A model generated the notes under the pieces. The model saw only the letters and a list, made by a program, of their open reading frames with translations, did not search any database and had not been told where the DNA came from. From Candidatus Woesearchaeota archaeon (lineage in GTDB: Archaea; Nanobdellota; Nanobdellia; Woesearchaeales; JAGWAF01): a stretch of DNA of 64,000 nt. Made by a program: the position numbers and the translations under genes. Positions 1 through 64,000 of the stretch are shown here, in pieces. The stretch spans positions 4,706-68,705 of the forward strand of contig JAGVYP010000066.1 in NCBI GenBank assembly GCA_018303205.1, written 5' to 3'. The first letter of the stretch is position 1. Every line of letters begins with the position of its first letter.

Positions 1-1041
1 ATTCACTTCAACATAATCACCATCTTTAAACACTTGTGTTGCTATCTTTGTTCCGATAATACAAGGTATTTTGAGTTCACGCGATACCACTGCTGCATGG
101 GAGGTAAGCCCTCCTTCGTCAGTAACAATGGCCCCTGCTTTTTGACATGCCATCATCATTTCTGGGCCAGTAGTATTGGCTATAAGGATATCTCCTTTTT
201 TTACTTTGAAAATCTCTTGTTGTATAACATCACTAAAAATAGTTCTTATGATCTTAACTTTTCCTCGGCATATTCCCTTACTTGCTATAACTCCTTTTAG
301 CATACTCCTCTTTCTCTTAAAGAAATGTTTTTCAAATTCTATCTTGATACGTTCTGCTTCTTTCCCTTCAATAAGTTTCCAATTACTAGACTTTGTTACT
401 AGCCAATTCGTTTTCTCTCTTCTCGACCCTTTTACTTTTTTTCCCTCTATGACCTTTGCTACTTCCTCAAAACTGAGCCAGGGAAGATCTTTTCCTCTTG
501 TCCGTACACCTATCTCCTTTACATACGGCATAAAAAGATGATTATAATTGTAAAACTCATTAAGTACTTGCCTTGCTTCAAACTTACGTTTTGCCATCTT
601 CTCAAGGGTTTCCTTCATTTTTTTGCTTTGTTTTTTCATCTTCTCTACTTTATCAAGAAAAAAGAATTCTGTGTAAAAATAATTTCCTCCCAGGGCTTGG
701 AAAAGATTAACTCTTTCTATAAACTTTTTTTTCAGTTGTCTCATAAAAAGTTGAGAAGGAATATCTCGTTTTGTTTCACGAATTAATCTTTTTCCTGTTT
801 CAACACATTTTTCTATTTTCTTTTCCCATTCTGGAAAAAGTTCCTCATAAAAAAGTATTCCAAAGTTTGAAAGTTTTATTCTCTCTTTTTTTGATAAAAA
901 GAAAGATAACCCTTTTGTTTTCCAGTCATAGATAAGAATCATATCTGTTTTTCTCAGTTCCTTAAAAAGATAACAGGATGTAAAAATAAAATTAATATCA
1001 TAATCTGTCCAGAGGTATTCATATTCTTTCGGTTGAATCAT
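1..1041 (-). CDS. PEP-utilizing enzyme (PEP synthase / pyruvate phosphate dikinase-like), N-terminal 347 aa with phosphohistidine 'mobile' domain; gene continues past the window edge
   Basis: Reverse-strand translation gives ...GVIASKGICRGKVKIIRTIFSDVIQQEIFKVKKGDILIANTTGPEMMMACQKAGAIVTDEGGLTSHAAVVSRELKIPCIIGTKIATQVF..., the classic GGxTSHAA(I/V)V(A/S)RE PEP-utilizing mobile-domain signature. ATG at 1041 on the minus strand. It is absent from the ORF track because it runs off the window edge. Confidence 0.6.
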   Translation of the reverse strand, partial: MIQPKEYEYLWTDYDINFIFTSCYLFKELRKTDMILIYDWKTKGLSFFLSKKERIKLSNFGILFYEELFPEWEKKIEKCVETGKRLIRETKRDIPSQLFMRQLKKKFIERVNLFQALGGNYFYTEFFFLDKVEKMKKQSKKMKETLEKMAKRKFEARQVLNEFYNYNHLFMPYVKEIGVRTRGKDLPWLSFEEVAKVIEGKKVKGSRREKTNWLVTKSSNWKLIEGKEAERIKIEFEKHFFKRKRSMLKGVIASKGICRGKVKIIRTIFSDVIQQEIFKVKKGDILIANTTGPEMMMACQKAGAIVTDEGGLTSHAAVVSRELKIPCIIGTKIATQVFKDGDYVEVN

Positions 1042-1051
1042 CTTTATTCTC

Positions 1052-1825
1052 TCAATGCTTTCCTATTTTAAACTTCTCATTTCTCTCATCACCAGGAGGA
1101 TAACTGATATGCCAGGTTTTGACATTGCAATCTAACCAGGTTTCATAACCGAGCTTTGCTGCATCGTGACAAAAAGCAGCATCTTCTCCTGATTTGCTTT
1201 GTTCATACCATCTAAAATCTACTTTTTCTAAAACTTCTCTTTTTATGAGACAACATCCAAAACCGCACACAGCAATTTTCTTCAAATCAGTACTCAAAAC
1301 TTCATTTTTCATCATTAATCTTATTTTTTCTTCTCCTGCAAAATTATATGCTACAGGGGCAACCATAGCTTTTCCTTGCACAGAAAAGGTTGATAAAAAA
1401 ATGCCTGAACAAATGGGTTTATCAGCATTCATCAATTTTTTAATAATCTCTTGGGGCACTAACACATCAGAATCAATGAACATAAGATATTCATAATTTC
1501 CTTCCAACATTTTTTTTCGTAAAAGTTTTCTACAATTTGTAATATTTTCAATACGGATGCCCTTTTCATTTTCCAACATTGCACAAAAAAAACCCTTGCT
1601 CTCAATTTTTTTCTTATAATCATCTTCTCCTTTATCAACCACAAAAAGAACATCAAAAAAAGGATAGTCTATCTTTTTAATATGCTCGCAAAATGCTTCC
1701 AAGCAGTACTCCTGACCAGGAAAAGTGGGTATTCCTATCAAAACTTTCTTGTCCATAGCAAGAGGTAACTTTATAAACTTTTTATAGTTTTGCCTTAGCA
1801 TGAAATGCGAAATCTGCAAAAACAC
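1052..1825 (-). CDS. glycosyltransferase-like protein (DxD-type)
   Basis: 257-aa ORF with a DSD motif (FIDSDVLVP) and a Rossmann-like N-terminus typical of GT-A nucleotide-sugar transferases. Confidence 0.45.
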   Translation of the reverse strand: MFLQISHFMLRQNYKKFIKLPLAMDKKVLIGIPTFPGQEYCLEAFCEHIKKIDYPFFDVLFVVDKGEDDYKKKIESKGFFCAMLENEKGIRIENITNCRKLLRKKMLEGNYEYLMFIDSDVLVPQEIIKKLMNADKPICSGIFLSTFSVQGKAMVAPVAYNFAGEEKIRLMMKNEVLSTDLKKIAVCGFGCCLIKREVLEKVDFRWYEQSKSGEDAAFCHDAAKLGYETWLDCNVKTWHISYPPGDERNEKFKIGKH

Positions 1826-1959
1826 ACTAGGAGAAACCTTTCTGAAGAAGATTTTGGGTACTTATATCAAAGACAAACAAGGCAAAAAACACAGCGTTTG
1901 CTTTGCCTGTCAAAAGACCTTGAAAACAAAAGAAGCAATCTTAGAGAAGATATGATTCC

Positions 1960-2032
1960 GCCCTCGTAGCATAGTAGCTATTGCGTCGGTTTCGTAAACC
2001 GAAGGTCATGGGTGCAACTCCCATCGAGGGCT
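1960..2032 (+). tRNA. tRNA-Thr (anticodon CGU)
   Basis: Cloverleaf folded by hand. Acceptor GCCCTCG/CGAGGGC, D-arm GCAT..TTGC, anticodon stem TCGGT/ACCGA with loop TTCGTAA (U33, anticodon CGT, A37), T-arm ATGGG/CCCAT with loop TGCAACT. No encoded CCA and no intron. GC-rich island in an AT-rich background. Confidence 0.8.
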
Positions 2033-2033
2033 T

Positions 2034-2561
2034 TTATTTTGCTTTTTTATGATGCATCATTACGTGAAACGTAAGATACATCCTTGCCTTGAATAATCGA
2101 AAGAAACGTTGTATACCATTCATTGCCCGAAAGAAAGGCTTTACTTCTTTTGCCAATCGCTCTTCTTTCAATAATTCTACTTCTTTTAATAATACTGCTT
2201 CATGCGTCATCTTCTGCGCAGTTTCAGTTATTCTCTCACCTGTGCTTAAGACAGCAGAAGCTTCCTCATAGAGTCTAAAAAATAAATAAAAAGGAAACAC
2301 AGCAAGAAGATCAATCCAATACAATTTAACAAAAGTCTTTATCTTTTTCACTTTCTGCCATTTATAAAAAAGATCAACAACAAAAAAGAAAATAATAATA
2401 ACATCAAAAAAGGTTACGAGCTCTTCATATTGATGCAAATTTACCAACATCCATAAGGGATTATCCAGAATGAGCAAGACAGCGAGCAAAACAAGAAGAT
2501 AAGGAATAATCTTATGCGTTATATGTTCTAATCGTTTTGAAAATCTGCTTTGTTTTTTCAT
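2034..2561 (-). CDS. small membrane protein, possibly ion-transport-like
   Basis: 175-aa ORF with 2-3 hydrophobic helices followed by a charged C-terminal tail; no confident family assignment. Confidence 0.4.
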   Translation of the reverse strand: MKKQSRFSKRLEHITHKIIPYLLVLLAVLLILDNPLWMLVNLHQYEELVTFFDVIIIFFFVVDLFYKWQKVKKIKTFVKLYWIDLLAVFPFYLFFRLYEEASAVLSTGERITETAQKMTHEAVLLKEVELLKEERLAKEVKPFFRAMNGIQRFFRLFKARMYLTFHVMMHHKKAK

Positions 2562-2593
2562 AAGAGAGTGTCTACCTCTTCCCCTTTAAATCT

Positions 2594-3799
2594 TTATTCA
2601 TACCTCAGCGCTTCCACAGGAGGTAATTTAGCTGCGCTCAGAGCAGGAAGTATTCCAGCAAGCACTCCCAAACCAACAGAAAATGCTAAGCCAAAGAGCA
2701 TCAGCCAGATATTTACAGCAATGACCAGCTTTACAATACCTGCCAAATTGATAAGAAACATTAAAGAGAGCGCAATACTCATTCCTAAGAAAATACCTAT
2801 GATACCACTGGCAAAACCAAGAAAAGCAGCTTCTAATAAAAACAAATTTAATACTGCACGATTGGTTGCGCCAATTGCTTTCATAATCCCAATTTCCCTC
2901 CTTCTTTCAAGCACTGCAGTATACAGGGAGTTCATAATACCAATAGCTCCTACGATAAGGCTAATAAAAGCGATGCCAGCAACAACAAATTTTACCACTC
3001 CAAAAATCTCCCGTGCTTGAGCTTGCACTTTCTTAGGATTTGTAACCTGAAAATTCTCATCCCCCCTCTTCCTCTCAAGAGCTTTCTCTATTTTTTCTGA
3101 TACGAAATCAACATCTTGCCCTGGCTTTGCTACCGCAGTGATTGCGGATACAGAATCTCCAGCATCAAGAAGCTCTTGCATCGTATCAAGAGGAATTGCT
3201 ATTCTATAATCTAATGCTTCATCACCTTGCGGTTCCTGAATACCTACCACACGAAATTTTACACCATTCAAATAAAAAGAATTTTGTAATCGTACCTCTT
3301 TTTCAAAATATTCTGTTGCAATTCCATGTCCAATAATCGCAGCATGAGTATCTCCTTCTTGGAGTAATCTTCCTTCCCTGAATTGAACATCCACTTCCTT
3401 AAAGATCTTCTCAATATCCTTCAAGCTTATTCCTTGTACTCTCCTAAATCTTTTTTCCCTTCCAAATTCTATATTGAGATTTTCTACTAAAATAGCATTC
3501 ACATATTCAATGGAAGAAATACCTTTAATAGTATCCGCATCTTTCTCGCTTAACGTACTAATTCCACTAGGAGGGCCTGCTGCTATTCCTGTAATCACTT
3601 TAGGTCCTATAAAGATTCGTCTCGGTCCTAACCTATCTAGGGTATCTCCTATTCCTTTTTCTAACCCCTCTCCTAAAGTAATCAAAGAAACAAGTGCTGT
3701 CACACCAATAATAATGCCCAATGCAGTCAAGTAATTTCTCAGTTTTCTCGCCTTGAGGTTGCGCAGTGCCATAAAAACATACTCATTCATGACTCCCAC
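2594..3799 (-). CDS. ABC transporter permease, MacB/FtsX family
   Basis: 401 aa. N-terminal TM, large periplasmic-type domain, and C-terminal FtsX-like 3-TM bundle (…MNSLYTAVLERRREIGIMKAIGA…). Confidence 0.85.
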   Translation of the reverse strand: MGVMNEYVFMALRNLKARKLRNYLTALGIIIGVTALVSLITLGEGLEKGIGDTLDRLGPRRIFIGPKVITGIAAGPPSGISTLSEKDADTIKGISSIEYVNAILVENLNIEFGREKRFRRVQGISLKDIEKIFKEVDVQFREGRLLQEGDTHAAIIGHGIATEYFEKEVRLQNSFYLNGVKFRVVGIQEPQGDEALDYRIAIPLDTMQELLDAGDSVSAITAVAKPGQDVDFVSEKIEKALERKRGDENFQVTNPKKVQAQAREIFGVVKFVVAGIAFISLIVGAIGIMNSLYTAVLERRREIGIMKAIGATNRAVLNLFLLEAAFLGFASGIIGIFLGMSIALSLMFLINLAGIVKLVIAVNIWLMLFGLAFSVGLGVLAGILPALSAAKLPPVEALRYE

Positions 3800-4974
3800 C
3801 TCAAAGCATCAACAGGATGCAACTTTGCAGCTTGCCGTGAAGGAAGTGCACCTGAAATCATTCCTATAAAAAAAGCAAAAGCTAATGCTCCTCCCACAAG
3901 ATACCAATCCCATTGTATCTTTAAGAGACCAAAACCAGCTTGTTTTGCCATTTCACCAATTGCAAAGCTTACTGTCATGCCCAAGATAACCCCAAGAATA
4001 CCACCCACGATTCCAATCATTCCCGCTTCTATAAGAAACAAAAGCATAATATCCCTATTTCTCGCACCCAAACTTTTCATAACCCCAATATCCTTTGTTC
4101 TTTCCAAAACAGAAGTGTACATAGCATTCATAATTCCAATACAACCCACAACAAGAGAAACACCTGCAATACTGACCAGAATCCCCTGCACGATAAAAAG
4201 CGCTGTTTGTAAAAAATTAAGAATCTGAGTAGGTGTCAAAACATCAAAACTTTCATCATCACGCTCTCTTTCTAATCTCTTCTTTGTTTTTTCCACAACT
4301 TGATCAATGTTCTTTCCTTGTTTTAACGTTGCTTCAATAAAACTTACCTCTTTTTCTTTCCCAAAAATTTCTCGTGCTGTTTCCAAAGGAATTAGGATTA
4401 TCCTGTCATCTTGTTCATTGCCAATCTCATCAAAGATTCCCACAACCTCAAATTTCACTTCGTTGATCAACACGTTATTATTGACACCGATATCTTTCTT
4501 GAAAAAATCCTTTGCAGTGAGATACCCTACAATCACTTCATATCTTGCTCCATTCCTAAAATGTCTTCCTTCAAGAAAATCAAAATCATAATCTACAAAC
4601 CTTTTATCAGCATCATCTGCAGGCCATGCGGTTATCGAAGCATACAAGTCTTCTTTTCCATACGTTATTTTTACACTGGATTCCACAAGATAAGGAGTAA
4701 TATAAACAAATTCTCCCATATTCTCAAGCGTTTCCACATCTTTTGTAGTTAATCCCGTAGTGGTTCCCGGAGCACCTCCTTTCATCATCACATAAATCCT
4801 ATTTGCGCCTATCTTTTCAAATTGTTCTTCAATCGCATTTTCTAATCCATTGCTCACTGAAATAAGAGCCACAATACTCATCACAGAAATGACAATACCT
4901 AAAATGGTAAGCCAGCTTCTCAATCTTCTCTGATGAAGATTCTTTAATGATACACTGCAATAATCTCTGATCAT
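3787..4974 (-). CDS. ABC transporter permease, MacB/FtsX family (tandem paralog)
   Basis: 395 aa, same architecture as the adjacent permease (…MNAMYTSVLERTKDIGVMKSLGA…). Overlaps its neighbour by 13 nt (operon). Confidence 0.85.
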   Translation of the reverse strand: MIRDYCSVSLKNLHQRRLRSWLTILGIVISVMSIVALISVSNGLENAIEEQFEKIGANRIYVMMKGGAPGTTTGLTTKDVETLENMGEFVYITPYLVESSVKITYGKEDLYASITAWPADDADKRFVDYDFDFLEGRHFRNGARYEVIVGYLTAKDFFKKDIGVNNNVLINEVKFEVVGIFDEIGNEQDDRIILIPLETAREIFGKEKEVSFIEATLKQGKNIDQVVEKTKKRLERERDDESFDVLTPTQILNFLQTALFIVQGILVSIAGVSLVVGCIGIMNAMYTSVLERTKDIGVMKSLGARNRDIMLLFLIEAGMIGIVGGILGVILGMTVSFAIGEMAKQAGFGLLKIQWDWYLVGGALAFAFFIGMISGALPSRQAAKLHPVDALRWES

Positions 4975-6323
4975 GCATGCTGTCCCATGGCTTTAGCATG
5001 TTTCTTTTTTCTTCTGCGATGGAGAATGTACCATAGTAAAAGTGCAAAAACAAGAATTCCTATTCCCATACTCATATAAGGAGGTTGGGGCAGCAAACCA
5101 AATTTTCTTGCTTCTTCCTTGCTAAAAATACGCAATTCCATTTGTTCTTCTTTTATGAAATCCTGATTAAAGCTGTCCTTATATTTCATCGTTACTTTTA
5201 GAGGTATTATTCCTGGTTTGAGCTTATGCGTGTAAATTTCAAACTCTGCTGTTTCATAATCATCACTTTCTATGTTGCCTAAATAGCTCTTTGAACTTGA
5301 AAGAATCTCATAGTTTTCTGTGGGAATCAGTTCAAGAACAACAAAATTAATATCGCTTGTTCCCGTATTAGAAACAGAAAGTACAACCGTTCCTTGCTGT
5401 TCTGACAAGAACACATTACTCTCATCTTTGACCAGCTCGTATTCAGGAGGACTATAGACTGTAAGTCCAAACTTTGCTTCTACCACATGTTCCTGATTAA
5501 ATTTGTCCATATACTCAATCTGTAAAGGAATCAGATTTACTTTCGATTCAGCATCAGGAGGAACAATCAAATCAAAAAGAACAGACTCTGTTTTTCCCGG
5601 AAGAATCTCTCGTATAACTTTTTCGCTTGCTGAAGTAAGAGGAGCAACTGAAGTTTCATCCAAGACAAGCTTTACCTTTACTTCATCAATACTTGATTCT
5701 GCCAAATTTTTGAGTGTTACTCTTACCTGTACTTGGTCTCCTGGTTTTGGTTGTGGAGGAATGGTTTCTATAGATTCTACTCCTAAAATCGATTCTCTTC
5801 CTCGTACTCGTATCTTAAATGTGGGTTCATCATCAAGAATAACTCCATACTTTTCCGTGTTGTAAATCAGTGTAAATTCTTCTTCGCCTTCTGCAGCATT
5901 GTCATCCACTTTTAATCTCCAAAAGAGTATTGCGCTGTCTTCTTCTGTTTGTCTTGCTCCCAGAGTACCTATGTCGACATATTTTTTTTCAGGATCTGCA
6001 AATGAGAATGGATACTGAAGCTCTAAATTGAATACAACCGTATTGACAGGCTTTATTCCAAAATTCTCTACTCGAAAACGGAGTTCTACAAATTCTCCTG
6101 GCTCAACAGGATCAGGATCTTGACTCAAAAAGGTTACTTTGACATTAGAATGGGGAACTTCAGCTTTTGTGCTCTGCGGATCTGTAACTGTTGTAGTATC
6201 TTCTTCTCCAAAAAGGTCAGTGATTTGTGCGAACACACTGCTCATCAGCATTATGAACATAGTTATTATCATTATGTATCGTCTTGTTTTCATAGGCTCA
6301 CCTTTTCTTATCCATTTTTCCAT
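4971..6323 (-). CDS. large secreted, C-terminally membrane-anchored beta-rich protein (CARDB/S-layer-domain-like) associated with the ABC exporter
   Basis: Signal peptide (MKTRRYIMIITMFIMLMSSVFAQ), about 400 aa extracellular, a C-terminal TM helix and a basic tail (HRRRKKKHAKA). Sits between the ATPase and permeases as in archaeal MacB-type operons. Confidence 0.55.
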   Translation of the reverse strand: MEKWIRKGEPMKTRRYIMIITMFIMLMSSVFAQITDLFGEEDTTTVTDPQSTKAEVPHSNVKVTFLSQDPDPVEPGEFVELRFRVENFGIKPVNTVVFNLELQYPFSFADPEKKYVDIGTLGARQTEEDSAILFWRLKVDDNAAEGEEEFTLIYNTEKYGVILDDEPTFKIRVRGRESILGVESIETIPPQPKPGDQVQVRVTLKNLAESSIDEVKVKLVLDETSVAPLTSASEKVIREILPGKTESVLFDLIVPPDAESKVNLIPLQIEYMDKFNQEHVVEAKFGLTVYSPPEYELVKDESNVFLSEQQGTVVLSVSNTGTSDINFVVLELIPTENYEILSSSKSYLGNIESDDYETAEFEIYTHKLKPGIIPLKVTMKYKDSFNQDFIKEEQMELRIFSKEEARKFGLLPQPPYMSMGIGILVFALLLWYILHRRRKKKHAKAMGQHA

Positions 6324-6975
6324 CTTTTAAGTACATAATACGATCTGCATAGGTTGCTAACTTCTGATCATGCGTTACAAGGATAATAGTCTTCTTTTTT
6401 TCTTTATGAAGCTTTTTTAAGAATGACATCACTTTCTCTCCTGTCACACTGTCCAGATTTCCTGTAGGCTCATCTGCAAGAATCACTTCAGGATCATTGG
6501 CAAGTGCTCTTGCAATTGCTACTCTTTGACGTTGTCCTCCAGAAAGTTCTGCAGGCTTATGATACATTCTGTCTTGCAATTCAACAAGCATAAGAAGCTC
6601 TTTTGCTTTTTTTTGTCTTTGTTCTAAAGGAGTTCCTTGAAAAATCATGGGAAGAGAAACATTTTCTAGTGCGTTGAGTGTTCCGATAAGATTAAAGGTT
6701 TGGAAGATGAATCCTATCTTTCTTCCTCTTATCTGTGCAAGGGAAGATTCTTCTAGAGTACTAATATCTTGTCCGTCAAGGTAAACACTTCCTTTTGAAG
6801 GAATATCAAGACAACCTACCATGTTTACACAGGTACTTTTTCCACTTCCACTCGGCCCCATGATTGCGACAAATTCACCTTTCTTAATATGCATAGTTAA
6901 TCCTTGAAGTGCCTTTACTTCTACCTCTCCCATATGGTAAATTTTCCAGACGTCTTTGAGTTCAATAATGTTCAT
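6298..6975 (-). CDS. ABC transporter ATP-binding protein (MacB/LolD-type)
   Basis: Walker A GPSGSGKST, ABC signature LSGGQRQRVAIARAL, Walker B ILADEPTGNLD, H-loop VTHD. Confidence 0.9.
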   Translation of the reverse strand: MNIIELKDVWKIYHMGEVEVKALQGLTMHIKKGEFVAIMGPSGSGKSTCVNMVGCLDIPSKGSVYLDGQDISTLEESSLAQIRGRKIGFIFQTFNLIGTLNALENVSLPMIFQGTPLEQRQKKAKELLMLVELQDRMYHKPAELSGGQRQRVAIARALANDPEVILADEPTGNLDSVTGEKVMSFLKKLHKEKKKTIILVTHDQKLATYADRIMYLKDGKMDKKR

Positions 6976-7475
6976 ACGAAACCCCGCAATGCTTCTGTTG
7001 TTTTTCGTATAATCTTTCTTATTTTTTCTTGATCTTTTCTTGAAGGATTTTTCTCTGCAAGGGAAAATATCATTCTTCGTAAGAGCACTGCTTCTTCATG
7101 TAACCAGGATAAGTGGCCTTCACGATCTTTCATGATGCGCAAAATCATTTCCATATCCTTTGCTTCCTGCTGATCACCTACCAAACTGTACACTCTCATG
7201 TTACTTTCTAATTCTTGCACAAATGCTTTTCTTTTTTCTTGAAGATTTTTAAGTACCTCTTTTCCATACGGAGTTAACCTGTACAGTTTTTGTCTTCCCT
7301 GAATTCTTGTTTGCACCATCTTTTTTTTACTCAAATCTGCAAGAAGAGGATACATCGAACCCGGACTTGGCTTCCAGCCTATCTTCTCTGTCATTGCTTT
7401 CATGAGCTGATAACCACTCGTCTCTTTCTCAGACAAGAGTTTCATCACCGTTATTTTCAAAGGACCTTGCGCCAT
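6972..7475 (-). CDS. PadR-family transcriptional regulator
   Basis: Winged-helix PadR signature (GYQL…GSMYPLL…), first gene of the ABC operon, 4-nt overlap with the ATPase gene. Confidence 0.7.
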   Translation of the reverse strand: MAQGPLKITVMKLLSEKETSGYQLMKAMTEKIGWKPSPGSMYPLLADLSKKKMVQTRIQGRQKLYRLTPYGKEVLKNLQEKRKAFVQELESNMRVYSLVGDQQEAKDMEMILRIMKDREGHLSWLHEEAVLLRRMIFSLAEKNPSRKDQEKIRKIIRKTTEALRGFV

Positions 7476-7528
7476 AGTATCGGTAACGATATATCGGAAG
7501 CGATAGTATATAAAGGTTGCGAATATAC

Positions 7529-7670
7529 GGTAAAGTCAAGTTGTGTGTGTTGTGGGAATGCGGAGATCTTGCCACTCCGTTGATCGTGGTGTTTTGCGTC
7601 GAACATCCTGCATGAATCGGATGTTCTCCTGATATCACTCCAAGGCATCCCCACTTAACTTGACTTTACC
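7529..7670 (+). repeat. Structured repeat element, copy A (core 7552-7654 flanked by GTGGG/CCCAC; outer perfect 14-bp inverted repeat GGTAAAGTCAAGTT/AACTTGACTTTACC)
   Basis: GC-rich island. Conserved core CGGAG…TTGCGTCGA-[gaacatcc CTGCATGAATCG ggatgttc]-TCTCCTGAT…CTCCAAGG, shared with copies at 13941, 44423 and 62427. Confidence 0.75.
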
Positions 7671-7780
7671 TGGATGTACGTTGGTTATTGTTTTTTATTT
7701 CGTACTTTTGTTTATTTTTTTTATAAAGATGTAACTCAAACTAAAATTAAAAGAAAAAATGAGAAAGATTTGGGTTATCC

Positions 7781-9034
7781 CTATCTTTTTAATTTCTGAA
7801 CCATTGTTCCAAGAATCACTCCCGCAACATAAGAGCGATCAGCAGGTTCTTTAGTAGGACAAATTCTGAGATAAGAAAATCCATGCTTTGTTGCACTTTT
7901 GTTACTATTTCTAAAATCCTGATCAGGATCTCCCCTAAGATTTGCGGTAATCCAATCGAAGCCAGAAGTCATCAGCACTGGTGGATCTAATAATCCTAGA
8001 ACTTCTCTCGGATTCAAATATTCAGGAAGCATATAAGTTAAGATAGGCATCCCAGGAAACGCTTGTCTAAACTCACCCTGATCTGTTACAGAACGCAAAC
8101 CCGCTTGGAAGGCCTTACTATTCGCAATAAGCATTTCTCTTATTCTTTCCCCATACCTAGCCTGATACAAACTATCAATGGTGATTGCAGCGATATTCTC
8201 ACAGCCTTGACACCCTATAGCTATCTCAGGAGTTACCTGACTTAACTGTTTTGGTACTAAGGTCCATGTTATTCCTAAACCCCTTGCTCCCAATCTTTTT
8301 GATGTTGTCTCTACAATCACACTTCTCGAAGAATACTGAGAAGATGAATGTCTTTTTCCTTCTTCTTGCAACGCTCTGAAAGGGTCATCAAAAATAGGAA
8401 CAATACCAGAACGTTCAGCAATGGATTCTATTCTTTCTATGTGTTCTCTATTAAACCGATATCCTAAAGGATTCGCAGGATCAACAAGAATCAGAGCAGC
8501 AACATTGTTTTGCGCATGTTGTTCAAATCCTTCAACAAATTCTTCCGCGCTAGTCGCATGAAATCCATAACCTTGTGCACCTGGAACTTTTGTCATAACA
8601 TTATCAAAAATCCAGTTAGGTGATGCATAAAGAACAACAGGCTTATCTTGAGTAACTAATTTTTGAAGTACTCCTACTAATGCGTGTCGTGCGCCACTTG
8701 CAGATGTGAACAAGTTGTATCTCTCCAATTCAAGTGTTGTTTCTGCATGAAGAATTTCCCGAACAACTCCCTCAAGAGGCTTTTCAGTAACGGTTTCACA
8801 TCCAGAGTCAATAGTGTCTATAATTCTTCTTAGATATTCTAATTCGTGCGCATCTGTTCCAAAGGGAGCAAAATCAATATTTGCATCTCTAAAATCAAAT
8901 CCTATCAACTCACCCACAGGTGACCCGTATCCTAGATGAGCACTTGCAAAACCTAAAAGTCTAGGATCTCCTTTAGCTATCTCTTGTATCCTTCTTTGAA
9001 GTTTATCCCATTCTTCCTTCGGATCATTTGTCAT
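7781..9034 (-). CDS. class I/II PLP-dependent aminotransferase-fold protein (divergent)
   Basis: Degenerate aminotransferase motifs: LYASPNW (PxY), LILVDPANPLGYRF (NPxNPTG-like), IFDDPF, TSKRLGARGLGITW (SK…G.R.G with candidate PLP lysine). Confidence 0.5.
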   Translation of the reverse strand: MTNDPKEEWDKLQRRIQEIAKGDPRLLGFASAHLGYGSPVGELIGFDFRDANIDFAPFGTDAHELEYLRRIIDTIDSGCETVTEKPLEGVVREILHAETTLELERYNLFTSASGARHALVGVLQKLVTQDKPVVLYASPNWIFDNVMTKVPGAQGYGFHATSAEEFVEGFEQHAQNNVAALILVDPANPLGYRFNREHIERIESIAERSGIVPIFDDPFRALQEEGKRHSSSQYSSRSVIVETTSKRLGARGLGITWTLVPKQLSQVTPEIAIGCQGCENIAAITIDSLYQARYGERIREMLIANSKAFQAGLRSVTDQGEFRQAFPGMPILTYMLPEYLNPREVLGLLDPPVLMTSGFDWITANLRGDPDQDFRNSNKSATKHGFSYLRICPTKEPADRSYVAGVILGTMVQKLKR

Positions 9035-10284
9035 GGTTGATAATCTCGAATCCTTTCTGCCAACAACTTAGTACCTTGTCTAATACCATCTAAATCCATG
9101 TTTCCTGTAGAGACTCTTAACAAATGTCTGTGAGAGGTTCTTACTCTTTGTTCAGGATCATAGTTTTCGAAAGATCCTGTTAGGACATGGGGATGTTGAT
9201 CATATAAAAAAACAGTTAACTCTCCAGCATGTATAGCTCTAGGTAATTCTAATACTGAAATCATATGACTCGGAGAAGGCCTTCTTATCCTCATTTCAGG
9301 ACAAGCTTGTCCTAATTCACTATCCAATACGTCATTTCTTCTTTCTAATTCTTTCAATGCAGGTTGTTCACCGTAGATAAATATATTTTCTACAGTTCTT
9401 GCCAGTCCAAAAGGAGGAGGAGACACTCTCGGAACACTTTGTTTTACTTTCCGATTTCCTTCTGGAACAAGAATATAAGAAAGATATCCACAAGGTTTAT
9501 CCCCAAAACGCTTAGATAAGCCTTCAACAACATAAGGCATGGTAAACCATCTGCTTAAAGACTCTCTTTGTCCAAGAGGCTGATTACCCCTCATCACATC
9601 ATCTATAATAATTTCAACACCATATTTTAATGCAATAGTATCAATCTCTCTCGCTGCTGCTTCAGAAATACGATAAAGTAATGGATTAACAGGATCAACA
9701 AGAACCAAAGCTTTTATTTTCTTCTTTGGTGCAATCTTCCTAAAATTATCAACTAATTCTTGCTCTGTACTTGCCTCAAAATAAGCAAAATCATATTCCT
9801 GATTAGCAAAACCATCTAAGTTCCAAAAATGCCAATTAGGCAAAGGCATTGCAATTTGTCCACTTCTTCCAGCAAAGGCACGAAAAAGAAGGTCTATAGA
9901 TTGCCTGGTAGGTATCGGCAAAACAAAAACATCTTCCTCAGAACCATTCCATTCTGTTTCTCTTTTGCGCATATCACTAAAAACTTTTCTTATCTCACCA
10001 ACATCTTCTGTTTCCCCCGTTTGAACACCCACTCCTATTTCATCTCTTACAGAATCAAGAATCCCTTCTGGAATATATTTTGTAGCATTAAAATTATAAT
10101 GCGCTGTACCCAAATCATAAGTCACACAAGGACTATGACTCCTCTGACCACTTTGTATAATGATTAATCCTGATGATTCTTGAATTTCTATTAGTGGTGA
10201 TCCAGAACCACTTAAGAGAATATCTATTAGCGTTATTTCTATAGGTTTTTTCCTTCTCCTTTCTTCACTCATCACTCTGTTCAA
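9031..10284 (-). CDS. class I/II aminotransferase-fold protein, tandem paralog
   Basis: Same length (417 aa) and motif set (LVLVDPVNPLLYRI; LSKRFGDKPCGYLSYILVP). 4-nt overlap with the downstream paralog. Confidence 0.5.
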   Translation of the reverse strand: MNRVMSEERRRKKPIEITLIDILLSGSGSPLIEIQESSGLIIIQSGQRSHSPCVTYDLGTAHYNFNATKYIPEGILDSVRDEIGVGVQTGETEDVGEIRKVFSDMRKRETEWNGSEEDVFVLPIPTRQSIDLLFRAFAGRSGQIAMPLPNWHFWNLDGFANQEYDFAYFEASTEQELVDNFRKIAPKKKIKALVLVDPVNPLLYRISEAAAREIDTIALKYGVEIIIDDVMRGNQPLGQRESLSRWFTMPYVVEGLSKRFGDKPCGYLSYILVPEGNRKVKQSVPRVSPPPFGLARTVENIFIYGEQPALKELERRNDVLDSELGQACPEMRIRRPSPSHMISVLELPRAIHAGELTVFLYDQHPHVLTGSFENYDPEQRVRTSHRHLLRVSTGNMDLDGIRQGTKLLAERIRDYQP

Positions 10285-10416
10285 TTGCCTATTTTTATAA
10301 AAGTAAGCTTTTCTAGGAGAAGGGATATCACTCTACAACTTCTTTTATCTTTTTCCTTGGAAATCTAAGCCTAAAAATAAGAAAAACATTTAAACTCCTG
10401 CCTTTTGCTTTAGAAC

Positions 10417-11010
10417 ATGAAAACAAAACCTCCCAGAACTGAAAGAAAGAAAAGAACAGGATGGTATATTACTCTTTTCATAGCTGGAGTTATGGTACTC
10501 AGTATTTTTGGCATTATAAACAATCCTGATCAAGCACAAAGCTATACTTATCAAGAATACACCTTTACCTATAACCAAAGAGATTTTCAATATGATACTA
10601 AAATCAATGACAAAACCGTTAAGTTTACCTTTCTTCCTCAAGACGTAGAATCACTTTCACTCCAAGATATCACACAACTTAAAGATACTAACTCTTTTTT
10701 GATGACCTATGACCCTACTGATCTCTATGCTGAAACGCTGGGAAGCATACAATACCTTTTAGAAACAGAACTTTATGATCATAAGAACATTATCGTACAG
10801 CGAGGCTTAGTCAATGCAACAGGGTACAGCTTGCCTGAAGTAACCTGTGCAACTGCAACGCCCCAGAATCAAGTCTTACTCTTTAGAACAGCAAACCAAA
10901 CCTCTTTTACACATGAAAACTTCTGCTTTATCATTGAAGGTAGTACCCAAACTGATCTTATCCAGTATTTTGACAGATTACGCTATGCCCTCTATGGAGT
11001 TATTGCATGA
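10417..11010 (+). CDS. membrane-anchored extracellular protein, Cys-motif family (paralog 1 of 3)
   Basis: N-terminal basic segment plus TM helix. C-terminal domain carries the conserved pattern C(T/A)…(V/I).(L/F)L…I.L…NC…G…A..R..(L/W)Y shared with 11007..11729 and 20712..21443. Confidence 0.5.
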   Translation: MKTKPPRTERKKRTGWYITLFIAGVMVLSIFGIINNPDQAQSYTYQEYTFTYNQRDFQYDTKINDKTVKFTFLPQDVESLSLQDITQLKDTNSFLMTYDPTDLYAETLGSIQYLLETELYDHKNIIVQRGLVNATGYSLPEVTCATATPQNQVLLFRTANQTSFTHENFCFIIEGSTQTDLIQYFDRLRYALYGVIA

Positions 11011-11729
11011 AAGACATTGAAAAAGTAGGAAAACTTCCCTTCACCAGAAAAACTATGCATGAAATGCTGGGAGAGAAACCTGAGGAAAAAGAAGCAGCAC
11101 CAAAAACTACTCAACCTATCAAAGAAGATAAGGCAAAAGAACAAAAACAAGAACGCATCATCTTCTGGACCGTCATAGGAATCATTGCAATTTTCGCATT
11201 CTTTCTGCTCTGGAAACTCTTTATTCCTGTGCAAGACGGAGAAGGCACTGAGTATGTTATTTATAACGATAATTATTTCACCAAAGAAGGTTTGTTCTGG
11301 GTTACCCAATGTGTGAGGAATGACACAGTTTATAATCTTCCTTTTCGTTATAATCCCTATGAAGTACTTGATGTCAAATTAGAAGGTATTTTAGATGAAC
11401 GTTTTCACCAAGGAAGAATTTACATTACCCATGACCCCGCAGAACATAATCTCTCCTATGTTGCTATTTCAGCTATTGCCTTTTCTGAGAGCATGGTCAG
11501 AGCATTTAATATCATGCCTGTTGCAGCATGCACAAAACAAGAAACAGAGGGATGCATTGACAGACCTATCATTGATTGTACTGCTCAAAATGCCTCTGTG
11601 ATTTACCTGCGCGATGCTGCACCCACACGTATTATTTTGAATGGTAACTGCATGACTGTGCAAGGTGAAAAAGAAGAATTACTTCGCGCAACAGATCGTG
11701 TTTTATTGCGATGGTATAAAATTTTATGA
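11007..11729 (+). CDS. membrane-anchored extracellular protein, Cys-motif family (paralog 2 of 3)
   Basis: TM anchor (IIFWTVIGIIAIFAFFLLW). C-terminal AACTKQETEGCIDRPIIDCT…NGNCMTVQGEKEELLRATDRVLLRWY aligns with the 20712 protein. 4-nt overlap with the upstream paralog. Confidence 0.55.
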   Translation: MKDIEKVGKLPFTRKTMHEMLGEKPEEKEAAPKTTQPIKEDKAKEQKQERIIFWTVIGIIAIFAFFLLWKLFIPVQDGEGTEYVIYNDNYFTKEGLFWVTQCVRNDTVYNLPFRYNPYEVLDVKLEGILDERFHQGRIYITHDPAEHNLSYVAISAIAFSESMVRAFNIMPVAACTKQETEGCIDRPIIDCTAQNASVIYLRDAAPTRIILNGNCMTVQGEKEELLRATDRVLLRWYKIL

Positions 11730-12325
11730 CACCCCACTATTTTTCCCAGCATCAAACTTCTTCTTATCGCGAACAGGAATTTTCAGCTGTGCTTCACGGA
11801 AATACCCTTACCTTTCTTACCGCTTCAGGAGTTTTTTCTTTGAAAAAAATAGACAAGGGATCTGCATTATTAATAGAATATTCCCAGATTCCAGAACAAG
11901 CAAAAACCATCCTTGATCTTGGTTGCGGGTATGGAGCAGTAGGCATTGCACTCGCAAAAGCATTTCCTGAAAAAGAAGTGCTCATGAATGATGTGAATGA
12001 GCGTGCAGTATTTCTTTGCCAGAAAAACATTAAGAAAAACAATCTTGAAAACGCAAAAGTTGTTATCAGCGACGGATTTGAAAAAATAAACAAAAACTTT
12101 GATGTTATCTTACTGAATCCTCCTCAAACAGCAGGAAAAAAAGTGTGTGAAAAATTAATGGAGGAATCTTTTCATCATCTCAATGAAAAGGGAACATTGC
12201 AAATCGTTGCCAGACATCAAAAAGGAGGAAAGTCCTTAAGTGAACACATGAAAAACGTTTTTGGAAACCTTGATATCCTTGCTAAAGGAGGGGGTTACAG
12301 GGTGTATATAAGTAAGAAAGAATGA
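11726..12325 (+). CDS. class I SAM-dependent methyltransferase (RsmC/small-domain MTase-like)
   Basis: Motif I LDLGCGYGAVGIALA and acidic loop LMNDVNERAV. Confidence 0.7.
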   Translation: MTPHYFSQHQTSSYREQEFSAVLHGNTLTFLTASGVFSLKKIDKGSALLIEYSQIPEQAKTILDLGCGYGAVGIALAKAFPEKEVLMNDVNERAVFLCQKNIKKNNLENAKVVISDGFEKINKNFDVILLNPPQTAGKKVCEKLMEESFHHLNEKGTLQIVARHQKGGKSLSEHMKNVFGNLDILAKGGGYRVYISKKE

Positions 12326-12332
12326 TATAACG

Positions 12333-12902
12333 TTATTTTTGAATTTGTATTTCTCCTTTTTTTATTATCATCTTTGTAACAGAAGGCGCATCTTTATTGT
12401 TGTAGGAAGTAATACTTGCTATGTTCAGAGAGGTTCCCACTGGAAAGATGCTTTCTTTTCCGCTATGCTCATGCAGATGGCCGTGCACATGAAGCATATT
12501 TTTATTTTTTGTTTCTTCTAACATCTTTGTTATCTTTGCATCTCCCACATGACCAACTCCTTCAACCCAATCTTGGTCAGTTTCAGACAAGGGAGGTCCA
12601 TGTGTTACAAAAATCAGAGGTTCGTTTTGTTTTTGAAAGAAAGTAATTTTCTCTTGTGTTTCTTGATACTCTTTCTCTTCTAACGTAAATCCTTCTTTGG
12701 TAATGAATTGTTCATCATGATATCCTCTCAATGCTACCAGATTAACACCTTCAAGATCTGCATCATACAAATCAAAAACTAAAGGATATCTTTCTTGTAA
12801 TGCAGCTATTCCAGAAAAATAAACCTCTTGTTCTTCATGATTTCCAGGAATCACATATATCGGAATTCCTAGTTCTGCAAAAGGGGTAATGCCTTCAATC
12901 AT
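12333..12902 (-). CDS. calcineurin-like metallophosphoesterase
   Basis: Motifs GNHE, VTHGPP, HVHGHLHE. Confidence 0.75.
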   Translation of the reverse strand: MIEGITPFAELGIPIYVIPGNHEEQEVYFSGIAALQERYPLVFDLYDADLEGVNLVALRGYHDEQFITKEGFTLEEKEYQETQEKITFFQKQNEPLIFVTHGPPLSETDQDWVEGVGHVGDAKITKMLEETKNKNMLHVHGHLHEHSGKESIFPVGTSLNIASITSYNNKDAPSVTKMIIKKGEIQIQK

Positions 12903-12918
12903 CTCTTTTTTATTATCC

Positions 12919-13068
12919 TTACTCTCTGGATACAGGGATTGAAGGCATTACCCCTTTTTCGCTCACGATACCTAGGGTTATAGGCTCTTCTTCTCCACAT
13001 CCTATAAGAATAAAAACGAAAAAAAAGAGTACTACCATCTTGTTTATGTTCTTCATTTTTTTGAACAT
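12919..13068 (-). CDS. candidate small lipoprotein (49 aa)
   Basis: Hand translation MFKKMKNINKMVVLFFFVFILIGCGEEEPITLGIVSEKGVMPSIPVSRE. Signal peptide with a lipobox-like LIGC. Below the ORF-track size cutoff. Confidence 0.3.
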   Translation of the reverse strand: MFKKMKNINKMVVLFFFVFILIGCGEEEPITLGIVSEKGVMPSIPVSRE

Positions 13069-13125
13069 GAGGGTTCTTCTTAAAAACCTTTTATTTTTCT
13101 ATATAGAAAATATTGTTTTGAAGAA

Positions 13126-13140
13126 CACTTTTATATATAA
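13126..13140 (+). promoter_or_regulatory. candidate archaeal TATA box (CTTTTATATATAA) about 25 nt upstream of the 13160 ATG (near-leaderless)
   Basis: AT-rich TATA-like octamer at the appropriate distance from the signal-peptide-containing start. Confidence 0.35.
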
Positions 13141-13159
13141 ACTCCTGCTCAACACTCCT

Positions 13160-13900
13160 ATGAAATCCTTCATCCTTATTTTCCTTGGCCTTCTGATCTT
13201 CTTAGCAGCTTGTACTACAGAAACTATACCTACAGAAACTACGCAAAATACCACATCAGAACAATCAGACCAAGAAGCTCCTGCTATTCTCCAGCCTAAC
13301 CAAATACTGGTCTGTGATGGAGAACATCAAGTAGTAGAAGGATTCCAATGCGTTTGTGAGCAAGGCTATAAAGTTTGTAACAAACAATGTGTTCCCGAAT
13401 CCCAATGTTGCACCAATTCTGATTGTCCAAGCGGTATTTGCACCAATGGTGCTTGCACTAATCCTTGTGAAAACACCTTTTGTCCTATCAACCAAGTTTG
13501 TGATCCGAACACAGGAAAATGCGGATGTACAACAGGAAACAAATACTGCAACAAACAAGACAGGTGCATTGCACTCAGCCAATGTTGTGACAATGCAGAT
13601 TGCAACAGAGCAAGAGAAGGAAGAAGATGCGTTGAAATCACTACTTCTGTTAATGTTTGCGTCAATGATGGCGCATTTTGCAAATGGGTTAGGCTTGATA
13701 CTCCTGCAAATGTTGCTCTCAACCAAACAGGATTTACCATTAAAGTAGAAGAACTCTATGATAGCAATCTTCTCGATGTAACAATCAATGATGTTCTTTT
13801 TGAAAGGCAAGCAGTGCCTGGAACAGTTATTGTCGGTGCTGATGAAATCACCTTTTCAGAATTTAAACTTTCTGGCGGGCAATGCCAAGAGTTTTCCTAG
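13160..13900 (+). CDS. cysteine-rich secreted lipoprotein with EGF/granulin-like repeated Cys modules
   Basis: Likely true start at 13160 (MKSFILIFLGLLIFLAACTTE, lipobox). About 40 Cys in repeated C-x-C…C-N…C modules (…QCVPESQCCTNSDCPSGICTNGACTNPCENTFCPINQVCDPNTGKCGC…). The ORF-track start at 13040 is probably too far upstream. Confidence 0.6.
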   Translation: MKSFILIFLGLLIFLAACTTETIPTETTQNTTSEQSDQEAPAILQPNQILVCDGEHQVVEGFQCVCEQGYKVCNKQCVPESQCCTNSDCPSGICTNGACTNPCENTFCPINQVCDPNTGKCGCTTGNKYCNKQDRCIALSQCCDNADCNRAREGRRCVEITTSVNVCVNDGAFCKWVRLDTPANVALNQTGFTIKVEELYDSNLLDVTINDVLFERQAVPGTVIVGADEITFSEFKLSGGQCQEFS

Positions 13901-13940
13901 AATTGTCCGTTATTTTTTACTTTTATTTCTATCTTTTTTC

Positions 13941-14040
13941 AGGTCATCACGGAGGTTTACTCTTCGTCCCTCAGAGCTCCTGCGAAATCAATCCTGCATG
14001 AATCGGATTGATTTCTGGTTTTACTCCAAGGTGATGACCT
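13941..14040 (+). repeat. Structured repeat element, copy B (perfect 10-bp inverted repeat AGGTCATCAC/GTGATGACCT)
   Basis: GGAGG…[gaaatcaatcc TGCATGAATCG ggattgatttc]…CTCCAA core. Lies between convergent genes. Confidence 0.75.
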
Positions 14041-14073
14041 TGGTATATTGAATGCTCAACAAATATCTTTCTT

Positions 14074-15704
14074 CTACTCAACCTTCTTACAAGAACACGA
14101 ACAAACATTTTCTTCATCTAAGGAACTTTTTTCATAAGCCAAGAAACGATCATTGCATTTTTCCCTACAGCTCTGTTCACAAAGAGCTTTGTGTTTTGTT
14201 GCTTCATCAACTTCCTCTTCCTTGATATCATACACATACACAGAATACCCCGGCATTGCAATCGGAGTTTTCTCCCGTAGCCAAGCATAACACTCAGCAT
14301 AATACGGCTCCAAACCAATCAATGCATTAATGCTAATAACAGCAATACCAGGCAATGGCAAACATCCTAACTCATGCGCTTTGATACCATAATATTCTAT
14401 AGGCTCATGCCCAAAATACTTGATATTCACTTCCTCAATACCCTCTTTTTTCAAATACGAAACAACCCTCTTCAAGTCCTGTCCCCAATCAAGATTAGAA
14501 TCAAGCAATACTTCTTTTCCCTGTTCAGGACCTCCAGCAAAGACATTGAAATATGCAAGATACTGCGGCATAATCAAAAGATGAGAAAGTACAAAACCCA
14601 AAATAAGAAGCGCCATGCAACAGGAAAAAATATTCTTTTTCATTTTCTCTTTTATCTCTACATTCACAACTTTACTCACAAAAACGATAAGAAAAGGATA
14701 TACAGGCAGGATATGACGTACACCAATATTAATGTTGTTCATCATAAAAAAAACAAGATAAGCAAAAAAAGGAATGATCAAGAAAAATTCTTTTTTCCAA
14801 GATAAGGAAGGAATTTTTTTCCAAAAAAGAACAACTAAGATAAGGAGAGCAAAAAGCGCAGGAGGAGTCTTAAAAAACACTCTGAATGAAGCATGACATC
14901 TTTCAGTCCCACAAAAAACGCTTCAAAATGTACAAATTGGTAAACAGCAAACACAAAAAAAAGTGCGACGATAAAACTAGGAAAAAACCACTTTATTTTT
15001 TTCAAATACCCTTTTATTCCCTCACTTTTATCCTCTTTTAAGAAAAACCAGAGAAATACCAATAGTATTACAACGGGAAAAATAAGAATCCCAGAAAATT
15101 TACTTGCGAGACATCCACCCAAAGCAGTGCCAAGCAATACTGCTCGTTGCCAAGAAGGCTGCTGAAGATATCGCCATAAAAGATAGACACTCAAAAAGAA
15201 AAATAAGGTAACACCCAGATCAGTTGTCACATACTTACTATGTGCAAGGATATTAGGCTCTAATGCAATAAAAAATGCTGCTAATAATCCTGCTTTGACT
15301 CCATACAAACTTCGTGCGAAAAGAAATACGATAAAACATAAAAAAAGTCCTGCAAGAAGAATAGGCATTCTCGCCCAAAAAACAAGTTGTTCTTTTTTTT
15401 CAGGATTATTCAGAAAGAAAAATCTTCTTCCAAACTCCCACTGATCAGCTGTCTTCCAACTTGTTCCTGTATCATATTCAGGATCCAAGAAAAGCATGGG
15501 AAAACCTGCAAGAAGTTTCATCAAAGGAGGATGCTCAGGATTCAGACGATAATCTTGCAATTTCCAATAGGTAAATCCTGCAGGGATATGAGCAAATTCA
15601 TCAATCGTAAGAGAATCCCCCTTCATACTCCCTATTCCAAGCGAAAACATGAGCAGTAAGATGATCGCTAAAATTCCATACTGATACTTTTCAACAAAGC
15701 TCAT
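14074..15704 (-). pseudogene. ArnT/PMT-family GT-C glycosyltransferase split into two frames (N-part 14835..15704, C-part 14074..14880) at an A6/T6 homopolymer (14872-14877)
   Basis: N-part carries DEFAH…HPPLMK (the DE…(K/H)PPL hallmark of COG1807 GT-C enzymes). Both frames are open across 14837-14922. Adding a single T to the T6 run fuses them (…LHSECFFKTPPALFALL…) into a GT-C protein of about 555 aa. Confidence 0.6.
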
Positions 15705-15728
15705 GAAAAAAAGAAGAAAAGATCCTAT

Positions 15729-16430
15729 TTATGCTTTTCTATGTTTCCAACGCATTTCTAAAATGTCCTTAAACATCTTCAAAGAGTCTTTTAATGGGTT
15801 TACTTTGCTTTCTCGAGAATTTTTCCAGACCACCGGAACTTCCTTGATGTCATACCCAAGACGGGATGCTAAAAAAAGTGCTTCCACATCAAAACTAAAA
15901 CCATTCAGATACTGTCTTTTGAAAATGTCCTGAGCAGCTTTCTTTGAGATCAACTTAAAACCACACTGTGTATCTTTAATGCCCCATAATCCTAAAGCTT
16001 GTACCATCTTATTACATGTTTTACCAAGCAAAACGCGATACAAAGGCTGTCTTTCTACAATAAGAGATCCTCGCAATGCTCGTGACCCAATAATAACCTT
16101 ATATGTTGCTTGCTGTTCTTTTAATTTTTCAAACTCTTCTATAGGAGTAGACAAGTCAGCATCGCTAAACAAGATCCAAGAGTGTTTGCTTTCCAACATA
16201 CCTCTTCTAATGCTATACCCTTTTCCCTTATTCTGCTCATTTCTGAGAATCTTGATGTTTGCGTTGTGAAGCTGTTGCACTTTCTCTATTGTTTTATCTG
16301 TGCTTCCATCATCAATAATAAGAATTTCAAATTGTTTCGTATTTTTTTCCAGATACGGAATAACCTTCTCAAGCGTTGCTTGAATTCTTCTTTCTTCATT
16401 ATAACACGGTATGACCACAGAAAGGTTCAT
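15729..16430 (-). CDS. GT2 glycosyltransferase, dolichol-phosphate mannose/glucose synthase-like (Dpm1/AglD-like)
   Basis: MNLSVVIPCYNEERRI…ILIIDDGSTDKT…FSDADL: canonical GT2 DxD/DAD pattern. Confidence 0.8.
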   Translation of the reverse strand: MNLSVVIPCYNEERRIQATLEKVIPYLEKNTKQFEILIIDDGSTDKTIEKVQQLHNANIKILRNEQNKGKGYSIRRGMLESKHSWILFSDADLSTPIEEFEKLKEQQATYKVIIGSRALRGSLIVERQPLYRVLLGKTCNKMVQALGLWGIKDTQCGFKLISKKAAQDIFKRQYLNGFSFDVEALFLASRLGYDIKEVPVVWKNSRESKVNPLKDSLKMFKDILEMRWKHRKA

Positions 16431-16760
16431 ACGCTGAGAAAATTCTCCATGGTTTATAAAGTTATGTTCTCTATGAGGTATCTTATCACCCGTATAACTT
16501 CTTTTTCAAGAAGAGATCTTTTTTTTATCGTCATCATTTTTTCTCTTTTATCATAATCATTTTCTTGTCTCTAAAACTCTCTTTTATTTTTCTTTGAAAC
16601 ACAAAAAGTTCCACCATTCTTTGAATGTTATTTTTTTATAAAAAAAGATAGGAAAAGTAGAGAGAAGAAAAAGAGAAAAATAAAAGGAAAATAATTCTTT
16701 ACCTTCCTTTGTACCTTCTAAAAGCGTACTTTTTTAAATGGGATTATTTTCCCTTACTCT

Positions 16761-18032
16761 ATGGCCACGATAAGTCTCTGCATTATTGCTAAAAATGAGG
16801 GAAAACGCCTTGATCACTTTCTTACCCATCATGAACCACTTGTTGATGAAATTATCCTCGCAGATACCGGAAGCACGGACAACACCAAAAAAATAGCTGG
16901 CAAGCATTCCAAAGTAACCCTCTTCGATATTCCTTGGGAAGATGATTTTAGCAAAGCAAGAAATGAAACTTTAAAACGTGCAACAAAAGACTGGATCCTT
17001 ATTCTTGACCCTGACGAGGAAATTGCGGTTGTTGACTTTAAAAAAATACGAAGAGCAACAAATGTAGAGAAAGCAGACGCCTATATGCTCCAACAAGTAA
17101 CCCCTGTTCTTGAACAAAGACCCTCCTATCTCGTATCCTCTACCCCCGTACAAAATATTCTTGTGCGATTATTTAGAAACCATCAAGATATTAGCTTTCG
17201 TTACAGAGTACACGAAATTGTAGAATCTGTTCTCGTTGAAAAGAAAAAAAACATATTCTCTCTTCCTGTCATTATTCATCATCAAGGATTACAACAAGAA
17301 AAAAAACTATTAGAAGCAAAACATGAGTATTACAAAAAGCTTATCGCTCTGGAACTTAAAGAACTACCTCAAGATCCCAAACCCTGGTTTGAAATGGGTT
17401 CTTACTATTATTTTCGTGAAAAATATAAAGATGCACTTCCCTATTTTGAAAAGGCTGCCCAACTCAGCGTACGAACAGCAAAACCCTGGGACTTTCTAGG
17501 ACATACCTACTATAAACTTCATCAGGATGAAAAAGCATTTGATGCCTATAGACACGGAATCTTAGTCTCACAAGATGTCGCAGGTGATTTTCGCAATCTC
17601 GCATATTTTTTCTTACGAGAAAAAAAAGAACAACTGGCTCAACAAGCATTTGGCGAATCACTCAAACATGACCCTACAGATATCCCCACGCTTAACAATG
17701 CAGCATTCCTTTTTTTAAGACATCATCAACAAGAAAAAGCAGAACAACTCTTAAAAAAAGCGCTTCAGGAAGCGAAAAATAAAAACATCAAAGCACCCTT
17801 ACAGACTTTTACCAACCTTGCTATGCTTTATCTCGAACAAAGAAGAAATGAAGATGCAGAAGCCATGTTCAAACAAGGATTACAACATCAACATCCCTCA
17901 GCATATATCAATCTTGCCCAGTTTTATGAAAAAACCGGAAGAAAACAAGAAGCACTTACAATCTTACAAGAAGCAGAAAAAAAAGGAATCAAAGATGAAA
18001 CCTTACAAAAAATAAAAGAGGAACTCTCATGA
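16761..18032 (+). CDS. GT2 glycosyltransferase domain fused to C-terminal TPR repeats
   Basis: N-terminus ISLCIIAKNEGKRLD…ILADTGSTDNTKKIA…DPDE (GT2). C-terminal half has about 6 TPR-like repeats. Confidence 0.7.
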   Translation: MATISLCIIAKNEGKRLDHFLTHHEPLVDEIILADTGSTDNTKKIAGKHSKVTLFDIPWEDDFSKARNETLKRATKDWILILDPDEEIAVVDFKKIRRATNVEKADAYMLQQVTPVLEQRPSYLVSSTPVQNILVRLFRNHQDISFRYRVHEIVESVLVEKKKNIFSLPVIIHHQGLQQEKKLLEAKHEYYKKLIALELKELPQDPKPWFEMGSYYYFREKYKDALPYFEKAAQLSVRTAKPWDFLGHTYYKLHQDEKAFDAYRHGILVSQDVAGDFRNLAYFFLREKKEQLAQQAFGESLKHDPTDIPTLNNAAFLFLRHHQQEKAEQLLKKALQEAKNKNIKAPLQTFTNLAMLYLEQRRNEDAEAMFKQGLQHQHPSAYINLAQFYEKTGRKQEALTILQEAEKKGIKDETLQKIKEELS

Positions 18033-18421
18033 ACGAATCTACCGAAGCATTTAAACAAGGAATCTTCTCCTTAGAAAAAAAAAGCTATGCAGATGCTAGT
18101 GCTTACTTTGAAAAAGCAGTTGATCTCAACCCACAAAATCTAGATCATCATTACTATCTTGCATTTTCCTATGCACGACAAGGCAAGTTTCCTGTTGCCA
18201 TGAGAATGATCAGAAGAGCATTAACTTTGTCAAAGGAAAATCTGAAAACGTACAATCTGCAAGAACCCTATGCTGCCTTTTTTGTCTTAATAGGAGCAAT
18301 TCATGAAGAACAAGGTGTCTTTCCTAAAGCTGTGCGCGCTTATGAAAAAGCCATGAAACTGGGAACTCCCAAAAAAGACATTTTACAAAAAAGAATAGAC
18401 CACATGAAAGGGAAATACTAG
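18029..18421 (+). CDS. small TPR-repeat protein
   Basis: 130 aa with 3 TPR-like units (…YADASAYFEKAVDLNPQNLDHHYYLAFSY…). 4-nt overlap with the upstream GT2-TPR gene. Confidence 0.55.
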   Translation: MNESTEAFKQGIFSLEKKSYADASAYFEKAVDLNPQNLDHHYYLAFSYARQGKFPVAMRMIRRALTLSKENLKTYNLQEPYAAFFVLIGAIHEEQGVFPKAVRAYEKAMKLGTPKKDILQKRIDHMKGKY

Positions 18422-18533
18422 CATTATTCTTCTTTTTTTATACCTTTTATTTACTACACTTTTAAAAAATACACGTAACTCTACTCCCAGAGAAACCATA
18501 ACACATAAAAAGGGAGACTTTCTTCTTTTTGCT

Positions 18534-19979
18534 ATGACACTCAGTGTTTGTTTTCTGGTCAAGAACAAGGCTCAAAGGCTCGAGCATAGTCTGGGCTCTA
18601 TAAAGGGATTTGCAGACGAAATTATTGTCGTAGACACAGGAAGCACGGACTCCACAAAAACCGTAGCCTTACAGGCAGGTGCAAAGGTTATTGCTCACAA
18701 ATGGCATGACGACTATGCTGATGCTAAAAATGCAGCTTTAGCTGTAGCTTCAGGATCTTGGATTCTCTTTTTAAAAGCAGGAGAAACCCTTGCTGAAGTT
18801 GACAAAGAAAAAATTCTCAAAAAAATGCAACAAAAAGATGTTGCAGGATATGTTCTTGAAAGAAGAATGTACACCAGTAACAAAGACCATATGCGTTTTA
18901 TAGCATCAACAGGAACCTATGATGAAGAAAGAGGATATGCAGGATATCTTATTTTTCCTGTGCTTTCCCTCTTTAGAAATATGGATGGCGTTCAATTTGA
19001 AGGGAAGGTCTTCGAAGATGTCAAAGATAGCATTTTCAGAAAGAAAAAAGGCATTAAAGTAACAGACATTATTACCCATTACGTCGATGTAGAGGAACAT
19101 GATCATAAAAAACAACAAGAACGCATTGAACGCTATGCCAAGATCTGTCAAAAAGCAATGAAGGACGATCCACAAAATCCTCAGTATCCTTATGAACTTG
19201 GGCATATTTACAAAGTACAAGGAAACTTTGAAAAAGCAATTCCCTTATTCTTGAAAACAAAAGAACTTGGAAAATACAAACAACCTGAAGCTGAATTAGG
19301 AGACATTTACTTCAGACAAGGAAAAATGCTTGAAGCTCTTGACCTCTACGAAGAAGCCTTAAGAAAATATCCTGCGTATATTCCTACGTATCTTCAACTC
19401 GGAATTATTTATACGAAAAGAAAACGCTTTAAAGATGCTGTAGAAGTTTACAAAAAAGCATTAGAACGCGATCCTAAAAATCAAGTCGCATACCAAAACT
19501 TATCGGCTACACTCTTACAAGCACAAAATATCATGGGTGCAATGAAAATTCTCGATCTCGCTTATAAAGAAACCAAACTTGAAAAATTCAAAACCATCCT
19601 TGAAGATTTAAAAAACAAATTAGAAAAAAATGAAAAAATAAAAAACTTACTCAAAGAAGGAAAAACAGAAGAAGCAGGGCAACTGTTGAAAAATGATGTT
19701 GCACAAAATCCCGAAAGTATTCTTGCCCTTACCAACTTAGGAGCATTTTATTTTGGACAAAAACAATACGAAAAAGTGGTAGATTTGCTTTCACCTGTTC
19801 TTGAGAAAAATACGAGTACTGCAAATCATATCTTAAACATGTACAACAACGTAGCAACAGCCTATACCCATCTTGACGATACCAAATCAGCAATCAAAGT
19901 GCTCAAACAAGCACTTAAATTGAATCCACCTAACCAAGAATTCTTTGAAAAAAGAATAGAAGAGATCAAAGAGAAGTAA
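18534..19979 (+). CDS. GT2 glycosyltransferase domain fused to C-terminal TPR repeats (paralog)
   Basis: N-terminus LSVCFLVKNKAQRLE…IVVDTGSTDSTKTVA (GT2). C-terminus has multiple TPRs (…AIPLFLKTKELGKYKQPEAELGDIYFRQGKMLEALDLYEEALRKYP…). Confidence 0.7.
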   Translation: MTLSVCFLVKNKAQRLEHSLGSIKGFADEIIVVDTGSTDSTKTVALQAGAKVIAHKWHDDYADAKNAALAVASGSWILFLKAGETLAEVDKEKILKKMQQKDVAGYVLERRMYTSNKDHMRFIASTGTYDEERGYAGYLIFPVLSLFRNMDGVQFEGKVFEDVKDSIFRKKKGIKVTDIITHYVDVEEHDHKKQQERIERYAKICQKAMKDDPQNPQYPYELGHIYKVQGNFEKAIPLFLKTKELGKYKQPEAELGDIYFRQGKMLEALDLYEEALRKYPAYIPTYLQLGIIYTKRKRFKDAVEVYKKALERDPKNQVAYQNLSATLLQAQNIMGAMKILDLAYKETKLEKFKTILEDLKNKLEKNEKIKNLLKEGKTEEAGQLLKNDVAQNPESILALTNLGAFYFGQKQYEKVVDLLSPVLEKNTSTANHILNMYNNVATAYTHLDDTKSAIKVLKQALKLNPPNQEFFEKRIEEIKEK

Positions 19980-20014
19980 GACTTTTATAGTAGGATTCTT
20001 TACTTTCTAAAAAA

Positions 20015-20698
20015 GTGGTGATATTCATACAGAAGTTAGCATTTTTCTTTTGGTGTTTAGCGATTATCGCGCTACTTCTTTCAGCACACCTTTTTGTGCA
20101 AACCTTTTATTCCCTAGGATTTCTTTTCTTCTTCATCGCGTTTTTTCTTACACCACCCTTCTTCACTTTTCTGAGAAAAAAAAATATCCATCCTTCAGTT
20201 CCACTTATTTCAGTGCTTTTTCTCTTCATTCTTTTCACTAGTCCCTCTTATTTTCCAAACGCTTCTATCACCTCAGCGGTGGTCCTAGAACAAAATAAAG
20301 AACAAACTGAACTTGAATATCCAGAATCTTCATCTGCAACGTATGTCATCAAAGAATATCCCGGAAGTACAGTCATTCATCGATCTTCACCGCTTCAAGA
20401 AACTGAAAAAAAAGTCTATGTTCCTAAAAAAGAAATCCAAGTAAAAATTACTGATAAAGCTTTTATTCCCCAAAATATTACCATATCACGTGGCACTATG
20501 GTCATTTGGACTAATACAGATCCACGATTGCAAATTATTCATATTGTGAACACTACAGGAGGCTATACCAGCATTGCACGCAGTGGTCGTCTTGAGTTCG
20601 GAGACAGTTTTAACATGCGTTTTGATGTTCCTGGAGAATACCCTTACCGTGGTTTATTATTGAAAGCACCCGAAGGACATATCAGCGTAACACCATAA
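20015..20698 (+). CDS. membrane protein with C-terminal cupredoxin-like domain lacking obvious Cu ligands
   Basis: N-terminal TM helices. C-terminus …AFIPQNITISRGTMVIWTNTDPRLQIIHIVN… resembles a plastocyanin-like beta-sandwich but has no Cys ligand. Confidence 0.35.
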   Translation: MVIFIQKLAFFFWCLAIIALLLSAHLFVQTFYSLGFLFFFIAFFLTPPFFTFLRKKNIHPSVPLISVLFLFILFTSPSYFPNASITSAVVLEQNKEQTELEYPESSSATYVIKEYPGSTVIHRSSPLQETEKKVYVPKKEIQVKITDKAFIPQNITISRGTMVIWTNTDPRLQIIHIVNTTGGYTSIARSGRLEFGDSFNMRFDVPGEYPYRGLLLKAPEGHISVTP

Positions 20699-20711
20699 AA
20701 CATAAATACTC

Positions 20712-21443
20712 TTGTTCTTTCTTCTTTTTATGAAAACCATATTCCTGATCTCTCTCCTTCTTCTCTTTTTTTTAGTTTCCTGTATTTCTGATAAAGAAAA
20801 AACTATTTCTGTTGAAGAAAAATCAGAGATAAAACAAGCTCCCCAAGAACCTCTTGAAAAAAAAGAAATAGTTCCAGAAGAAAAAATAGATACACCTCCA
20901 ACTTATGTTAAAGTAGAAAATACAACACTGCAAATTATTGCGCCACCTACTCCTGAAAAAAAGGAAGTCATTGTAAAAGGAAACATTTTTACGTATGAAC
21001 CTTCACTTAAAGTATGGAGAACGTATCTTTCACGAGAAGGAATGAAACAAAACTTAACCTTTCGCTATACCCCCGAACAAGTAAAAAACATCGTTGTGAC
21101 GGGAACATTGAACAGTACTTTTGACAAAAGAAAAATTTTTATTACTTTTGATCCTTTGAATACGCATGACCTTGCCTTTGTCGCCTTAGCTGCTCAAGAA
21201 CTCTCTAGTCATCTCGCAGGATCATTTCAACGCATTCCTCTTTCTGCCTGTACTCAAGAAGCTGAGTCTTGCACAGACCTTGTTACGTGTGACGACAAAG
21301 ACAAAGCAGTGATTTTTCTGAATAACCAACCCGGTCCTCTTATTACACTTGATCACAATTGCTTAGTCCTTACAGGACAAGGAGAAGACATCATGAAAGC
21401 TGCAGAACGCATTATCTTCGACTGGTATGGGTATTATAAGTAA
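20712..21443 (+). CDS. lipoprotein-anchored extracellular protein, Cys-motif family (paralog 3 of 3)
   Basis: Lipobox LVSC. C-terminal SACTQEAESCTDLVTCDDKDKAVIFLNN…LDHNCLVLTGQGEDIMKAAERIIFDWY is homologous to the 11007 and 10417 proteins. Confidence 0.55.
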   Translation: MFFLLFMKTIFLISLLLLFFLVSCISDKEKTISVEEKSEIKQAPQEPLEKKEIVPEEKIDTPPTYVKVENTTLQIIAPPTPEKKEVIVKGNIFTYEPSLKVWRTYLSREGMKQNLTFRYTPEQVKNIVVTGTLNSTFDKRKIFITFDPLNTHDLAFVALAAQELSSHLAGSFQRIPLSACTQEAESCTDLVTCDDKDKAVIFLNNQPGPLITLDHNCLVLTGQGEDIMKAAERIIFDWYGYYK

Positions 21444-21960
21444 TCTTTTTATACATCTTCTTACTTACAAGATTATGAAGAAATTTAGCCCAGCAGAGAT
21501 ACAAGGGACAAGAGATTATTTTAGTGGTAAGGGGTTTCCTGTAGTATCTGCTACTGTTTTAGGTCATACTTTTTCCTATTTTGTACTTCCTCCTTCTCTA
21601 GAAACTAAGTTGCCTGATTTTGTTTTTCGTTGTACAGGAGATCCAGATAGGGAATAGGTACTAGGTATTTCGGATAGCGTGAAAGCAGAGTGGAGAAAAT
21701 TTGCCGTATTTCATGAGTATGCAGAATTTGTCGTTCTTGGTGTTGATGCTCCTGACAGATGTACTCATGCTTTGTCTTCAGAGATAACTGCTGTGCAAAG
21801 AGAAATGCTTGAAACTGAAAGAGTACCTTACTTTAGAATGAGGCTTGCCTTTTTCAGAAATTTAGTTCCTTATTGTAGTGCACAACCTGAACTGTATTCA
21901 CCTACAGATCTTGCGCAATTCAGAGCAAATGTTACTACGCTTGAAGGTTTAGTAAAATAA
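21427..21960 (+). pseudogene. hypothetical protein interrupted by a single in-frame TAG (21655-21657); ORFs 21427..21657 and 21679..21960 share one frame
   Basis: (21679-21427)=252, so both are in the same frame. The only stop is TAG at 21655. Local GC is higher than the surroundings. Confidence 0.3.
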
Positions 21961-21968
21961 TAAAAAAT

Positions 21969-22406
21969 CTATGCAAATCCTTGTACAGTGATGTGAAAAT
22001 TCAAATTCTTTCCAGCAAGCGGATGATTTAAATCCAAAACAACCGTGTTCTCTCTTATTTCTCTGATCGTTGCAAATAAGCGCTGTCCTTGAGGAGAAAC
22101 TAAAGTTAAGATTACTCCTTCTCTTAACGGAGCTTCTTTGGGTATTTTGTCTCTAGGAACTTCTTGCTTAAGCTCTTCTTTAGGCAATCCATATCCTTCC
22201 TCTGCTTTGAGAGAAATCTCTTTAGACTCTCCTTCTTTCATGCCGAGTATTGCCTCTTCAAATTTTTTCAAGAGTATTCCTTTTCCTATTTCTATCACTA
22301 AAACTTCTTGTCCTTCATTGCTATCAAACACGGTTTTGTCATCAAAATAACCTTTATAGAAAATCTTTACCTTGTCTCCCTCTTGTACCGTTCTTTGCAT
22401 TGCCAT
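21969..22406 (-). CDS. FKBP-type peptidyl-prolyl cis-trans isomerase (SlyD-like)
   Basis: MAMQRTVQEGDKVKIFYKGYFDDKTVFDS…: FKBP fold with an IF-domain-like insertion. Confidence 0.8.
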   Translation of the reverse strand: MAMQRTVQEGDKVKIFYKGYFDDKTVFDSNEGQEVLVIEIGKGILLKKFEEAILGMKEGESKEISLKAEEGYGLPKEELKQEVPRDKIPKEAPLREGVILTLVSPQGQRLFATIREIRENTVVLDLNHPLAGKNLNFHITVQGFA

Positions 22407-22569
22407 TTTTTTAGGGGAATATTTACTCTATATAAGTGTTTGCCCACTTTGTAATCTTCATGAATTCTTCTTTTATGTTTTCTTCTTTTTTTTTTAAGAA
22501 AAGAAAAATAGACATCAAAGAATATGGCATCTTAACAACATTTAAATAACAGAACTCTCTCAATAGACT

Positions 22570-23136
22570 ATGGCATTGATAACATTCTCAGAACTTCTTG
22601 ATCTTATTATCATGACTGTTGCAGTAGGTTTTATTTTCATGGATTTCTTTCCTCCACCCTCTAAAAAGGCTTACGATCCATTGCAAAAAATGAGCTCTTT
22701 TAATTGGCATGCTCTCTGGTTCGCGGTGATGATCACAGCTCCTTCAGTGATCTTTCATGAACTTGCTCACAAATTTGTAGCAATAAGCATGGGATTACAA
22801 GCAACATTCCACGCTGCTTATATGTGGTTAGGCATTGGATTAGTATTAAAACTCTTAAACACAGGATTTATCTTCTTTGTTCCAGGATATGTTTCTACTC
22901 TTGGGGCAACGCAAACGCAGCACGCAGTCATTGCTCTTGCAGGACCTGCTCTCAATCTTGTTCTTTTTTGCATCGCATGGATTGTCATTAAAACTACCAA
23001 AAAATTATCTCACAAACAACATCTTTTCTGGTCTATTACCAAACGCATTAATGGATTTCTTTTTGTTTTCAACATGATTCCTATACCAGGATTTGATGGA
23101 AGCCACGTGTTGAGAGGAATTTTAACGCTCTTCTGA
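22570..23136 (+). CDS. membrane zinc metalloprotease (site-2 protease/M50-like)
   Basis: HExxH (HELAHKF) embedded in a TM helix, multiple TM segments. Confidence 0.55.
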   Translation: MALITFSELLDLIIMTVAVGFIFMDFFPPPSKKAYDPLQKMSSFNWHALWFAVMITAPSVIFHELAHKFVAISMGLQATFHAAYMWLGIGLVLKLLNTGFIFFVPGYVSTLGATQTQHAVIALAGPALNLVLFCIAWIVIKTTKKLSHKQHLFWSITKRINGFLFVFNMIPIPGFDGSHVLRGILTLF

Positions 23137-23146
23137 ATTTATCACA

Positions 23147-23160
23147 CGAAACCTTTATAT
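23147..23160 (+). promoter_or_regulatory. candidate BRE/TATA (AAACCTTTATATAC) about 30 nt upstream of the pyrG GTG start
   Basis: TATA-like octamer preceded by a purine-rich BRE-like element at archaeal promoter spacing. Confidence 0.4.
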
Positions 23161-23188
23161 ACATTCTCCTTTTTCTTCATATCCCAGA

Positions 23189-24817
23189 GTGAAAGCAAAA
23201 TTTATCGTTGTTACTGGGGGTGTACTCTCAGGTCTGGGAAAAGGCGTGGTTACGAGTTCTATAGGAAATCTGCTCAAAGCGCAAGGCTACAAAGTAACTG
23301 CTATCAAATTAGACCCTTACATTAATGTGGATGCAGGCACCATGAGGCCAACAGAGCATGGCGAAGTCTGGGTGACTGAAGACGGAGGAGAAACAGACCA
23401 GGATTTGGGCAATTATGAACGTTTTCTTGATACGAATGTCATGAAAAATCATAGCATCACTACAGGACAAGTGTACAACACGGTTATTCAAAAAGAAAGA
23501 AACCTCGAATATAATGGGCAATGTGTTGAAGTTATTCCCCACATTCCTTTAGAAATTAAAAGACGCATTTTAGAAGTTACCAAACAAACACAAGCAGATT
23601 TTGTTTTATTAGAAGTTGGTGGAACCGTAGGAGATTATCAGAGCATCCTTTACTTAGAAGCTATGCGCGCACTCAAGCGAGAATTAAAAGACTTGCTCTA
23701 TGTCCATGTCGTGTACCTTCCTGTGCCAGGAAACATCGGTGAAATGAAAACAAAACCAGCACAACACTCCATACGCTTTCTCAATGAAGCAGGTATACAA
23801 CCTGATTATATCATTGCACGATCTACAAAACCCATTGATGATACGAGAAGAGAAAAATTTTCTTTCTTATGCAACGTAGATACTTCCTCAGTCTTTGCAG
23901 CACCTGATGTAGACAATATTTACCGTATTCCCCTTGTCTTTGAACAACAAGGTTTGGATAAGCATATCCTGAACAAATTTGGTTTACGCTATAAAAAAAA
24001 TAAGAACAAACTCTGGAAATCACTCATAAAAAAAATTAACATGCTCAAACAAGAAGTAAACATAGGCATCATTGGAAAATATTTTGATGTGGGAGATTTC
24101 ACCCTAGAAGATTCTTATATTTCAGTTATCGAAGCAGTAAAACACGCAGCTTGGGCCAATAATGTCAAGGCAAAAATACAATGGATTAATGCAAAAGATT
24201 TCGAAAAAGATCCGAAAAAAATAGAAACCTTACAACAGTATCATGGCCTTATCGTTCCTGGAGGCTTTGGTTCTTCAGGTGTAGAAGGTAAAATAAAAGC
24301 AGTACAATATGCTCGAGAACATAAGATTCCCTATCTAGGCTTATGTTATGGCTTGCAAATGGCAGTTATTGAGTTTGCAAGAAACGTCTGTGGTTTAAAA
24401 GATGCGCATACGACAGAGTTTAATCCTCACACAAAAAATCCTGTGGTTATCATCCTTGAAGGACAGAAAAAATTGCTTGAACAAAAACAATATGGTGCTT
24501 CCATGCGCCTGGGAACCTATGAAGCGTTATTAAAAAAAGAGAGTATGGTATCCAAACTATATAAAAGCAGCCACGCAAAAGAACGTCATAGACATAGATA
24601 TGAAGTCAATCCTGAATATCATTCTACCTTAGAACAACATGGTCTGATGCTCAGCGGTATGTCACCCGATGGCAAGCTTGTTGAATACATCGAATTACCC
24701 CATCATCCTTTTTTTGTTGCAACACAAGCACATCCTGAATTCACTTCAAGGCCTTTACGACCCAATCCTTTATTCTTTGGTTTTTTAGAAGCCGCGAAGA
24801 AAAAATTAAAAGAATAG
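23189..24817 (+). CDS. pyrG: CTP synthase
   Basis: N-terminal synthetase domain (FIVVTGGVLSGLGKG) and C-terminal glutamine amidotransferase (GLCYGLQ, catalytic Cys). 542 aa. GTG start. Confidence 0.9.
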   Translation: MKAKFIVVTGGVLSGLGKGVVTSSIGNLLKAQGYKVTAIKLDPYINVDAGTMRPTEHGEVWVTEDGGETDQDLGNYERFLDTNVMKNHSITTGQVYNTVIQKERNLEYNGQCVEVIPHIPLEIKRRILEVTKQTQADFVLLEVGGTVGDYQSILYLEAMRALKRELKDLLYVHVVYLPVPGNIGEMKTKPAQHSIRFLNEAGIQPDYIIARSTKPIDDTRREKFSFLCNVDTSSVFAAPDVDNIYRIPLVFEQQGLDKHILNKFGLRYKKNKNKLWKSLIKKINMLKQEVNIGIIGKYFDVGDFTLEDSYISVIEAVKHAAWANNVKAKIQWINAKDFEKDPKKIETLQQYHGLIVPGGFGSSGVEGKIKAVQYAREHKIPYLGLCYGLQMAVIEFARNVCGLKDAHTTEFNPHTKNPVVIILEGQKKLLEQKQYGASMRLGTYEALLKKESMVSKLYKSSHAKERHRHRYEVNPEYHSTLEQHGLMLSGMSPDGKLVEYIELPHHPFFVATQAHPEFTSRPLRPNPLFFGFLEAAKKKLKE

Positions 24818-25035
24818 TGATTGCCATTTCTTTTCTTGATTTCTAAATCCGTATTCTTTCCTGAGTTTTTTAATATGGTTTTGCAATGCATCAGCTTCTT
24901 TATCTGAACATAATCTTTTACCTTCCAAAATCTCTTTCCAAAATACGTTTGGGTTTCCTTTCAATTCTCTTTTTGTCATTTTTCAATATCTTCTCTCAAG
25001 GATAAATATATAAATCTATAAGCTTTTACTCATTT

Positions 25036-25599
25036 ATGAACCCAGCACTCCTTATCATAGACATGCAAAATGATTTTGTAAAAGAAAATGCTATTATGGA
25101 AGTTCCAGGAATTAGAAATCATCTTTTAAAATTCAAAAATTTTATAGTTCAATGTAGAAAAAAAGGAGTTCTTACCATTTATACAAGACATTGTTTTGAT
25201 CCAAAAAAAAATGCTATTGAGCTACTCTTATTTCCTCAGTTGAAAAAAGAAGGTTTACGAAGCGGAACCAAAGGCTGGCAAATCATAGATGAACTTAAAC
25301 CAGAAAAAAATGATATCTTCATTGATAAAACACGTTATGATGCTTTCTTTAAAACAAATTTGAAAACAATATTAGAAAAAAATAAAGTTGATACAGTTCT
25401 TATTACAGGTACAATGACTAATGTCTGTTGTGAATCTACAGCCAGAACGGCAATGCAGCATGATTACCATGTCCTTTTTTGTTCAGATCTTACATTCTGT
25501 GGCGATCAAGAAGATCAAAAAGCAACATTAAAAATAATAAAATCAAGTTTTGGAAAAGTAATGACTTCTCAAGAAATACTAACAGAGATAAAAAAATGA
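25036..25599 (+). CDS. isochorismatase-family cysteine hydrolase
   Basis: LLIIDMQNDF… and a catalytic Cys context (GTMTNVCCEST). Confidence 0.75.
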   Translation: MNPALLIIDMQNDFVKENAIMEVPGIRNHLLKFKNFIVQCRKKGVLTIYTRHCFDPKKNAIELLLFPQLKKEGLRSGTKGWQIIDELKPEKNDIFIDKTRYDAFFKTNLKTILEKNKVDTVLITGTMTNVCCESTARTAMQHDYHVLFCSDLTFCGDQEDQKATLKIIKSSFGKVMTSQEILTEIKK

Positions 25600-26252
25600 A
25601 TACCCAGGATATTCTCAAACAAACACAAGAGTACGTAAGAAAAGCATTAGAAAAAGACTCTTCTGGTCATGATTGGTGGCATATTTATAGAGTTTGGAAA
25701 AATGCATTACACATTGCAAAAGAGGAAAAAGCAGATCTGTTTATCGTACAAATGGCAGCTTTGCTCCATGACATCGGAGATCCTAAACTTCATCAGGGTG
25801 ATACTACTGTAGCTCCTCGTCTTATTACCTCCTGGCTTGACCAGATAGGTTTGGAAAAAGAGAAACAAAAAGAAATTTTGTATATCATTGAAAACATGTC
25901 TTTTGCAAGTTCATTAGAAAAAAAAGAAATAAAAAAAACAAAAGAGTTTTGCATCGTCCAGGATGCTGATCGTTTGGATGCTCTGGGCGCAATAGGCATT
26001 GCACGTTGTTTTGCATACACTGGCCATAAAGGAAGACTGATGCACGACCCTGAAAGAAAACCAAGAAAAACATTAACAAAAGAAGAGTATAGAAAAACTG
26101 AAACACCTGCAATTCATCACTTCTATGAAAAATTATTACTTTTAAAAGACAAGATGAACACAGAAACTGCAAAAAAAATAGCAGAGCAAAGACACGCTTT
26201 CATGGAAAAGTATTTAGCACAATTTTTTAAAGAATGGGATTGCAAAGCCTAG
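25596..26252 (+). CDS. HD-domain phosphohydrolase
   Basis: HD…D motif (AALLHDIGD, …QDADRLDALGA). Likely start ATG 25596 overlapping the upstream stop (ATGA); the ORF-track start at 25479 is inside the previous gene. Confidence 0.75.
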   Translation: MNTQDILKQTQEYVRKALEKDSSGHDWWHIYRVWKNALHIAKEEKADLFIVQMAALLHDIGDPKLHQGDTTVAPRLITSWLDQIGLEKEKQKEILYIIENMSFASSLEKKEIKKTKEFCIVQDADRLDALGAIGIARCFAYTGHKGRLMHDPERKPRKTLTKEEYRKTETPAIHHFYEKLLLLKDKMNTETAKKIAEQRHAFMEKYLAQFFKEWDCKA

Positions 26253-26261
26253 GGTTTACTT

Positions 26262-27548
26262 TTAGTAAGTATCTAAAACTCTACAATTACAAAGATCTTT
26301 GCTATCAAAAGTAGTCAGGTCTCCTGCTTTTAATCCTGGAACAGGGAAAAGTCTGACCATTAAAGGTTTATTTAATCGAAAAGCTAATGTTCCCGTATCA
26401 CGCATGAGCGAAGCTATCTTATCAACACTTGTATCTCCCGCAATCGGCACGGTATCTAATCCAATACCACATACAGCGCTATTCATGAGTAATGAACGAA
26501 TATCAAATTGTCTTTTTTCAGTTCCCAATGCTAGTCCTTTGTCTTCTGTTAAAGCCAGCATTAAACCAGAAAAACCAATAAGATTAACTTTTTTAATTGA
26601 CTTAAAGAGTCTTGTTAAAAATGCTGAAGTTTCTATCGTTCCTGCCGCACCAAAATATTCCACTCCCAAAAGATGATACAATTCACCAAGAGAGGTACAC
26701 TCTTTTGATGGTGCTGCTGAACTATCAATTCCTAAAAAAGTAAAAGATTTATTTTTTGAAAAATCAAGTGCGAGTTTCACTATAAAATCAGCATGGTACT
26801 GTAAAGCAGATTTCATAATTGCAAATGCTTCTTTCCTCGTTTCGTTATGATTTTTTTGAACTTTATTTTTATGTAGTCCTAAACATTTCAAAGCTTCTAC
26901 AAGTAAATCAGGTGTTTCAAATCCTATAGCAAAACAAGATCTTTGTTCAGATCTGTGGTAACTTGGTGGAAAATAGGGGATATAAGATGGGCAATTATAG
27001 TTTACACAAAAATTAAAATTACCTTGCCCATGAGGAGTACTCTTGGAAATTTTTTTTACTATCTTAGCAGAAGCAAGAGTTAAGGTATTGTCAGGAACCC
27101 CGAGTTCGTCTATAGGGATATTAATACATGCATTAGCTAAATCTCCTTGTACTTTGATTAAAGATGGTAGAACAGACAAGTCTTGTTTATTGCGAGCTTC
27201 ACCAATAGCAAATCGGATACGGGTTTTTGGCATTTTGTTTGATTGTAATACCCTTTTAAGGATAGACATTCTTCTAAGAGCTGCTTTTGAAGAACTCGTA
27301 TCTAAATATTCTCCGTAAGGATTGGTAACCATACGCAAACTTTGCACGGTATATCCTTTTTTCTTAATTTTTTCAGAGAGATTATTACAAAAATCTGCGG
27401 CATCAAAAATAATTTTTTCCCATTGTGTGTTGTCTTTTCCTAAAGTTATAAATGATGTAATCGTGCGTACTTTACACAAATTTGGATTTTTGAGAGATTC
27501 TTTTATAGATATGTCTTTTTGTTTAGGCATGGATTCTTCCTCCCTCAT
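26262..27548 (-). CDS. UPF0210/COG2848-family protein
   Basis: N-terminal VRTITSFITLG matches the characteristic IRTIT motif of UPF0210 proteins; about 420 aa, as typical. Confidence 0.6.
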   Translation of the reverse strand: MREEESMPKQKDISIKESLKNPNLCKVRTITSFITLGKDNTQWEKIIFDAADFCNNLSEKIKKKGYTVQSLRMVTNPYGEYLDTSSSKAALRRMSILKRVLQSNKMPKTRIRFAIGEARNKQDLSVLPSLIKVQGDLANACINIPIDELGVPDNTLTLASAKIVKKISKSTPHGQGNFNFCVNYNCPSYIPYFPPSYHRSEQRSCFAIGFETPDLLVEALKCLGLHKNKVQKNHNETRKEAFAIMKSALQYHADFIVKLALDFSKNKSFTFLGIDSSAAPSKECTSLGELYHLLGVEYFGAAGTIETSAFLTRLFKSIKKVNLIGFSGLMLALTEDKGLALGTEKRQFDIRSLLMNSAVCGIGLDTVPIAGDTSVDKIASLMRDTGTLAFRLNKPLMVRLFPVPGLKAGDLTTFDSKDLCNCRVLDTY

Positions 27549-27603
27549 TCTTTTTTTATAGTTTGTCTATACTCTATTATAAATTTATACGAAATCTTTA
27601 CAA

Positions 27604-29121
27604 TTACTTTATTGAAAAAAGTGGAGTTTCAAGTGGTTTGTCTTGCTGATAAGGTATGTGCATATTCAACGCAATCTCTGCTTTCATAAGTTCGATAGTG
27701 ATATCGCAATAATGATCAGCTCTTGACAAAAGATGCAGCTTAGCAAATTTCATGATTAATTCCCGACATGTTTTTCCTACAAAAGTGAAAAGTTCTTCTC
27801 CTTCGTAAGAAAGAAGCGTTGCTTGGATAGCATTGTTCAGAACCTGTATTTTTACTATCCCACGGGGATCCAAATCCCTGTGCTCCTTAAATCGCGTTGA
27901 TATTCTTTCTCGCAATTGACACATGACCAGATCTTTTGCATCTTTCCATTCCTCTTCATAAATATGAGCGGAATGCGAAGTAATACTTAAAACACCTTTT
28001 TCTAAAGATAATGCTTTTGCAATGTAATCTTGCAGAGCAAGTAAACCAAAAGTATTAGAAATTCCTGCCTTGAAAATATCATGCGAGCGAAAAGTTGCAA
28101 AGAGATTTACTTTTGTGTCAACCATGACTTGTACATGATTCAAACAAGGAGGTGAACTGCTTTCATAATCTTTTTCAGGGTCAAAGGTTATTGCTATAGC
28201 TCTTCGTGTAGTTGCATTCTTTTTTAATTTCTCTATCATCTTTGCAATCTGATCTATGTTATGATAATCTCTTAATCGTTCACCATAGGTGTATGCCACA
28301 CCTTCTTTTTTTTCAGGTGAAAGAAAACAAGCACTGTAATTTTCTAGAGCTTTTGCATCTAAACCAATTATCTCTTCTATATTTCTCGGAAGCTTTGGAA
28401 AGAAAGGTTGTTCATGCTCTTCAATGACCCAGGTAATATGCTGCAATTCTTTTTGTCGTGATCCATATTCTGTTTTTTTTATTTTTCCATAACTCAAAAT
28501 AAAATCCACTACCCTTAACCATGTTAAAAAAAGGGAATTTTCTCTTGCAAGAAAGCCTACTTCTTCTGAAGGTAGCTCTTTAGAGGTGTCTCTTATCGGT
28601 TCTGGAAAGGAATATTTTTTTCGTTCATTTTCTTCCTGAAAAGAGAATTGGTGTTGCTTGATTGCACTTATCAGTTCTGAAATATCCTGTTTATCAATAT
28701 CAATCAGCTTTACTTTTTCTATAAGCTCTCTTATACAAGTAAGATCAATTTCTTTATGTATAGAAATCGTGGTTCCTGTAACAATATGTTCCTCTGTGAT
28801 ACCCTCTTTCCATAACTGAAAGAGTGCTTGCCATGCTTTTCTCCCCATTTCTGTATTAGAAAGAGGGCTTTTTCTCCATACGAACACATATTGAATACTC
28901 GGGTTCAGCAATAGATTACGCAACAAAATAGAAATGCCTTCCTGACTATACAAGGTACCTGTTATGGAGATATGCATTTTAATCTCAGGATGCATCTTTA
29001 TGAGCGTTTCGGTATCACTCCAACACGTGCAAAGAGCGAGAGGACTCTGTTCCCCCTCTATAATAGGATACTTCTCCGGTTGATAGAAGGTTCCTTGTTC
29101 TTTTGAGATACTCAGAGTCAT
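27604..29121 (-). CDS. thymidylate synthase (ThyA)-like C-terminal domain fused to an N-terminal domain of about 240 aa of unknown function
   Basis: ThyA hallmarks in the C-terminal half: YTYGERLRDY (YGxxWR), TRRAIAITFDP, SPPCLNH (catalytic Cys), DIFKAGISNTFGL, AHIY. Confidence 0.65.
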   Translation of the reverse strand: MTLSISKEQGTFYQPEKYPIIEGEQSPLALCTCWSDTETLIKMHPEIKMHISITGTLYSQEGISILLRNLLLNPSIQYVFVWRKSPLSNTEMGRKAWQALFQLWKEGITEEHIVTGTTISIHKEIDLTCIRELIEKVKLIDIDKQDISELISAIKQHQFSFQEENERKKYSFPEPIRDTSKELPSEEVGFLARENSLFLTWLRVVDFILSYGKIKKTEYGSRQKELQHITWVIEEHEQPFFPKLPRNIEEIIGLDAKALENYSACFLSPEKKEGVAYTYGERLRDYHNIDQIAKMIEKLKKNATTRRAIAITFDPEKDYESSSPPCLNHVQVMVDTKVNLFATFRSHDIFKAGISNTFGLLALQDYIAKALSLEKGVLSITSHSAHIYEEEWKDAKDLVMCQLRERISTRFKEHRDLDPRGIVKIQVLNNAIQATLLSYEGEELFTFVGKTCRELIMKFAKLHLLSRADHYCDITIELMKAEIALNMHIPYQQDKPLETPLFSIK

Positions 29122-29195
29122 AGCTAAGAAGGTTCATCCGGACTTTTTATCTTTTGTGACAAAAAAACACAAAATATATAAAAATAAGTACTTTT

Positions 29196-29879
29196 ATGTC
29201 ATTTATGACAAATGTGATGCAACACGTTACTGCACTGATAGACCAAGATGTTTCCTTGCGCAGATCTTTAACACGTGGATTTGTAAATACCAGAGCCTTA
29301 GCTCTTTATATCCAAAACCATCTAGAAATAAGCGCAAGTTTAGATGCGATCATCAGTGCTATTCGAAGATATGATCTTTCAAATACCTTTAAAGACACAA
29401 CCAAGAAACGCTATGAAATCATAGCAAAAGCAAAAATCTCTTCTCGTACCAATCTTTGCTCCCTTCTTCTCAAAAAAGAAAAAGAAGTACAGGAAATACT
29501 CTCCTCCTACTATCTCCTTTTTGATTTTTCCAAAGGAGAAATTTTTAGAATACTCGAATCCTCTCAAAATATTACCCTCATCCTTGATGATACCCAAAGA
29601 GATACCCTAAAAAATATGTTCAAAAAAACACACATACTTTCTACAACAAAAAATCTAGGAGAGATTTCCTTGATCTACCCCTTAGACATCTCCTCATTCC
29701 CTGGAATTTTCGCGGCAGTCAACAGCGAGATAGCCTTAAATAATATTGCTATAAAAAACGCAATCCTTTGCGAATCAGAACATACCATCATTCTTCATGA
29801 AAAAGATATTATTCCTACCTTAAACATTCTTTCCCATATTCGTTCTTGGGATGCAGAAAAGAAAAAACAATCCTATTAG
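29196..29879 (+). CDS. hypothetical protein (possible HTH plus regulatory domain)
   Basis: 227-aa ORF with codon usage consistent with neighbours; no confident family assignment. Confidence 0.4.
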   Translation: MSFMTNVMQHVTALIDQDVSLRRSLTRGFVNTRALALYIQNHLEISASLDAIISAIRRYDLSNTFKDTTKKRYEIIAKAKISSRTNLCSLLLKKEKEVQEILSSYYLLFDFSKGEIFRILESSQNITLILDDTQRDTLKNMFKKTHILSTTKNLGEISLIYPLDISSFPGIFAAVNSEIALNNIAIKNAILCESEHTIILHEKDIIPTLNILSHIRSWDAEKKKQSY

Positions 29880-30039
29880 AAAATTTCCGAATCTTTCGAG
29901 TCCATATGCGAGTCCATTTGTCATAGTTTTATTTTACTGATTTGAAGCTTGATCTGATGCAGCTATTCTCTTTTTTAGACACGCACTCCAAAACCTCAAG
30001 CTTTATAAAAGGAGCCATCCCCCATTCCCAGGGGATCAT

Positions 30040-30909
30040 ATGTTTGAGGCATTAAAGACTTTTTATGAACAAAAATACAAAGCATTAATGATCATTCCCT
30101 TCTTGATTCTTTTACTTGCTTTTGCCCAAATTGGAGTGCAATACGCTCAAACAGGAGAATTTATGCATAGAGGTGTCTCACTCAAAGGAGGCCTTTCTGT
30201 CGCACTTCCCCATCACTTCATGCCACCCGAGCAATTAGAAACCTTGCTCTCAGAAAAATTTCCTCAAGGAGATATCAGTGTGAGAAGCATTGCTGACACA
30301 GGATTGATTATTGACGCTTCTGATGTTTCCCAAGAAGAACTTCTTTCAGCTTTAGAATCACAATTTGGTGCATTAGGAGATTACAACATCGGAGAAATTG
30401 GTTCTTCATTAGGGGAAAGTTTTTTTAAAGAAACCTTTTTTTCACTTTTGATCGCTTTCTTACTGATGTCCCTTGTTGTTTTTATAACCTTTAGAAGTCC
30501 TATCCCTAGTTTGGCAGTGATTCTTGCTGCTTTTTCTGATATTGTAGTAACATTAGCTATCATAAATGTGTTAGGAATTAAAATAAGTTCTGCGGGTATT
30601 GCAGCTTTTTTGATGTTGATTGGATATTCTGTGGATACTGATATTCTTCTGAGCACTAGGGTTCTCAAGCAAAAAGAAGGAACGGTTATGGACCGTATTT
30701 ATAGTTCTATCAAAACAGGTTTAAGCATGACTGCTACAACAGTAACTGCTTTAATTGCAGGATTGTTCTTTTCTAATTCAGATACGATTTTGCAAATCAT
30801 GCTTATTTTACTTATCGGATTAATTGCAGATCTTCCCATGACGTGGATTCAGAATACAGGTATCTTGCGTTGGTATCTTGAACGAAAAGGTGCGCAGAAA
30901 AATGAATGA
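30040..30909 (+). CDS. secF: protein-export membrane protein SecF
   Basis: Six-TM SecF topology with periplasmic loop. Followed by secD with an 8-nt overlap. Confidence 0.8.
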   Translation: MFEALKTFYEQKYKALMIIPFLILLLAFAQIGVQYAQTGEFMHRGVSLKGGLSVALPHHFMPPEQLETLLSEKFPQGDISVRSIADTGLIIDASDVSQEELLSALESQFGALGDYNIGEIGSSLGESFFKETFFSLLIAFLLMSLVVFITFRSPIPSLAVILAAFSDIVVTLAIINVLGIKISSAGIAAFLMLIGYSVDTDILLSTRVLKQKEGTVMDRIYSSIKTGLSMTATTVTALIAGLFFSNSDTILQIMLILLIGLIADLPMTWIQNTGILRWYLERKGAQKNE

Positions 30910-32587
30910 GACGTTAAAAAAACTTTTAATGAATGGAAGAGTTATCACGTTGCTTATTTTTATCATCTTTGCCATTGTGGCTATTAACCCTCAATTTAAT
31001 CCTGAAGGCGTTGCTATCAGAAGTATTACTATGAATTCCTCTGCAGCGTTAGCAGGTATTGAAAATCCTAAACCTACCCTTGCTCCTACGAAAAGAGAAC
31101 TGATCATCGCACTGAATAATCTTCCTATCAAATCCGTAGAAGAGTATACTTCTGCAATTGCCAACCTTAAACCAAATCAAACCATAACTCTCCAAACGAA
31201 TAAAGGTCTTTATTCTTTAATGACAAAACCAAAACTCGTTGTAGTGGGATATGAGAATATCACTGAAGAAATTATCACGAATCAAACAACAAATAGTACT
31301 TCTCTTGTAACACGAATAGTTCCCAAAACTGAAGAACAGGGTATTGAACCTTTAGGTTTGTCTATCAGTGAAGCTCCGAGTTCTAATCTCAGAAAAGGCC
31401 TTGACTTACAAGGGGGAACAAGAGTTGTTTTGCAGCCTGAAACTTTCCAAACAGAAGAAGATCTGGATATTATCATCTCAAATATGCAGGAGCGTTTAAA
31501 CGTCTATGGTTTAAGTGATGTGGTTGTGAAATCTTCAGGTGATCTTTCTGGAAACCAATACGTTATCGTTGAAATTGCAGGAGCAAATGAAGAAGAAGTC
31601 AAGGAGCTTCTTGCAAAACAGGGAAAATTTGAAGCTGTCATAGGAAACACCACGGTTTTTAGAGGAGGAACAGACATTACTTATGTATGCAGGTCTGCTG
31701 ATTGTTCAGGTATTGATCCCCGAGTTGGTTGTCAACAGAGTGGTGATGGATGGTTCTGCGGTTTCTCTTTTTCTATCTCTTTGAGTCCTGAAGCTGCACG
31801 GCGTCAAGCCGATGCCACGGGGAAATTACAGATCATTCCTGACGCTTCAGGAAGTCCTATTTTGAGTGATAATATTCGTTTTTATCTTGATGATAAAGAA
31901 GTTGACTCTTTGCAAATTGGTGCTGAATTAAGAGGGAGAGCAACTACTGAAATTTCTATTCGCGGTTCTGGAAATGGTATTTCTGAACAAGATGCGATCA
32001 CTAATACCTTAGAGTCCATGAAACGGCAGCAGACGATTTTAACCACAGGATCCTTGCCTGTGAAGATGAACATTGTCAAGACTGATAATTTAAGTGCATC
32101 ATTAGGAGCACAATTCATCAATAATGCATTATGGGTTGGCCTTGTTGCTTTGATTGCTGTTTGTGTTGTCATTCTTCTTATGTACAGAACTTGGAAGGTT
32201 GCGATTCCAATGATTTTGTCAAGTTGCTGTGAGCTTATTCTTATTTTTGGTCTTGCTGCTTTGATTGGTTGGAATCTTGATCTTGCAGCGATTGCAGGAG
32301 TCATTGTTGCTATTGGTACAGGAGTCAATGATCAGATTGTGATTACTGATGAAACTTTTAGTAAGCGTGCAAATTCTCAGGAAAATTGGCTGAAAAGATT
32401 CAAAAAAGCCTTTTTTATTATCATGGCTGCATACGCAACGATGGTTGTTGCTATGATACCTCTGCTCTTTGCAGGTGCTGGTTTGCTCAAAGGTTTCGCT
32501 TTAACCTCCATCATGGCTATTTCTTTCGGGGTGTTTGTTACAAGACCAGCGTATGCTGCTGTCTTAAAAATCTTGTTGAAAGAATAA
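30902..32587 (+). CDS. secD: protein-export membrane protein SecD
   Basis: Large periplasmic domain plus C-terminal 5-6 TM bundle homologous to SecF. Likely start ATG 30902 (overlapping the secF stop) rather than the ORF-track 30878. Confidence 0.8.
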   Translation: MNETLKKLLMNGRVITLLIFIIFAIVAINPQFNPEGVAIRSITMNSSAALAGIENPKPTLAPTKRELIIALNNLPIKSVEEYTSAIANLKPNQTITLQTNKGLYSLMTKPKLVVVGYENITEEIITNQTTNSTSLVTRIVPKTEEQGIEPLGLSISEAPSSNLRKGLDLQGGTRVVLQPETFQTEEDLDIIISNMQERLNVYGLSDVVVKSSGDLSGNQYVIVEIAGANEEEVKELLAKQGKFEAVIGNTTVFRGGTDITYVCRSADCSGIDPRVGCQQSGDGWFCGFSFSISLSPEAARRQADATGKLQIIPDASGSPILSDNIRFYLDDKEVDSLQIGAELRGRATTEISIRGSGNGISEQDAITNTLESMKRQQTILTTGSLPVKMNIVKTDNLSASLGAQFINNALWVGLVALIAVCVVILLMYRTWKVAIPMILSSCCELILIFGLAALIGWNLDLAAIAGVIVAIGTGVNDQIVITDETFSKRANSQENWLKRFKKAFFIIMAAYATMVVAMIPLLFAGAGLLKGFALTSIMAISFGVFVTRPAYAAVLKILLKE

Positions 32588-32618
32588 TCTTTTATACCAC
32601 TTCTGTTTACGACGAGGT

Positions 32619-32975
32619 ATGCCTTCAAAAAAAATTGCTGTATTGCTTGTTGTGCTTACTACTTTTTTGACAACTACTGCACAACTGTTCTTTAAAGAAG
32701 GTTCTCAGTATCTCCCGAAACTTACTGCGTTTCTTTTTTTTGGTATTCTCATTTATGCGTTTGCTTCACTTCTTTTAGTGTACGCATTCAAAGGAGGGGA
32801 AGTAAGCTCTTTATATCCTATCATGGCTTCTAGTTATCTCTGGGTTGCTGTTTTTGCCTGGTTTTTTTTCCAGGAAAGCTTTACACTCTTTAAACTTCTC
32901 GGATTAGGATGTATTTTTATGGGCGTTTCCCTTCTCGGGTATCATGCTCAACAATCAACAGAGGTTCTCTCATGA
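32619..32975 (+). CDS. EamA/DMT-superfamily 4-TM half-transporter
   Basis: 118 aa with four hydrophobic helices in EamA-like repeat architecture. Confidence 0.5.
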   Translation: MPSKKIAVLLVVLTTFLTTTAQLFFKEGSQYLPKLTAFLFFGILIYAFASLLLVYAFKGGEVSSLYPIMASSYLWVAVFAWFFFQESFTLFKLLGLGCIFMGVSLLGYHAQQSTEVLS

Positions 32976-33316
32976 TTCTCTGGTGGTCCTTGCTCTTAGT
33001 GTTGGGAGCTGGTTTTTTAGGAGGTCTTGGCGCATTCTTCTTCAAGAAAAGCTCTTCCTCTTTTTCCTTGAGCGTGGATGGAATATTAAAAAATAAAAAT
33101 CTTATTTTAGGTTGCTTCTCTTATGCCTTAAGCGTTATCTTTTTTGTCCCTGCTCTTTCCGGGGCTGATGTTTCTGTTCTTTATCCCTTAGCAGCAACCA
33201 ATTACCTCTGGGCATGTTTTTTTTCCGTACATTTTTTAAAGGAGAACATGACAAAAGCCAAATGGTTAAGCATTGCACTGATCATTATCGGTGTTACTTT
33301 TTTAGGAGGTAGTTAA
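32972..33316 (+). CDS. EamA/DMT-superfamily 4-TM half-transporter (partner)
   Basis: MILWWSLLLVLGAGFLGG… paralogous to the upstream gene. ATG overlaps the upstream TGA (ATGA). Confidence 0.5.
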   Translation: MILWWSLLLVLGAGFLGGLGAFFFKKSSSSFSLSVDGILKNKNLILGCFSYALSVIFFVPALSGADVSVLYPLAATNYLWACFFSVHFLKENMTKAKWLSIALIIIGVTFLGGS

Positions 33317-33985
33317 ATGGATGTTGTCATTTCTTTAGGAGGATCACTCATTGTTCCTCAGGAAATTGATGTTTCTTTTTTGAAATCTTTTGTACACCTT
33401 GTCCATGCACATACGAAGAAAGGATATCATGTTGTCATCATTTGCGGAGGAGGATACACCTGCAGATGGTATCAGCATGCAGCAAAAAAATTAGGATGTA
33501 CTCATTCTTCTGATCTTGATTGGATCGGTATTCGTGCTACACATCTTAATGCTGAACTCATTCGCTCATTATTCAAGGAAGCTTATGATCATGTCATTAC
33601 GAATCCTACAGAAAAAATAAAAACAGACAAAAAAATTATCATTGGTTGTGGTTGGAAACCCGGATTTTCTTCAGACATGGACTCTGTACAGATAGCTAAC
33701 AATTTAGGCATCACTCATATCATTAATCTTACCAATGTTGATTATGTCTACGACAAAGATCCACGAAAATATCCTGATGCACAACCCAAAAAAACATTGA
33801 CCTGGAAAGAACTGCAACACATTGTTGGAAACAAATGGACACCCGGAGCAAACTTCCCTTTTGATCCCAAAGCAACAGCATACGCAGCAAAAACAAAAAA
33901 AAGATTATACATTGTGAAAGGAAACATTACCAATCTTAAAAATATTCTCGAAGGGAAGAAAGTAACAGGAACTCTGGTGAAATAA
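33317..33985 (+). CDS. pyrH: uridylate (UMP) kinase, archaeal type
   Basis: MDVVISLGGSLIV… amino-acid-kinase fold, about 222 aa, typical archaeal PyrH. Confidence 0.85.
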   Translation: MDVVISLGGSLIVPQEIDVSFLKSFVHLVHAHTKKGYHVVIICGGGYTCRWYQHAAKKLGCTHSSDLDWIGIRATHLNAELIRSLFKEAYDHVITNPTEKIKTDKKIIIGCGWKPGFSSDMDSVQIANNLGITHIINLTNVDYVYDKDPRKYPDAQPKKTLTWKELQHIVGNKWTPGANFPFDPKATAYAAKTKKRLYIVKGNITNLKNILEGKKVTGTLVK

Positions 33986-34723
33986 ATGTTGCAGACTGCA
34001 CTTCAAGCTGCAAAAGAAGCCGGAAAAATAATGATGCGACATTACGGAAAAGTAACTCCTCAGTATAAAGATCACTCTTTTGGCCCTGGTAGTGTTGTAA
34101 CCAAAGCAGATCTTGAGATAGAAGAAAAAATTGTTTCTTTTCTTGAAAAGAAATTTCCCGATCATAATATTTTTGCTGAAGAAAAGACAAAAAAAGACAA
34201 AAAATCAAATTATACCTGGTCTCTCGACCCTATTGATGGTACCTCTAACTTTGTCAGGAACATCCCTCTCTTTGGAATTTCTCTTGGATTGTTGTATAAA
34301 AAAGAGCCCATCCTTGGAGTTATCTTTCTTCCTGCACTAAAGACCCTTGTTCATGCTGAGAAGGGAAAAGGGTGCTTTGTGAATGGGAAAAAAGTGTCTG
34401 TATCTAAAAGAGCATTAAAAGAAGCGTTGTATTTTGGGAGAATTCATAATCTCGCTTCTCATGAAAAGCTAGGAAAACAAATAGCATTATGTAAAATTAT
34501 ACAAGCAAGTTCGTACGAACTTGTGCAAATAGCTCAAGGTAATGCTGAAATCTATGCTACAGAAAGTGTTCTCCATGACGTTGCTGCAGGTGTTATTCTC
34601 ATCAGAGAAGCAGGAGGGCAAGTAACTGATTATGAAGGAAAACCATGGGATGCTTCCTCAAAAACTATTGTTGCCACTAATGGCATTATCCATAAAAAAG
34701 TGCTTTCCTTGTTACAACATTAA
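33986..34723 (+). CDS. inositol monophosphatase / fructose-1,6-bisphosphatase family protein (SuhB-like)
   Basis: IMPase motifs WSLDPIDGTSNF and metal-binding Asp/Glu pattern. Confidence 0.8.
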   Translation: MLQTALQAAKEAGKIMMRHYGKVTPQYKDHSFGPGSVVTKADLEIEEKIVSFLEKKFPDHNIFAEEKTKKDKKSNYTWSLDPIDGTSNFVRNIPLFGISLGLLYKKEPILGVIFLPALKTLVHAEKGKGCFVNGKKVSVSKRALKEALYFGRIHNLASHEKLGKQIALCKIIQASSYELVQIAQGNAEIYATESVLHDVAAGVILIREAGGQVTDYEGKPWDASSKTIVATNGIIHKKVLSLLQH

Positions 34724-34924
34724 GAATGCTTTTCCTTGTGCCTAACTTTCCAAATTTTTAGTAATTTTTATGTTTTTTTCTATCACGTTATTTTTTCAAG
34801 TATTTTTATAATAATAATTTTATCGTCTTTATAATTCGTTTCTTTTAGAATTTTAGTTTGTGTTTTTTTTTGTAAAAATAATAATAAACGGAAAAAATAA
34901 CATTTGTATTCCGCCTAACCTTTT

Positions 34925-35173
34925 CTATTTTTTTACCGGTTTGGGTTCTCCGATATGTTCAAACTTTGGCTTTGCAGGTTTGATCATGCCTACTTCTATT
35001 ACTTTTTTTTCAATACCGTTCCACTTATTTGAGAGCATACTCCCTTCTGTTTCTGCATGCCTAGAAGTGATATACCCACAAGAGCAGGTATGGGTATGGT
35101 AATGTTTTTTCCCCACATGCTTGCTTTCCCATATTGCAATTTCCTTCTTGCATCTATTACATTGAGGTATCAT
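34925..35173 (-). CDS. small zinc-ribbon-like protein (uncertain)
   Basis: CxxC…HxHxC.C arrangement in an 82-aa ORF; could alternatively start at an internal Met. Confidence 0.3.
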   Translation of the reverse strand: MIPQCNRCKKEIAIWESKHVGKKHYHTHTCSCGYITSRHAETEGSMLSNKWNGIEKKVIEVGMIKPAKPKFEHIGEPKPVKK

Positions 35174-35459
35174 GATCGTTCACCCACTTTTCAAAAGCAA
35201 CATTTGCTTTTGCAGAAACTGTTAAAACACAAGGAACTTTATAACTATGCAAGGAGAGAATACGCTGTTCTGCTTTTTTTGCTTGTTTTGTTTTTGCAAT
35301 CACAATGACTTCTTTTTCTTCTTTGAGTTTTCCTTTCCAGGAATACAGTGAAGTGCTTTCTATCAGGTTAGCACAAGCAACAAGCTTTTCTCGCAATAAC
35401 GTTTTTGCAATCGTTGTTGCTTCCTGCTTATTTTTACAAGGAGCATAAAGTATTTCCAT
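35157..35459 (-). CDS. cutA: divalent-cation tolerance protein CutA
   Basis: MEILYAPCKNKQEATTIAKTLLREKLVACANLI…SLYSWKGKL matches the CutA1 family over its full 100 aa. Confidence 0.8.
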   Translation of the reverse strand: MEILYAPCKNKQEATTIAKTLLREKLVACANLIESTSLYSWKGKLKEEKEVIVIAKTKQAKKAEQRILSLHSYKVPCVLTVSAKANVAFEKWVNDHDTSM

Positions 35460-35604
35460 TACTCAATTCAAAGATTGCAAGAATTTAAAAACATTCTGTT
35501 TTTAAGTTTTTTTTAAAGATTTTGTTTGTGTTCATTTTGTATTTCCTATCCCTCTTCTTTCATCTTTTAACACTGAAAAAAACCGGAGTTTCTAAACAGT
35601 CCTT

Positions 35605-36378
35605 ATGTCCAAAAGATCCATAAAATTTATAAAGCAAACCGGACCTTCGCTAGACATGGCCAAGAGAACAATAAAACAGAAAAAACCCTCTAAAAACGAG
35701 CTTCCAGAACCTGAAGCACCGCAGCAACCTACAGGCATGAAAAGCTTTCTCTCTACTCTTATCATCCTAGTCATTACTCTGGCAGCTGCTCTTGCGATTG
35801 CTGGCATTTTTTCAAGTGTTGATATGACACCCTCACCAAAACAAGAAGCTTATGATGAAAAGGATTTTATTTTTCCACTTCCTACAACAAGAGCATATGA
35901 GCTTACTGAAGTAGACCTTTTCTCACTTTCTGACTGGAATAGTTACCAAGTAACCGTAAAAGGTGTTGCTTTAGGAGACACCCTCGAGCAAGTTGAAGAA
36001 AAACTCGGTCCTCCTGATGATGTAGAAGTTTTTAATCCCGTAGTAACTACTTTAATCTATTATGACAATGATGAAAACAAACAACATGCATTATTGTTCT
36101 ATGTTGCTAACAAACAAGTAAGACGTATCTTTGTCAAAGCTCCTTTTAATGACCAATTGAAGGGAAGCACGAAAGTAACGTATGATCTGAGGGGCATTTA
36201 TGACAAGTTTGGTGTTCCTCCAGAACAAGAAGATGTGTACAAGCAACGCATCTTTGAATATCACAAACAAGGACTTGAAATTTATCACAAAAATAAACAA
36301 ATGACAGCTTTTGCTCTTGTACCACCCGGATATAATGGTGGCCAAGATGAAACAAAATCACTCTCTGAGTTTGCATAA
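35605..36378 (+). CDS. membrane-anchored extracellular protein, hypothetical
   Basis: Basic N-terminus, one TM helix (FLSTLIILVITLAAALAIAGIF), about 190 aa exported domain. Confidence 0.45.
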   Translation: MSKRSIKFIKQTGPSLDMAKRTIKQKKPSKNELPEPEAPQQPTGMKSFLSTLIILVITLAAALAIAGIFSSVDMTPSPKQEAYDEKDFIFPLPTTRAYELTEVDLFSLSDWNSYQVTVKGVALGDTLEQVEEKLGPPDDVEVFNPVVTTLIYYDNDENKQHALLFYVANKQVRRIFVKAPFNDQLKGSTKVTYDLRGIYDKFGVPPEQEDVYKQRIFEYHKQGLEIYHKNKQMTAFALVPPGYNGGQDETKSLSEFA

Positions 36379-37184
36379 TGACGCGTCTCTTGTTCGGTAA
36401 GCCTCTTCCAGAAAAACAATTAAAAACTCAATTGCAGCAGTGGAAGAATAAGGAAAATTTTACTCAGTTCTATGAGTATCATCTGCAGCAAACAAAGAGA
36501 CACATAGCTCTTTCTGTTACCCATGACCAATTGGTGATACAAGCAACTCACCATCTTGAAGAATTGAGTAAAATACTCAACACCCTTGCAAAACGCTTGA
36601 GAGAATGGTACGCACTGTATCATCCTGAAACCGGATACCATATTGCTTCCCATGAAGAATTTGTAGAAACCATAACCAAAAAAAACAAGCAGCAACTCTT
36701 AAAAGAATTTCATGTTGTTGATTCCATGGGTTCTGATTTAGAAAAAAAAGACCTCGAAGCTATCATGCAACTTACTACTCTTTTTCTCAACACACAAAAA
36801 ATAAAAAAAGAACAAGAAGACTACCTCTTTTCACTTTTGAAAAAACATTATCCCAATCTTACTGCTTTAGCTGGCCCTCAAATTACCGCAAAACTTATTA
36901 CACTTGCAGGATCGTTAAAAAAATTAATGCTCATGCCTGCTTCTACTGTTCAGCTTTTAGGAGCTGAAAAAGCACTCTTTAGACATCTCAGATCAAAAGC
37001 TAAACCACCTAAGCACGGGATTATTCTTCAACATTCCCTTCTTCAACACGCTCCTTTCCAACAACAAGGAAAACGAGCACGCGTCCTTGCTGACAAACTG
37101 AGCATAGCTGCAAAAGTTGACTATTTTAAAGGAACCTTTATCGGAGAAACCTTACGTAAGGAAATTGAGGCAAAATTCAAATGA
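36378..37184 (+). CDS. Nop5/Nop56-family C/D box snoRNP protein, short form (coiled-coil plus NOP domain only)
   Basis: NOP-domain signature AGPQITAKLITLAGSLKKLMLMPASTVQLLGAEKALFRHL. Only 268 aa, versus about 400 aa for canonical archaeal Nop5. Confidence 0.8.
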   Translation: MTRLLFGKPLPEKQLKTQLQQWKNKENFTQFYEYHLQQTKRHIALSVTHDQLVIQATHHLEELSKILNTLAKRLREWYALYHPETGYHIASHEEFVETITKKNKQQLLKEFHVVDSMGSDLEKKDLEAIMQLTTLFLNTQKIKKEQEDYLFSLLKKHYPNLTALAGPQITAKLITLAGSLKKLMLMPASTVQLLGAEKALFRHLRSKAKPPKHGIILQHSLLQHAPFQQQGKRARVLADKLSIAAKVDYFKGTFIGETLRKEIEAKFK

Positions 37185-37885
37185 AATGGATCATGATGAG
37201 CGTTTGCTTTCTTGTTGCCTGTACTCCTGCAGAACAATTAGCTCCCCTTCCTGAAGGGAATACAAGTATAGAACGAGCATATGTCTTCGATCAACTTCCT
37301 CAAGAAAGTGTAATTCTCGAAGAAAAAACAAAAGAACAAACTATCTCAAATGAAGAAAAAAATAACGAACAAGACTTTGCAGAGCTTTTACAATCACAAG
37401 AAGTTCAAGAGAAAGCAGAGACCTTACAAAATCCTGTTACTCCTCCTCCACAAAAAGGAGATCCACAACCTGAAGTTCATGCAGTTCGTATTTTTGCAGG
37501 TTCAGGACGAGAACTTTTTCCTGACCAAGGAGGAGTATATGAAATTCCTTCGCGTATTGTCAATATACTTGTTGTTTCAGCTGATAACAAGGGACATCCT
37601 TTTCAATTACGCATCAGATCTCCTTCTGTAACCTTTCAACAAAAATCCTTTTCACTCAATTTACGAACATATGCAGACAAAGACATAGGATCTAAATACG
37701 CTGAAAAAAATAAAGTATACTACTTAGATATTAAAACGCCTCTTACTGATGGTTTATATCCTTACTTTTTTATAACAGAAGAATTTGCTTCCACCAAAAA
37801 GCATCATTTATTTATTAGTGCTGTTGATCCTGACCATCATTTGCTCAAAAGCAGTGAGGTTGATATCATTTATCGATTAGTATGA
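37181..37885 (+). CDS. secreted lipoprotein, hypothetical
   Basis: Lipobox (FLVACTP), acidic low-complexity linker, then a globular domain. Confidence 0.45.
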   Translation: MKWIMMSVCFLVACTPAEQLAPLPEGNTSIERAYVFDQLPQESVILEEKTKEQTISNEEKNNEQDFAELLQSQEVQEKAETLQNPVTPPPQKGDPQPEVHAVRIFAGSGRELFPDQGGVYEIPSRIVNILVVSADNKGHPFQLRIRSPSVTFQQKSFSLNLRTYADKDIGSKYAEKNKVYYLDIKTPLTDGLYPYFFITEEFASTKKHHLFISAVDPDHHLLKSSEVDIIYRLV

Positions 37886-37895
37886 GGTTGAGACT

Positions 37896-38486
37896 ATGGA
37901 ACAAAAAAGTCCTTTAAGCATAAAAGTATTATGTGTTTATTTATTAGCCCTTATAGTCTTGAATGCTTTTACATACTCCCAAACACCTCTGCATGCTTAT
38001 CTTATCTTAATCGGCATAAATGCTGTTATCATCTACGGACTGCTTTTTAGACAAGTCTGGGCATGGTTTGTATTACTTGCCTATACCCTCCTTAGCTTAT
38101 TGAACCCTTTTCCTTTAGATATTGCAGCAGGATCATTAGTAATGGCGTTCCAAGCTTTTCAAGCTGGAAATGTAACCATGGGCAAGCTTTTACTCTATGC
38201 AAGCATCTTTAGCTTAACGATGCTCGTGTATGCTTTTTATGGCTGGAAAACCCTTCCTTCAGCCAGCAAAAAAACTGACACAATCTGGGCATTAGCTATA
38301 GGCATTATTTTTCTCTGGAACATTTCTGGATTCATGAGACTTTTTTTTAATGAGCCCTTGAGTATAGATATGCTTTGGTATAGCATACTTTTCCTTGGCC
38401 TTATTGCACTCTGGCACTTTGTTGAATCAAAAAATGCTATTCTACCTGCAAACAAATCAAGAAAAGGAAAGAAGGAAAACGCATGA
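37896..38486 (+). CDS. polytopic membrane protein, hypothetical
   Basis: 196 aa with about 6 hydrophobic helices. Confidence 0.45.
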   Translation: MEQKSPLSIKVLCVYLLALIVLNAFTYSQTPLHAYLILIGINAVIIYGLLFRQVWAWFVLLAYTLLSLLNPFPLDIAAGSLVMAFQAFQAGNVTMGKLLLYASIFSLTMLVYAFYGWKTLPSASKKTDTIWALAIGIIFLWNISGFMRLFFNEPLSIDMLWYSILFLGLIALWHFVESKNAILPANKSRKGKKENA

Positions 38487-39142
38487 AACCCCATCATTTT
38501 TTTAACATTTTTGAAGAAGAAAGACAACTCTACACCCTTAATCTTGTCCCTGGTAAGAAAGTGTATGATGAAAAGCTTGTTCAAAGAGACGGAAAGGAAT
38601 ACCGAGAATGGAATCCAAGAAAGAGCAAGCTAGCAGCAGCGATTTTAAAAGGTATAGGACAAATTGGTGTACGCCCAGGAGATGTTGTTCTTTATCTAGG
38701 AGCGAGTTCTGGAACAACACCAAGCCATGTTTCTGATATTCTTGGAAAAGAAGGATTCATGTTCGCATTAGACTTTGCACCTCGCGTTGTAAGAGACCTT
38801 GTCTTTCTCTGTGAAGAAAGAAAAAACATGTGTCCCTTGCTTGCAGATGCTAATCATCCAGAAGAGTACGCATCCAGTATCTGTGAAGTTGACTTTTTGT
38901 ACCAGGATATTGCTCAGAGAAACCAAGCAGAAATTTTCATACGCAATGTTGATCTCTTTTTGAAAAAAGGGGGATTTGCGATGCTTTGCGTCAAAGCAAG
39001 AAGCGTTGATGTGGCTGCTTATCCTCATGATATTTACAAAAAAATGAAGAGGCAATTGGAAGAAAAATACACGCTCATAGACTGGAAAGAATTAGATCCT
39101 TTTGAAAAAGATCACTGTGTTTTCTTAGTGAAGAAGAAGTGA
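38483..39142 (+). CDS. flpA: fibrillarin-like rRNA/tRNA 2'-O-methyltransferase
   Basis: …NPRKSKLAAAILKG…PGDVVLYLGASSGTTPSHVSDI…: near-canonical archaeal fibrillarin over 219 aa. Confidence 0.9.
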   Translation: MKPHHFFNIFEEERQLYTLNLVPGKKVYDEKLVQRDGKEYREWNPRKSKLAAAILKGIGQIGVRPGDVVLYLGASSGTTPSHVSDILGKEGFMFALDFAPRVVRDLVFLCEERKNMCPLLADANHPEEYASSICEVDFLYQDIAQRNQAEIFIRNVDLFLKKGGFAMLCVKARSVDVAAYPHDIYKKMKRQLEEKYTLIDWKELDPFEKDHCVFLVKKK

Positions 39143-39143
39143 G

Positions 39144-39620
39144 TTAGGAAAGAAGTTGATCTTTTTTTCTGATGATAACTTTATCTTTTTCTTCAATCAT
39201 ACTCATAATCTTACTTAATTCTTGTTTGCTGAGTATTTCTTTGAGATAGAACAGTATAGTCTCAAGATCAATAACGGTAATTCCCAATTGCTCAGCTATG
39301 GAAATTGCTTTTTTATCATTAGAGACTAGCACTATCATTCTTTTGTGAGCAAGAGCGATGCATTCAAGTTCTCCTTTTCCTAAAAGTTTTTTCTTTTGCA
39401 GTCGTTGTACAAGATCTTGTTCTTCTTGGGTAAGAAATATATGTTTGAACGATGATGAATTCTTTATATTTTTCAGACTTTGTAATTTTGATCGTTCTAG
39501 GTCATCAATAACAGCTGGAGGGATAAGGAGTTCATCACGAAAAACTTTTTTCAAGAGCACTATGTTCTCTATTTTTGCAAAAGTGCTGAGAATATCAGCA
39601 TCAAAAATAAAAGATTTCAT
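39144..39620 (-). CDS. PIN-domain nuclease (VapC-like toxin)
   Basis: Starts IFDADIL (first conserved PIN Asp). 158 aa. Confidence 0.6.
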   Translation of the reverse strand: MKSFIFDADILSTFAKIENIVLLKKVFRDELLIPPAVIDDLERSKLQSLKNIKNSSSFKHIFLTQEEQDLVQRLQKKKLLGKGELECIALAHKRMIVLVSNDKKAISIAEQLGITVIDLETILFYLKEILSKQELSKIMSMIEEKDKVIIRKKDQLLS

Positions 39621-39955
39621 CTTTTCTTGAGTAGGGCAAGTCCTTTTTTTCTTCTCTCAGCAGAAGAAGGCGATATTCTTCTTATTCCACGTGCTGCGAG
39701 TTCTTCTTTAAAATCAGGTGTGCTCATTTCTGAAATTTCAGCAGCTCTGCCAATGCTTACACTTCCATCTTTGTATAATTGTATTGCTGCAGTGGTTTTC
39801 AGACTTGGTTTCGAGTGTAAAAGGTAGCGTATTGCATCTTTTGCCATGTCTGACCTGCTTGAATACATACCTGCTTTGACAAGAGCAGTAATCTCTTCGC
39901 TCATCGTCTCAGGTAAACTAAACGTTTCTGCGTGTGCCATGTTCTCACCCTTCAT
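39617..39955 (-). CDS. UPF0175/RHH-type antitoxin-like protein
   Basis: C-terminal …IQLYKDGSVSIGRAAEISEMSTPDFKEELAARGI matches the UPF0175 antitoxin signature. 4-nt overlap with the downstream PIN gene. Confidence 0.6.
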   Translation of the reverse strand: MKGENMAHAETFSLPETMSEEITALVKAGMYSSRSDMAKDAIRYLLHSKPSLKTTAAIQLYKDGSVSIGRAAEISEMSTPDFKEELAARGIRRISPSSAERRKKGLALLKKR

Positions 39956-40036
39956 AGATATGAATTATTAATATCTATTCATATATAAAGATTTCTCTTT
40001 TTTGAAGTCTTTTTTTGTTAGTGAAGAAGAAGTGAA

Positions 40037-40573
40037 TTATACTCTTTTTATGTCCTCGAGTAATTTTTCAAATGTTTTTTCCTGAAAGTGTCCTGCGTTT
40101 TTTATAAGAATCATTTTTGTTTCTACTTTAGTCGCAAGATTTACAACAAGATAGGGGGTAACATACGGGTCGTTGTCTGATCCGTAGACAAAAAAGTGTT
40201 TGCAATTTCTTTTTATCTTTTCAAAATCAAATTTTTCTAGAAAGCTTTGATTGATTTTGTCAAATTTTTCTATGCCTATCTTTTCACTGAATCCCGCAAT
40301 GAGAAAGATTGCTTTTATTTTTTTATTGCATTGTTCAAGAACATGGAGTGCGAATGCGCATCCTATACTATGGCCAATAATCATAGTATTTTCGTCTATA
40401 GTTTTCAAATAAGGTTTAAATACGCTCATCCAACTTTCTAAATTATGATCTTGTGGTGTAGGAAAAGCAGGAGCTATGACTTCATACTTGAGTTTTTGTA
40501 ATTCAGTAACAAGCCAGGGAAACCAGACATTATTTGGATTTCCATACGCTCCGTGTATCAGAATGATTTTCAT
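40037..40573 (-). CDS. alpha/beta hydrolase, RBBP9/YdeN-like serine hydrolase
   Basis: MKIILIHGAYGNP… and nucleophile elbow GHSIGC. Confidence 0.65.
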   Translation of the reverse strand: MKIILIHGAYGNPNNVWFPWLVTELQKLKYEVIAPAFPTPQDHNLESWMSVFKPYLKTIDENTMIIGHSIGCAFALHVLEQCNKKIKAIFLIAGFSEKIGIEKFDKINQSFLEKFDFEKIKRNCKHFFVYGSDNDPYVTPYLVVNLATKVETKMILIKNAGHFQEKTFEKLLEDIKRV

Positions 40574-40629
40574 GACCTTTCACAATTTTTTCATTTTTAC
40601 TTTTTGAATTTTTTTTAACTATACTCTTA

Positions 40630-41079
40630 TTACCTTTTATTTTTTTGTTGGGGTGGCATATTTTTTATAATTTCTTCCTTCATTTTTTGCAAGAGGGATT
40701 TTGGTAAAGATTCCTTGACTGGTGCAGGCATATTTGGCCATCCCTCATCAGTCCAGGTCATCCCTGACCATGTTCTGGGCAGAGCATACCTCGGTATGAT
40801 GTGGAAGTGCACTTCTTTGTCTTTCATCATGAGCATGAGATAGTTGATTTTGTCATACTGAAACGTTTTTTTGAGTGCGTATTCCACATCTTTTATGACA
40901 TTATGAAAATCTGCAACCTCTTCTGGTGTTGTTTCAGAAAATTTTGTGATAGGCCTTTTGAGAATTGCGACACAGTTTCCTAATGTTTGGTTTCTGTTTC
41001 TGATAAGCAACTTCCAGTGTTGGTATTCTCTGATCAGATTATGTTTGTCGTCAAATTCTTTGAGAGTCTGGTTTTCCAT
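40630..41079 (-). CDS. HIT-family nucleotide hydrolase/transferase
   Basis: Histidine triad HFHIIPR. Confidence 0.65.
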   Translation of the reverse strand: MENQTLKEFDDKHNLIREYQHWKLLIRNRNQTLGNCVAILKRPITKFSETTPEEVADFHNVIKDVEYALKKTFQYDKINYLMLMMKDKEVHFHIIPRYALPRTWSGMTWTDEGWPNMPAPVKESLPKSLLQKMKEEIIKNMPPQQKNKR

Positions 41080-41234
41080 TCTTTTCTGTTTCTTTTCAGA
41101 GTTTATATCTTTTGTGTCCTCCTGGTCTTCCTTCTCTTTTTCGTATACTTACCAAAAATAATTTATATATAGAAAATAATTATTGTAAAAATGAAAAAAC
41201 AAGAATATAAAAAGAGATCAAAATCCTACTTTCT

Positions 41235-42650
41235 ATGGTGTTACAACTCTACAATACCTTAACGAGAAAAAAAGAGCTTTTCAAAGAAATCAAGAAAGGA
41301 AAAGTAACCTATTACTTCTGTGGGCCTACACCTTACAATTATGTCCATTTAGGAAATCTCAGAGCTTACATTTTTGCAGATCTCTTAAGAAGATATCTCA
41401 AATATAAAGGATACCAAGTTTTTGAAGTGATGAACTTTACTGATGTCGATGACAAAACTATCAAAAATGCAAAAGCTGCAAAGCAATCTTTACAAGTATA
41501 CACTCAAAAATTTATCGATGCTTTTATTGAAGATTTTAAATTATTAAACATAGAACTTCCTGAAAAATTAATCAAAGCAACTGACCATATCCCTGAAATG
41601 ATTGATCTGATCAAAAAATTAGAAAAAAATGGTTTAGCATATAAAAGCGAAGATGGTTCTATCTATTTTTCAATTAAAAAATTCAAAAACTATGGGAAAC
41701 TTGCTCTGCTTGAAAAAACAAAATTAAGACAAAATGCAGATGGAAGAATGAAAAACGATGAATATGAAAAAGAAGACGCAAAAGATTTTGCATTGTGGAA
41801 AGCCTATCATAAAGACGATGGGAATGTCTTCTGGGAAACAAAATACGGCAAAGGAAGACCAGGATGGCATATTGAATGTTCTGCAATGTCCACCAAATAT
41901 CTAGGCGATACTTTTGACATTCATGGTGGGGGTGTAGATCTCATTTTTCCTCATCATACTAACGAAATTGCACAAAGCGAAGGCGCAACAAACAAAAAAT
42001 TTGTCAATTATTGGGTACATAATGCTCACCTCATTGTCAATGGAGAAAAAATGTCAAAGTCAAAAAGAAATTTCTTTACGTTAAGAGATCTTATCAAAAA
42101 AGGAGATGATCCCAAAGCAATTCGTTATGAACTTTTATCCACCCATTACCGTGCACAGCTTGACTTTAGGGAAGAAAATCTAAAAAATCTGAAAGAAACA
42201 TTGCAAAAATTCAATGATTTCCTTCTCATGCTTGATGACTGCATTGAAAAACAAAAGAAAAAAAAATATGAAACCAATAACGTAGTTGATCATCTTATTC
42301 GGGATGCAAAAGAAGCATTTGAAAACGCAATGGATAATGATTTAAACATTTCAGAAGCATTAGCTGCTGTTTTTACGTTCATGCATGACGTGAATAAGAT
42401 AAAAAATGACCTTCATGCATTTGATGCTGACAAGATAAAAACTGAAATGCAAAACTTTGACAGTGTTCTTGGCATTATGGACTATGAGCGTGGAGCCATA
42501 GATCAAAAGATAGAAACAAAAATACAAGAAAGAGAACGTGCCAGAAAAAAGAAAGACTTCAAAAAAGCAGATTTGATAAGAAACGAGCTTCTCAAACAAG
42601 GAATCATCTTAGAGGACACTGCTGATGGTGCCAGGTGGAAAAAGGCATAG
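41235..42650 (+). CDS. cysS: cysteinyl-tRNA synthetase
   Basis: Class I HIGH region (GPTPYNYVHLGNLRAY), KMSKS (EKMSKSKRN), Zn-binding Cys context. 471 aa. Confidence 0.9.
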   Translation: MVLQLYNTLTRKKELFKEIKKGKVTYYFCGPTPYNYVHLGNLRAYIFADLLRRYLKYKGYQVFEVMNFTDVDDKTIKNAKAAKQSLQVYTQKFIDAFIEDFKLLNIELPEKLIKATDHIPEMIDLIKKLEKNGLAYKSEDGSIYFSIKKFKNYGKLALLEKTKLRQNADGRMKNDEYEKEDAKDFALWKAYHKDDGNVFWETKYGKGRPGWHIECSAMSTKYLGDTFDIHGGGVDLIFPHHTNEIAQSEGATNKKFVNYWVHNAHLIVNGEKMSKSKRNFFTLRDLIKKGDDPKAIRYELLSTHYRAQLDFREENLKNLKETLQKFNDFLLMLDDCIEKQKKKKYETNNVVDHLIRDAKEAFENAMDNDLNISEALAAVFTFMHDVNKIKNDLHAFDADKIKTEMQNFDSVLGIMDYERGAIDQKIETKIQERERARKKKDFKKADLIRNELLKQGIILEDTADGARWKKA

Positions 42651-42680
42651 CTTTTTAAAAACAAAACCTTTTTTCTCTGT

Positions 42681-43604
42681 ATGAAAACATTAACCCTTCC
42701 CCCCGTTACAGAACCTGTCCAAGTTTATAGAACATTAGACGATCATTTCACAAAAGAAGCAGAAGAAATCTCTGATCCTGAAAGAAAGGAGAGAGTACTG
42801 AAAGCAATCAGAAGCCTGAACACTCCTGTTTATGCTACCATTGCCTATGTCCTCACAACAGACTCAGATTTAGCATCCCAAGTGCATGATCACGTTTTGG
42901 CAGAAGTTCTTTATGTTCTTTTTCTTGATGATGCTCATGAAAAAGAAGCAAGCGCATCACGATCAAGAGAAAAAGGAAAATTAACTGATGCAGCAAAACA
43001 CGCTACAAAGGCACGAGAGTATAAAACAAGAGCAGAACAAGAACATGCTCGTGTTATTTCTTCTCTTTCAGCTGAACAAAAAGCTGAGCTCTCCCTCTTT
43101 GAAAGAGACTTTGCTCTTTACTGGGAATTTGAAAAATATTTTAGTCAAAGAATGAGAAATGGAGATCCTATTAATGAAACTGAAATGATGAACTTCGTAG
43201 AAAAAAAATCAGGGGATGTTTATCTCTATGCAAAACTTTTAGAATTCCAACTCAGAACAAAATTAGTACCAAAACAATTCAAAACATTAGATTTCTTAGA
43301 TTTTTTAATTCATGCCCAGCTCAAAAGAGACCTTGCTCATGATGAAACAGATATTTTCAGAGATCATCAAGAAGGCATGCCAAATCCTTTTTTGATCCAA
43401 GCTTACAGAAAAGGGCTCTATATTCCAGGTAAGGTATATTCTTCAGAAGAGTTACAAACTATAACAAGAAGAGTGAGAGATGTTCATCACTGTGCAGTTC
43501 GCTCTGATCTGAGCCCTACTCTCCCCATTTCATCACCTTTTGATTGGATAAAAGAGTGTCGAAAACCTTATAAGAATGGAGCTTTACCTCCTTCTTTATC
43601 ATGA
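42681..43604 (+). CDS. hypothetical helical protein
   Basis: 307-aa ORF, GC somewhat above background. 4-nt overlap with the downstream rsmB-like gene. Confidence 0.4.
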   Translation: MKTLTLPPVTEPVQVYRTLDDHFTKEAEEISDPERKERVLKAIRSLNTPVYATIAYVLTTDSDLASQVHDHVLAEVLYVLFLDDAHEKEASASRSREKGKLTDAAKHATKAREYKTRAEQEHARVISSLSAEQKAELSLFERDFALYWEFEKYFSQRMRNGDPINETEMMNFVEKKSGDVYLYAKLLEFQLRTKLVPKQFKTLDFLDFLIHAQLKRDLAHDETDIFRDHQEGMPNPFLIQAYRKGLYIPGKVYSSEELQTITRRVRDVHHCAVRSDLSPTLPISSPFDWIKECRKPYKNGALPPSLS

Positions 43605-44419
43605 ACTTTTCTGAACGCTACGCTGATCTGGGATGGCACTACAAGCCTTGCACCCCTTTGCATGCTTTACGAGTGAATACGCTACTCATAGAAGAAAAAA
43701 AATTACTTGAAAAACTGAAAAAGAAAAATATCATCTTAGAAAAAGCAGAACACACAAAGTATGGTCATTTTATTCAAAAAACACCTTTTCCCTTATCTTC
43801 TACACTAGAATATTTAAAAGGTTATTTCTTTCTTCAAGACGCAGCAACCCAAAAAGCTGTAGAACTGCTCAATCCTCATGCTCAAGATCTCGTTTTGGAC
43901 ATGTGTTCATCACCTGGAGGAAAAACTACTCATCTTGCACAACTCATGCAAAACAAAGGTGTAATAGTTGCTCTTGAGTTAAAAAGAGAACGCATGATCG
44001 CATTAAAAAATAATCTCGAACGCTGCCAAATACGAAATAGTCTTGTGTACAACATCAATTCAAAAGATGCTCCTTCACTGGGAATACTCTTTGACAAAAT
44101 ATTACTTGATGCACCCTGTTCAGGAAACTTCACTCAAGAAAAAGACTGGTTTCAAAAAAGAAACCTGGAAGGAATTCAAAGAAACGCCTCTTTACAAAGA
44201 GAACTTTTAGCATCAGCATTTCACTGTTTAAAAAATGAAGGAGAACTTGTCTATAGCACTTGCTCACTTGAACCAGAAGAAAACGAAGAAAACTGCGCAT
44301 GGTTTCAAAAAGAATTCCCAGTAAAAATGCTCTCCTTTGAAAGAATCTGGCCAGACAAAACAACAGGATTTTTCATGGCAAAATTTAAGAAAACAGGGAA
44401 AATAAATGATCATCCATAA
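43601..44419 (+). CDS. RsmB/NOL1/NOP2/Sun-family RNA m5C methyltransferase (catalytic domain)
   Basis: SAM motif DMCSSPGGKTTHLA and catalytic DAPCSGNFT…TCS. Confidence 0.8.
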   Translation: MNFSERYADLGWHYKPCTPLHALRVNTLLIEEKKLLEKLKKKNIILEKAEHTKYGHFIQKTPFPLSSTLEYLKGYFFLQDAATQKAVELLNPHAQDLVLDMCSSPGGKTTHLAQLMQNKGVIVALELKRERMIALKNNLERCQIRNSLVYNINSKDAPSLGILFDKILLDAPCSGNFTQEKDWFQKRNLEGIQRNASLQRELLASAFHCLKNEGELVYSTCSLEPEENEENCAWFQKEFPVKMLSFERIWPDKTTGFFMAKFKKTGKINDHP

Positions 44420-44422
44420 AAA

Positions 44423-44523
44423 GTGCCATTGCCTTGGAGCAAGATCAGGAGACAACGCGATTCATGCAGTGTTGTCGACGCAAGATCTCCGATCAACGGA
44501 GGAGTAAATCTCCGTAATGGCAC
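44423..44523 (-). repeat. Structured repeat element, copy C (consensus orientation on minus strand; perfect 8-bp inverted repeat GTGCCATT/AATGGCAC)
   Basis: Reverse complement reads …ACGGAG…TTGCGTCGA-[caacac TGCATGAATCG cgttg]-TCTCCTGAT…CTCCAAGG. Most similar to copy A. Confidence 0.75.
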
Positions 44524-44605
44524 GGAAAATATCATAAAAAATAAGAAACATTTGATAAAAGACACAAAAAACAAAAATTTGATAAAAAATAAAAAGTGAC
44601 GAAAC

Positions 44606-45079
44606 ATGATTGAAAATTTTATACGACAATTCACGAAAAAAAAGATTGTAGACCAGAAAGATCTTCTTGTCCTTCATGAAAAATGCTTCTTTGTTAACGA
44701 ACGACTCAAAAAAACGATGGAAATCATAGCAAAAAAAACAAGCCAAGAACCCATCTATGCAGGACTTTACTTAGGAAAACAGAAAGGATACACCTTCTTC
44801 CCTTCTGTTTCACTCCTTGAAATTATAAAACCCTTTGTGCACGATGTTATTGTCGTCAATGATGAAGTTGCTTTCCTTTTTATCTGCGGCAGGGATATTT
44901 TCTCACAAGGCATTCTTAAAAAACGAGGTACCTGTGCAGAAAATACACTTGTTTTTGTAGAAGACAAAGAAAATAACTTACTCGGATTTGGAAAAAGAGT
45001 ACATCCTATCACTTCAAAAAAAGAGGTAGTAACAAACATCTTTGATGTCGGAGATTTTCTAAGAAGGGAGAAAGATTAA
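44606..45079 (+). CDS. PUA-domain protein (Nip7/pre-PUA-like)
   Basis: C-terminal …LLGFGKRV…VVTNIFDVGDFLRRE resembles the PUA RNA-binding domain. Lies next to the Nop2/Sun methyltransferase. Confidence 0.45.
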   Translation: MIENFIRQFTKKKIVDQKDLLVLHEKCFFVNERLKKTMEIIAKKTSQEPIYAGLYLGKQKGYTFFPSVSLLEIIKPFVHDVIVVNDEVAFLFICGRDIFSQGILKKRGTCAENTLVFVEDKENNLLGFGKRVHPITSKKEVVTNIFDVGDFLRREKD

Positions 45080-45543
45080 CTTCTTTGCGGAGCATAGGTA
45101 TCTATAATCATCCGTAAACCATCAGATTGAATATTTCTCAAAGCTTTTTCAAGTTCTCCAGTTGATCCGCTCAAAACAACACCAACACTTATTCTTGCCT
45201 TATCATACGGATCAGGGATTTGCTCAACACCAATAACCACTCCTTCACCAAGGTATTCTCTCAATGCTGTTTCCGCGTCTTGTGCTAGCGTCATAGCTGT
45301 TTCTCTGGACATATAACTTCCACTTCTAACTACTTGTTTTCTTCCTTGAGGAGAATCTTCTCTTGCATCAATGATATCTAGAACAGCATAACTTCCATTA
45401 TTTTTAATAAGAAGTCCTACTGCATTTGGAGGAACACGAAATTGTGCTTTGTTTACTCTTTTTGTTCCTCTTCCTTTTGCTCCTTGTTGGCGTATTCCTT
45501 GAAATATAGGTTCCTCAATATCTTCCGCATCATTCATCTTCAC
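45076..45543 (-). CDS. hypothetical protein (GC-richer than background)
   Basis: 155-aa ORF with an unusual composition (R/G-rich N-terminus). Confidence 0.35.
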   Translation of the reverse strand: MKMNDAEDIEEPIFQGIRQQGAKGRGTKRVNKAQFRVPPNAVGLLIKNNGSYAVLDIIDAREDSPQGRKQVVRSGSYMSRETAMTLAQDAETALREYLGEGVVIGVEQIPDPYDKARISVGVVLSGSTGELEKALRNIQSDGLRMIIDTYAPQRS

Positions 45544-45674
45544 TCACTCCGTTTTTCTCCACAGAATACTCTTATAAACTTGTTCTCTTTAAAAAGATTT
45601 CTGAATTTTTCATCCTCTTCCATTTCCTTGATAATTTGTATTAGTAGCTAACCAACATGTAGGACAGAGCCTGC

Positions 45675-48104
45675 TTATTCTAGCTCTATCTCGTGGGCAA
45701 TATCAATTTCAGAGCTTGGTGAAAGGCTTTTATAATCTAATTCTATGCACAGTGTTGCTGCTTTGATATCTTCTCTTACCGTAGCAAAGAGTGTTTCGCT
45801 TATTTTTCCTTGCAAGAATACCCTCTTGATAGGCGCTTTGAGGCTTTTCTGTTGTTCTGATTTGGTTTTTCGCGCATGTTCAAGGATGTACAAAATTAAT
45901 TTTCCTGTATTGAGCGCGTCTTGTCTCATCATTTTTTCATTTACCTCAGGCCAAGCATGGTTATGGATACTTTCAACGCTTTCTGTTTTCTTAAAATAAA
46001 TTTGATAGAGCTCTTCAGTAATATGGGGCATCACAGGAGCAAATAACTTCAAAATATTGAGCATCGTATAATACATAGTGTATTGTGCAGATCTTTTAGC
46101 TTCTTCCCCTCTTTTATCAGGATTGTACAATCTGTCTTTCACTAATTCTAAATAATTGTCGCAAAAGATTTGCCAGAAAAATTTTTCTGTTTCAAGCTTG
46201 CTATGAAAATATTCATATTTTTCAAAATGTTCTGTGCATTCTTTAATGAGTTGTTGCAGTGTTGCCAGTACCCACAGGTCTGTCATTTCTGTTGCAGTTG
46301 CACTCTTAGGATCAAAATTTTCAAGGTGCATGAAGCAGAATTTGCAAGCGTTCCATAACTTATTAATCGTTTTTACTCCTGTCACCAAATCTTTTTCCTG
46401 ATAAGGCATATCATCTCCGAGTTTTGAACCTGCTGCCCAAAAACGGAGTGCATCTGCTGGGTATTTTTCTAAAATCTGTTGAGGATCAACAACGTTTCCT
46501 TTTGATTTACTCATTTTTCTTCCGTGAGGATCCAAAGCCCATCCATTAATAACAACATCTTTCCAAGGATTGCAATTGTCATGAAGTTGTGATTTAATAA
46601 TCGTATTAAAAAGCCAGAAGGAAATAATATCATGTCCTTGTGGCCGTAAGTTCATGGGTAATAATTTTTTATAAACAGGTTTATCTTTGAATAATTCTGC
46701 TGCAAGATGAGGCGTTAAAGATGATGTTGCCCAGGTGTCAAGCATATCTTTTTCACCTGTAAAAGTGTTATTTCCGCACCTACAAGGATGTTTAGGTTTA
46801 TCTATGAGTGGATCTACAGGTAACTGCTTTATATCTGCAAGTTTTATTTCCCCGCATGTATCACAATACCAGACAGGGAACGGTACTCCAAATATTCTTT
46901 GTCTTGAAATACACCAATCCCATTTAAGTCCCTTGACCCAGTTGTCATAACGGTTTTTCATATGGTTCGGATACCAGTGTAATTCATTTCCCCACGAGAG
47001 CATGTCGTCTTTTAAGTCTAAATATTTAATGAACCATTGTTTTGTTGCAACATATTCTATATCTGTTCCACATCTTTCATGAACATTAACTGCATGTTTT
47101 ATTTTTTCAAGTTTTACAAGTGCTCCTGATTTTTGTAAATCAGCAATGATCTCTTTTCTGGCTTCAAGAGAACTCATTCCAGCATATTTCCCTGCTTTTT
47201 CGTTGTATTTTCCTTCTACTCCCATAATGTGTATAGGTTGTACTCCGGGATGTCGTGTAAGCCATTCAACGCAATCTACTCCTCCGTATGTACAAAAGTA
47301 TACCACTCCTGTTCCGTATGCAGGATCAACAGAATCATCATGAGTAATAACAACTTCTCTTTTAATTAAGGGCAATTTTATTTTTTTTCCAATCAAATGA
47401 GCGTATCTTTTATCGTCTTTGTGTACGCTCAATCCTACGCACGAGGGAAGGAGTTCTGGTCGCGTTGTTGCATAGACTAGTTCTTCTCCTGTTTCAACTG
47501 TTGCTTTGATATGGCAAAGATTACTCTCTTTTTCTACATCTTCCATCTCTACTTGTGCAATAGCAGTTTGGCATTGGGGGCATATCATCATCGGAGCTTC
47601 TTTTCTATATTCGCGTCCCTTTCCATAGAGTTCGATAAAACTCCTTTGACTAATGCGTTGTGAATGTTCATCAATAGTAGTATAGAAAATTGAGAAGTCC
47701 GCTGAGAATCCAATGCGTTTCCAATCTGCAACATATTGTGGTCTTATTTCTTTAAGAGTATCAAGGCAAAGTTTTACAAATACTTTTCTTTCCATTTTAG
47801 ATGCTTTGACATTTTTCATTTTTTCAATGAGAATATTTGTAGCTAATCCATTGTCATCAGTTCCAAAGGGGAAAAAAACATTATATCCTCTCATTCTTTT
47901 ATATCGTACAATCGTGTCGTGTTGTGCATAGCCAAATGCGTGTCCAATGTGCATCTTTCCAGAAACAGTTGGCGGAGGAGTGTCAACACTAAAAACTTCC
48001 CGGGTAGTATCATCAGGGTCAAATTTGAAAATTCCTTTTTCTTCCCAGAACTGTTGTATTCTTGGCTCAGCGCTTTTCCAGTCGTATACCTTAGGTATTT
48101 CCAT
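45675..48104 (-). CDS. valS: valyl-tRNA synthetase
   Basis: HIGH region (GKMHIGHAFGYAQHDTIVRYKRMRGYNV), KMSKS (GRKMSKSKGN). 809 aa. Confidence 0.85.
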   Translation of the reverse strand: MEIPKVYDWKSAEPRIQQFWEEKGIFKFDPDDTTREVFSVDTPPPTVSGKMHIGHAFGYAQHDTIVRYKRMRGYNVFFPFGTDDNGLATNILIEKMKNVKASKMERKVFVKLCLDTLKEIRPQYVADWKRIGFSADFSIFYTTIDEHSQRISQRSFIELYGKGREYRKEAPMMICPQCQTAIAQVEMEDVEKESNLCHIKATVETGEELVYATTRPELLPSCVGLSVHKDDKRYAHLIGKKIKLPLIKREVVITHDDSVDPAYGTGVVYFCTYGGVDCVEWLTRHPGVQPIHIMGVEGKYNEKAGKYAGMSSLEARKEIIADLQKSGALVKLEKIKHAVNVHERCGTDIEYVATKQWFIKYLDLKDDMLSWGNELHWYPNHMKNRYDNWVKGLKWDWCISRQRIFGVPFPVWYCDTCGEIKLADIKQLPVDPLIDKPKHPCRCGNNTFTGEKDMLDTWATSSLTPHLAAELFKDKPVYKKLLPMNLRPQGHDIISFWLFNTIIKSQLHDNCNPWKDVVINGWALDPHGRKMSKSKGNVVDPQQILEKYPADALRFWAAGSKLGDDMPYQEKDLVTGVKTINKLWNACKFCFMHLENFDPKSATATEMTDLWVLATLQQLIKECTEHFEKYEYFHSKLETEKFFWQIFCDNYLELVKDRLYNPDKRGEEAKRSAQYTMYYTMLNILKLFAPVMPHITEELYQIYFKKTESVESIHNHAWPEVNEKMMRQDALNTGKLILYILEHARKTKSEQQKSLKAPIKRVFLQGKISETLFATVREDIKAATLCIELDYKSLSPSSEIDIAHEIELE

Positions 48105-48177
48105 AATCCTGAGAGGAGTAAAAGCATTTATAAAGCTATCTCAAAGATTAAATACTCTTTACTCCTCACTTCATTCC

Positions 48178-49386
48178 ATGTCACAATCCTGGATTATCAA
48201 ATACGAACCCAAAACAACTGAAGACATTGCCGGACAAGAGGACGCGTTACTCTCTCTCGATATTTTTATCAAAAATTATAAAACTCAAAAAAAGAAAGCA
48301 GCTTTTCTCTATGGCCCTAGTGGTTGTGGTAAAACCATTCTTGCAAAAGTACTAGCAAAAAAACATAATCTTGAACTCATTGAAGTGAATGCTTCTGATT
48401 ACAGAACAAAAGATCAGATCCAAGAAAAAGTGGGTAATGCAATCAAACAACAATCACTTTTTTCAACAGGAAAACTCATTCTGATAGATGAAATTGATGG
48501 TTTAAGCGGTGTAAAGGACAGAGGAGCACTTACTGCTCTTGCAGATCTCATGAGTACCTCTTCCTTTCCTATTCTTTGTACAGCCTTTGATCCTTATGAT
48601 CAAAAATTTTCAGGTTTTCGCGGAAAAACACAACTCATTGCGTGCAAAGAACTTTCCCACACAGATATTGCAAAAGTTTTAGAAACCCTTTGCAAAAAAG
48701 AAAACATTTCTTATGAAGATCTTGCCTTGAAAGGCCTCGCCAGAAGAAGTGGGGGAGACCTCAGAGCAGCAATCAATGATCTGCAAGGCTTAGCAATGCA
48801 AGGAACTATTACTACAAAACACTTAGAAGATCTTGATGCACGCTATCACATCGAATCCATGCCTCAAGCTCTGATCAAAGTATTCAAAAACAAAGACCCT
48901 CACATCGCTTTACAAGCCTTTGAATATGTTCAAGAAGACATTGACCAACAATTCCTCTGGATAGATGAAAACCTTCCACAAGAATATCAGGGCAAGGCTC
49001 TTGCTGAAGCCTATACCTCTTTGAGCAGAGCAGATGTCTTCAGAGGAAGAATTAGCAGGTGGCAGCACTGGCACTTCTTGACCTCTATCAATGCACTGAT
49101 TACTGCAGGAGTTGCAGCTGCAAAAGAAGAAAAACCCAAATCATTTACACCCTACAAACCAACTATGCGATTATTAAAAATCTGGCAAGCCAACATGAAA
49201 TATCAGAAAAGAAAAGCCATAGCGAAGAAAATTGCAGAGTATACCCATTGCTCACCTTATGATGCACTTCAAAGTACACTTCCTTTTTTTACAGCAATAT
49301 TTAAAAACTACAATCCAGAACAAAAGAAAAAAATGATGGAACTCCTTGATTTTGATGAAGATGAAAAAAACTGGTTAGAACAATGA
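48178..49386 (+). CDS. rfcL: replication factor C large subunit
   Basis: …WIIKYEPKTTEDIAGQ… then Walker A LYGPSGCGKT, ELIEVNASDYR. About 400 aa. True start likely ATG 48178; the ORF-track 47947 start overlaps valS. Confidence 0.75.
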   Translation: MSQSWIIKYEPKTTEDIAGQEDALLSLDIFIKNYKTQKKKAAFLYGPSGCGKTILAKVLAKKHNLELIEVNASDYRTKDQIQEKVGNAIKQQSLFSTGKLILIDEIDGLSGVKDRGALTALADLMSTSSFPILCTAFDPYDQKFSGFRGKTQLIACKELSHTDIAKVLETLCKKENISYEDLALKGLARRSGGDLRAAINDLQGLAMQGTITTKHLEDLDARYHIESMPQALIKVFKNKDPHIALQAFEYVQEDIDQQFLWIDENLPQEYQGKALAEAYTSLSRADVFRGRISRWQHWHFLTSINALITAGVAAAKEEKPKSFTPYKPTMRLLKIWQANMKYQKRKAIAKKIAEYTHCSPYDALQSTLPFFTAIFKNYNPEQKKKMMELLDFDEDEKNWLEQ

Positions 49387-50138
49387 TAGAACCACTCTTC
49401 TTTACACTCATCAGTGTTATTCTCATAAGCCTCGTCTCTTTTATCGGTATCTCAGCTTTTTTTCTGAAGGCATTCCATTCAGAAGAACTCACTCATTTTT
49501 TTGTCAGCTTTGCAGCAGGAGCATTGCTTGCAGATGTCTTTATTCACATTCTTCCAGAAATTGTTGAAGAAACAGGATTCACACTTTGGATTTCCATTGC
49601 TCTGCTCCTTGGAATTTTAATTTTTTTTATTCTTGAAAAATTCTTGTATTGGCACCACTGCCATGCTCAAGGTAATCATGCACAATGCCATCCTAAACCT
49701 TTTGCGTATATGAACCTTGTCGCAGATGGCTTGCATAATTTTATTGATGGCCTTGTTATTGGAGGCAGTTATCTCATCAGTGCACCTGTAGGTGTTGCTA
49801 CAACAGTTGCTGTTATCATGCATGAAATTCCGCAAGAAATAGGGGATTTTGCTGTGCTTCTCAAAGCAGGTTTTTCAAGAAAAAAAGCACTACTTTTTAA
49901 TTTTCTCTCTGCAGTTACCGCTATTTTTGGCGGCCTTCTCGCTATTCTCATTGGGTTCCAATCAACACTCTTTTCTGCAGGTATTCTTGCAGTTACCGCC
50001 GGCTGCTTTATGTACATTGCATTAGCAGACCTTATCCCAGAACTCCACAAAGAACCTTCACATGGAAAAAGCACACTGCATTTTTTCGGCATTCTCCTAG
50101 GAATGGCAGTAATGTTCCTCCTCTTATTTTTTGAGTAA
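49383..50138 (+). CDS. ZIP-family metal transporter (ZupT-like)
   Basis: HEIPQEIGDFAVL and HN…DG motifs, 8 TM. Confidence 0.8.
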   Translation: MIEPLFFTLISVILISLVSFIGISAFFLKAFHSEELTHFFVSFAAGALLADVFIHILPEIVEETGFTLWISIALLLGILIFFILEKFLYWHHCHAQGNHAQCHPKPFAYMNLVADGLHNFIDGLVIGGSYLISAPVGVATTVAVIMHEIPQEIGDFAVLLKAGFSRKKALLFNFLSAVTAIFGGLLAILIGFQSTLFSAGILAVTAGCFMYIALADLIPELHKEPSHGKSTLHFFGILLGMAVMFLLLFFE

Positions 50139-50264
50139 AAAAGTTTTTCATGTTTCTCTTTATTTTCGTTTGAACTTTTTTTTGACTTTCTTCTTCTTTT
50201 AGCTTTTTTAATGAAAAACGATAAAAATAAAACAGTATTTCCTTCATAAAAATTTGTTAGATAT

Positions 50265-50687
50265 TCAAGAGTTCTCTTTTGCTAATCTTGCAGCAGTCGT
50301 TGTTTCATGATAAATTCTCAAACAGGTTATCTTTCCTTGAGCGATATCAAAGCGATTCACACCTCGTAACTCAAATGTAAACGGCTTTTTTACCGTGCTA
50401 TCCCCTACCAGAACTCCTGCACGATAGGTCAAGCTTGCTTTCCACTCTGCCAAAATGATTTTTTTATTATCCATTTCTTTCTCCATGATATTTATAACTT
50501 GAAAAGAACACTGAGAAATTCTCTTCTTAAAATCATTATTATACTCTTTCACTCCTTTTCTTCCTTTATACATGGGAAAATGCACGTTGTAAATCTCAAT
50601 ATCATTATCAAAAATTTCAAAGAATATTTTTTCATCACTTGTTTCTCTTGCTTTGAAATATTTTTCAATCAGTGCAGTATGTTCCAT
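50265..50687 (-). CDS. NTF2-like/SnoaL-like small protein
   Basis: 140-aa ORF; low-confidence fold assignment from composition and length. Confidence 0.4.
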   Translation of the reverse strand: MEHTALIEKYFKARETSDEKIFFEIFDNDIEIYNVHFPMYKGRKGVKEYNNDFKKRISQCSFQVINIMEKEMDNKKIILAEWKASLTYRAGVLVGDSTVKKPFTFELRGVNRFDIAQGKITCLRIYHETTTAARLAKENS

Positions 50688-50740
50688 ACTACCACTTTAC
50701 TAAGTAAACTATATAAAGACTAAGTATCTCAGAGTAAAGC

Positions 50741-51085
50741 ATGACTTATCAGTGGACAAAACAAAGCATGGATTATCGTCAGTATACCTGTCCCATCCAT
50801 AAAACAACTTTGCTTGTTGGAGATCGATGGACTCTTTTTCTGATCAGAGAATTTATTTATGAAAACGAAGAGCAAGGCTTTAATCAGCTTCTTCGTGCTT
50901 TGAAACCTATTAGTTCCAGAACGCTCTCTAAAAAATTAAAACAGTTAGTAGATCATGATATTATCAAAAAAAAGATTACTAAAGAAAAACCTCTTCAAGT
51001 AAAATACCATATCACCAAAAAAGGTAGAGCACTCAAAAAAGCATTAGACAGTATGGGTGTTTGGTATAAGAAATATCATACGTAA
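50741..51085 (+). CDS. HxlR-family winged-helix transcriptional regulator
   Basis: CPIHKTTLLVGDRWTLFLIREF… typical HxlR N-terminus. Confidence 0.7.
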   Translation: MTYQWTKQSMDYRQYTCPIHKTTLLVGDRWTLFLIREFIYENEEQGFNQLLRALKPISSRTLSKKLKQLVDHDIIKKKITKEKPLQVKYHITKKGRALKKALDSMGVWYKKYHT

Positions 51086-51166
51086 TCATCTCTTTTGTTT
51101 TTTTCGTTATCGTAAAAAAGATTATAAGAAGATAAGGACATAAAAAAAGATGAATGAAAAATAGGC

Positions 51167-51880
51167 TTAGTGCCCTCCTAAATACAAATGTTCTACTTCT
51201 TTATCATGTAACAGTTCTTCACCTGTTCCTTCCAAACGATTTCTTCCCAACTCTAAAACATAAGCTCTGTCAGAAAGCTTTAATGCCATACGAGCGTTTT
51301 GTTCTACCATGAGGATAGCAAGTCTTGTTTCTTTATTGATCTCCTTCACTTTTTCAAAAATAAGCTTTTTCATCTTCGGACTTAAACCAAGCGTTGGTTC
51401 GTCCATCAAAAGAAGTTTTGGCTTGATTAACAACGCTCTTCCCAGAGCAAGCATCTGCTGTTCTCCACCACTCAAAAGGCCTGCTTTTTGCTTTTTTTTG
51501 TCTGCTAACACAGGAAATTGTGAGTACACTTCTTTTATCCTTTTATCCAAATCCTTTTTCAAAATAAAACCAAGAAGTTCTAAATTTTCTTCTACCCTTA
51601 AACTTGGAAATACTGATCTTCCTTGAGGTACAAAACTTATTCCTTCTTTTACCAAATGATGTGATGCAATAGTACTGATTTCTTTCCCTTGTAAAAAAAT
51701 ATTTCCCTCTTTTCTTGGGACAAGATTTGCTATTGCTTTCAAACAAGTACTCTTTCCCGCTCCATTAGGCCCAATAATAGAAACGATCTCTCCCTCTTTT
51801 ACATGCATATTGACCTGATGCAAGATTTGTGCCTGATCATACCACGCGTTAAGATTTTTTATGGTTAACAGATTACTCAT
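51167..51880 (-). CDS. branched-chain amino acid ABC transporter ATP-binding protein (LivF-like)
   Basis: Walker A GPNGAGKST, signature LSGGEQQMLALGRAL, Walker B LLMDEPT. Confidence 0.85.
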   Translation of the reverse strand: MSNLLTIKNLNAWYDQAQILHQVNMHVKEGEIVSIIGPNGAGKSTCLKAIANLVPRKEGNIFLQGKEISTIASHHLVKEGISFVPQGRSVFPSLRVEENLELLGFILKKDLDKRIKEVYSQFPVLADKKKQKAGLLSGGEQQMLALGRALLIKPKLLLMDEPTLGLSPKMKKLIFEKVKEINKETRLAILMVEQNARMALKLSDRAYVLELGRNRLEGTGEELLHDKEVEHLYLGGH

Positions 51881-52332
51881 AATTCTTCCTCAATAAGACT
51901 TTTTATCATTACTATCTCATTCTTGCCATCACTTCTCAGATGAGAGAGTACTCCTCCTTCTTGGTATCCTCTCTGCTTGTTTCTTGTTCGTGCATTTTGA
52001 TTTTGTTCTGCACAGCTTGTTATCACTTTTTGAAATCCTAACTGTTTGCAATAAGACTCTACAGTCATCATTAATTTCGTATCAAAACCCTCATGTTCTT
52101 CTCCTCTCATTAAAAAAGGCTCATGAAGATACGGAAGAAACAACACGCTTCTTTTTTCAAGTAGGAGATATCCTCGAGGTGTCTGATCTTCCAGAGCAAT
52201 AAAAATCTCTTCCTTGTTTATCTTTTCTGTAAAAAATCTCTCTGCCATAGGCTGGAGAGGATAATATTCCTGATACAACTGTTGCAAAAAAACAAGATCT
52301 GCTTCTGTTGCACTTCTCACCCATCGTCTCAT
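51877..52332 (-). CDS. putative GNAT-family acetyltransferase inserted in the liv operon
   Basis: 151 aa with a weak acetyl-CoA-binding-like segment (RGEEHEGFDTKLM). 4-nt overlaps with both neighbours. Confidence 0.35.
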   Translation of the reverse strand: MRRWVRSATEADLVFLQQLYQEYYPLQPMAERFFTEKINKEEIFIALEDQTPRGYLLLEKRSVLFLPYLHEPFLMRGEEHEGFDTKLMMTVESYCKQLGFQKVITSCAEQNQNARTRNKQRGYQEGGVLSHLRSDGKNEIVMIKSLIEEEL

Positions 52333-53105
52333 ACATCTCCTCCTAAGTACGCGTCAATAACACGCTTGTTCTTTCTTATTTCCCCAGGCTTTCCTATTGC
52401 AATTTCTTCACCATAATCAAGCACAATAATCTTGTCTGCAATGTTCATCACAAATTCCATATCATGCTCAATAAAAAGAATTGTTGTACCCTTCTTTTTT
52501 AATTCGAGAAGAAGCTCTCTTATTTTTTTTAGCATGCTTGGATTTACACCTGCTGCAGGTTCATCCAACATCAGCAATACAGGTTCTTTGTACATTGCAC
52601 GTGCTATCTCCAAGAGCTTTTGTTGTCCATAACTCAGGTTTCCTGCTTTTTCGTTCTGTAGTTTCTTTAACCCAACTCTTTCTAATATTTTTAATGCCTC
52701 TTCTCTATTCATCCTTTCTTGTTCTCTCATTTTTTTATTTTTCAAGAAAACATGATACACTTTTTCATACACGTTAGGAGATGCTATCAACATATTTTCC
52801 ATCACACTCATCTTCGGAAATAAGCGTATCGTTTGGAACGTTCTTGTTATACCTTGTTGTGCTCTCTGATGAGGAAGCAAGAAAGTGATATCTCTTCCTT
52901 TCCACAGGATCCTTCCTTGTTCTTGTTTCATAAATCCCGTAATTACATTAAAAACGGTTGTCTTCCCAGCCCCATTCGGTCCTATCAAAGCTGTGATGCT
53001 TTTTTCTTCTACTTGAAAACTACAATTCTTAACAGCAATAACTCCTCCAAACGATTTATGGAGTCCCTCAACTTGCAAGATCATGATTTCCTCTCCTCTT
53101 TTCAC
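52329..53105 (-). CDS. branched-chain amino acid ABC transporter ATP-binding protein (LivG-like)
   Basis: Walker A GPNGAGKTT, signature LSYGQQKLLEIARAM, Walker B LMLDEPAAG. Confidence 0.85.
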   Translation of the reverse strand: MKRGEEIMILQVEGLHKSFGGVIAVKNCSFQVEEKSITALIGPNGAGKTTVFNVITGFMKQEQGRILWKGRDITFLLPHQRAQQGITRTFQTIRLFPKMSVMENMLIASPNVYEKVYHVFLKNKKMREQERMNREEALKILERVGLKKLQNEKAGNLSYGQQKLLEIARAMYKEPVLLMLDEPAAGVNPSMLKKIRELLLELKKKGTTILFIEHDMEFVMNIADKIIVLDYGEEIAIGKPGEIRKNKRVIDAYLGGDV

Positions 53106-53973
53106 CTAGCAATCCTTCTCTTTTATAGAGCATCAGCACAACTAAGATGACACCGTATAATAAAAATTTTATACCTGCTTGCATCTCTATAGAAACAGGA
53201 AGCCATTCTTGCACGACCATTTTGAAAAGTTCAGGAAAAATGATCAACAGCACAGCACCCAGAACACTTCCTGCAATGCTTCCCAATCCTCCCAGCACAA
53301 CCATGCACACGATAATGATACTTTCCATAAAACCAAAAGAATTAGGCTCAATATACGTAATATAATGCGCAAATAAACTTCCAGCGATTCCTGCAAAACA
53401 TGCTCCTAGAGAAACCGCAATAACTTTGTACTGGAAAACATTTTTTCCTAATGAGGAAACAGCTAATTCATCCTCGCGTATTCCACGCAATACTCTACCA
53501 AAAGGACTCTGTGCTATACACCACAGCAAAAAAATACAGAGCACAGCAATGATCAGGTATAAAACAAAATACTGAAGTTGCGTTTTTATAACTATACCAA
53601 AAAAAGAAGGACGAGGAATACCTACCAAGCCTAAAGCTCCTCTGGTAAGATCTCCGCCATTTTTTAAAAGAATACGAACAATTTCTCCAAAACCCAATGT
53701 TGCAATAGCCAAATAATCTCCCCTTAATCGTAAACTACTTCCTCCAATGACCAAACCAAAGAGTGCAGCTACACATCCTCCACTGATCATGCTTATCCAA
53801 AAAGAAAAACCTGCTAAAGACAGCAATGCAGACGTGTACGCTCCCAAGGCAAAAAAAGCAGCATGACCCAAATTAAGCAGTCCTGTAAAACCCAAAATCA
53901 TGTTCAAACTTACCGCGAGAATGCTATACATACAGATCATAATCGCAATGCTCAAAAAATAATCCGTGATCAT
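53068..53973 (-). CDS. branched-chain amino acid ABC transporter permease (LivM-like)
   Basis: 301 aa polytopic membrane protein. Confidence 0.8.
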   Translation of the reverse strand: MITDYFLSIAIMICMYSILAVSLNMILGFTGLLNLGHAAFFALGAYTSALLSLAGFSFWISMISGGCVAALFGLVIGGSSLRLRGDYLAIATLGFGEIVRILLKNGGDLTRGALGLVGIPRPSFFGIVIKTQLQYFVLYLIIAVLCIFLLWCIAQSPFGRVLRGIREDELAVSSLGKNVFQYKVIAVSLGACFAGIAGSLFAHYITYIEPNSFGFMESIIIVCMVVLGGLGSIAGSVLGAVLLIIFPELFKMVVQEWLPVSIEMQAGIKFLLYGVILVVLMLYKREGLLGEKRRGNHDLAS

Positions 53974-55040
53974 GCACGCACCTCTTCTTCTTTTTGTTGT
54001 CCAAAAAACCCAGAAGGCTTCAAGAGTAACATCAGTAATAAGATGACAAATGCTATCGCATCCTTATACCCACTCGGAATAAACCAGATACCTATATTTT
54101 CTGCAAAACCAATAAAGTACCCACCCAATACTGCGCCATAGATATTACCAATGCCTCCAATAACAGCAGCAGTAAACGCTTTTATCCCTGGAACAATACC
54201 CATGGTAGGATGCAAGTTTTGTTCAATCCCAATCAAGATGCCAGCAACAGCAGCCAATCCTGAACCTATCATAAAAACAAGAGAAATCACCTTATCAGGA
54301 TTAATACCTATTATTTTTGCAACATCCATATTATCAGTTACTGCACGCATGGCTTTTCCATACTTCGTGTACTTCAAAAAAAGATGCAAAAGAATCATGA
54401 TAATAATAGACGTGAGAATAATAAGGAGTTGATGAGGAGTTATACTTGCCCCAAATACTTCATAACTTTCTTGCGTTTTATACTCAAAACTTCGTATCTC
54501 ACCGCCAAACATTAGCAATGCAAGTGCTTGAAGAATAATAGAAAAACCAATCGCAGTAATCAAAGGAGTTAGCCTATCCTTACCACGCAATTTTTTATAT
54601 CCCACTTTTTCTATAACGAATCCTAATATTGCGCACACGATAATTGATATTAACGCACTGATCCAGAGCGGCAAAGCATGCACCAGAAGATACAAGAAAA
54701 AATACGAAATACTCTTAGCAACGACCAAAAGAATACCTGCAATGATCAGATACTGATACCACACTCTCTTTTTAAAAAAAGAATCAAAAGGAATATGATA
54801 CGCTAAAAAAAGAACAACAAGAATACTCATAAACCAGGAAAAAGGCACTGCAACCTGCATCGGAAGAGCGACAGAAGCAGCATACGCAGTATAAGCACCT
54901 ATCATAAAAATTTCACCATGAGCAAAATTAATGAATTTGAGAACACCATACACCATCGTATAGCCTAATGCAATCAACGCATAGATACCTCCAGCAAGAA
55001 TACTATTCAGAACAAGCTGTACAGCAATACTCAGGTCCAT
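53970..55040 (-). CDS. branched-chain amino acid ABC transporter permease (LivH-like)
   Basis: 356 aa polytopic membrane protein. First gene of the operon. Confidence 0.8.
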   Translation of the reverse strand: MDLSIAVQLVLNSILAGGIYALIALGYTMVYGVLKFINFAHGEIFMIGAYTAYAASVALPMQVAVPFSWFMSILVVLFLAYHIPFDSFFKKRVWYQYLIIAGILLVVAKSISYFFLYLLVHALPLWISALISIIVCAILGFVIEKVGYKKLRGKDRLTPLITAIGFSIILQALALLMFGGEIRSFEYKTQESYEVFGASITPHQLLIILTSIIIMILLHLFLKYTKYGKAMRAVTDNMDVAKIIGINPDKVISLVFMIGSGLAAVAGILIGIEQNLHPTMGIVPGIKAFTAAVIGGIGNIYGAVLGGYFIGFAENIGIWFIPSGYKDAIAFVILLLMLLLKPSGFFGQQKEEEVRA

Positions 55041-55109
55041 AACCTGAAAAACTCTCCCAGTCTTTTAAGCTTTGCGGGAACAAAGATCTTATTAAGGTTG
55101 GCATCCTCA

Positions 55110-55137
55110 GGTCGAAGAGTAAACCTCCGTGACGACC
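55110..55137 (-). repeat. 28-nt remnant of the structured repeat family (5' arm of a copy-B-type element)
   Basis: Reverse complement GGTCGTCACGGAGGTTTACTCTTCGACC matches copy B 5' end AGGTCATCACGGAGGTTTACTCTTCGTCC at 25/28 positions. Itself a short palindrome (GGTCG…CGACC). Confidence 0.55.
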
Positions 55138-55294
55138 TTCTAAAGAGATAATAAATCAAAAAAATGAATAAAAAATGGATTCTGCCTCACTTTTTCATTA
55201 AGAGCGTGCATAACATAATCAAATTGTCCTCTCCGGCAGTGTAAAAAGCGTTCTGCTAAGAAAGCTTTATAAGAATCTTATATTCATAAATTGT

Positions 55295-56398
55295 ATGAAG
55301 CTATTCATGGTAGGTTATGTAGTCATACTCTTACTCTCAAATATCATTCTAGCTCAGGAGGAAAACGAGACTCTTGATTTTACTAAAGATAGAAACATTC
55401 TCCCACCCTCCCCTCCTGATGAGAATACGATCAATATCATTTTTGAAATTCGTGATGAAGCGGAAAATTTGCTTTCAAATACACACCTTATTTTTATCTT
55501 GACGAATACCCAAACTGATGAAACACTCAACCTTCTTCAATATACCGATACAGGAACAACTTTTCTGAACATAAAAAAAGGTATTTGGAAGGGTAAATTA
55601 GGAGTTGATGAAGCAATACATTTAGGAAGTGATTATTTTGCAAATATTTATCTGGATACAAATGAAAAAAGAGAGTATACTCCTCATCTTATTCATGTTG
55701 GAAATATTCTTGGAGAAGTTTATGATGAAAATAACCGGCTTGTCAAAGGAGCAAAAGTGAGTTCGCAATGTACTCAGTATTTAGTAGAAGATAGTGAAAC
55801 TGATGAGTTTGGAACATTTCTTCTTGAGTATCTTGCTCCAGGAGAATGTCGTATTGCTGCTTTGTATGATGATCGTATCGGGTTTAGTACCGTTATGATA
55901 ACGCCAAGTACTTTGACGTATGCAAAAATTATTCTTGATCAAAGAACCGTTCAAAATAATACAAACCTTTGGTTTATAGGGGCAGTAGTTATCATTTTCG
56001 TATTCTTTCTTTTTTACCAGTTCAATAAAAATAAAACAAAAAAAGATGATGTTGGGCAACAAAAAAATAAAAAAAGTATACAACTACAAAAAAAAGAAAA
56101 AGTTCAATTACCAAAAAAAGAAGAAAAAAATATTCAACAAGAAAAGAACGACATTGATCAAAAGCGTGTCAATGATATCCTTAACTCATTAAAAGCAAGA
56201 GAAAAGCAAATCGTCACGTTTCTTTTAGAAAATAACTACCAAGCTACTCAAGCAAAAATTATTTCCGGTACAGGAATTCCCAAAACTTCATTGATGAGAA
56301 CCTTAGATTCCCTTGTTATGAGAAATATTATTCAAGTTCAGAAGATACAAAAAGCAAAGAAAATAAGCCTTACTAATTGGTTTTTAGGGATGGAATAA
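55295..56398 (+). CDS. membrane-tethered winged-helix (MarR/TrmB-like) regulator with extracellular CarboxypepD_reg-like domain
   Basis: Signal peptide, extracellular domain of about 220 aa (…GEVYDENNRLVKGAKVS…ETDEFGTFLLEYLAPGECRIAAL…), one TM (LWFIGAVVIIFVFFLFYQF), K/Q-rich linker, then a C-terminal HTH (…KQIVTFLLENNYQATQAKIISGTGIPKTSLMRTLDSLVMRNIIQ…). Confidence 0.55.
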   Translation: MKLFMVGYVVILLLSNIILAQEENETLDFTKDRNILPPSPPDENTINIIFEIRDEAENLLSNTHLIFILTNTQTDETLNLLQYTDTGTTFLNIKKGIWKGKLGVDEAIHLGSDYFANIYLDTNEKREYTPHLIHVGNILGEVYDENNRLVKGAKVSSQCTQYLVEDSETDEFGTFLLEYLAPGECRIAALYDDRIGFSTVMITPSTLTYAKIILDQRTVQNNTNLWFIGAVVIIFVFFLFYQFNKNKTKKDDVGQQKNKKSIQLQKKEKVQLPKKEEKNIQQEKNDIDQKRVNDILNSLKAREKQIVTFLLENNYQATQAKIISGTGIPKTSLMRTLDSLVMRNIIQVQKIQKAKKISLTNWFLGME

Positions 56399-56419
56399 GT
56401 TAGTCAAATCATAATACCA

Positions 56420-57250
56420 TCATTTTTTCTTTTCAGACAGAAGTCTTACACCCAGAATATACGCATAAGCAATAAGCAAATAAATATACGTAACAACTAT
56501 ATTTATACCGCCAAATATTTTTAACATATTCTCAGATGGAGGATAAAAGGGAGGACTGTTCATGGTTTCAGTGCTCATTAAAAACATAAGGATCGTGTTC
56601 ATACCGATTATAATATACGAAATAATCAATAAAGTTCCCATAGTTTTCGCATGCTTAAGCTTATCCATCTTGCGTAAACCCATTCCAAAAATGATCATGG
56701 CTATAGCAAAAAGTAAATTTAACGTCATGCTAAATATCACGAAAGTATGGAGAGTTCCAAGAGGGATGCCTAAAATGTGAATAATTTCTGTTTCGCTTAC
56801 CTGTTGCAAAATGGTAAATTGAATTAAAGTATAGCACAATTGAAGTAAAAACAAAATTATCACTATCATAGGTATTTTCGAAAATATTTTATCTTTTAGT
56901 TTTACAAATATTTCTTTAAAACCAAGAATAAACAAAGGAAAAGCTATTAAGAAAATAGGGTATGAGAAAAAAGCTACACTGCCATAAATAACCATTTCAA
57001 ATTCTCCATATAACCCTGGAATAGGAAACCATTGAGATCCGTCAAGAAGAGGTTGAAGCAACCACAAGATTGTTGACAGAACAGGACTAAGTAAAGTACA
57101 GATAACTGCTAAAATTCCTGCAATTTTTGAATATTTAACGGGAAGATTCATATATTTTGTTCTGTTAGGAAGAGACTTATATACTTTACTATACAATAAT
57201 AAAATTAAGTCAAGTGGGAATAGAATTTGAGCAATAACTTCGGTTTTCAC
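56420..57250 (-). CDS. polytopic membrane protein, hypothetical
   Basis: 276 aa with about 7 TM helices. Confidence 0.45.
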   Translation of the reverse strand: MKTEVIAQILFPLDLILLLYSKVYKSLPNRTKYMNLPVKYSKIAGILAVICTLLSPVLSTILWLLQPLLDGSQWFPIPGLYGEFEMVIYGSVAFFSYPIFLIAFPLFILGFKEIFVKLKDKIFSKIPMIVIILFLLQLCYTLIQFTILQQVSETEIIHILGIPLGTLHTFVIFSMTLNLLFAIAMIIFGMGLRKMDKLKHAKTMGTLLIISYIIIGMNTILMFLMSTETMNSPPFYPPSENMLKIFGGINIVVTYIYLLIAYAYILGVRLLSEKKK

Positions 57251-57289
57251 ATCCCTATAAACCTTGATTTAACCAAGAAATAAGCTTAT

Positions 57290-57316
57290 GGACCTATCTG
57301 GACCTTCAAGGTCCGC
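57290..57316. promoter_or_regulatory. GGACC-N5-GGACC-N5-GGTCC repeat/hairpin in a divergent promoter region, followed by a TATA-like CCTATATATAAA (57321-57332)
   Basis: GGACCTATCTGGACCTTCAAGGTCCGC, two direct GGACC copies plus one inverted copy, can form a 5-bp hairpin (GGACC TTCAA GGTCC). Confidence 0.35.
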
Positions 57317-57364
57317 TTAACCTATATATAAACGTCCACATTAACAGTTGTAGCATCAGCAAAG

Positions 57365-58969
57365 ATGCAAAGAAGATGCGAAGAAATTTGGAGGAAAAAT
57401 AACATGAAAAATACAAAAAATGCAGCAAATTCAACATATATTTTTATGTTCAATATACTTATGATAACTCTGATTAGCATATTTACACTATCTACAGTGT
57501 CTATAGTTTATGCTCAAGAGACAGGTGATTCTCTTTTTTATAATGGTGAAGTTCTTTTGAAGTTTCACAGCCTTTCAGATGATGAATATGCAATGACATT
57601 TACAAATATTGAAGGTGCAAATTTTAGACCTATTCTTGTAAACAATGAGAATGTTGATGGTCCATTCAAGTTTGATATTATATTCAAAGAAGCAGCAAAT
57701 CAATGTGATTTCACAAATGGAATTAAGAGGGGAGAAGAATTTCTTTTAAGCTCTGCTGCTGATGGTGCAGGAACAACACATGTGCTTAAGTATCAAAGTG
57801 CAGATTTAACTAACAGAGAACTCACTTTTTTAGAAAGAAGCAACATAGAAATAACGTATGAAATTTCTACAGAAAATTGTAGCGGGCAGCAAATAGGCAG
57901 ATTTAATCTTATCATCGCCGGCATACAGTATAAAGGGTATATTAACACGGCAACAAGCGTAATTACTTTGAGTCTCAACACAGATCAAGCTATTGACGGC
58001 GACAAAATAAAATTAGTAACCAAAGAAGGTTTTGTGATTACTATGCCTGACAGTCTATCAAATGGCGAAGCAAGAGTATCAATCGCATTTCCAAGTGCAT
58101 ACGCTCATAATGATATAATTGTAAGCTTGCTTGCTGCTCCAGCTAATGAAGTTGATGCAAGAGTGAATGGAGTAACTCTTACTGAAAAACAGCAAGGAGA
58201 TATGCTTTACAAGTACGCACTTCTTTCAAATAATCTTTATGTATTATGGGAGCAAGAAACAGATACGAGAGACCCACCAACGATCTATCTTAAAACATAT
58301 GTTAAACAAAATGATGAAATTTTAGAAGAAATAGAAGAACTAGAACAAAGAGAAGAACAACTAGAAAGAGAAGAACGAAGAGAGAAAGAAGAACAAATAG
58401 AACAAAGAGAGAGAGAAGAACAAAGAGAATTACTTGAAAACAATAAACAAGACAGAACCATAACTCCTCCAACTTTTCCTGGAGAAATTGTAACAAGTGT
58501 ATCTTTGAACAAAGGCTGGAACTTGGTAAGTTTAGGTGCAGAAGTGCAAAATTTCTTGCCTTCTGATTGTTCTGCTGACAAAAAACTGGTTGCTTTTGTG
58601 TATATTTCAGATCTTAAAAAATATGTGAGTATCAAAGAAGCAAGGGAAATCTTAGGCAAAGATTTTGGAAAATATTTTGAAGAACATAGTTTTTGGGTAT
58701 ATTCTTACAGTGATTGTGTGCTCAAAACAACGGTAAAGAAAGTGAGTGTTGAGAAATTCCTTTTAGATGAAGGTTGGAATCTTTTGACGGTTCCAAGTTT
58801 TTTTGCAGGTAAATCTTTTGTTGATATACAAAACAGTTGCGATGTCCTTAGTGCTTATACGTGGAAAGCAGACAAGCAGCAATGGGTAACACTTGAAGAT
58901 CAGCAAAAAATGGAAGATAATGGGCAGGGAATTATTGTCAAAGTAGATAAAAGCTGTATCATGCAGTGA
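57365..58969 (+). CDS. secreted protein with central acidic coiled-coil linker (E/R/Q-rich)
   Basis: Signal-peptide-like hydrophobic segment after Met-14 (alternative start 57404 preceded by GGAGG). Beta-rich N-domain, EELEQREEQLEREERREKEEQIEQREREEQRELLE linker, C-terminal domain. Confidence 0.55.
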   Translation: MQRRCEEIWRKNNMKNTKNAANSTYIFMFNILMITLISIFTLSTVSIVYAQETGDSLFYNGEVLLKFHSLSDDEYAMTFTNIEGANFRPILVNNENVDGPFKFDIIFKEAANQCDFTNGIKRGEEFLLSSAADGAGTTHVLKYQSADLTNRELTFLERSNIEITYEISTENCSGQQIGRFNLIIAGIQYKGYINTATSVITLSLNTDQAIDGDKIKLVTKEGFVITMPDSLSNGEARVSIAFPSAYAHNDIIVSLLAAPANEVDARVNGVTLTEKQQGDMLYKYALLSNNLYVLWEQETDTRDPPTIYLKTYVKQNDEILEEIEELEQREEQLEREERREKEEQIEQREREEQRELLENNKQDRTITPPTFPGEIVTSVSLNKGWNLVSLGAEVQNFLPSDCSADKKLVAFVYISDLKKYVSIKEAREILGKDFGKYFEEHSFWVYSYSDCVLKTTVKKVSVEKFLLDEGWNLLTVPSFFAGKSFVDIQNSCDVLSAYTWKADKQQWVTLEDQQKMEDNGQGIIVKVDKSCIMQ

Positions 58970-59178
58970 AGAGGTTCAAAATGAAACTCATCATAACACT
59001 CTTCATACTAATGCTTTTGATAACTGCTTGTGCTAAACAAGATGCGCAACAAGAAGCAAAGAAAGATGCCGCAATAGACACTTCGTCTAATATACCAAAG
59101 ATTTCCATTTCAAATTTTGGCATAGATGATGTTTTTGCAGATGAGGGTGAATTAACACCGCCTTCTTTTGGAGAATAA
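58966..59178 (+). CDS. small lipoprotein (70 aa)
   Basis: Lipobox LITAC. 4-nt overlap with the upstream gene. Confidence 0.4.
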   Translation: MKRFKMKLIITLFILMLLITACAKQDAQQEAKKDAAIDTSSNIPKISISNFGIDDVFADEGELTPPSFGE

Positions 59179-59264
59179 GTTTAACTAAAAATTAAATTGA
59201 TGCTTTCTAGCGAAAGCTCTGCTTAAGAAATAAAAAAATAAGAAAACAACGTGAGGTAAAAACA

Positions 59265-59789
59265 ATGAAAACAAAAAATGTAGCGTTAGCTCTCTGCTTT
59301 GCTTTTTTGATTGCGAGCATGAGCGCACAAGCTGTTTTGCAGCCAAATAGTAAAGAGAATGGTAAAGAGTTATGCGGAGATGTCAATGACGATGGAAGAA
59401 CAAGTATTCTTGATGCTTTGATGATTGATCAAGCAATCAGAAGCATTTCTGTATCCACTACTTATCTTCGCAGAGGAGATGTGAATAATGACGGTCTCTT
59501 AACAGAAAAAGACGCATATCTTGTTGCGAGCTATGCTGCAGGAGTTTCTGCATTGCAATGCGGACTTTGCGGTGATGGAAATAAAGATGGTAAAATCAAT
59601 AAAGTAGATGCAAAACTTGCTTCAATGATATCTGTTTCTTTGTCAGTGCCAAAAGGAACTGCAGTGCATGCACTTGATGTCAATGCAGATGGTCGCATCA
59701 ATAGTGTTGATGTTCTTTTTATTAGGCAATATGAATCAGGAAAGAGAACCTCTTTGCAATGTCGAGAGCCAGTGATTGTTGCTCCATAA
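59265..59789 (+). CDS. secreted tandem (double) dockerin protein
   Basis: Signal peptide plus four Ca-binding dockerin-type repeats: GDVNDDGRTSILDAL, GDVNNDGLLTEKDAYL, GDGNKDGKINKVDAKL, LDVNADGRINSVDVLF. This is two complete dockerin modules. Confidence 0.7.
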   Translation: MKTKNVALALCFAFLIASMSAQAVLQPNSKENGKELCGDVNDDGRTSILDALMIDQAIRSISVSTTYLRRGDVNNDGLLTEKDAYLVASYAAGVSALQCGLCGDGNKDGKINKVDAKLASMISVSLSVPKGTAVHALDVNADGRINSVDVLFIRQYESGKRTSLQCREPVIVAP

Positions 59790-59890
59790 TTTTTTTTATT
59801 TTTGTTTTTTTATTCATAAATCAATAGAACCAAAAAATATATAACTATGATACAATTAAAATAAATTAAAATGCATTAGAGGTACTCAAA

Positions 59891-60481
59891 ATGGAAAAAA
59901 GAATTATATGTTGTGCAATTGCTTTAATTATCTTGATAATAATCTTGACAATAGTTAGTGGGTGCTCAAAAGAAGTATCTTCTGATCAAACAAGTAATCA
60001 AACTCATGTGCAATATGATGAATCAAAACCTTTAGCAAATTCCTTAAATGATCCAAGGGTAATAAAGAACACTTTAAATGATGTGAGGTGTGATGGAAAA
60101 GAGTATGCCGTAGATATTGAATCGGAAGATGCAGTGGTACTTCTTACATTACCGATAGGTCAGCAGAATCAAATCAATGATTTAAAGTCAAGTGTTGTAA
60201 TTCAGGAATTTTTTGAAATAGGACAAAATGAAAAAAATTTAAATATGCCTATGGAAATAAAATACTCTTTTGGAGGTATGGTCGGAAGTGAATCTGGAAA
60301 TTTAGAAAATGGTATGGTTATGTCTTTAGTAATCATAAAAGCGGATAAATTATTGCAAGATGGTGTAAACCCTCTTTTGAAATTACAAGCTTCTATGGGT
60401 TACTCTCTTCTTGCTATGAATCAAGGAGAAGAGAAAGGTGAACTTTCATTTTTATGCAAATTAGCACAAGATATCCAATGA
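59891..60481 (+). CDS. secreted lipoprotein, hypothetical
   Basis: Signal/lipobox (…IVSGCSKE), 196 aa. Confidence 0.45.
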   Translation: MEKRIICCAIALIILIIILTIVSGCSKEVSSDQTSNQTHVQYDESKPLANSLNDPRVIKNTLNDVRCDGKEYAVDIESEDAVVLLTLPIGQQNQINDLKSSVVIQEFFEIGQNEKNLNMPMEIKYSFGGMVGSESGNLENGMVMSLVIIKADKLLQDGVNPLLKLQASMGYSLLAMNQGEEKGELSFLCKLAQDIQ

Positions 60482-60539
60482 TATTAAGAAATAGATAGCC
60501 TGATGAACATCTAAAACTTGATCATAATGGATAATATTT

Positions 60540-61397
60540 CTAAAACGCCAATAACAAAATGCCAATAATAATGCTGATAATTCCCACATATTGATTCAAT
60601 GCTAACTTTTCTTCTAGAAAATGTCGCGCTAAGAGTATAGTAACAAGAGGAGAAGCATATACGATGGGAGTTACCATAGAAATCAAATCAAGAGAAAAAC
60701 CATAACTTAAACAGGTGACTGCAATGCCTGAAAATACTCCAATAAAAGCAAGCATTCCCCATTCTTTTTTTGTTGGCAAAAATATTTTTTCAGAAAAAAA
60801 TAGTGCAAGAATCATTGCTAAAAACAAGAATCCGTCCAAAAGTATTGCAGCAGTCATAGGCCCTGCAAGCTCAACAGGAATCTTATAGAGAAAAAAAGTG
60901 ATTCCCCAAGCAAAAAAAGTAATCAGCGCATAAGGCAGTCCCAAAGCAAAATCTTTGGTATGCATCATTCTCAATTCCTGCCACTTGAAAGAAACAAAAG
61001 CAGTTCCCACAATAACCAGGAGAATGCCTAAGCCTTGGAAAGCGCTCAATTGCTCCTGATAAAACAACACTGCTAACAAAACTGTGATTGCAGCACTACC
61101 ATGCGCAATAGGGCTTACCAAGGAAACTTTTCCTATCTTTAAAGCATGCGTAAAAGAAAAGAAAGCAATACTACCAAAAAAAGAACACAGCAAAGACCAC
61201 CCAAAGATCTCCCAGGAAAGCATCAATTTTTGTTGCGTAAAAAACATAAACAGGAACAAAGTTACAAGAACAAAAATTCCACGATAGAGTACTGTTGCAA
61301 TGGTTCCTAATCGCTGACTTACTTTTTTAAGAGCTATCTCTATACTTCCAAAACAAAACATAGCAATAATTCCAAGAATAATACCTGTAAGCATCAA
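60540..61397 (-). CDS. EamA/DMT-family transporter (10 TM)
   Basis: Two EamA-like repeats, 285 aa. Confidence 0.75.
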   Translation of the reverse strand: MMLTGIILGIIAMFCFGSIEIALKKVSQRLGTIATVLYRGIFVLVTLFLFMFFTQQKLMLSWEIFGWSLLCSFFGSIAFFSFTHALKIGKVSLVSPIAHGSAAITVLLAVLFYQEQLSAFQGLGILLVIVGTAFVSFKWQELRMMHTKDFALGLPYALITFFAWGITFFLYKIPVELAGPMTAAILLDGFLFLAMILALFFSEKIFLPTKKEWGMLAFIGVFSGIAVTCLSYGFSLDLISMVTPIVYASPLVTILLARHFLEEKLALNQYVGIISIIIGILLLAF

Positions 61398-61403
61398 CTA
61401 AGC

Positions 61404-62216
61404 TTATGCCGCTGGTTTATATAATTTTGTTCCTTGTTGGTTAATCTTTCTTAATGCTACAACAGAACTCATTCTTTCTAATTCGCTATACAATTTTCTT
61501 CTTTCAAAAAAGCCAAGTCTCTCTAATTGGCATTGTTCTAGCCTTTCATTTACGGCATTCATATACCCATGAATAACATATTTTCTTCCTGCGGTATTGT
61601 ACCACTTTCCTTCTCTGCTTAATTCCTGAAAATAATCTCTTCGAGCTTCTTCTTTTATAGCATCTCTTAATGTTGCTTTTACAGTCTTTTCGTTTTTCGT
61701 CTGATTTCTCTTTGCCGTGTCCTTATTTATTTCCTTTGCAATTGCCCTCACTTTATAGCTGTCTCCTAAGATATAAGAATTTATTCTTGTCCATAAGCTC
61801 AAATGATCAGATACTTGATGATTGGCATAGACATATGAGCGTTGATAATATCTTCCTCTTCTTTCTGTTTCACTCTGTGTTAAAAAAGATCCTGTGTTAT
61901 CTTCTCTTGCATTTCTCTGAAGTCTTTCTTCCAACTTTTTTCTTCTTTTCCTATCAATATCTAACCCTAGATAATGTACCTGCGCATTACCCTCTGATGG
62001 AGAATAGGGAGTTGCTAATGCTGTTGCTATGCGAAGAGCTCTAAGATCTTCGGTAGGCTGTTCAGTAAATCTTTCTCTCCAAGCACTATTTTCTCTTTGC
62101 TTTCTTTTTTCTTGATCTGCTGCTCTTTGTACAAAAGTTTCAAAAGAATCAACATGGGTAATCTTAAGGCTATCACTACTAGGTGCTTCTACTCCTATGG
62201 GGATTGTTGTGGTCAT
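61404..62216 (-). CDS. hypothetical basic protein (R/K-rich), GC-richer than background
   Basis: 270-aa ORF with no recognisable family. Lies beside repeat copy D. Confidence 0.4.
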   Translation of the reverse strand: MTTTIPIGVEAPSSDSLKITHVDSFETFVQRAADQEKRKQRENSAWRERFTEQPTEDLRALRIATALATPYSPSEGNAQVHYLGLDIDRKRRKKLEERLQRNAREDNTGSFLTQSETERRGRYYQRSYVYANHQVSDHLSLWTRINSYILGDSYKVRAIAKEINKDTAKRNQTKNEKTVKATLRDAIKEEARRDYFQELSREGKWYNTAGRKYVIHGYMNAVNERLEQCQLERLGFFERRKLYSELERMSSVVALRKINQQGTKLYKPAA

Positions 62217-62426
62217 GCTTCTTCACTCACTCAAGTATTTCTCCCCAGAAATTGCTAATAGTATGAAGAAGAAGGCATTCTTTATAAAGCTTATCTTTTT
62301 CAGATCTCAATTCTCTTTTCATTTCTCTTGTTTTTTTGTTTACTCTTTTTCTTTTCATAAAAATATAAATCAAAACATAAATACTCTACTGAAAAAATAC
62401 GATAAATAGTAGAAGACATTAATAAA

Positions 62427-62533
62427 GCATAATTTGTCACCTTGGAGTACAATGAGGAGACGAGTGATTCATGCAACGAAGTCGACGCAAAATCTGCGAG
62501 GGACGAGCAGCAGATCTCCGTGACAAATTATGC
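62427..62533 (-). repeat. Structured repeat element, copy D (consensus orientation on minus strand; perfect 14-bp inverted repeat GCATAATTTGTCAC/GTGACAAATTATGC)
   Basis: Reverse complement reads CACGGAG…CTCGTCCCTCGCAG…TTGCGTCGA…TGCATGAATC…TCTCCTCAT…CTCCAAG. Closest to copy B in the 5' region. Confidence 0.7.
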
Positions 62534-62609
62534 AAAACTTTTGTCTTCTACTAAAAATGAGAAAAAATTATAAATGTCAAAAATAAGAAACCATAATAAA
62601 TTTGTCTGT

Positions 62610-63800
62610 TTATTTCTCTTCTTTCTTTTCTAATACCTGATCTGCTGCTTTAAAGAGTCTTTCTTCAAAGTCAACAATACGTTCTCCTTCATTTTTTTCA
62701 TCACTGAATGCATGCATCATTTCTCTGATCATACTTTTTTGTGGTGCGTGTTCTGTCATGAGAACTTCTTCAATATCTTCTATTGCATGGGTGTTTACTT
62801 GTATTTCACGAAATTCTTCGCTTTCCAGCTTGTGAGTATTTTTCATGACAAAATAAGCTCCTTGATCATAACAATGCTTGAAGATTTTCTTAAAATCAAC
62901 ATCATAGGGTTTTCCTTTGGAAAGTTTTCCTTCTATCCTTATCGTCACAAGAGCATTTTTCATTTTTTTTCCTTCTATCTCCTGTTCTAACATCATTGTT
63001 ACTTCTTCTGCACTTTTTCCTTTTACTTCTAAAAAAAAAGAACACACCGGATGAATTTCTATAGGAATATAGCCTACTTTCCAATCTTTTACCAAATAGA
63101 ATCCACCGTGTTTCAGCTTTTCCAATTCTGCAAAATTGTTAGGAAATCCAGGACCTGGGTAAATGACTACGGGATAATTTTCATCACTGTACTTCTCCAC
63201 GATGTGCACATGACCTCCTGCATAATAGTTAAATCCTCTGGGTAGGAGCGAAAGTGGTTCTGCTTCCATTTCTTTCAGATGTTCTGGTTTGAGCTCATTG
63301 AGGGAGCAATGAAACATGAATATTTTTTCTCCTTTTTCTTCTTCTAAATTTTTTTTGATCAGTTTTCTGTAATGGTTTTTATCTAAACCACCTCGTAATC
63401 CGGGAAGGCCTGTTATTTTTATTCCTGTTTTTTTATCAAGGGTAAAAGAAAGTTGTAATTTTCCTTCTTTGGCAGATCCTTTTGCAACATTCATACATAG
63501 TCCTGCACTTTCTAACACATCTAACATGGTTTTTCCTGAAGGAGAATAATCATGACTTCCTGCAATGAGGTAACAAGGAATTTCCTGATCCTGGAGTTCT
63601 TTGAGTTTTTCTGTTACAATGCGTAAACGATCTACTCCTGGTAAGCTTGTATTAAAGAGATCACCTGCGATAAGAACGAAATCAACCTTTTCTTGGATGC
63701 AGATGTCTATAATTTTCAAAAATGCTGTTGTGCTGAGATCCCTCATCTTTGGATCCCTCCAACCACCAATATGGCAATCTGCCAAGTGAGCGAATTTCAT
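62610..63800 (-). CDS. mre11: Mre11/SbcD-family DNA double-strand-break repair nuclease
   Basis: Phosphoesterase motifs LADCHIG, AGDLFN, GSHD, GGHVH. 396 aa. Confidence 0.8.
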   Translation of the reverse strand: MKFAHLADCHIGGWRDPKMRDLSTTAFLKIIDICIQEKVDFVLIAGDLFNTSLPGVDRLRIVTEKLKELQDQEIPCYLIAGSHDYSPSGKTMLDVLESAGLCMNVAKGSAKEGKLQLSFTLDKKTGIKITGLPGLRGGLDKNHYRKLIKKNLEEEKGEKIFMFHCSLNELKPEHLKEMEAEPLSLLPRGFNYYAGGHVHIVEKYSDENYPVVIYPGPGFPNNFAELEKLKHGGFYLVKDWKVGYIPIEIHPVCSFFLEVKGKSAEEVTMMLEQEIEGKKMKNALVTIRIEGKLSKGKPYDVDFKKIFKHCYDQGAYFVMKNTHKLESEEFREIQVNTHAIEDIEEVLMTEHAPQKSMIREMMHAFSDEKNEGERIVDFEERLFKAADQVLEKKEEK

Positions 63801-63944
63801 ATCCTAGGTATTTTTCAGTTCTTTTTATGTTATCCTCTTTTTTTATTTTCTATATTTTAATTAAAATATTGTAAAAAAATAACTCTTACTCAAAAACAAC
63901 AATGCTTATATACAAAAACAAGAAAAATTCTCTGGGGTGTTATC

Positions 63945-64000
63945 ATGGACCAAGACACAGAAAAAGTATTATCAACCTTAGCTTATCCCATTCCAGCAGT
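63945..64000 (+). CDS. 5' end of an unidentified gene running off the window
   Basis: ATG at 63945 followed by an open frame (MDQDTEKVLSTLAYPIPA…) to the window end; only 18 codons visible. Confidence 0.25.
   Translation, partial: MDQDTEKVLSTLAYPIPA

Follow-up and report, generated by a model that had tools for sequence, protein, structure and literature searches.

The window, by which the whole 64,000-nucleotide stretch of DNA analysed here is meant, contains four full copies (A to D) of a structured element and one decayed remnant. The copies lie between genes, frequently right next to a stop codon, and the genes beside them in the window are unrelated to each other (PadR, aminotransferase, EpsG-like, RsmB/NOP2, Nip7, metallophosphatase and permease). 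A link to a conserved neighbouring gene was dropped, as these neighbours are unrelated housekeeping genes. With a G+C content of 47-53% in comparison to 31-38% for the window, the copies are G+C islands like the tRNA gene of the window, as had been stated in the original prediction.

A covariance model (R1) was built from 32 copies, and the R1 scan of the window returned exactly four full copies (72-96 bits, E 9e-21 to 1e-28), in agreement with the positions and strands first proposed; the next-best match reached 13 bits (E ~0.1), and no other was found below E 0.09. The loop sequence TGCATGAATC occurs four times in the window, once per copy and nowhere outside these loci, and CTCCAAGG occurs five times versus 1.5 expected. 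The proposed novelty of the element was likewise upheld by Rfam 15, for which tRNA-Thr was the sole match in the whole window at gathering thresholds and copy A with its flanks gave zero matches even at E up to 10. Separately, two arms of 22 bp (AAAAGGGGTAATGCCTTCAATC / GATTGAAGGCATTACCCCTTTT), 36 nt apart, form a perfect inverted repeat at 12879-12958, which overlaps the start of an ORF on the minus strand (12333-12902); it is the best sub-threshold match to R1 (E ~0.1) and lacks the core.

Copies and remnant within the window

Copy A forms, together with its outer helix P0, a unit at positions 7529-7670 on the plus strand, in which P0 comprises 14 bp (7529-7542 with 7657-7670). Its core (7552-7654) consists of a closing helix P1 (7552-7561/7645-7654, one A.C mismatch), a helix H (GGAG 7562-7565, CTCC 7638-7641) followed by an AAG bulge (7642-7644), a hairpin P2 (7571-7575/7586-7590) with the loop TCCGTTGATC, and a hairpin P3 (7601-7608/7619-7626) with the invariant loop L3 at 7609-7618. 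Copy B (13941-14040, plus strand) is built from a P1 of 10 bp (13941-13950/14031-14040), H (GGAG 13951-13954, CTCC 14024-14027), the AAG bulge (14028-14030), P2 (13960-13963/13973-13976) with the loop TCGTCCCTC, and a P3 of 11 bp (13984-13994/14005-14015) with L3 at 13995-14004. On the minus strand, copy C (44423-44523) comprises P1 (44523-44514/44432-44423), H (GGAG 44513-44510, CTCC 44439-44436), the AAG bulge (44435-44433), P2 at 44504-44487 with a CTCC/GGAG stem and again the loop TCCGTTGATC, and P3 (44476-44469/44458-44451, one A.C mismatch) with L3 at 44468-44459. Copy D (62407-62553, minus strand) has a P0 of 12 bp (62553-62542/62418-62407), a P1 of 14 bp (62533-62520/62440-62427), H (GGAG 62519-62516, CTCC 62447-62444), the AAG bulge (62443-62441), P2 (62510-62507/62497-62494) with the loop TCGTCCCTC, and L3 at 62475-62466 on a degenerate P3 stem.

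The shared core is narrower than originally described: C-GGAG, TGCATGAATC and CTCC-AAG-G are invariant, TTGCGTCGA is present in only three of the four copies, and the segment TCTCCTGAT, described as conserved, reads TTTCTGGT in copy B and TCTCCTCAT in copy D. The complementary hairpin described under the fixed loop was found with one A.C mismatch in copy C and is degenerate in copy D. As regards the perfect inverted repeats said to bracket each core, the outer 14 bp of copy A, the 10 bp of copy B and the 14 bp of copy D stood, while the inner repeat of copy A is 10 bp long with one A.C mismatch, that of copy C is either 8 bp and perfect or 10 bp with one A.C mismatch, and the further outer repeat of copy D, i.e. 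its P0, had been missed.

A single remnant near position 55110 had also been proposed. It occupies 55109-55138 on the minus strand (AGGTCGTCACGGAGGTTTACTCTTCGACCT) and agrees with copy B at 25 of the first 26 nt. Of a copy-B-type element it retains the 5' portion, with the P1 arm, GGAG, J1/2 and the beginning of P2, which is directly followed by the terminal 4-6 nt of the 3' P1 arm, ~70 nt in between having been deleted. Its P1 arm nearly equals that of copy B, and the arm was therefore duplicated along with the element. The suggested insertion into pre-existing palindromes was not borne out, since the flanking repeat is present in every copy, has a constant end and covaries, and is therefore the closing helix of the element itself; it was found in all ~130 copies, with covariation from G-C to A-U. 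Direct repeats do not flank the copies, and the P0 and P1 arms are unrelated between copies.

Consensus fold and covariation

The architecture was derived by anchoring every copy on the invariant blocks, and each copy, taken as a single strand, folds into a three-way junction. The core has a length of ~95-100 nt, which optional insertions bring to ~160 nt, and P0 is an optional outer helix. The closing helix P1 (6-16 bp) is hypervariable and its end is constant, (G/A)C paired with G(C/U). In every copy, the 4-bp helix H (GGAG:CUCC) is separated from the 3' arm of P1 by the 3-nt AAG bulge, the C:G pair, the AAG bulge on the 3' strand and GGAG:CUCC together being the invariant module. The J1/2 strand of 5-7 nt leads to P2, a hairpin with a variable stem and an often pyrimidine-rich loop, for which UCGUCCCUC, UCCGUUCC, UCCUCCGUC, UCCGUUGAUC and CCCUCCGGUCC are recurring types. 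A UUUURC-like J2/3 strand is followed by P3, a hairpin of 8-12 bp, nearly all of them Watson-Crick, which is capped by the invariant ten-base loop L3 (UGCAUGAAUC), and the J3 strand of 7-8 nt returns to CUCC. Rare variants of L3 are changed mostly at positions 4-6 (UGCAUAAAUC, UGCGUGAAUC; UGCACCAAUC in one copy) and positions 5-6 are therefore probably the tip of the loop, with the flanking bases probably forming non-canonical pairs.

The stem covariation around a fixed loop that had been noted in the four copies was confirmed by RNAalifold, in which 19 of 24 pairs showed compensatory changes. Among 89 distinct metagenome copies, pairing was observed in 91.3% of cells; column shuffles gave 62.6% and sliding of the partners 37-44%. 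Double-change cells numbered 612 versus 175 in shuffles, with none of 500 shuffles reaching the observed pairing or double-change values; double changes were present at all nine P3 pairs and at seven of the eight P1 pairs. Helix H covaries in divergent copies (GGCG:CGCC, GAAG:CUUC, GACG:CGUC), and its third pair switches from A-U to C-G in nine sequences with the AAG bulge unchanged. Copies in one genome are only ~60% identical, yet 91-95% paired via compensatory changes. The structure is under selection.

The strand on which the structure acts was addressed by wobble pairs. In P1, 25 G.U pairs were counted versus 25 A.C, in P3 three versus 11 in ~1150 pairs and in H two versus six; as G.U is no commoner than A.C, the wobble test singles out no RNA strand. 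The stems are nearly pure Watson-Crick and fold equally well on either strand, and for this reason the functional strand, and RNA versus single-stranded DNA, are not fixed by them.

Some copies carry optional structured insertions of 40-60 nt exactly at the tip of P2, others an insertion inside L3, between UGCAUG and AAUC. These were rejected as bulge-helix-bulge introns, as no strict motif restoring the uninterrupted loop was found. An identical 48-nt two-hairpin insert (CCCCGAGCAACGGAGTTGCTGGGGCGCCGGAAGCTTCGCTTCCTTGCG) was observed at this L3 site in three loci (L212 3171-3316, L178 8720-8867 and L216 558-692) whose host copies differ in their stems, and a covarying version of it in L132 (12362-12502); the insert has no strict bulge-helix-bulge motif and may be either mobile or an optional domain. 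In a UBA10207-like Woesearchaeota lineage the element is extended on both sides to a unit of ~190 nt (L072 6646-6860, L066 5250-5420, L055, L148, L176, L183 and L186), each side consisting of a covarying hairpin and then GGUAUC, with AAUGAAU(G/C)A before the 5' hairpin. At ~200-225 of L189 (minus strand), a second CTCCAAGGCAC is located 10 nt downstream of a complete element, possibly left over from the 3' portion of a further decayed copy.

Distribution, genomic context and turnover

Application of R1 to related genomes and metagenomes, which had been proposed along with the original prediction, yielded 134 further copies in Woesearchaeota contigs, 43 of them in 38 Woesearchaeota-type genome loci and 91 in 100 JGI metagenome loci. 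The density is four copies per 64 kb in the window, and seven copies were found in the ~40 kb examined of one 154-kb metagenome contig. In an exact-pattern scan of 185,579 species genomes, true members (36-38-nt matches) were located nearly all on Woesearchaeota-labelled contigs; members of the same type were also found on a few A+T-rich contigs binned as Methanosarcinales. A protein flanking a copy is 100% identical to an RsmB/NOP-family protein assigned by NCBI to Candidatus Woesearchaeota. Among 2.9 million viral contigs only one match was obtained, which is attributable to chance, and a viral origin of the family was dropped on this account. The four loci of the window are paralogues and belong to a large family of structured elements of ~100 bases that had not been catalogued before and as far as sampled is restricted to Candidatus Woesearchaeota (DPANN archaea). 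Literature searches retrieved no description of the element; the family is real, strongly supported and apparently undescribed.

Among 34 copies that could be classified, 10 lie in convergent and four in divergent gaps, while the copies in tandem gaps are sense (8) or antisense (12) to their neighbours; the orientation relative to neighbouring genes is random. When 117 copies were aligned on the start of P1, neither a positional TATA-like signal upstream nor a T-run downstream was detected. In L175 (1359-1546), two copies are arranged head-to-head on opposite strands and share 3-4 nt of their 5' closing-helix arms, so that neither has space for a promoter upstream. With regard to other RNA genes, four of six tRNA genes in the Woesearchaeota loci are located ~70-800 nt from a copy, three of them within ~520 nt (L054 7450-7717, L055 2590-2978, L029 2608-3350 and L077 1815-2900), in a sample that is small and biased. 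Some tRNAs have unusual T-loops, UGCAACU or UGCAAUU, in place of the usual UUCRAAU (window 1960-2032; L006 1284-1355). Furthermore, a Woesearchaeota MAG carries a group I intron (Rfam RF00028, 80 bits) inside its 23S rRNA gene (L067 2808-3058), and in the same locus a family member is located 88 nt past the 3' end of the 23S gene on the opposite strand.

The mobility suggested by the original prediction finds agreement in signs of turnover, namely the remnant and an empty orthologous site. Copy C is located in antisense orientation between the RsmB-like and the Nip7-like gene, which here are 187 nt apart. The two genes are 2 nt apart in one relative (L115/L116, 73% protein identity) and 10 nt apart in a second (L117, 52% protein identity), in each case with no element and no palindrome, which also speaks against insertion into a pre-existing palindrome; the presence/absence difference refers to this one site tested. 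No family copy was found anywhere in 39 kb of these relatives. The copy C locus has ~200 nt of extra sequence compared to them, including an A+T-rich stretch of 82 nt that precedes the element and a T5 run immediately after it. Judging from the remnant and the empty orthologous site, single copies are dispensable. In the same region, an extra ORF of 307 aa (42681-43604) follows on from the CysS-like gene before the RsmB-like one and is missing in the syntenic stretches of L115 and L117.

Possible identity of the elements

Several known classes of structured RNA were considered and rejected. By inspection of the sequence only, box C/D RNAs were dismissed, as there is no RUGAUGA box and CUGA is not conserved (CUGG in copy B, CUCA in copy D), and so were H/ACA RNAs, as no ACA follows P1; a kink-turn or K-loop is not conserved in the alignment. 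Guide RNAs have long unpaired guide segments, whereas all variable parts of the elements are base-paired, and, against a role as antisense guides, the arms of the closing and P3 stems match nothing else in the window beyond chance. The hammerhead, twister, pistol and hatchet models gave no Rfam match at E up to 10, and the junction strands do not fit the CUGANGA / GAAA of a self-cleaving ribozyme.

By analogy, the family would work most like an archaeal RNA enclosed by a processing stem, with a population behaviour partly like that of an extragenic repeat. The RNAs processed at bulge-helix-bulge sites in archaea (16S and 23S rRNA precursors, tRNA introns, the C/D-box RNA of the tRNA-Trp intron and the permuted SRP RNA of Thermoproteus) likewise have a flanking helix that encloses the RNA, and a 4-bp helix with a 3-nt bulge, a geometry that is cut by the tRNA-splicing endonuclease and whose product is often circularised. 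The order of the module, i.e. an outer helix (6-16 bp), a 3-nt bulge 3' of the CUCC strand and then a helix of exactly 4 bp in all window copies, has the orientation of the canonical motif, and tRNA introns on the same contigs have an equal layout with purine-rich 3' bulges (GAAG-GGA and CAAG-AAA). In a strict scan, a second bulge and inner helix were present in only ~19 of 47 copies, and the inner helix usually consisted of two weak pairs, mostly G.U. The P1/AAG/H geometry is that of the exon-proximal half of a bulge-helix-bulge site and, as the second bulge is mostly missing, represents at best its relaxed hBH or bulge-helix-loop form; such sites are cut by some archaeal endonuclease types (PMC5829648). 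Unlike in genuine sites, the sequence of the central helix and bulge is invariant (GGAG:CUCC, AAG); in addition, the enclosed RNA matches no known RNA, and the family has dozens of copies per genome. For comparison, the flanks of the L189 rRNA genes have no strict bulge-helix-bulge motif and are ambiguous by eye, and a search for the circular-junction sequence in metagenome contigs, a proxy for cleavage and ligation, gave zero matches and is uninformative.

We favour, with evenly divided confidence, the view that the elements are small non-coding RNA genes whose transcripts would be matured at the hBH-like module; the endonuclease step taken by itself is doubtful. In this scheme a precursor would be clamped by P0/P1 and trimmed by the tRNA-splicing endonuclease at the helix-bulge-helix module, giving an RNA of ~75 nt, possibly circularised by RNA ligase, whose invariant loop and junction would be presented to a single shared partner, either a protein or the ribosome. 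We infer, and only infer, transcription, the functional strand, endonuclease cleavage, circularisation and the partner. In favour of RNA genes are the conserved parts, which are unpaired and asymmetric, while the stems need only pair; the G+C islands resembling the tRNA gene; the unrelated neighbouring genes and the orientation independent of them; and the optional domains at the tips of P2 and L3, which recall other modular structured RNAs. The A+T-rich upstream stretch and downstream T5 run of copy C are as expected of a self-contained transcription unit. Against RNA genes stand the lack of a promoter or terminator signal over 117 copies, the random orientation, the symmetric wobble, the head-to-head overlap in L175, the dispensability of single copies and the incomplete bulge-helix-bulge motif.

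A more specific proposal, which we consider highly improbable, is that abundant DPANN-specific RNAs (~one per 10-16 kb) would be excised as circles of ~75 nt by the tRNA-splicing endonuclease and act on the ribosome. L3 with its closing CC (CCUGCAUGAAU; window 7607-7618 etc.) has the same sequence as the universally conserved strand of the 23S rRNA that follows helix 71 in the L189 operon (positions 1993-2006; nhmmer E 0.02 against 15 kb of rRNA), a stretch corresponding to E. coli positions 1961-1971, including C1962. A second Woesearchaeota 23S has two differences in this stretch, while the loop of its elements is unchanged, and the identity may be due to chance or to mimicry. The two commonest P2 loops are complementary to the neighbouring 16S central-domain sites GGAACGGA and GAGGGACGA (positions 669 and 686 of the L189 16S). 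Together, loop identity and P2 complementarity, both weak observations, hint at rRNA mimicry or at pairing in ribosome assembly or regulation. A role of the P2 loops as general rRNA antisense was rejected: matches of at least 10 nt were found in 24% of copies versus 9% of shuffles, an excess that is due to one type of loop; those to the 23S are not retained in the second Woesearchaeota 23S; and some copies have plain P2 tetraloops, including the copy beside the L189 rRNA operon. Complementarity to the sarcin-ricin loop fails against the actual Woesearchaeota sequence.

The copies could instead be non-autonomous selfish or mobile elements that disperse across the genome, an enzyme encoded at another locus recognising the folded single strand (ssDNA or RNA). 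Recognition or cleavage would then take place at the invariant loop and the AAG-bulge module, and pairing alone would be required of the stems. We regard this as rather unlikely, yet as a serious rival, and much of the population behaviour is in line with it: the copy number is high (four per 64 kb here, up to seven in ~40 kb elsewhere), copies are found only between genes and in either orientation, the copy C site is empty in relatives and copy C lies antisense within what is an operon junction in them, the remnant is nearly identical to copy B including the closing-helix arm, one pair of copies overlaps head-to-head, and the 48-nt insert at the same L3 position of three otherwise different copies looks like a site-specific insertion. 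Watson-Crick-only stems with symmetric G.U and A.C counts are also as in DNA-level palindromes, and the promoter signal is missing. What such an origin leaves unexplained is that copies of ~60% identity keep 91-95% pairing, as dead mobile copies should gather mismatches; moreover, near-identical full-length copies, target-site duplications, conserved terminal repeats, a true match in the viral contigs, and a transposase, reverse transcriptase or integrase adjoining the window copies were not seen. Integrons are reported in DPANN archaea, and integron attC sites resemble the family in a variable sequence with a conserved folded single strand, extrahelical bases that mark the strand, and a variable or branched tip. 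This identity was rejected, as the family has no R'/R'' core sites (RYYYAAC / GTTRRRY) at the helix base, is scattered on both strands rather than in same-orientation arrays after gene cassettes, and has no nearby integrase; its strongly conserved internal loop is not a feature of attC. REP/BIME/REPIN, ERIC, Correia and MITE-like families are likewise short, abundant, intergenic palindromes in either orientation with presence/absence differences, but their copies in a genome share the stem sequence and differ randomly, whereas here the stems are unrelated and perfectly compensated, only loops and bulge are conserved, and terminal repeats, target duplications and an associated transposase are lacking. 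A MITE or REP repeat was rejected for these reasons, stems and termini not being common to the copies.

The analogy to REP/BIME or ERIC may also be one of function, the copies then being cis-acting extragenic palindromes that work in either orientation, for example by stabilising mRNA 3' ends, by blocking read-through transcription or by binding a chromosome-organising protein. A role independent of orientation would fit stems able to fold on either strand alike; also in favour are the high copy number and the intergenic location, often at stop codons, with convergent gaps exceeding divergent ones (10 and four of 34 classifiable copies). It is nevertheless improbable, since the best-conserved parts are not the stems but the asymmetric, unpaired UGCAUGAAUC and the AAG bulge, which points to strand-specific recognition, since close relatives, with 2-10 nt between the genes, manage without an element where copy C is located here, and since 12 of 20 copies in tandem gaps are antisense to both neighbours. 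Barely conceivable, and already largely refuted, is a disrupted, permuted or cryptic tRNA(-like) gene, or a bulge-helix-bulge intron escaped from its host gene. Like the family, tRNA genes comprise many old paralogues with conserved loops, covarying stems and optional insertions at loop tips, scattered as G+C-rich islands in both orientations; L3 ends in a T-loop-like GAAUC, with some tRNAs on the same contigs having the T-loops UGCAAUU or UGCAACU, and four of six tRNA genes in the examined loci are near an element. DPANN genomes without complete predicted tRNA sets have also been reported (PMC5829648). However, no cloverleaf can be drawn, the helix lengths are incompatible with a 7-bp acceptor stem, a 5-bp T stem and a 7-nt T loop (P3 has 8-12 bp and a 10-nt loop), and there is no acceptor end, no D arm and no anticodon-type loop, with seven to eight unpaired bases between P3 and the closing helix. 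ARAGORN finds no tRNA at these loci, whether or not introns are permitted, the Rfam tRNA model has no match at copy A at E up to 10, and the sequence outside P1 is A+T-rich spacer rather than exon.

The genomes of Woesearchaeota, which are uncultured symbionts, measure about one megabase; at the density of the window, several tenths of a percent of this would consist of such elements, which are absent from databases. If the elements are RNAs, as favoured here, few RNA gene families of Woesearchaeota apart from tRNAs may be larger, and the archaeal splicing endonuclease would have a wider range of substrates than is known so far. If they are selfish, they would be of an unusual kind, with compensatory change upholding the structure in every copy, for which a new explanation would be needed. 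In either case, R1 is a ready marker for Woesearchaeota contigs and the family a concrete target for metatranscriptomics.

Follow-up and report, generated by a model that had tools for sequence, protein, structure and literature searches.

Two neighbouring open reading frames on the minus strand of a Candidatus Woesearchaeota contig raise the question of why a membrane glycosyltransferase of the GT-C type should be encoded in two pieces. The window, by which we mean the whole 64,000-nt stretch of contig JAGVYP010000066.1 that was analyzed, carries the N-terminal fragment at 14835..15704 (minus strand; 289 aa) and the C-terminal fragment at 14074..14880 (minus strand; 268 aa), as well as Nop and fibrillarin genes, consistent with an archaeon. 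An earlier note on this DNA had taken the two ORFs for halves of one GT-C enzyme, divided by a frameshift in a homopolymer that reads A6 on the plus strand and T6 on the coding strand (14872..14877, minus-strand gene). The run and the ORF coordinates were confirmed in the sequence, and the two ORFs are indeed parts of one enzyme, as full-length homologues span both in a single polypeptide. The N-terminal fragment consists of native residues 1–275 followed by 14 out-of-frame residues and a TAG codon at 14835–14837, and in the C-terminal fragment the native residues 300–566 (FFKTPP...) start at 14877. Around the run, the coding strand reads ...CAT TCA GAG TGT TTT TTA AGA..., and the frame of the C-terminal part is open upstream to a stop at 14923–14925. 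The two frames do overlap as open frames, as the earlier note had said, although over 14838–14922 rather than 14837–14922. Adding one T to the run fuses them into a protein of 543 aa (...HSECFFKTPPALFALL...), not of about 555 aa as had been estimated.

Both fragments have entered the databases as separate proteins. The N-terminal one is an exact match to NCBI record MBS3128873.1, 'glycosyltransferase family 39 protein [Candidatus Woesearchaeota archaeon]', and the C-terminal part is represented by MBS3128872.1 (J4410_07055), a hypothetical protein of 222 aa on a 69,199-bp contig. In exact protein look-ups, the 289-aa and 222-aa products were on record nowhere else. A search with the fused sequence gave 3,366 homologues at E values up to 0.001 out of 8,000 scored candidates, and nearly all of the best 120 are single polypeptides of 530–630 aa covering both parts. 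Orthologues split at the same boundary, which would have spoken for two separate proteins, did not turn up: none is split, and 118 of the best 120 homologues are at least 500 aa long, the other two being one truncated at the end of its contig and one that is probably chimeric. A 335-aa protein (P0067; contig L006, 3001–4008) was considered as a naturally short homologue and rejected, as it matches the GT-C enzyme up to residue 258 and then continues in a DUF819-like tail; only 19 nt separate this unrelated tail from the contig end, which makes a chimeric contig probable. The homologue search shows this type of GT-C to be widespread in DPANN archaea and CPR bacteria. Among GTDB genomes, relatives of the intact protein were limited to one locus at 32% identity, which was uninformative. 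The best match to the fused sequence is a protein of 565 aa (P0001), and its cluster mate of 566 aa (P0123) is encoded by an intact gene on contig L001 (ENA ERZ27254845, k141_955429), which served as the reference allele.

We characterized the intact enzyme by profile and structure searches. The window-encoded protein scored 43.9–47.1 bits with Pfam PMT (PF02366; cut-off 22.7) and 38.4–40.3 bits with PMT_2 (PF13231; cut-off 26.1), thus passing both gathering thresholds for GT-C membership; the N-terminal part alone passed them as well, with 47.1 and 40.3 bits. An AlphaFold model of P0123, made from an alignment of 53 homologues that are 32–98% identical to it, had a mean pLDDT of 92.8 and a pTM of 0.92. 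Model helices and hydropathy together indicate 11 transmembrane helices (TM), a long first external loop carrying D35–E36, both invariant in the 53 homologues, and a C-terminal alpha/beta domain at about residues 415–566. The predicted structure thus has the multi-pass membrane fold and the acidic motif in the first external loop that are expected of a GT-C enzyme. According to this layout, TM1–7, the D35–E36 motif and HPPLMK reside in the N-terminal fragment, where the earlier note had placed its DEFAH/HPPLMK motif, and TM8–11 and an extracytoplasmic Cys-rich C-terminal domain reside in the C-terminal fragment.

Foldseek matched the model, with a probability of 1.0, to ArnT, Pmt4, STT3/PglB/AglB and ALG enzymes, the best PDB matches being ArnT (5f15; E = 9e-8) and Chaetomium Pmt4 (9i5k). 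By sequence the resemblance is faint: phmmer of P0123 against PDB sequences gave no match, and a profile search reached only Pmt1, Pmt2 and Pmt4, weakly. With the protein O-mannosyltransferase (PMT) family (CAZy GT39; yeast Pmt1–Pmt2, 6p25; Chaetomium Pmt4, 9i5k) the enzyme shares Pfam PMT and PMT_2, the GT-C fold, the structural match to Pmt4 and, in the profile search, the alignment of its external-loop-1 DE motif and HPPLxK motif with yeast Pmt1 and Pmt2. It differs from that family in having 566 rather than 750–820 aa, in lacking the MIR and PMT_4TMC modules of the strict eukaryote-type GT39 enzymes (Pfam on the repaired protein gave PMT and PMT_2 only) and in having its own C-terminal domain, with a DSNxDWGQDL motif and a Cys-rich tail, to which no Pfam family corresponds. 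With ArnT (CAZy GT83; Cupriavidus metallidurans, 5f15 and 5ezm) it shares the best structural match (TM-score about 0.5), a similar size and a gene position after a GT2 gene that could make a lipid-phosphate-sugar donor, as in the ArnC–ArnT pair; however, the sequence identity is 12% and the host is an archaeon without lipid A. NCBIfam gave no match to the ArnT equivalog and returned only two far sub-threshold hits, to Agl23 and a pilin-like family. Since neither MIR or PMT_4TMC nor an ArnT equivalog was found, we describe the enzyme as a PMT/ArnT-like GT-C of undefined specificity.

The intact allele locates the break. Over the gene, a nucleotide alignment of the window with L001 contains 10 substitutions and a single 70-nt gap, the sole indel between the two. 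The gap junction lies at 14878..14880 (minus strand), just upstream of the T6 run, with a placement that is ambiguous by one T in the alignment and its anchored display. At this point L001 reads ...CATTCAGAG, then the 70 nt TTTGGACATGC...CTGTGGCGA (ending GTGGCGA), and then TGTTTTTTAAG.... At the protein level, P0001 and P0123 read ...LKDVMLHSE-FGHASFLLGSYSFQGWWYYFPVAM-FFKTPPALF..., and the window jumps from HSE to FFKTPP. Window residues 1–275 are 100% identical to P0123 (tblastn), and the gap removes codons 276–299, that is, 24 residues from F276 to M299. As 70 equals 3n + 1, one added base restores the frame. The run itself is the same length, T6, in the window, in L001 and in two further contigs described below (L007 and L008). 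Because the intact allele also has T6 and only a 70-bp gap differs at the break, the homopolymer is not the lesion. The GT-C gene is broken by the absence of 70 bases that code for a conserved loop; the earlier description of a split gene is largely right and its homopolymer mechanism wrong. Assembly error, one of the causes it had listed, is the probable one, and a one-base change at A6 is excluded.

In the intact allele, neither a direct repeat nor a hairpin fits the end points of the deletion (DNA fold z = 1.39), and the missing 70 nt have only chance matches, of at most 15 nt, elsewhere in the window. The window holds no N characters, so no scaffold gap is visible, and no compensating GT-C paralogue was found in it.

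We then examined what the missing residues contribute to the fold. In the alignment of 53 sequences, F276–M299 ranks among the most conserved segments of the family: all sequences share G284 and Y294; G277, G290, W291, F295, A298 and position 299 are kept in at least 80–90% of the sequences, position 299 being F in 48 of the 53; and only one sequence has a gap within the stretch, at a single position. In the model, the missing residues span the end of an external helix (261–276), a beta-hairpin (280–287) and the start of a further helix (294–302), which would place the deleted stretch in the external loop between TM7 (about 226–254) and TM8 (305–316). This loop presumably corresponds in position to periplasmic loop 4 of ArnT, which becomes ordered on undecaprenyl phosphate binding.

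Contigs from other assemblies show how variable the locus is and where assemblies of it stop. Over 14879..25704, L001 differs from the window by one mismatch in 10,826 nt, with no indel; over 13650..14879 it differs by 10 mismatches. Nine of these substitutions form a patch of 60 nt (14611..14670, minus strand), in which the window, L007, L008 and P0001 stand against the L001 haplotype. The patch alters five codons, each with an amino-acid change, in the TM10–TM11 region of the GT-C enzyme, and could be a small recombination tract or reflect diversifying selection. A strain switch exactly at the breakpoint, as a mismatch rate that differs by side might suggest, was considered and rejected, as 9 of the 10 mismatches cluster 209–268 nt from the junction. 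P0001 represents a third haplotype at the locus; exact look-ups of P0001 and of the GT2 protein of the window returned no record. L004 (ERZ4903137), a 29.7-kb MEGAHIT contig, is 100% identical to window positions 15951..23032 and ends at 15951, within the GT2 gene and beside position 15950, the only single-nucleotide difference between the window and L001 in those 10.8 kb. This end point indicates that co-occurring strains probably fragment assemblies at the locus.

Two contigs, L007 (ERZ4903137) and L008 (ERZ27254754), are 100% identical to the window over 12959..14879, including its allele of the patch. Past 14879, both enter the segment that the window lacks, L007 for 68 nt and L008 for 26 nt, and both end there. 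Since these contigs carry the window haplotype together with the segment, this haplotype also occurs in ungapped form, and the gap lies at a point where other assemblies break. The tip of L007 (5721–5788), which lies within the 70-nt segment, departs from L001 at six positions, all of them C-to-T changes, and looks like an error-rich, low-coverage end rather than a true haplotype. A further contig, L010 (ERZ27254845), is 100% identical to 26892..39570. Outside the two lesions (the second is described below), about 25 kb compared, including L004 over 15951..23032, L010 over 26892..39570 and L008 over 9249..12941, contained no indels and two base mismatches, one at 15950 against L001 and one within 9249..12941 against L007; 12.7 kb of this had zero mismatches. 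An exact 30-mer from the left flank found no match in the JGI and GTDB collections.

The second lesion lies less than 2 kb away, at 12937..12958, and consists of a perfect 22-nt inverted copy of 12879–12900. No chance matches of 22 nt are expected. The last 17 nt of the copy (12942–12958) occupy the place of 106 nt that are present in L007 and L008, and 12937–12958 is thus a fold-back junction. It falls in a metallophosphoesterase lipoprotein gene (12333..13068, minus strand; 274 aa), which is intact in L007 and L008 and which the lesion splits into 12333..12902 (189 aa) and 12919..13068 (49 aa). The block between the two lesions (12959..14879; 1.92 kb) is the one to which L007 and L008 are 100% identical, and its flanks are clean in comparison with L004, L008 and L010.

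Which event produced the split can be weighed on these data. If the A6/T6 run carried a one-base error or caused programmed slippage, either in transcription or through a –1 ribosomal shift on T_TTT_TTA, the product would be a fusion of about 543 aa, and two features of the window invite this explanation: one extra T fuses the frames, and T_TTT_TTA at 14879–14873 in the frame of the N-terminal part is an X_XXY_YYZ heptamer from which a –1 shift enters the frame of the C-terminal part. However, the heptamer stands in that phase because of the 70-bp gap alone, and the run length does not differ from that of the intact allele. Slippage would restore the frame only, leaving a fusion that lacks 24 conserved residues of the TM7–TM8 loop and contains, at its junction, a Cys codon foreign to the native gene, not the restored enzyme that one added base had been thought to yield. 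Of the marks of a programmed –1 frameshift, the slippery heptamer is present, but a downstream stimulatory structure (z = 0.42; 132 of 200 shuffled sequences folded equally well or better) and conservation in relatives are absent: no relative is split or frameshifted here, and all have one uninterrupted ORF. Nor is there a homopolymer indel in the approximately 27 kb compared with other assemblies. We therefore regard slippage as barely credible. It is also very unlikely that template switching or end joining truly produced both lesions in a natural population of Woesearchaeota and so disabled two adjacent envelope genes, with some GT-C product still being made: either a U_UUU_UUA heptamer placed by chance at the deletion junction would let a small fraction of ribosomes shift by –1 and yield a loop-less fusion, or the TM1–7 catalytic module and a fragment of TM8–11 plus the C-terminal domain would act together as a split enzyme.

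The choice that matters is between an assembly error and a real deletion. We think that the organism probably has one intact 566-aa GT-C gene and that the split is a local assembly error in a metagenome-assembled genome (MAG) contig, with a probability of roughly 0.75. As this would have come about, the locus varies among co-occurring strains and assemblies would break here; the separately assembled 1.92-kb piece would then be joined badly at both ends, with the true intervening sequence left out. At the GT-C end, 70 bp would be lost and the frame shifted; at the other end, 106 bp would be lost and a 17-nt fold-back tip left behind. On the other reading, two separate recent events in one strain would have removed 70 bp from the GT-C gene and exchanged 106 bp of the metallophosphoesterase gene for a templated inverted copy, leaving null alleles of two envelope-related genes. 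Both lesions do stand in a deposited sequence without Ns, and template switching in the cell can also couple a deletion to such an insertion. That the C-terminal part remains an undamaged ORF agrees with a very recent event, and strains differ at the locus, as is common where cell-surface glycosylation is encoded. Against a mis-join, neither breakpoint has a repeat of k-mer length, or any long repeat that would explain an assembler error; the 70-bp gap shows only its one-base (T) ambiguity. But the comparison contigs are otherwise near-identical to the window, and two indels of 70–106 nt within 2 kb, set beside two base differences in about 25 kb, fit normal divergence poorly. Moreover, contigs of the exact window haplotype hold the missing sequence and stop inside it, at what is an assembly break point; the lesions lie at either end of one block, the pattern expected of a misplaced contig; and the deletion allele was found in no other assembly. 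A sample-specific deletion allele is possible, yet on balance we consider a real deletion unlikely. If the split GT-C gene is not an assembly artefact, it is an ordinary recent pseudogene.

Assembly errors of the kind we favor have precedents. In a CPR genome of 1.13 Mb, Chen et al. 2020 (PMC7111523) counted 13 local assembly errors; according to them, such errors are prominent in IDBA-UD assemblies and the wrong gene sequences propagate into databases. As in the errors of Chen et al., short stretches of consensus inside genes are missing or unsupported, the region is strain-variable, and truncated or split protein calls now stand in public databases. The difference is that theirs are normally identified by lacking read support, whereas ours is inferred from independent assemblies. 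IDBA-UD-assembled DPANN MAGs of a kind to which the present one may belong are described in Castelle et al. 2021 (PMC8204110).

Other candidates for split genes in the window did not hold up. SecF and SecD form a normal pair; the overlap of the isochorismatase and HD-domain ORFs comes solely from the extension of starts by the ORF finder; and the EamA/DMT half-genes at 32619–33316, of 118 aa and about 114 aa, overlap by ATGA as a natural pair without a frameshift, and L010 has them called in the same way. Separately, a 505-aa ORF at 27604–29121 (minus strand) combines a thymidylate-synthase-like domain with a C-terminal PterinBD-DUF4346 region, with about 270 N-terminal residues outside both domains.

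The gene neighbourhood bears on what the intact enzyme does. Immediately upstream lies a GT2 glycosyltransferase gene (15729..16430, minus strand; 233 aa; Pfam Glycos_transf_2, 105 bits), and the GT-C gene starts 24 nt downstream of it. The GT-C gene had been said to head a glycosylation cluster; its actual place is second and last in a two-gene minus-strand unit. The GT2 protein aligns from end to end, below threshold, with NCBIfam PpgS and dolichyl-phosphate hexose transferase, and is likely the polyprenyl-phosphate-sugar synthase that partners the GT-C enzyme.

Several further genes surround the pair. Upstream of it and divergent from it are two paralogous GT2-TPR fusions on the plus strand (16761–18032 and 18534–19979), both with a weak, sub-threshold likeness to SunS-type peptide glycosyltransferases, and between them lies a gene for a 130-aa TPR protein. 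On the other side, and convergent with the GT-C gene, 13160–13900 (plus strand) encodes a predicted lipoprotein rich in Cys, with the signal ...FLAAC and numerous CxxC-like spacings. Neither Pfam nor NCBIfam has a family for this protein, which is a possible substrate of glycosylation. The same lipoprotein gene is present at 949–1452 of contig L009 (ENA ERZ27254767), where it is followed by a hexapeptide-repeat (left-handed beta-helix) gene and no GT-C gene, which points either to a strain with a different arrangement of genes or to a contig that is chimeric.

For the records, these results are a data-quality point: MBS3128873.1 (289 aa) and MBS3128872.1 (222 aa) each represent a piece of a single 566-aa enzyme, a one-base 'repair' would create a wrong protein, and the corrected GT-C gene model is 566 aa long, as in P0123 and close to the 565 aa of P0001. 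The adjacent metallophosphoesterase gene is flagged as a second mis-assembled gene. More generally, when a frameshift lies beside a homopolymer, alleles should be compared before the homopolymer is blamed. As for the organism, the GT2 protein would load a sugar onto polyprenyl or dolichyl phosphate on the cytoplasmic side, and the GT-C enzyme, whose external loop 1 carries the Asp-Glu motif and whose TM7–TM8 loop is likewise external, would pass it on to an acceptor outside the membrane. The intact GT2 and GT-C pair would then be an ordinary lipid-phosphate-sugar glycosylation module.

Follow-up and report, generated by a model that had tools for sequence, protein, structure and literature searches.

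A short patch upstream of a livH-like permease gene, found in a 64,000-nt stretch of DNA that we refer to as the window, is a fragment of a structured repeat family and not a member of it, since it gives no significant score against the covariance model of the family. We assign a probability of about 0.7 to the reading that this patch is a decayed B-type copy, most likely produced through one internal deletion, and that it has no function of its own; its lack of function is presumed, being a reading only.

Full copies of the family in the window

The family unit is a three-helix hairpin of ~100-160 nt. It has a terminal stem (P1), frequently prolonged by an outer stem, a C-GGAG box with CUCC-AAG-G as its pairing partner, and two hairpins, the small P2 and the long P3, of which P3 usually has UGCAUGAAUC as its loop. 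Searching the window with the family covariance model yields four full copies and no more, scoring 79-102 bits, at ~7554-7652 (+), 13941-14040 (+), 44423-44523 (-) and 62427-62533 (-). With their outer repeats, where present, they are as follows:

Copy A, 7529..7670 (core 7554-7652), plus strand; outer inverted repeat GGTAAAGTCAAGTT/AACTTGACTTTACC
Copy B, 13941..14040, plus strand; family-model score of 101.6 bits, the full copy nearest to the remnant in sequence
Copy C, 44423..44523, minus strand; within a 186-nt spacer (44420-44605)
Copy D, 62409..62551, minus strand; outer inverted repeat GTAGAAGACA/TGTCTTCTAC, with a 14-bp P1 that spans 62427-62533

The sequence of P1 differs in each of these copies, yet it always pairs. 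In fact, copies within one genome share only ~60-70% identity, and their stems are fully compensated. The 9-mers that flank copy A (CGAATATAC and TGGATGTAC) are 6/9 identical, and a search for a target-site duplication or an outer inverted repeat around B, C, D and the remnant gave only 8/9 matches, as T-rich flanks give by chance.

As for the B type, an exact 19-mer of copy B had 0 matches in the JGI metagenomes. One JGI contig (L090) holds an element that has the P1 and P2 of copy B exactly and is 83% identical to it overall, adjoining the unrelated genes for S27e and aIF2-alpha. Given that such a near relative stands beside unrelated genes, the B type is a young lineage that has moved.

Several other features were observed near the full copies. 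An 18-bp perfect inverted repeat (GGGGTAATGCCTTCAATC ... GATTGAAGGCATTACCCC) at 12884-12954 crosses the start of the ORF at 12333-12902 (-), and its weak match to the family model (E = 0.03) is owed only to the stem and to AAGGCA. The gene for a PMT-type glycosyltransferase beside copy B, at 14074-15704 (-), is split into overlapping ORFs (14074-14880 and 14835-15704) and is a single gene of 569 aa in the relative L208; the split may reflect a frameshift or a pseudogene. Beside copy A, at 7781-10284, there are two ORFs of ~417 aa, one aminotransferase-like and the other without a Pfam match, and a 307-aa ORF without a Pfam match lies at 42681-43604, between CysRS and RsmB near copy C. All three are missing from the syntenic blocks of relatives.

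A partial copy of B upstream of livH

The patch is read on the minus strand and consists of three pieces:

Remnant, 55109..55138, minus strand; A GGTCGTCAC GGAGG TTTA CTCT TC GACC T, with the core 28-mer at 55110-55137
Remnant piece 1, 55129..55138, minus strand; 5′ arm of the terminal stem P1, A GGTCGTCAC
Remnant piece 2, 55114..55128, minus strand; GGAGG box, TTTA linker, 5′ half of hairpin P2 (CTCT) and first two loop bases
Remnant piece 3, 55109..55113, minus strand; GACCT, the same as the last five nt of the 3′ arm of copy B (14036-14040)

The minus strand of 55110-55137 reads GGTCGTCACGGAGGTTTACTCTTCGACC. At ≤3 mismatches, the sole other match to this 28-mer in the window is 13942-13969 (+), the 5′ end of copy B, from which it differs by 2 mismatches (26/28 identity); adding the shared A located 5′ of the 28-mer brings the identity to 27/29. 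None of 100 dinucleotide-preserving shuffles gave two matches, and we estimate that ~6e-9 chance matches would be expected under a uniform base model. A preliminary description of this DNA had already pointed to the likeness with the 5′ arm and GGAGG of copy B, and that match holds, although the identity is 26/28 and not the 25/28 proposed there. When all the 22-mers of the four full copies were compared with the window (≤3 mismatches), the patch was the only fragment found and was related to copy B only, and no matching 3′ part of copy B was found elsewhere in the window. Thus, what had been called a truncated copy of the family is indeed a degenerate partial copy, and it belongs to the B lineage.

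The patch retains GGTCGTCAC-GGAGG, which corresponds to the 5′ arm of P1 and the C-GGAG box, one base off copy B. Its P2 is incomplete, comprising the 5′ half (CTCT) and 2-3 loop bases only, and both the P3 hairpin with its UGCAUGAAUC loop and the CUCC-AAG-G box are missing. The sequence that comes after the patch (TGAGGATGCCAACC...) aligns to no copy of the repeat family. On the other side, the T-rich flanks 5′ of the patch and of copy B resemble each other no better than chance (empirical p ~0.5), and homology of the upstream flanks of copy B and the remnant was rejected as being at the level expected for T-rich DNA. A sequence-only HMM profile built from two copies recovered the four full window copies and, as a weak fifth match, the patch (E = 0.063). 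The family covariance model, run on the window with its filters off, gave nothing at 55.1 kb at E ≤ 10.

Internal deletion or truncation

Compared with a copy B that carries one internal deletion, the 31 nt at 55108-55138 are 29/31 identical (AGGTCATCACGGAGGTTTACTCTTCGACCTT predicted, AGGTCGTCACGGAGGTTTACTCTTCGACCTG observed; 2 mismatches), while plain truncation of copy B leaves 4 mismatches in 31. The deletion alignment joins ...CTCTTC(G) to (G)ACCT, the final bases of the 3′ arm of copy B. Piece 1 differs from copy B once, by an A-to-G change at 55133, and piece 2 is the same as copy B in 15/15 nt. Piece 3, according to this alignment and the fold, pairs with the first bases of piece 1 to form a small palindrome, GGTCG/CGACC, and the short palindrome of the preliminary description is real. 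If the deletion reading is right, the patch would close into its own palindrome, and the homology would stop at the P1 boundaries on both sides, because both outer ends of P1 were kept. By the same counts of mismatches, and with the last 4-5 nt of the 3′ arm apparently kept, the patch is probably not the solo 5′ arm that it had been taken for.

A true solo 5′ arm would instead be the product of plain 3′ truncation, in which the breakpoint of a rearrangement fell 28 nt into a B-type copy and two later substitutions chanced to make the 5-bp closing palindrome. We regard this as unlikely. It would agree with the position of the patch at a gene-order break, described below, and the 26/28 match requires no gap. 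However, truncation doubles the mismatches in the 31 nt, from 2 to 4, and requires both substitutions to land exactly where the stem is completed, which by our own count holds for 8 of 3402 possible double substitutions; in addition, the matching 3′ part of copy B is found nowhere else in the window. Against the deletion history, it must be said that its edge over truncation amounts to two extra matching bases only, and that the microhomology at the deletion junction is just 1 nt.

For the internal deletion, the following sequence of events can be proposed. A B-type copy would have arrived between livH and its divergent neighbour, where the gene order departs from that of relatives. A single deletion of ~70 nt would have brought the beginning of the P2 loop up against the final four bases of the 3′ arm, and one A-to-G change would have come after the deletion; of the B-type copy, 26 nt at the start and 4-5 nt at the end would then be left over. 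The relic folds into a 5-bp hairpin because the outermost P1 pairs are among the retained ends, and the family fold is out of its reach because it lacks P3 altogether, as well as the CUCCAAGG box and the 3′ half of P2. Most likely, the relic is a small hairpin ~70 nt 5′ of livH and has no further role.

The four contigs from which the liv site was recovered do not differ from one another, and identity falls to 74% with the next LivH relative; therefore, we infer the history of the remnant rather than observe it, and this applies to the order of events as well as to the deletion itself. Among the contigs that carry the locus, no allele with a full element was found. An excision footprint, as had been suggested for this patch, is thus not upheld, since neither an empty nor a full allele of the liv site was found.

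The liv locus and other explanations of the patch

A BPD_transp_2 permease ORF starts (ATG at 55040) 69 nt downstream of the end of the patch, and a second permease gene and two ABC ATPase genes come after it. This confirms the earlier placement of the patch on the promoter side of a liv operon. The two ORFs on either side of the patch are as follows:

livH-like permease ORF (BPD_transp_2), 53970..55040, minus strand; first gene of the liv cluster, the others being at 53068-53973, 52329-53105 and 51167-51880
Divergent neighbour ORF (CarboxypepD_reg-like), 55295..56398, plus strand; no homologue cluster beyond itself

The permease in the window is 100% identical to a protein of Candidatus Woesearchaeota archaeon, and the window is therefore that of a DPANN archaeon. 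Of the next LivH relatives, one is 74% identical and the other 65%; a lipoprotein gene precedes livH in both of them, and LivJ and DM13 genes also precede it in the 65% relative. The CarboxypepD_reg-like ORF stands where relatives have lipoprotein, DM13 and LivJ genes. Given that the window lacks the LivJ, DM13 and lipoprotein genes found ahead of livH in the relatives' loci (L076 and L077), the relic sits at a gene-order break.

Two side observations concern this region. The locus of the 65% LivH relative includes a complete copy of the family element (L077:2845-2934, minus strand), located between the DM13 and lipoprotein genes, ~1.1 kb upstream of livH and on the other strand, with a ~55-nt insertion in the P2 region. 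In the window, 9-nt-period GAA/GAG-rich repeats at 58306-58447 lie within an ORF without a Pfam match (57365-58969) and look like a Glu/Lys-rich low-complexity coding repeat.

Neither the 74% nor the 65% relative has a sequence like the 28-mer ahead of livH, the best match having at least 10 mismatches, and hence the patch is not a conserved liv motif. The preliminary description had set such a promoter motif against its own interpretation, and the absence of the 28-mer from both relatives removes that objection. More generally, the idea that the likeness is due to chance, or to a conserved liv promoter motif unrelated to the repeat family, has nothing in its favour other than the shortness of the match. 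It is refuted by the shuffles (0/100) and by the livH upstream regions of the relatives, and the very small number of chance matches expected also stands against it.

It is quite improbable, moreover, that the patch is a functional cis element, that is, a leader or promoter-proximal liv hairpin that imitates the B element's 5′ domain and might bind the same factor, or form pairs in trans with the 3′ part of that element (CUCCAAGGUGAUGACC). The patch has the orientation of livH and ends close to its ATG, the A-to-G change makes its stem longer and could hint at selection for the hairpin, and the 3′ arm of copy B is complementary to it if one G-U pair is allowed. Nevertheless, the stability of the hairpin is ordinary (-11.9 to -14.1 kcal/mol; z = -0.74), the regions upstream of livH in both relatives hold nothing closer than ≥10 mismatches, and the loop bases are likewise identical to those of copy B, which fits recent copying rather than a pairing constraint. 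Furthermore, neither base pairing nor a promoter and terminator profile marks out a transcribed strand for the family.

Integrases duplicate part of a tRNA gene, and one could imagine that the patch is an attachment core duplicated in the same way by site-specific integration into a B element. The patch is, in fact, a short copy, with exact ends, of part of a structured repeat, and it lies 41 kb from copy B. However, copy B and the patch are on opposite strands, and are thus inverted and not direct repeats, the composition and GC skew have no shift at either end, and no integrase was found among the scanned neighbouring ORFs; we consider this origin highly improbable. A large inversion between copy B and the relic was also rejected, given that GC skew and composition have no shift.

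Fold and distribution of the family

The family fold is real, and all its helices covary strongly. In the family alignment, 92.9% of the cells are paired, and double changes are found at 22 of the 25 family base pairs. The covariation score of 0.679 was reached by none of 500 shuffles, which gave 0.177, and sliding the partners gave 0.08-0.13. The covariance model R1, for which 57 sequences were used, gave 134 matches in 835 kb of Woesearchaeota loci. With a strict pattern, 72 stretches were found in species-representative genomes, almost all of them labelled Woesearchaeota and with ten or more per MAG, and 119 stretches were found in JGI metagenomes; in viral contigs, the family pattern had 0 matches.

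When the window was searched against Rfam 15, only one tRNA reached the gathering threshold. At E ≤ 10, copy A had no matches, and copy B had five weak, chance-level matches, all far below the gathering score. A full-text literature search for structured or non-coding RNA in DPANN or Woesearchaeota returned nothing describing the repeat family.

The family helices (alignment A8; 170 pattern matches) are almost purely Watson-Crick, with G-U pairs at ~0.5-3%, no commoner than A-C mismatches. For instance, P3 has 1296 Watson-Crick, about 9-10 G-U and about 21-22 A-C pairs, and P1 has 48 G-U vs 42 A-C. Since G-U is no commoner than A-C, both strands are equivalent in pairing terms, and an attempt to call the strand from these two kinds of pair found no asymmetry. 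Such a near absence of G-U is unusual for an RNA gene family. A promoter and terminator profile of 72 copies gave no positional TATA-like or oligo-T signal on either strand.

A number of known structures were considered by inspection and rejected, the family fitting none of tRNA or T-arm, C/D or H/ACA guide, K-turn, hammerhead and integron attC. The archaeal bulge-helix-bulge motif has two 3-nt bulges on opposite strands, with a 4-bp helix between them. The family has half of this only, namely one bulge (AAG) and the 4-bp helix (GGAG/CUCC); the second bulge and the inner helix are unsupported by the alignment.

Judging from its outlying sequences, the superfamily is wider than the pattern used to find it. 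Larger or divergent relatives (L060:2140-2300, L065:2590-2830, L070:4962-5085 and L074:3184-3311) keep P1, C-GG(A/C)N and N(U/G)CC-AAG-G, and they have other P3 domains, without the UGCAUGAAUC loop. The MAG UBA10207 has a unit of ~182 nt, with 80-99% identity, on many contigs (L027, L038, L043, L047, L055, L069, L070 and L023). At its 5′ side, this unit has an additional hairpin (GCGGCC-UAAA-GGCCGC), and its P1 is extended and contains a second bulge of 3 nt; the copies look like a recent burst in that genome.

Mobile-like behaviour of the family

The family behaves like a small non-autonomous mobile element, and its single copies are not fixed. Copy C lies in the 186-nt spacer between an RsmB-like and a PUA-domain gene. 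In four relatives with the order CysRS-RsmB-PUA (RsmB identity of 73, 69, 58 and 52%), there is no gap between these two genes, or they overlap, and the model finds no element at this place. Similarly, the spacer that holds copy B is 173 nt in the window vs 3 nt between the same two convergent genes in the nearest relative (L208), and there is no element there.

Some units have defined ends. In the MAG SI073_bin58, a 161-nt unit is present on three contigs with 90-97.5% identity; it ends in a 16-nt terminal inverted repeat, GGCTAATATGAAC.../...TTCATATTAGCC, and two of its copies are flanked by ATTTTTCTC/ATTTTTCTC and CTTGTCTGT/CTTGTTTGT. Another unit, of 149 nt and GGTAAAGTCAA-ended, with the same outer repeat as copy A, is found in different contexts with 95-98% identity, and the repeat ends are exactly where its homology breaks off; the copy in L184 has CTGATTTAG/CTGATTTAT on its two sides. 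For young copies in L051, L061 and L184, the flanking 9-mers match at 9/9, 8/9 and 8/9. The unit ends vary by subfamily (GGTAAAGTCAA; GGCTAATATGAA; AATGAATSACC; none for B), and the internal core is conserved. As for a partner, no transposase domain was found in the scanned ORFs of the window, the loci fetched from other genomes showed no transposase either, and 1.16 Mb of these loci contained no distant paired ends of the kind expected of an autonomous element.

The proposal of the preliminary description that the patch derives from a mobile or recombining element is thus well founded: copy C is absent in four relatives and copy B in one, and there are units of 90-99% identity with inverted-repeat ends, some with 9-bp direct repeats. 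Its further argument, that the four full copies are not independent ncRNA genes of ancient origin, is right for the positions of the single copies, which are not ancient, but not for the family, which is spread across Woesearchaeota and whose helices all covary strongly.

The site upstream of PadR at which copy A stands (window 7520-7679; L208:345-505; L163, L184, L174 and L137) has the GGTAAAGTCAA-ended unit in several related genomes, in either orientation, and in each genome the flanking 9-mers resemble each other (6/9 to 8/9). This pattern is due either to a recent flip or to repeated insertion at a hotspot. In-situ inversion would be one reading for copy A, the counterpart of which is opposite in L208. 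Given that the flanking 9-mers match within a genome better than between genomes and that the unit also occurs elsewhere, independent insertion at a hotspot is at least as likely as inversion for this site. A separate MITE of 227 nt (L208:128-354) has gone in directly next to the family element upstream of PadR in this relative; its terminal inverted repeats are 14 bp long (GCTCTGTCCTAAAT), and it is accompanied by a target duplication of 10 bp (GATTAAACGG).

Comparison with known systems and significance

Like MITEs, the family is small, non-coding, intergenic and multi-copy, and its elements are present or absent between syntenic relatives. It has near-identical bursts in some genomes and, in some subfamilies, terminal inverted repeats together with 9-bp flanking direct repeats. 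The relic, with both ends apparently kept and the middle lost, also resembles deleted transposon copies. However, the termini of MITEs are conserved, whereas here the termini and stems vary, and what Woesearchaeota have conserved throughout is the core (the UGCAUGAAUC loop and C-GGAG ... CUCC-AAG-G). Moreover, no partner transposase was found for this family, and copies B, C and D and the remnant have no target duplication above chance.

REP/REPIN, ERIC, Correia and Rickettsia palindromic elements are dispersed palindromic units of ~100-150 nt with long hairpins, which are intergenic, occur in either orientation and persist in a lineage. The family can be likened to them as a set of dispersed hairpin units between genes. 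In contrast to these elements, it is archaeal (DPANN) and has a branched three-helix core, and no RAYT-like gene was seen.

Multi-copy families of structured small-RNA genes, such as those for tRNA and archaeal C/D-box sRNA, also leave partial pseudo-copies. The repeat family shares with them variable stems, conserved loops and junctions, many paralogues per genome and strong covariation, and some of its copies are antisense to both neighbours. On the other hand, it has almost no G-U, no strand asymmetry, no positional promoter or oligo-T signal and no Rfam match, and its single loci are not conserved between relatives.

By itself, the patch would be ordinary genomic debris. What gives it context is that the four "ncRNA-like" copies in the window belong to an abundant family that is found across Woesearchaeota and is absent from Rfam. 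The full copies would be better annotated as dynamic structured repeats rather than as fixed small-RNA genes, and some subfamilies bear marks of transposition. It is unusual for a branched core to be deeply conserved while the ends vary and G-U is almost absent, and with this family DPANN genomics gains a concrete object for work on genome plasticity.

It is possible, if somewhat doubtful, that the family represents an undescribed class of archaeal mobile structured element, in which a three-way-junction core is conserved across Woesearchaeota and the termini are not, both strands keep strictly to Watson-Crick pairing in the helices, and a partner transposase is not apparent. If this were true, it would suggest that the folded core, as single-stranded DNA or RNA, is recognised by the copying machinery or by the host, and the relic upstream of livH would be a decay product that records recent B-type activity in this genome.

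What the first reader, a model, noticed from the sequence alone, without database searches (positions are those of the whole stretch)
57365..60481. Secreted-protein cluster containing a tandem double-dockerin protein
The 59265..59789 product carries four dockerin-type Ca-binding repeats (two full dockerin modules) behind a signal peptide. It is flanked by a large secreted coiled-coil protein, a 70-aa lipoprotein and another lipoprotein. Dockerins imply cohesin partners and a surface assembly or adhesion complex. In a small-genome archaeon this could relate to cell-cell or host attachment. No cohesin is obvious in the window.
Basis: partly seen in the sequence, partly recalled or inferred. Interest (0 to 1): 0.55.

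Follow-up and report, generated by a model that had tools for sequence, protein, structure and literature searches.

The report
Secreted double-dockerin protein in DPANN archaeon
A small-genome (Woesearchaeota) archaeon encodes a small exported protein made of two calcium-binding 'dockerin' plugs next to a widely conserved surface-protein gene cassette. The dockerin call is solid and already in NCBI's annotation, but no matching 'cohesin' socket was found, so what it plugs into is unknown.

Summary
The ORF at 59265-59789 encodes a 174-aa protein with an N-terminal signal peptide and two tandem type I dockerin modules. Pfam Dockerin_1 scores 73.6 bits against a cutoff of 22.9. There are four canonical Ca loops, and a conserved cysteine pair brackets each module. 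NCBI already names it 'dockerin type I repeat-containing protein' (Candidatus Woesearchaeota).

The 'cohesin partner / adhesion complex' reading is only partly supported. No cohesin was detectable anywhere in the window, in 60 related surface proteins, or in about 790 kb of related DPANN loci. The neighbour's confidently modelled C-terminal domain is not cohesin-like. Its N-domain could not be modelled.

The neighbours turned out to be more informative than expected. The upstream membrane-tethered winged-helix protein, the large coiled-coil protein and the 65-aa lipoprotein form a three-gene cassette conserved across DPANN archaea. The cassette is defined by an undescribed C-terminal 'GWNL' module and a lipoprotein tail motif. 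In some relatives, dockerins sit inside the heads of cassette proteins. Here the double dockerin is a separate gene that travels with the cassette in two lineages (dN/dS 0.26). The second lipoprotein (59891-60481) is not conserved.

Most likely role: a Ca-dependent bivalent surface adaptor. It is a new member of a known kind, of moderate interest.

The parts
59265..59789 (+). Stand-alone double-dockerin protein, 174 aa (NCBI MBS3128927.1). Layout: signal peptide, 13-aa linker, dockerin 1, 2-aa linker, dockerin 2, 8-aa tail.
   Evidence: Pfam Dockerin_1 73.6 bits against GA 22.9, two stretches. PDB dockerin hits. NCBI name. dN/dS 0.26 against the L056 orthologue. GAGGT 8 nt upstream of the ATG.
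59265..59333 (+). Predicted Sec signal peptide (MKTKNVALALCFAFLIASMSAQA, with AQA-V as the likely cleavage site).
   Evidence: Hydropathy scan and sequence inspection. Identical in the orthologue apart from one V/I change. This is an inference, since no signal-peptide predictor was available.
59373..59561 (+). Dockerin module 1 (aa 37-99), bracketed by Cys37 and Cys99. Ca loops at 59379-59414 (DVNDDGRTSILD) and 59478-59513 (DVNNDGLLTEKD).
   Evidence: Both cysteines are conserved in L056/L057.
59568..59762 (+). Dockerin module 2 (aa 102-166), bracketed by Cys102 and Cys166. Ca loops at 59574-59609 (DGNKDGKINKVD) and 59676-59711 (DVNADGRINSVD).
   Evidence: The best PDB alignments (4fl4, CelD) cover aa 98-156.
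59790..59814 (+). T-rich tract directly after the dockerin stop codon. It resembles an archaeal oligo-T terminator and probably ends the transcription unit.
   Evidence: Sequence. Inference from the known use of oligo-T terminators in archaea.
59179..59264 (+). Conserved intergenic region between the lipoprotein and dockerin genes. It contains the hairpin GCTTTC-TAGC-GAAAGC (59202-59217) and an A/T-rich stretch.
   Evidence: The first 43 nt are identical between the window and L056, although flanking genes have dS 0.2-0.5. Its function (promoter or processing site) is an inference.
58981..59178 (+). 65-aa lipoprotein-like protein (MBS3128926.1). It has a lipobox LITAC and a conserved C-terminal tail, GIDDVFADEGELTPPSFGE. 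It is a member of a DPANN-wide small-ORF family that follows genes carrying the GWNL module.
   Evidence: 36 of 51 testable module genes in other DPANN loci are followed by such an ORF, against 3 of 2365 background small ORFs. The orthologue is 74% identical.
57404..58969 (+). Large secreted protein, 521 aa (MBS3128925.1). Regions: signal/anchor (57404-57517), lineage-private N-domain (57518-58303), long helix or coiled coil (58310-58447), and the conserved C-terminal double 'GWNL' module (58454-58966).
   Evidence: The N-domain is found only in the near-identical P0003 and P0004. The C-module is found in 460 representative proteins. The module and helix have pLDDT above 90, while the N-domain is about 35.
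57290..57333 (+). Conserved upstream region of the large gene: GGACCT repeats and the palindrome GGACCTTCAAGGTCC (57290-57314), followed by a TATA-like box CCTATATATAAAC (57321-57333).
   Evidence: The roughly 115 nt upstream of the ATG are about 95% identical between the window and L057. The perfect palindrome is unique in the window. A role as operator or promoter is an inference.
55295..56398 (+). Membrane-tethered winged-helix protein, 367 aa (MBS3128923.1). Layout: signal peptide, CarboxypepD_reg-like ectodomain (55706-55903), TM helix (55955-56029), cytoplasmic wHTH (56189-56368). It is the first gene of the conserved cassette.
   Evidence: A homologue lies directly upstream of the module gene, on the same strand, in 22 of 39 testable DPANN loci. 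Among 25 family members, CarboxypepD_reg hits 18 and wHTH DUF7343 hits 14.
56420..57250 (-). Multi-pass membrane protein of 276 aa, with no family hit. It is inserted on the opposite strand between cassette genes 1 and 2. It is absent from the sister lineage and is not part of the conserved unit.
59891..60481 (+). 196-aa lipoprotein-like protein (lipobox VSGC). It is private to the window lineage and not part of the conserved block.
   Evidence: No Pfam, NCBIfam or PDB hits. No homologue in any fetched locus or representative protein. In L056/L057 an agmatinase-like gene occupies this position.

Best explanation
Gene 59265-59789 encodes an exported, non-catalytic protein that consists only of two tandem type I dockerin modules. 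Each module has two intact Ca-binding loops and is probably clasped by a disulfide between its flanking cysteines.

The gene is a lineage-specific add-on to a DPANN-wide three-gene cell-surface cassette. That cassette comprises a membrane-tethered wHTH regulator, a large secreted protein (variable head, coiled-coil stalk, conserved C-terminal 'GWNL' module), and a small lipoprotein with a conserved acidic-F-PPxxP tail.

The most likely function is a Ca-dependent bivalent adaptor or cross-linker at the cell surface. Each dockerin would bind a protein receptor, cohesin-like or functionally equivalent. This would tether or bridge surface proteins of the archaeon itself, or of a partner cell.

Shown: the dockerin identity, the tandem architecture, purifying selection, the conserved linkage to the cassette, and the existence of dockerin-headed cassette proteins in relatives.

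Inferred: export, the disulfide clasps, Ca dependence, bivalent bridging, and the nature of the partner.
For: - Dockerin identity. Pfam 73.6 bits against 22.9, with two domains. Both halves align to solved dockerins, including the C. thermocellum double dockerin. There are four canonical loops, unique to this ORF in the window.
- Real, constrained gene. It has its own Shine-Dalgarno-like site and signal peptide. It is 84% identical to the orthologue in a diverged lineage, with dN/dS 0.26 and all Ca ligands and all four bracketing cysteines retained.
- Linkage to the cassette. The order wHTH protein, large protein, 65-aa lipoprotein, dockerin is kept in L056/L057, although the genes on both sides differ from those in the window.
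- Fusion evidence. In other DPANN, Dockerin_1 domains above threshold sit in the same polypeptides as the GWNL module (P0037, P0043, P0122, P0134; L012, L013 and L046, the last with three tandem dockerins). These genes lie in canonical cassettes.
- Extracellular context. Module-bearing relatives carry adhesin, inhibitor and S-layer-type heads: CARDB, Laminin_G_3, S_layer_C, MG2, chagasin and Kazal.
- Different specificities are plausible. The four repeats differ at the positions that contact cohesin in characterised type I dockerins (10/11 and 17/18: IL/DQ, EK/AS, KV/SM, SV/RQ). This is read from the sequence and fits two different, single-mode specificities. It is an inference.
- Precedents. 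Stand-alone and protease-linked double dockerins exist in C. thermocellum (PMC12484212). Non-cellulosomal archaeal dockerin-cohesin pairs bind specifically and have been proposed for cell-cell interaction in ANME archaea (PMC9012536).
Against: - No cohesin was detected in the window.
- No cohesin was detected in 60 module-bearing relatives.
- A verified CipA cohesin seed found nothing in 2,343 ORFs and proteins from about 790 kb of DPANN loci (best E 0.03).
- The neighbour's well-modelled C-module has no cohesin or other PDB match (best E 0.9).
- According to the non-cellulosomal dockerin literature cited (Peer et al. 2009, which I could not read), many genomes carry dockerin-like modules without cohesins. 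Binding to a cohesin is therefore not guaranteed.
- Gene-order conservation rests on only two lineages at about 80% identity.
- In the sister lineage, loop 3 has Ser instead of the usual Gly at position 6.
- The AlphaFold single-sequence model failed (pLDDT 33), so there is no fold-level confirmation and no check of disulfide geometry.
Confidence: 0.5

Rival explanations
1. Orphan dockerin-like module with a non-cohesin ligand. The two modules are Ca-stabilised helical domains that bind something other than a cohesin, such as S-layer glycans, pseudomurein-like or host envelope carbohydrate, or the GWNL module or lipoprotein tail of the cassette. Alternatively they serve as a Ca-dependent structural unit.
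For: No cohesin was found by any test available here. Dockerins in the related DPANN proteins occur in about 5 of 60 sampled proteins, against 0 of 60 with cohesins. Dockerin-only genomes are reported in the literature cited.
Against: All characterised dockerins bind cohesins. Sensitivity for divergent archaeal cohesins was limited here: I had the Pfam model, one clostridial seed, and no genome-wide search. Conservation of the helix surfaces between the two lineages is equally compatible with a protein partner.
Confidence: 0.3
2. Cis-partner model. The lineage-private N-terminal domain of the adjacent large protein (57518-58303) is a divergent cohesin, and the double dockerin docks onto it.
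For: Adjacency and conserved co-linearity in two lineages. The N-domain is predicted to be beta-rich. Both the N-domain and the stand-alone dockerin gene are private to the same lineage.
Against: No Pfam Cohesin hit even at E<=1. No similarity to any solved cohesin. The domain is about 260 aa, whereas cohesins are about 140-150 aa. The AlphaFold model has pLDDT of about 35, so Foldseek could not test it.
Confidence: 0.1
3. Degenerating split-off. The gene is a remnant of the head of a former dockerin-headed cassette protein and no longer has a function.
For: Relatives carry dockerins fused to the GWNL module. The stand-alone form was seen only in this lineage.
Against: It has its own signal peptide and ribosome-binding site. 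The ORF is intact and the same length in two lineages, with dN/dS 0.26 and all Ca ligands kept. The upstream intergenic region is conserved.
Confidence: 0.05
4. Component of a cellulosome-like polysaccharide-degrading complex, or merely generic EF-hand calcium loops mislabelled as dockerins.
For: Dockerins are best known from cellulosomes. Weak EF-hand hits exist.
Against: No glycoside hydrolase, CBM, scaffoldin or cohesin is present anywhere in the window, and the protein has no catalytic domain. The EF-hand families score 15-18 bits, below their cutoffs of 25-30, whereas Dockerin_1 scores 73.6 against 22.9. Alignments to solved dockerins span both loops and helices.
Confidence: 0.03

Closest known systems
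Double-dockerin proteins of Clostridium (Acetivibrio) thermocellum: dDoc_0689 of an S8 protease (PDB 8X39/8X3A) and a stand-alone double dockerin (Chen et al. 2019, 2024, as summarised in PMC12484212)
   Same: Both have two type I dockerin modules in direct tandem behind a signal peptide, and one C. thermocellum example likewise has no catalytic partner domain. The window protein aligns to 8x39/8x3a (E 5e-4). In dDoc_0689 the first module has an intramolecular clasp. Here each module is bracketed by a cysteine pair that could form a covalent clasp, which is an inference.
   Different: The window protein is archaeal (DPANN) rather than clostridial and has no cellulosome context. No cohesins, scaffoldins or CAZymes were detected. 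It has cysteine brackets instead of the described hydrophobic/H-bond clasp. It is linked to a DPANN surface cassette. Sequence identity is only at the family level.
Non-cellulosomal archaeal dockerin/cohesin proteins (Archaeoglobus fulgidus; ANME-1/-2 archaea)
   Same: Both are dockerin modules in archaea that do not degrade cellulose. These archaeal pairs have been shown to bind specifically, and they have been proposed to organise surface proteins or cell-cell contacts (PMC9012536).
   Different: In A. fulgidus and ANME, cohesins are found in the same genomes and often in the same proteins. There the dockerins tag substrate-binding proteins or scaffoldin-like proteins. Here there is a dockerin-only protein and no detectable cohesin in the available sequence.
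Canonical type I dockerins of cellulosomal enzymes (Cel48S, CelD, Xyn10B; Pfam PF00404)
   Same: Both have a duplicated 22-residue segment with a 12-residue Ca loop (D1, N/D3, D5, D12) followed by a helix, and a module length of about 63-65 aa.
   Different: The cohesin-contact positions differ (no Ser-Thr pair at positions 10/11). The two repeats of each module are not symmetrical. The modules are not appended to an enzyme.
Multi-dockerin putative adhesins of ultrasmall symbiotic bacteria (Omnitrophota giant ORF with nine non-cellulosomal dockerins, PMC10066038)
   Same: Both have tandem non-cellulosomal dockerins in a reduced-genome, probably host-dependent microbe, interpreted as adhesion modules.
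   Different: Those dockerins are embedded in giant multidomain ORFs in bacteria. Here there is a 17-kDa dockerin-only protein in an archaeon.

Membership tests
Type I dockerin (Pfam PF00404 Dockerin_1) | Score above the curated Pfam gathering threshold | tested here: met
   73.6 bits against 22.9, E 1.5e-20, two matched stretches. The precomputed annotation agrees.
Type I dockerin (Pfam PF00404 Dockerin_1) | Each module is a duplicated segment with a 12-residue EF-hand-like Ca loop (Asp/Asn at positions 1, 3 and 5; Asp/Glu at 12) followed by a helix | tested here: met
   Four loops at aa 39, 72, 104 and 138 all fit. Alignments to solved dockerins cover loops and helices.
Type I dockerin (Pfam PF00404 Dockerin_1) | Three-helix dockerin fold | tested here: inconclusive
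   The single-sequence AlphaFold2 model failed (mean pLDDT 33), and no deeper alignment was permitted. Only sequence-level matches to solved structures support the fold.
Type I dockerin (Pfam PF00404 Dockerin_1) | Ca-dependent, high-affinity binding to a cohesin module | not testable with these tools
   This needs biochemistry or multimer modelling.
Cohesin-dockerin system | A cohesin-bearing partner encoded by the same organism | tested here: not met
   For the 64-kb window plus about 6 kb beyond it, no Pfam Cohesin hit was found in any gene and no phmmer hit with a verified cohesin seed. The rest of the genome could not be searched, because the MAG is not in genome contigs, so the genome-wide status is unknown.
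Cohesin (candidates: neighbouring large protein) | Nine-stranded beta jelly-roll of about 140-150 aa, matching Pfam Cohesin or solved cohesins | tested here: not met
   C-terminal module: the model is confident (pLDDT above 90), has a mixed alpha/beta structure, and Foldseek finds no PDB match better than E 0.9. N-domain: there is no sequence match, but the model is unusable, so its fold is inconclusive.
Cellulosome | Multi-cohesin scaffoldin plus dockerin-tagged carbohydrate-active enzymes | tested here: not met
   No GH, CBM or scaffoldin is present in the window. The dockerin protein has no catalytic domain.
Double-dockerin proteins (C. thermocellum type) | Two complete dockerin modules in immediate tandem on one polypeptide | tested here: met
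   Modules span aa 37-99 and 102-166, separated by 2 residues. The protein aligns to 8x39/8x3a.
DPANN 'GWNL-module' surface cassette (defined here, not a published family) | TM-wHTH gene, then a gene ending in the double GWNL module, then a small signal-bearing ORF ending in ..F..PP..P | tested here: met
   The window carries all three (55295-56398, 57404-58969, 58981-59178). In other DPANN loci the small ORF follows in 36 of 51 cases (background 3 of 2365), and the wHTH gene precedes in 22 of 39.

The most novel reading that the evidence does not exclude
The double dockerin may be a soluble, heterobifunctional bridge used in symbiont-host attachment. One module would plug into the Woesearchaeote's own surface apparatus, the conserved cassette protein anchored through its GWNL module to the small lipoprotein. 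The other module would plug into cohesin-bearing surface proteins of a host archaeon. Methanogen and ANME relatives are known to carry many cohesin/dockerin proteins. The cassette itself (sensor-regulator, variable-headed stalked surface protein, lipoprotein anchor) would then be a previously undescribed, DPANN-wide surface-display system with swappable heads. Nothing in the evidence excludes this, and nothing tests it directly.
Probability: 0.12. Interest if true: 0.75.

Novelty: new member of a known kind. Interest (0 to 1): 0.4.

Why it matters
How DPANN archaea attach to and recognise host cells is largely unknown at the molecular level. A dockerin-only, potentially bivalent adaptor is a concrete, easily expressed candidate for Ca-dependent surface docking. 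It can be screened against cohesin libraries or host surface proteins.

The by-product may matter more. The neighbouring genes define a three-gene cassette conserved across DPANN phyla, in which an undescribed C-terminal module is paired with a small lipoprotein. That module sits at the end of hundreds of different adhesin-, inhibitor- and S-layer-like proteins. This gives a handle for cataloguing DPANN surface proteomes and suggests a testable anchoring mechanism.

The dockerin itself is not a surprise. Non-cellulosomal dockerins in archaea have been known since 1999, double dockerins are known in clostridia, and NCBI's pipeline already labels this protein correctly.

Tried and rejected
- AlphaFold2 of the dockerin protein from a single sequence gave pLDDT 33. 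It is unusable and was not fold-searched.
- AlphaFold2 of the 521-aa neighbour gave a confident helix and C-module, but the N-domain had pLDDT of about 35.
- Foldseek of that model against PDB and BFVD found nothing significant. Weak beta-propeller-blade hits (BamB, PQQ dehydrogenases, Ph1500; E 1-3) are only a lead.
- Word-indexed homologue searches returned only self or near-self for the dockerin protein and the large protein. A profile search with the C-module returned mostly short unnamed proteins.
- The genome-contig scan did not contain the source MAG, so a genome-wide cohesin search was impossible.
- The metagenome scan for dockerin orthologues found only one further contig, from the already known sister lineage.
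- The sigma-70 promoter and intrinsic terminator scan was uninformative in an archaeon, with counts equal to the shuffles.
- PADLOC found no defence-system hits apart from weak wHTH noise, so a defence-island reading was rejected.
- NCBIfam gave only generic lipoprotein-signal noise for the small ORF.
- Literature searches for dockerin with DPANN, Woesearchaeota or Nanoarchaeota found nothing specific. Peer et al. 2009 and Chen et al. 2024 are not held, so they are cited only through papers that summarise them.
- The cellulosome and generic EF-hand readings were rejected on the Pfam evidence.


Full report
**1. The observation**

The 174-aa product of 59265-59789 scores 73.6 bits on Pfam Dockerin_1 (E 1.5e-20, curated cutoff 22.9) with two matched stretches. 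EF-hand families reach only 15-18 bits, below their cutoffs.

A sequence search of PDB matches solved type I dockerins with both halves of the protein. The hits include 4fl4, CelD 1clc/4cj0, Cel48S 2mte/1daq, Xyn10B 1ohz/2ccl, and the C. thermocellum double dockerin 8x39/8x3a.

Four 12-residue loops fit the dockerin Ca-loop pattern, at aa 39, 72, 104 and 138. That pattern occurs four times in 45,019 residues of six-frame ORFs in the window, all within this ORF.

The two modules (aa 37-99 and 102-166) are 36% identical to each other. Each is bracketed by cysteines: LCGD...LQC.

Signal peptides and lipoboxes are visible in the sequence. The helix at aa 303-348 of the large protein is modelled with pLDDT above 90.

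Two coordinates need correcting. The large gene probably starts at 57404 (521 aa), because a GGAGG lies upstream and the NCBI and ENA calls use that start. The small lipoprotein probably starts at 58981 (65 aa).

**2. Organism and prior annotation**

The window carries archaeal information-processing genes: Nop56/58, fibrillarin, RFC and a TFIIS-type zinc ribbon. It has about 35% G+C.

The proteins are in NCBI from a 69-kb contig of a 'Candidatus Woesearchaeota archaeon' MAG, in kingdom Nanobdellati, that is DPANN. The dockerin protein is MBS3128927.1, already named 'dockerin type I repeat-containing protein'. The large protein and the 65-aa protein are annotated 'hypothetical'.

**3. Is there a cohesin?**

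No test available here found one.

- Precomputed Pfam hits for all called genes across the window and about 6 kb beyond it list no Cohesin.
- Direct scans of the neighbours at E<=1, and of the ORFs not covered by the precomputed tables, also found none.
- The large protein and the 196-aa lipoprotein have no similarity to any solved structure.
- I verified a CipA cohesin sequence against PDB (1AOH, 296 bits). I then searched it with filters off against 2,343 ORFs and proteins from the window, 51 loci and 150 representative proteins. The best E-value was 0.03, and that hit was not in the window.
- AlphaFold2 of the large protein gave a confident C-terminal module and helix but an unusable N-domain (pLDDT about 35). 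Foldseek against PDB found nothing better than E 0.9.

The source MAG is not in the searchable genome collection, so the genome-wide test could not be run.

**4. What the neighbours are**

An exhaustive HMMER search with the 521-aa protein found 460 representative proteins at E<=1e-3. Almost all match only its last 170 or so residues.

That stretch is a double repeat with invariant G-W-N-L, Trp and Cys positions (alignment A1). It lies within 25 residues of the C-terminus in 119 of 158 domain hits.

The N-domain is private to this lineage. No Pfam or NCBIfam model covers the module.

Sixty module-bearing representatives carry extracellular-type heads. These include CARDB, Laminin_G_3, S_layer_C, MG2, chagasin-type and Kazal inhibitors, beta-helix and thioredoxin/DsbA. 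Five or six of them carry genuine Dockerin_1 domains, and none carries a cohesin.

A genome scan with the module profile returned 49 loci, almost all from DPANN MAGs. The labels include Woesearchaeota/Nanoarchaeota, Nanohalarchaeota-labelled, Micrarchaeota, Aenigmatarchaeota, Iainarchaeum, Altiarchaeales and Naiadarchaeum.

In those loci:

- The module gene is followed immediately by a small signal-bearing ORF ending in a conserved ...(I/L)DD(I/V)F...PP..P tail in 36 of 51 testable cases. The background is 3 of 2365 small ORFs. Of the 36, 24 have a lipobox-like motif. The window's 65-aa protein (...GIDDVFADEGELTPPSFGE) is a member.
- The module gene is preceded on the same strand by a homologue of the window's 367-aa protein in 22 of 39 testable cases.

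The 367-aa family has a signal peptide, a CarboxypepD_reg-like ectodomain (18 of 25 members), one TM helix and a C-terminal winged helix (DUF7343 in 14 of 25; MarR/TrmB-like).

In the window, an unrelated membrane-protein gene on the opposite strand (56420-57250) is inserted between cassette genes 1 and 2.

**5. How the dockerin gene relates to the cassette**

A diverged sister lineage (L056 and L057) keeps the order wHTH protein, large protein, 65-aa lipoprotein, dockerin protein. There the large protein is about 78% identical and has an extra domain of about 100 aa. The lipoprotein is 74% identical and the dockerin 84% identical. The genes on both sides differ from those in the window: an agmatinase/decarboxylase/deoxyhypusine-synthase cluster downstream, and a different gene upstream.

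Between the two lineages, dN/dS values are:

| Gene or region | dN/dS |
|---|---|
| Dockerin gene | 0.26 |
| Large-protein N-domain | 0.17 |
| Large-protein C-module | 0.13 |
| wHTH gene | 0.20 |
| Short lipoprotein | 0.69 |

All Ca ligands and all four bracketing cysteines are conserved. One loop glycine is replaced by Ser in the sister lineage.

The intergenic region upstream of the dockerin gene, and the region upstream of the large gene, are much more conserved than synonymous sites. The latter contains GGACCT repeats, a palindrome and a TATA-like box. An oligo-T tract follows the dockerin stop codon.

The 196-aa lipoprotein has no homologue anywhere, and another gene occupies its place in the sister lineage.

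No stand-alone dockerin protein was found next to cassettes in the other 49 loci. However, dockerins occur inside the heads of cassette proteins, for example three in tandem in L046. This is a fusion-type link between dockerins and this surface system.

**6. Mechanism**

*Shown.* This is a constrained, signal-bearing, dockerin-only protein with two complete modules, genetically linked to a surface-protein cassette. Its relatives sometimes carry dockerins in cis.

*Inferred.* The protein is exported and each module folds around two Ca ions. Flanking cysteines probably form a disulfide clasp, because the termini of a dockerin lie together and the C-module also has invariant cysteine pairs. The two modules differ at the positions that contact cohesins in characterised dockerins, so they may bind two different partners. 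That would make the protein a bivalent adaptor or cross-linker at the cell surface.

I put about 0.5 on this adaptor model. The main rival, at about 0.3, is that these are orphan dockerin-like modules with a non-cohesin ligand. The cis-partner idea (N-domain as cohesin) gets about 0.1. Remnant, cellulosome and EF-hand readings are unlikely.

For the cassette, my working hypothesis is as follows. The small lipoprotein anchors the large protein to the membrane through an interaction between the tail and the GWNL module. The TM-wHTH protein regulates the large gene through the conserved palindrome. This is inference only.

**7. Comparison with known systems**

- *Double dockerins.* The closest architecture is the rare double dockerin of C. 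thermocellum, which is either stand-alone or fused to an S8 protease. There the first module has an intramolecular clasp and binds a cell-surface scaffoldin, and the second module's role is unclear (PMC12484212; PDB 8x39/8x3a, hit).
- *Archaeal dockerins.* Non-cellulosomal dockerins and cohesins are established in archaea (A. fulgidus, ANME). In ANME they have been proposed to mediate cell-cell interactions (PMC9012536).
- *Ultrasmall bacteria.* Tandem non-cellulosomal dockerins have been read as adhesins in ultrasmall Omnitrophota (PMC10066038).

Membership in Pfam Dockerin_1 and in the 'double dockerin' architecture is met. Membership in a cohesin-dockerin system is not demonstrated. Membership in a cellulosome is not met.

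**8. Verdict**

The adhesion or assembly interpretation is plausible but lacks a partner.

The added value of this analysis is the context: a conserved DPANN surface cassette with an undescribed C-terminal module and a partner lipoprotein. The dockerin gene is attached to that cassette in this lineage.

Interest is 0.4. Novelty is 'new member of a known kind'. The cassette noted in passing may deserve separate follow-up.

Noticed in passing
window 55295-59178; loci L007-L049: A three-gene cassette is conserved across DPANN archaea. It runs: membrane-tethered wHTH protein (CarboxypepD_reg-like ectodomain), then a large secreted protein ending in a double 'GWNL' module, then a small lipoprotein-like ORF with a ..DD[IV]F..PP..P tail. 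The small ORF follows in 36 of 51 loci (background 3 of 2365), and the wHTH gene precedes in 22 of 39. I found no description of it in the searchable literature.
   Followed up: partly
window 58454-58966 (aa 351-521 of the 521-aa protein): The C-terminal double-repeat 'GWNL' module appears to be an undescribed domain family. It has 460 representatives at 50% identity and no Pfam or NCBIfam model. The AlphaFold model is confident (pLDDT above 90), yet there is no significant PDB or BFVD match. The only hits are weak beta-propeller-blade matches (BamB, PQQ dehydrogenases, Ph1500; E 1-3). These could hint at an oligomeric propeller built on the coiled-coil stalk.
   Followed up: partly
loci L008, L018, L021, L024, L026, L027, L028, L035, L036, L013 (small ORF after the module gene): Many of the small lipoproteins carry an extra Cys-rich insert (C..G.YT.DG.CC.YVC..C..GY.EG.C.CEC) between the lipobox and the conserved tail. 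The window's 65-aa version lacks it.
   Followed up: no
window 57290-57333: GGACCT repeats and a perfect palindrome, GGACCTTCAAGGTCC, lie just upstream of a TATA-like box in front of the large gene. The roughly 115 nt upstream of the ATG are about 95% identical to the sister lineage, although dS of the coding regions is about 0.5. This is a candidate operator for the adjacent wHTH protein.
   Followed up: partly
window 59179-59264 (hairpin 59202-59217): The intergenic region before the dockerin gene is almost identical in the sister lineage. It contains the hairpin GCTTTC-TAGC-GAAAGC. Its function is unknown.
   Followed up: no
window 56420-57250 (- strand): A 276-aa multi-pass membrane protein with no family hit and no homologue in any fetched locus is inserted between cassette genes 1 and 2. 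It is absent from the sister lineage.
   Followed up: partly
L046 5786-10516; L012 455-4195; L013 6437-10552: The dockerins inside DPANN cassette proteins are also decorated with cysteines. They have flanking Cys residues plus a 'CC' in the linker between the two Ca-binding repeats. L046 has three such dockerins in tandem. This suggests disulfide-stabilised dockerins are a DPANN habit.
   Followed up: partly
L012, L015, L027, L035, L046: Several contigs carrying the DPANN-type cassette are deposited as 'uncultured Methanosarcinales archaeon' MAGs. This may be mislabelling or mis-binning. It might also reflect DPANN contigs being co-binned with a host of similar abundance.
   Followed up: no
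L056 1793-3724 / L057 1625-3556: The sister-lineage orthologue of the large protein has an extra domain of about 100 aa (…TKTYTINGVNYRVELLVV…IVNRFATDEIEVGESD…) inserted before the coiled coil. This shows modular head evolution at about 78% overall identity.
   Followed up: no
window 39144-39955 (- strand): Adjacent DUF3368 and UPF0175 genes look like a toxin-antitoxin-type pair (precomputed Pfam).
   Followed up: no
window 27604-29121 (- strand): A 505-aa protein combines a thymidylate synthase domain with a weak pterin-binding DUF4346 hit. This may be an unusual fusion.
   Followed up: no
window 4971-6323 (- strand): A CARDB-domain secreted protein (34.8 bits) sits next to MacB/FtsX-type ABC transporter genes. 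It is another candidate surface protein, and it lacks the GWNL module.
   Followed up: no
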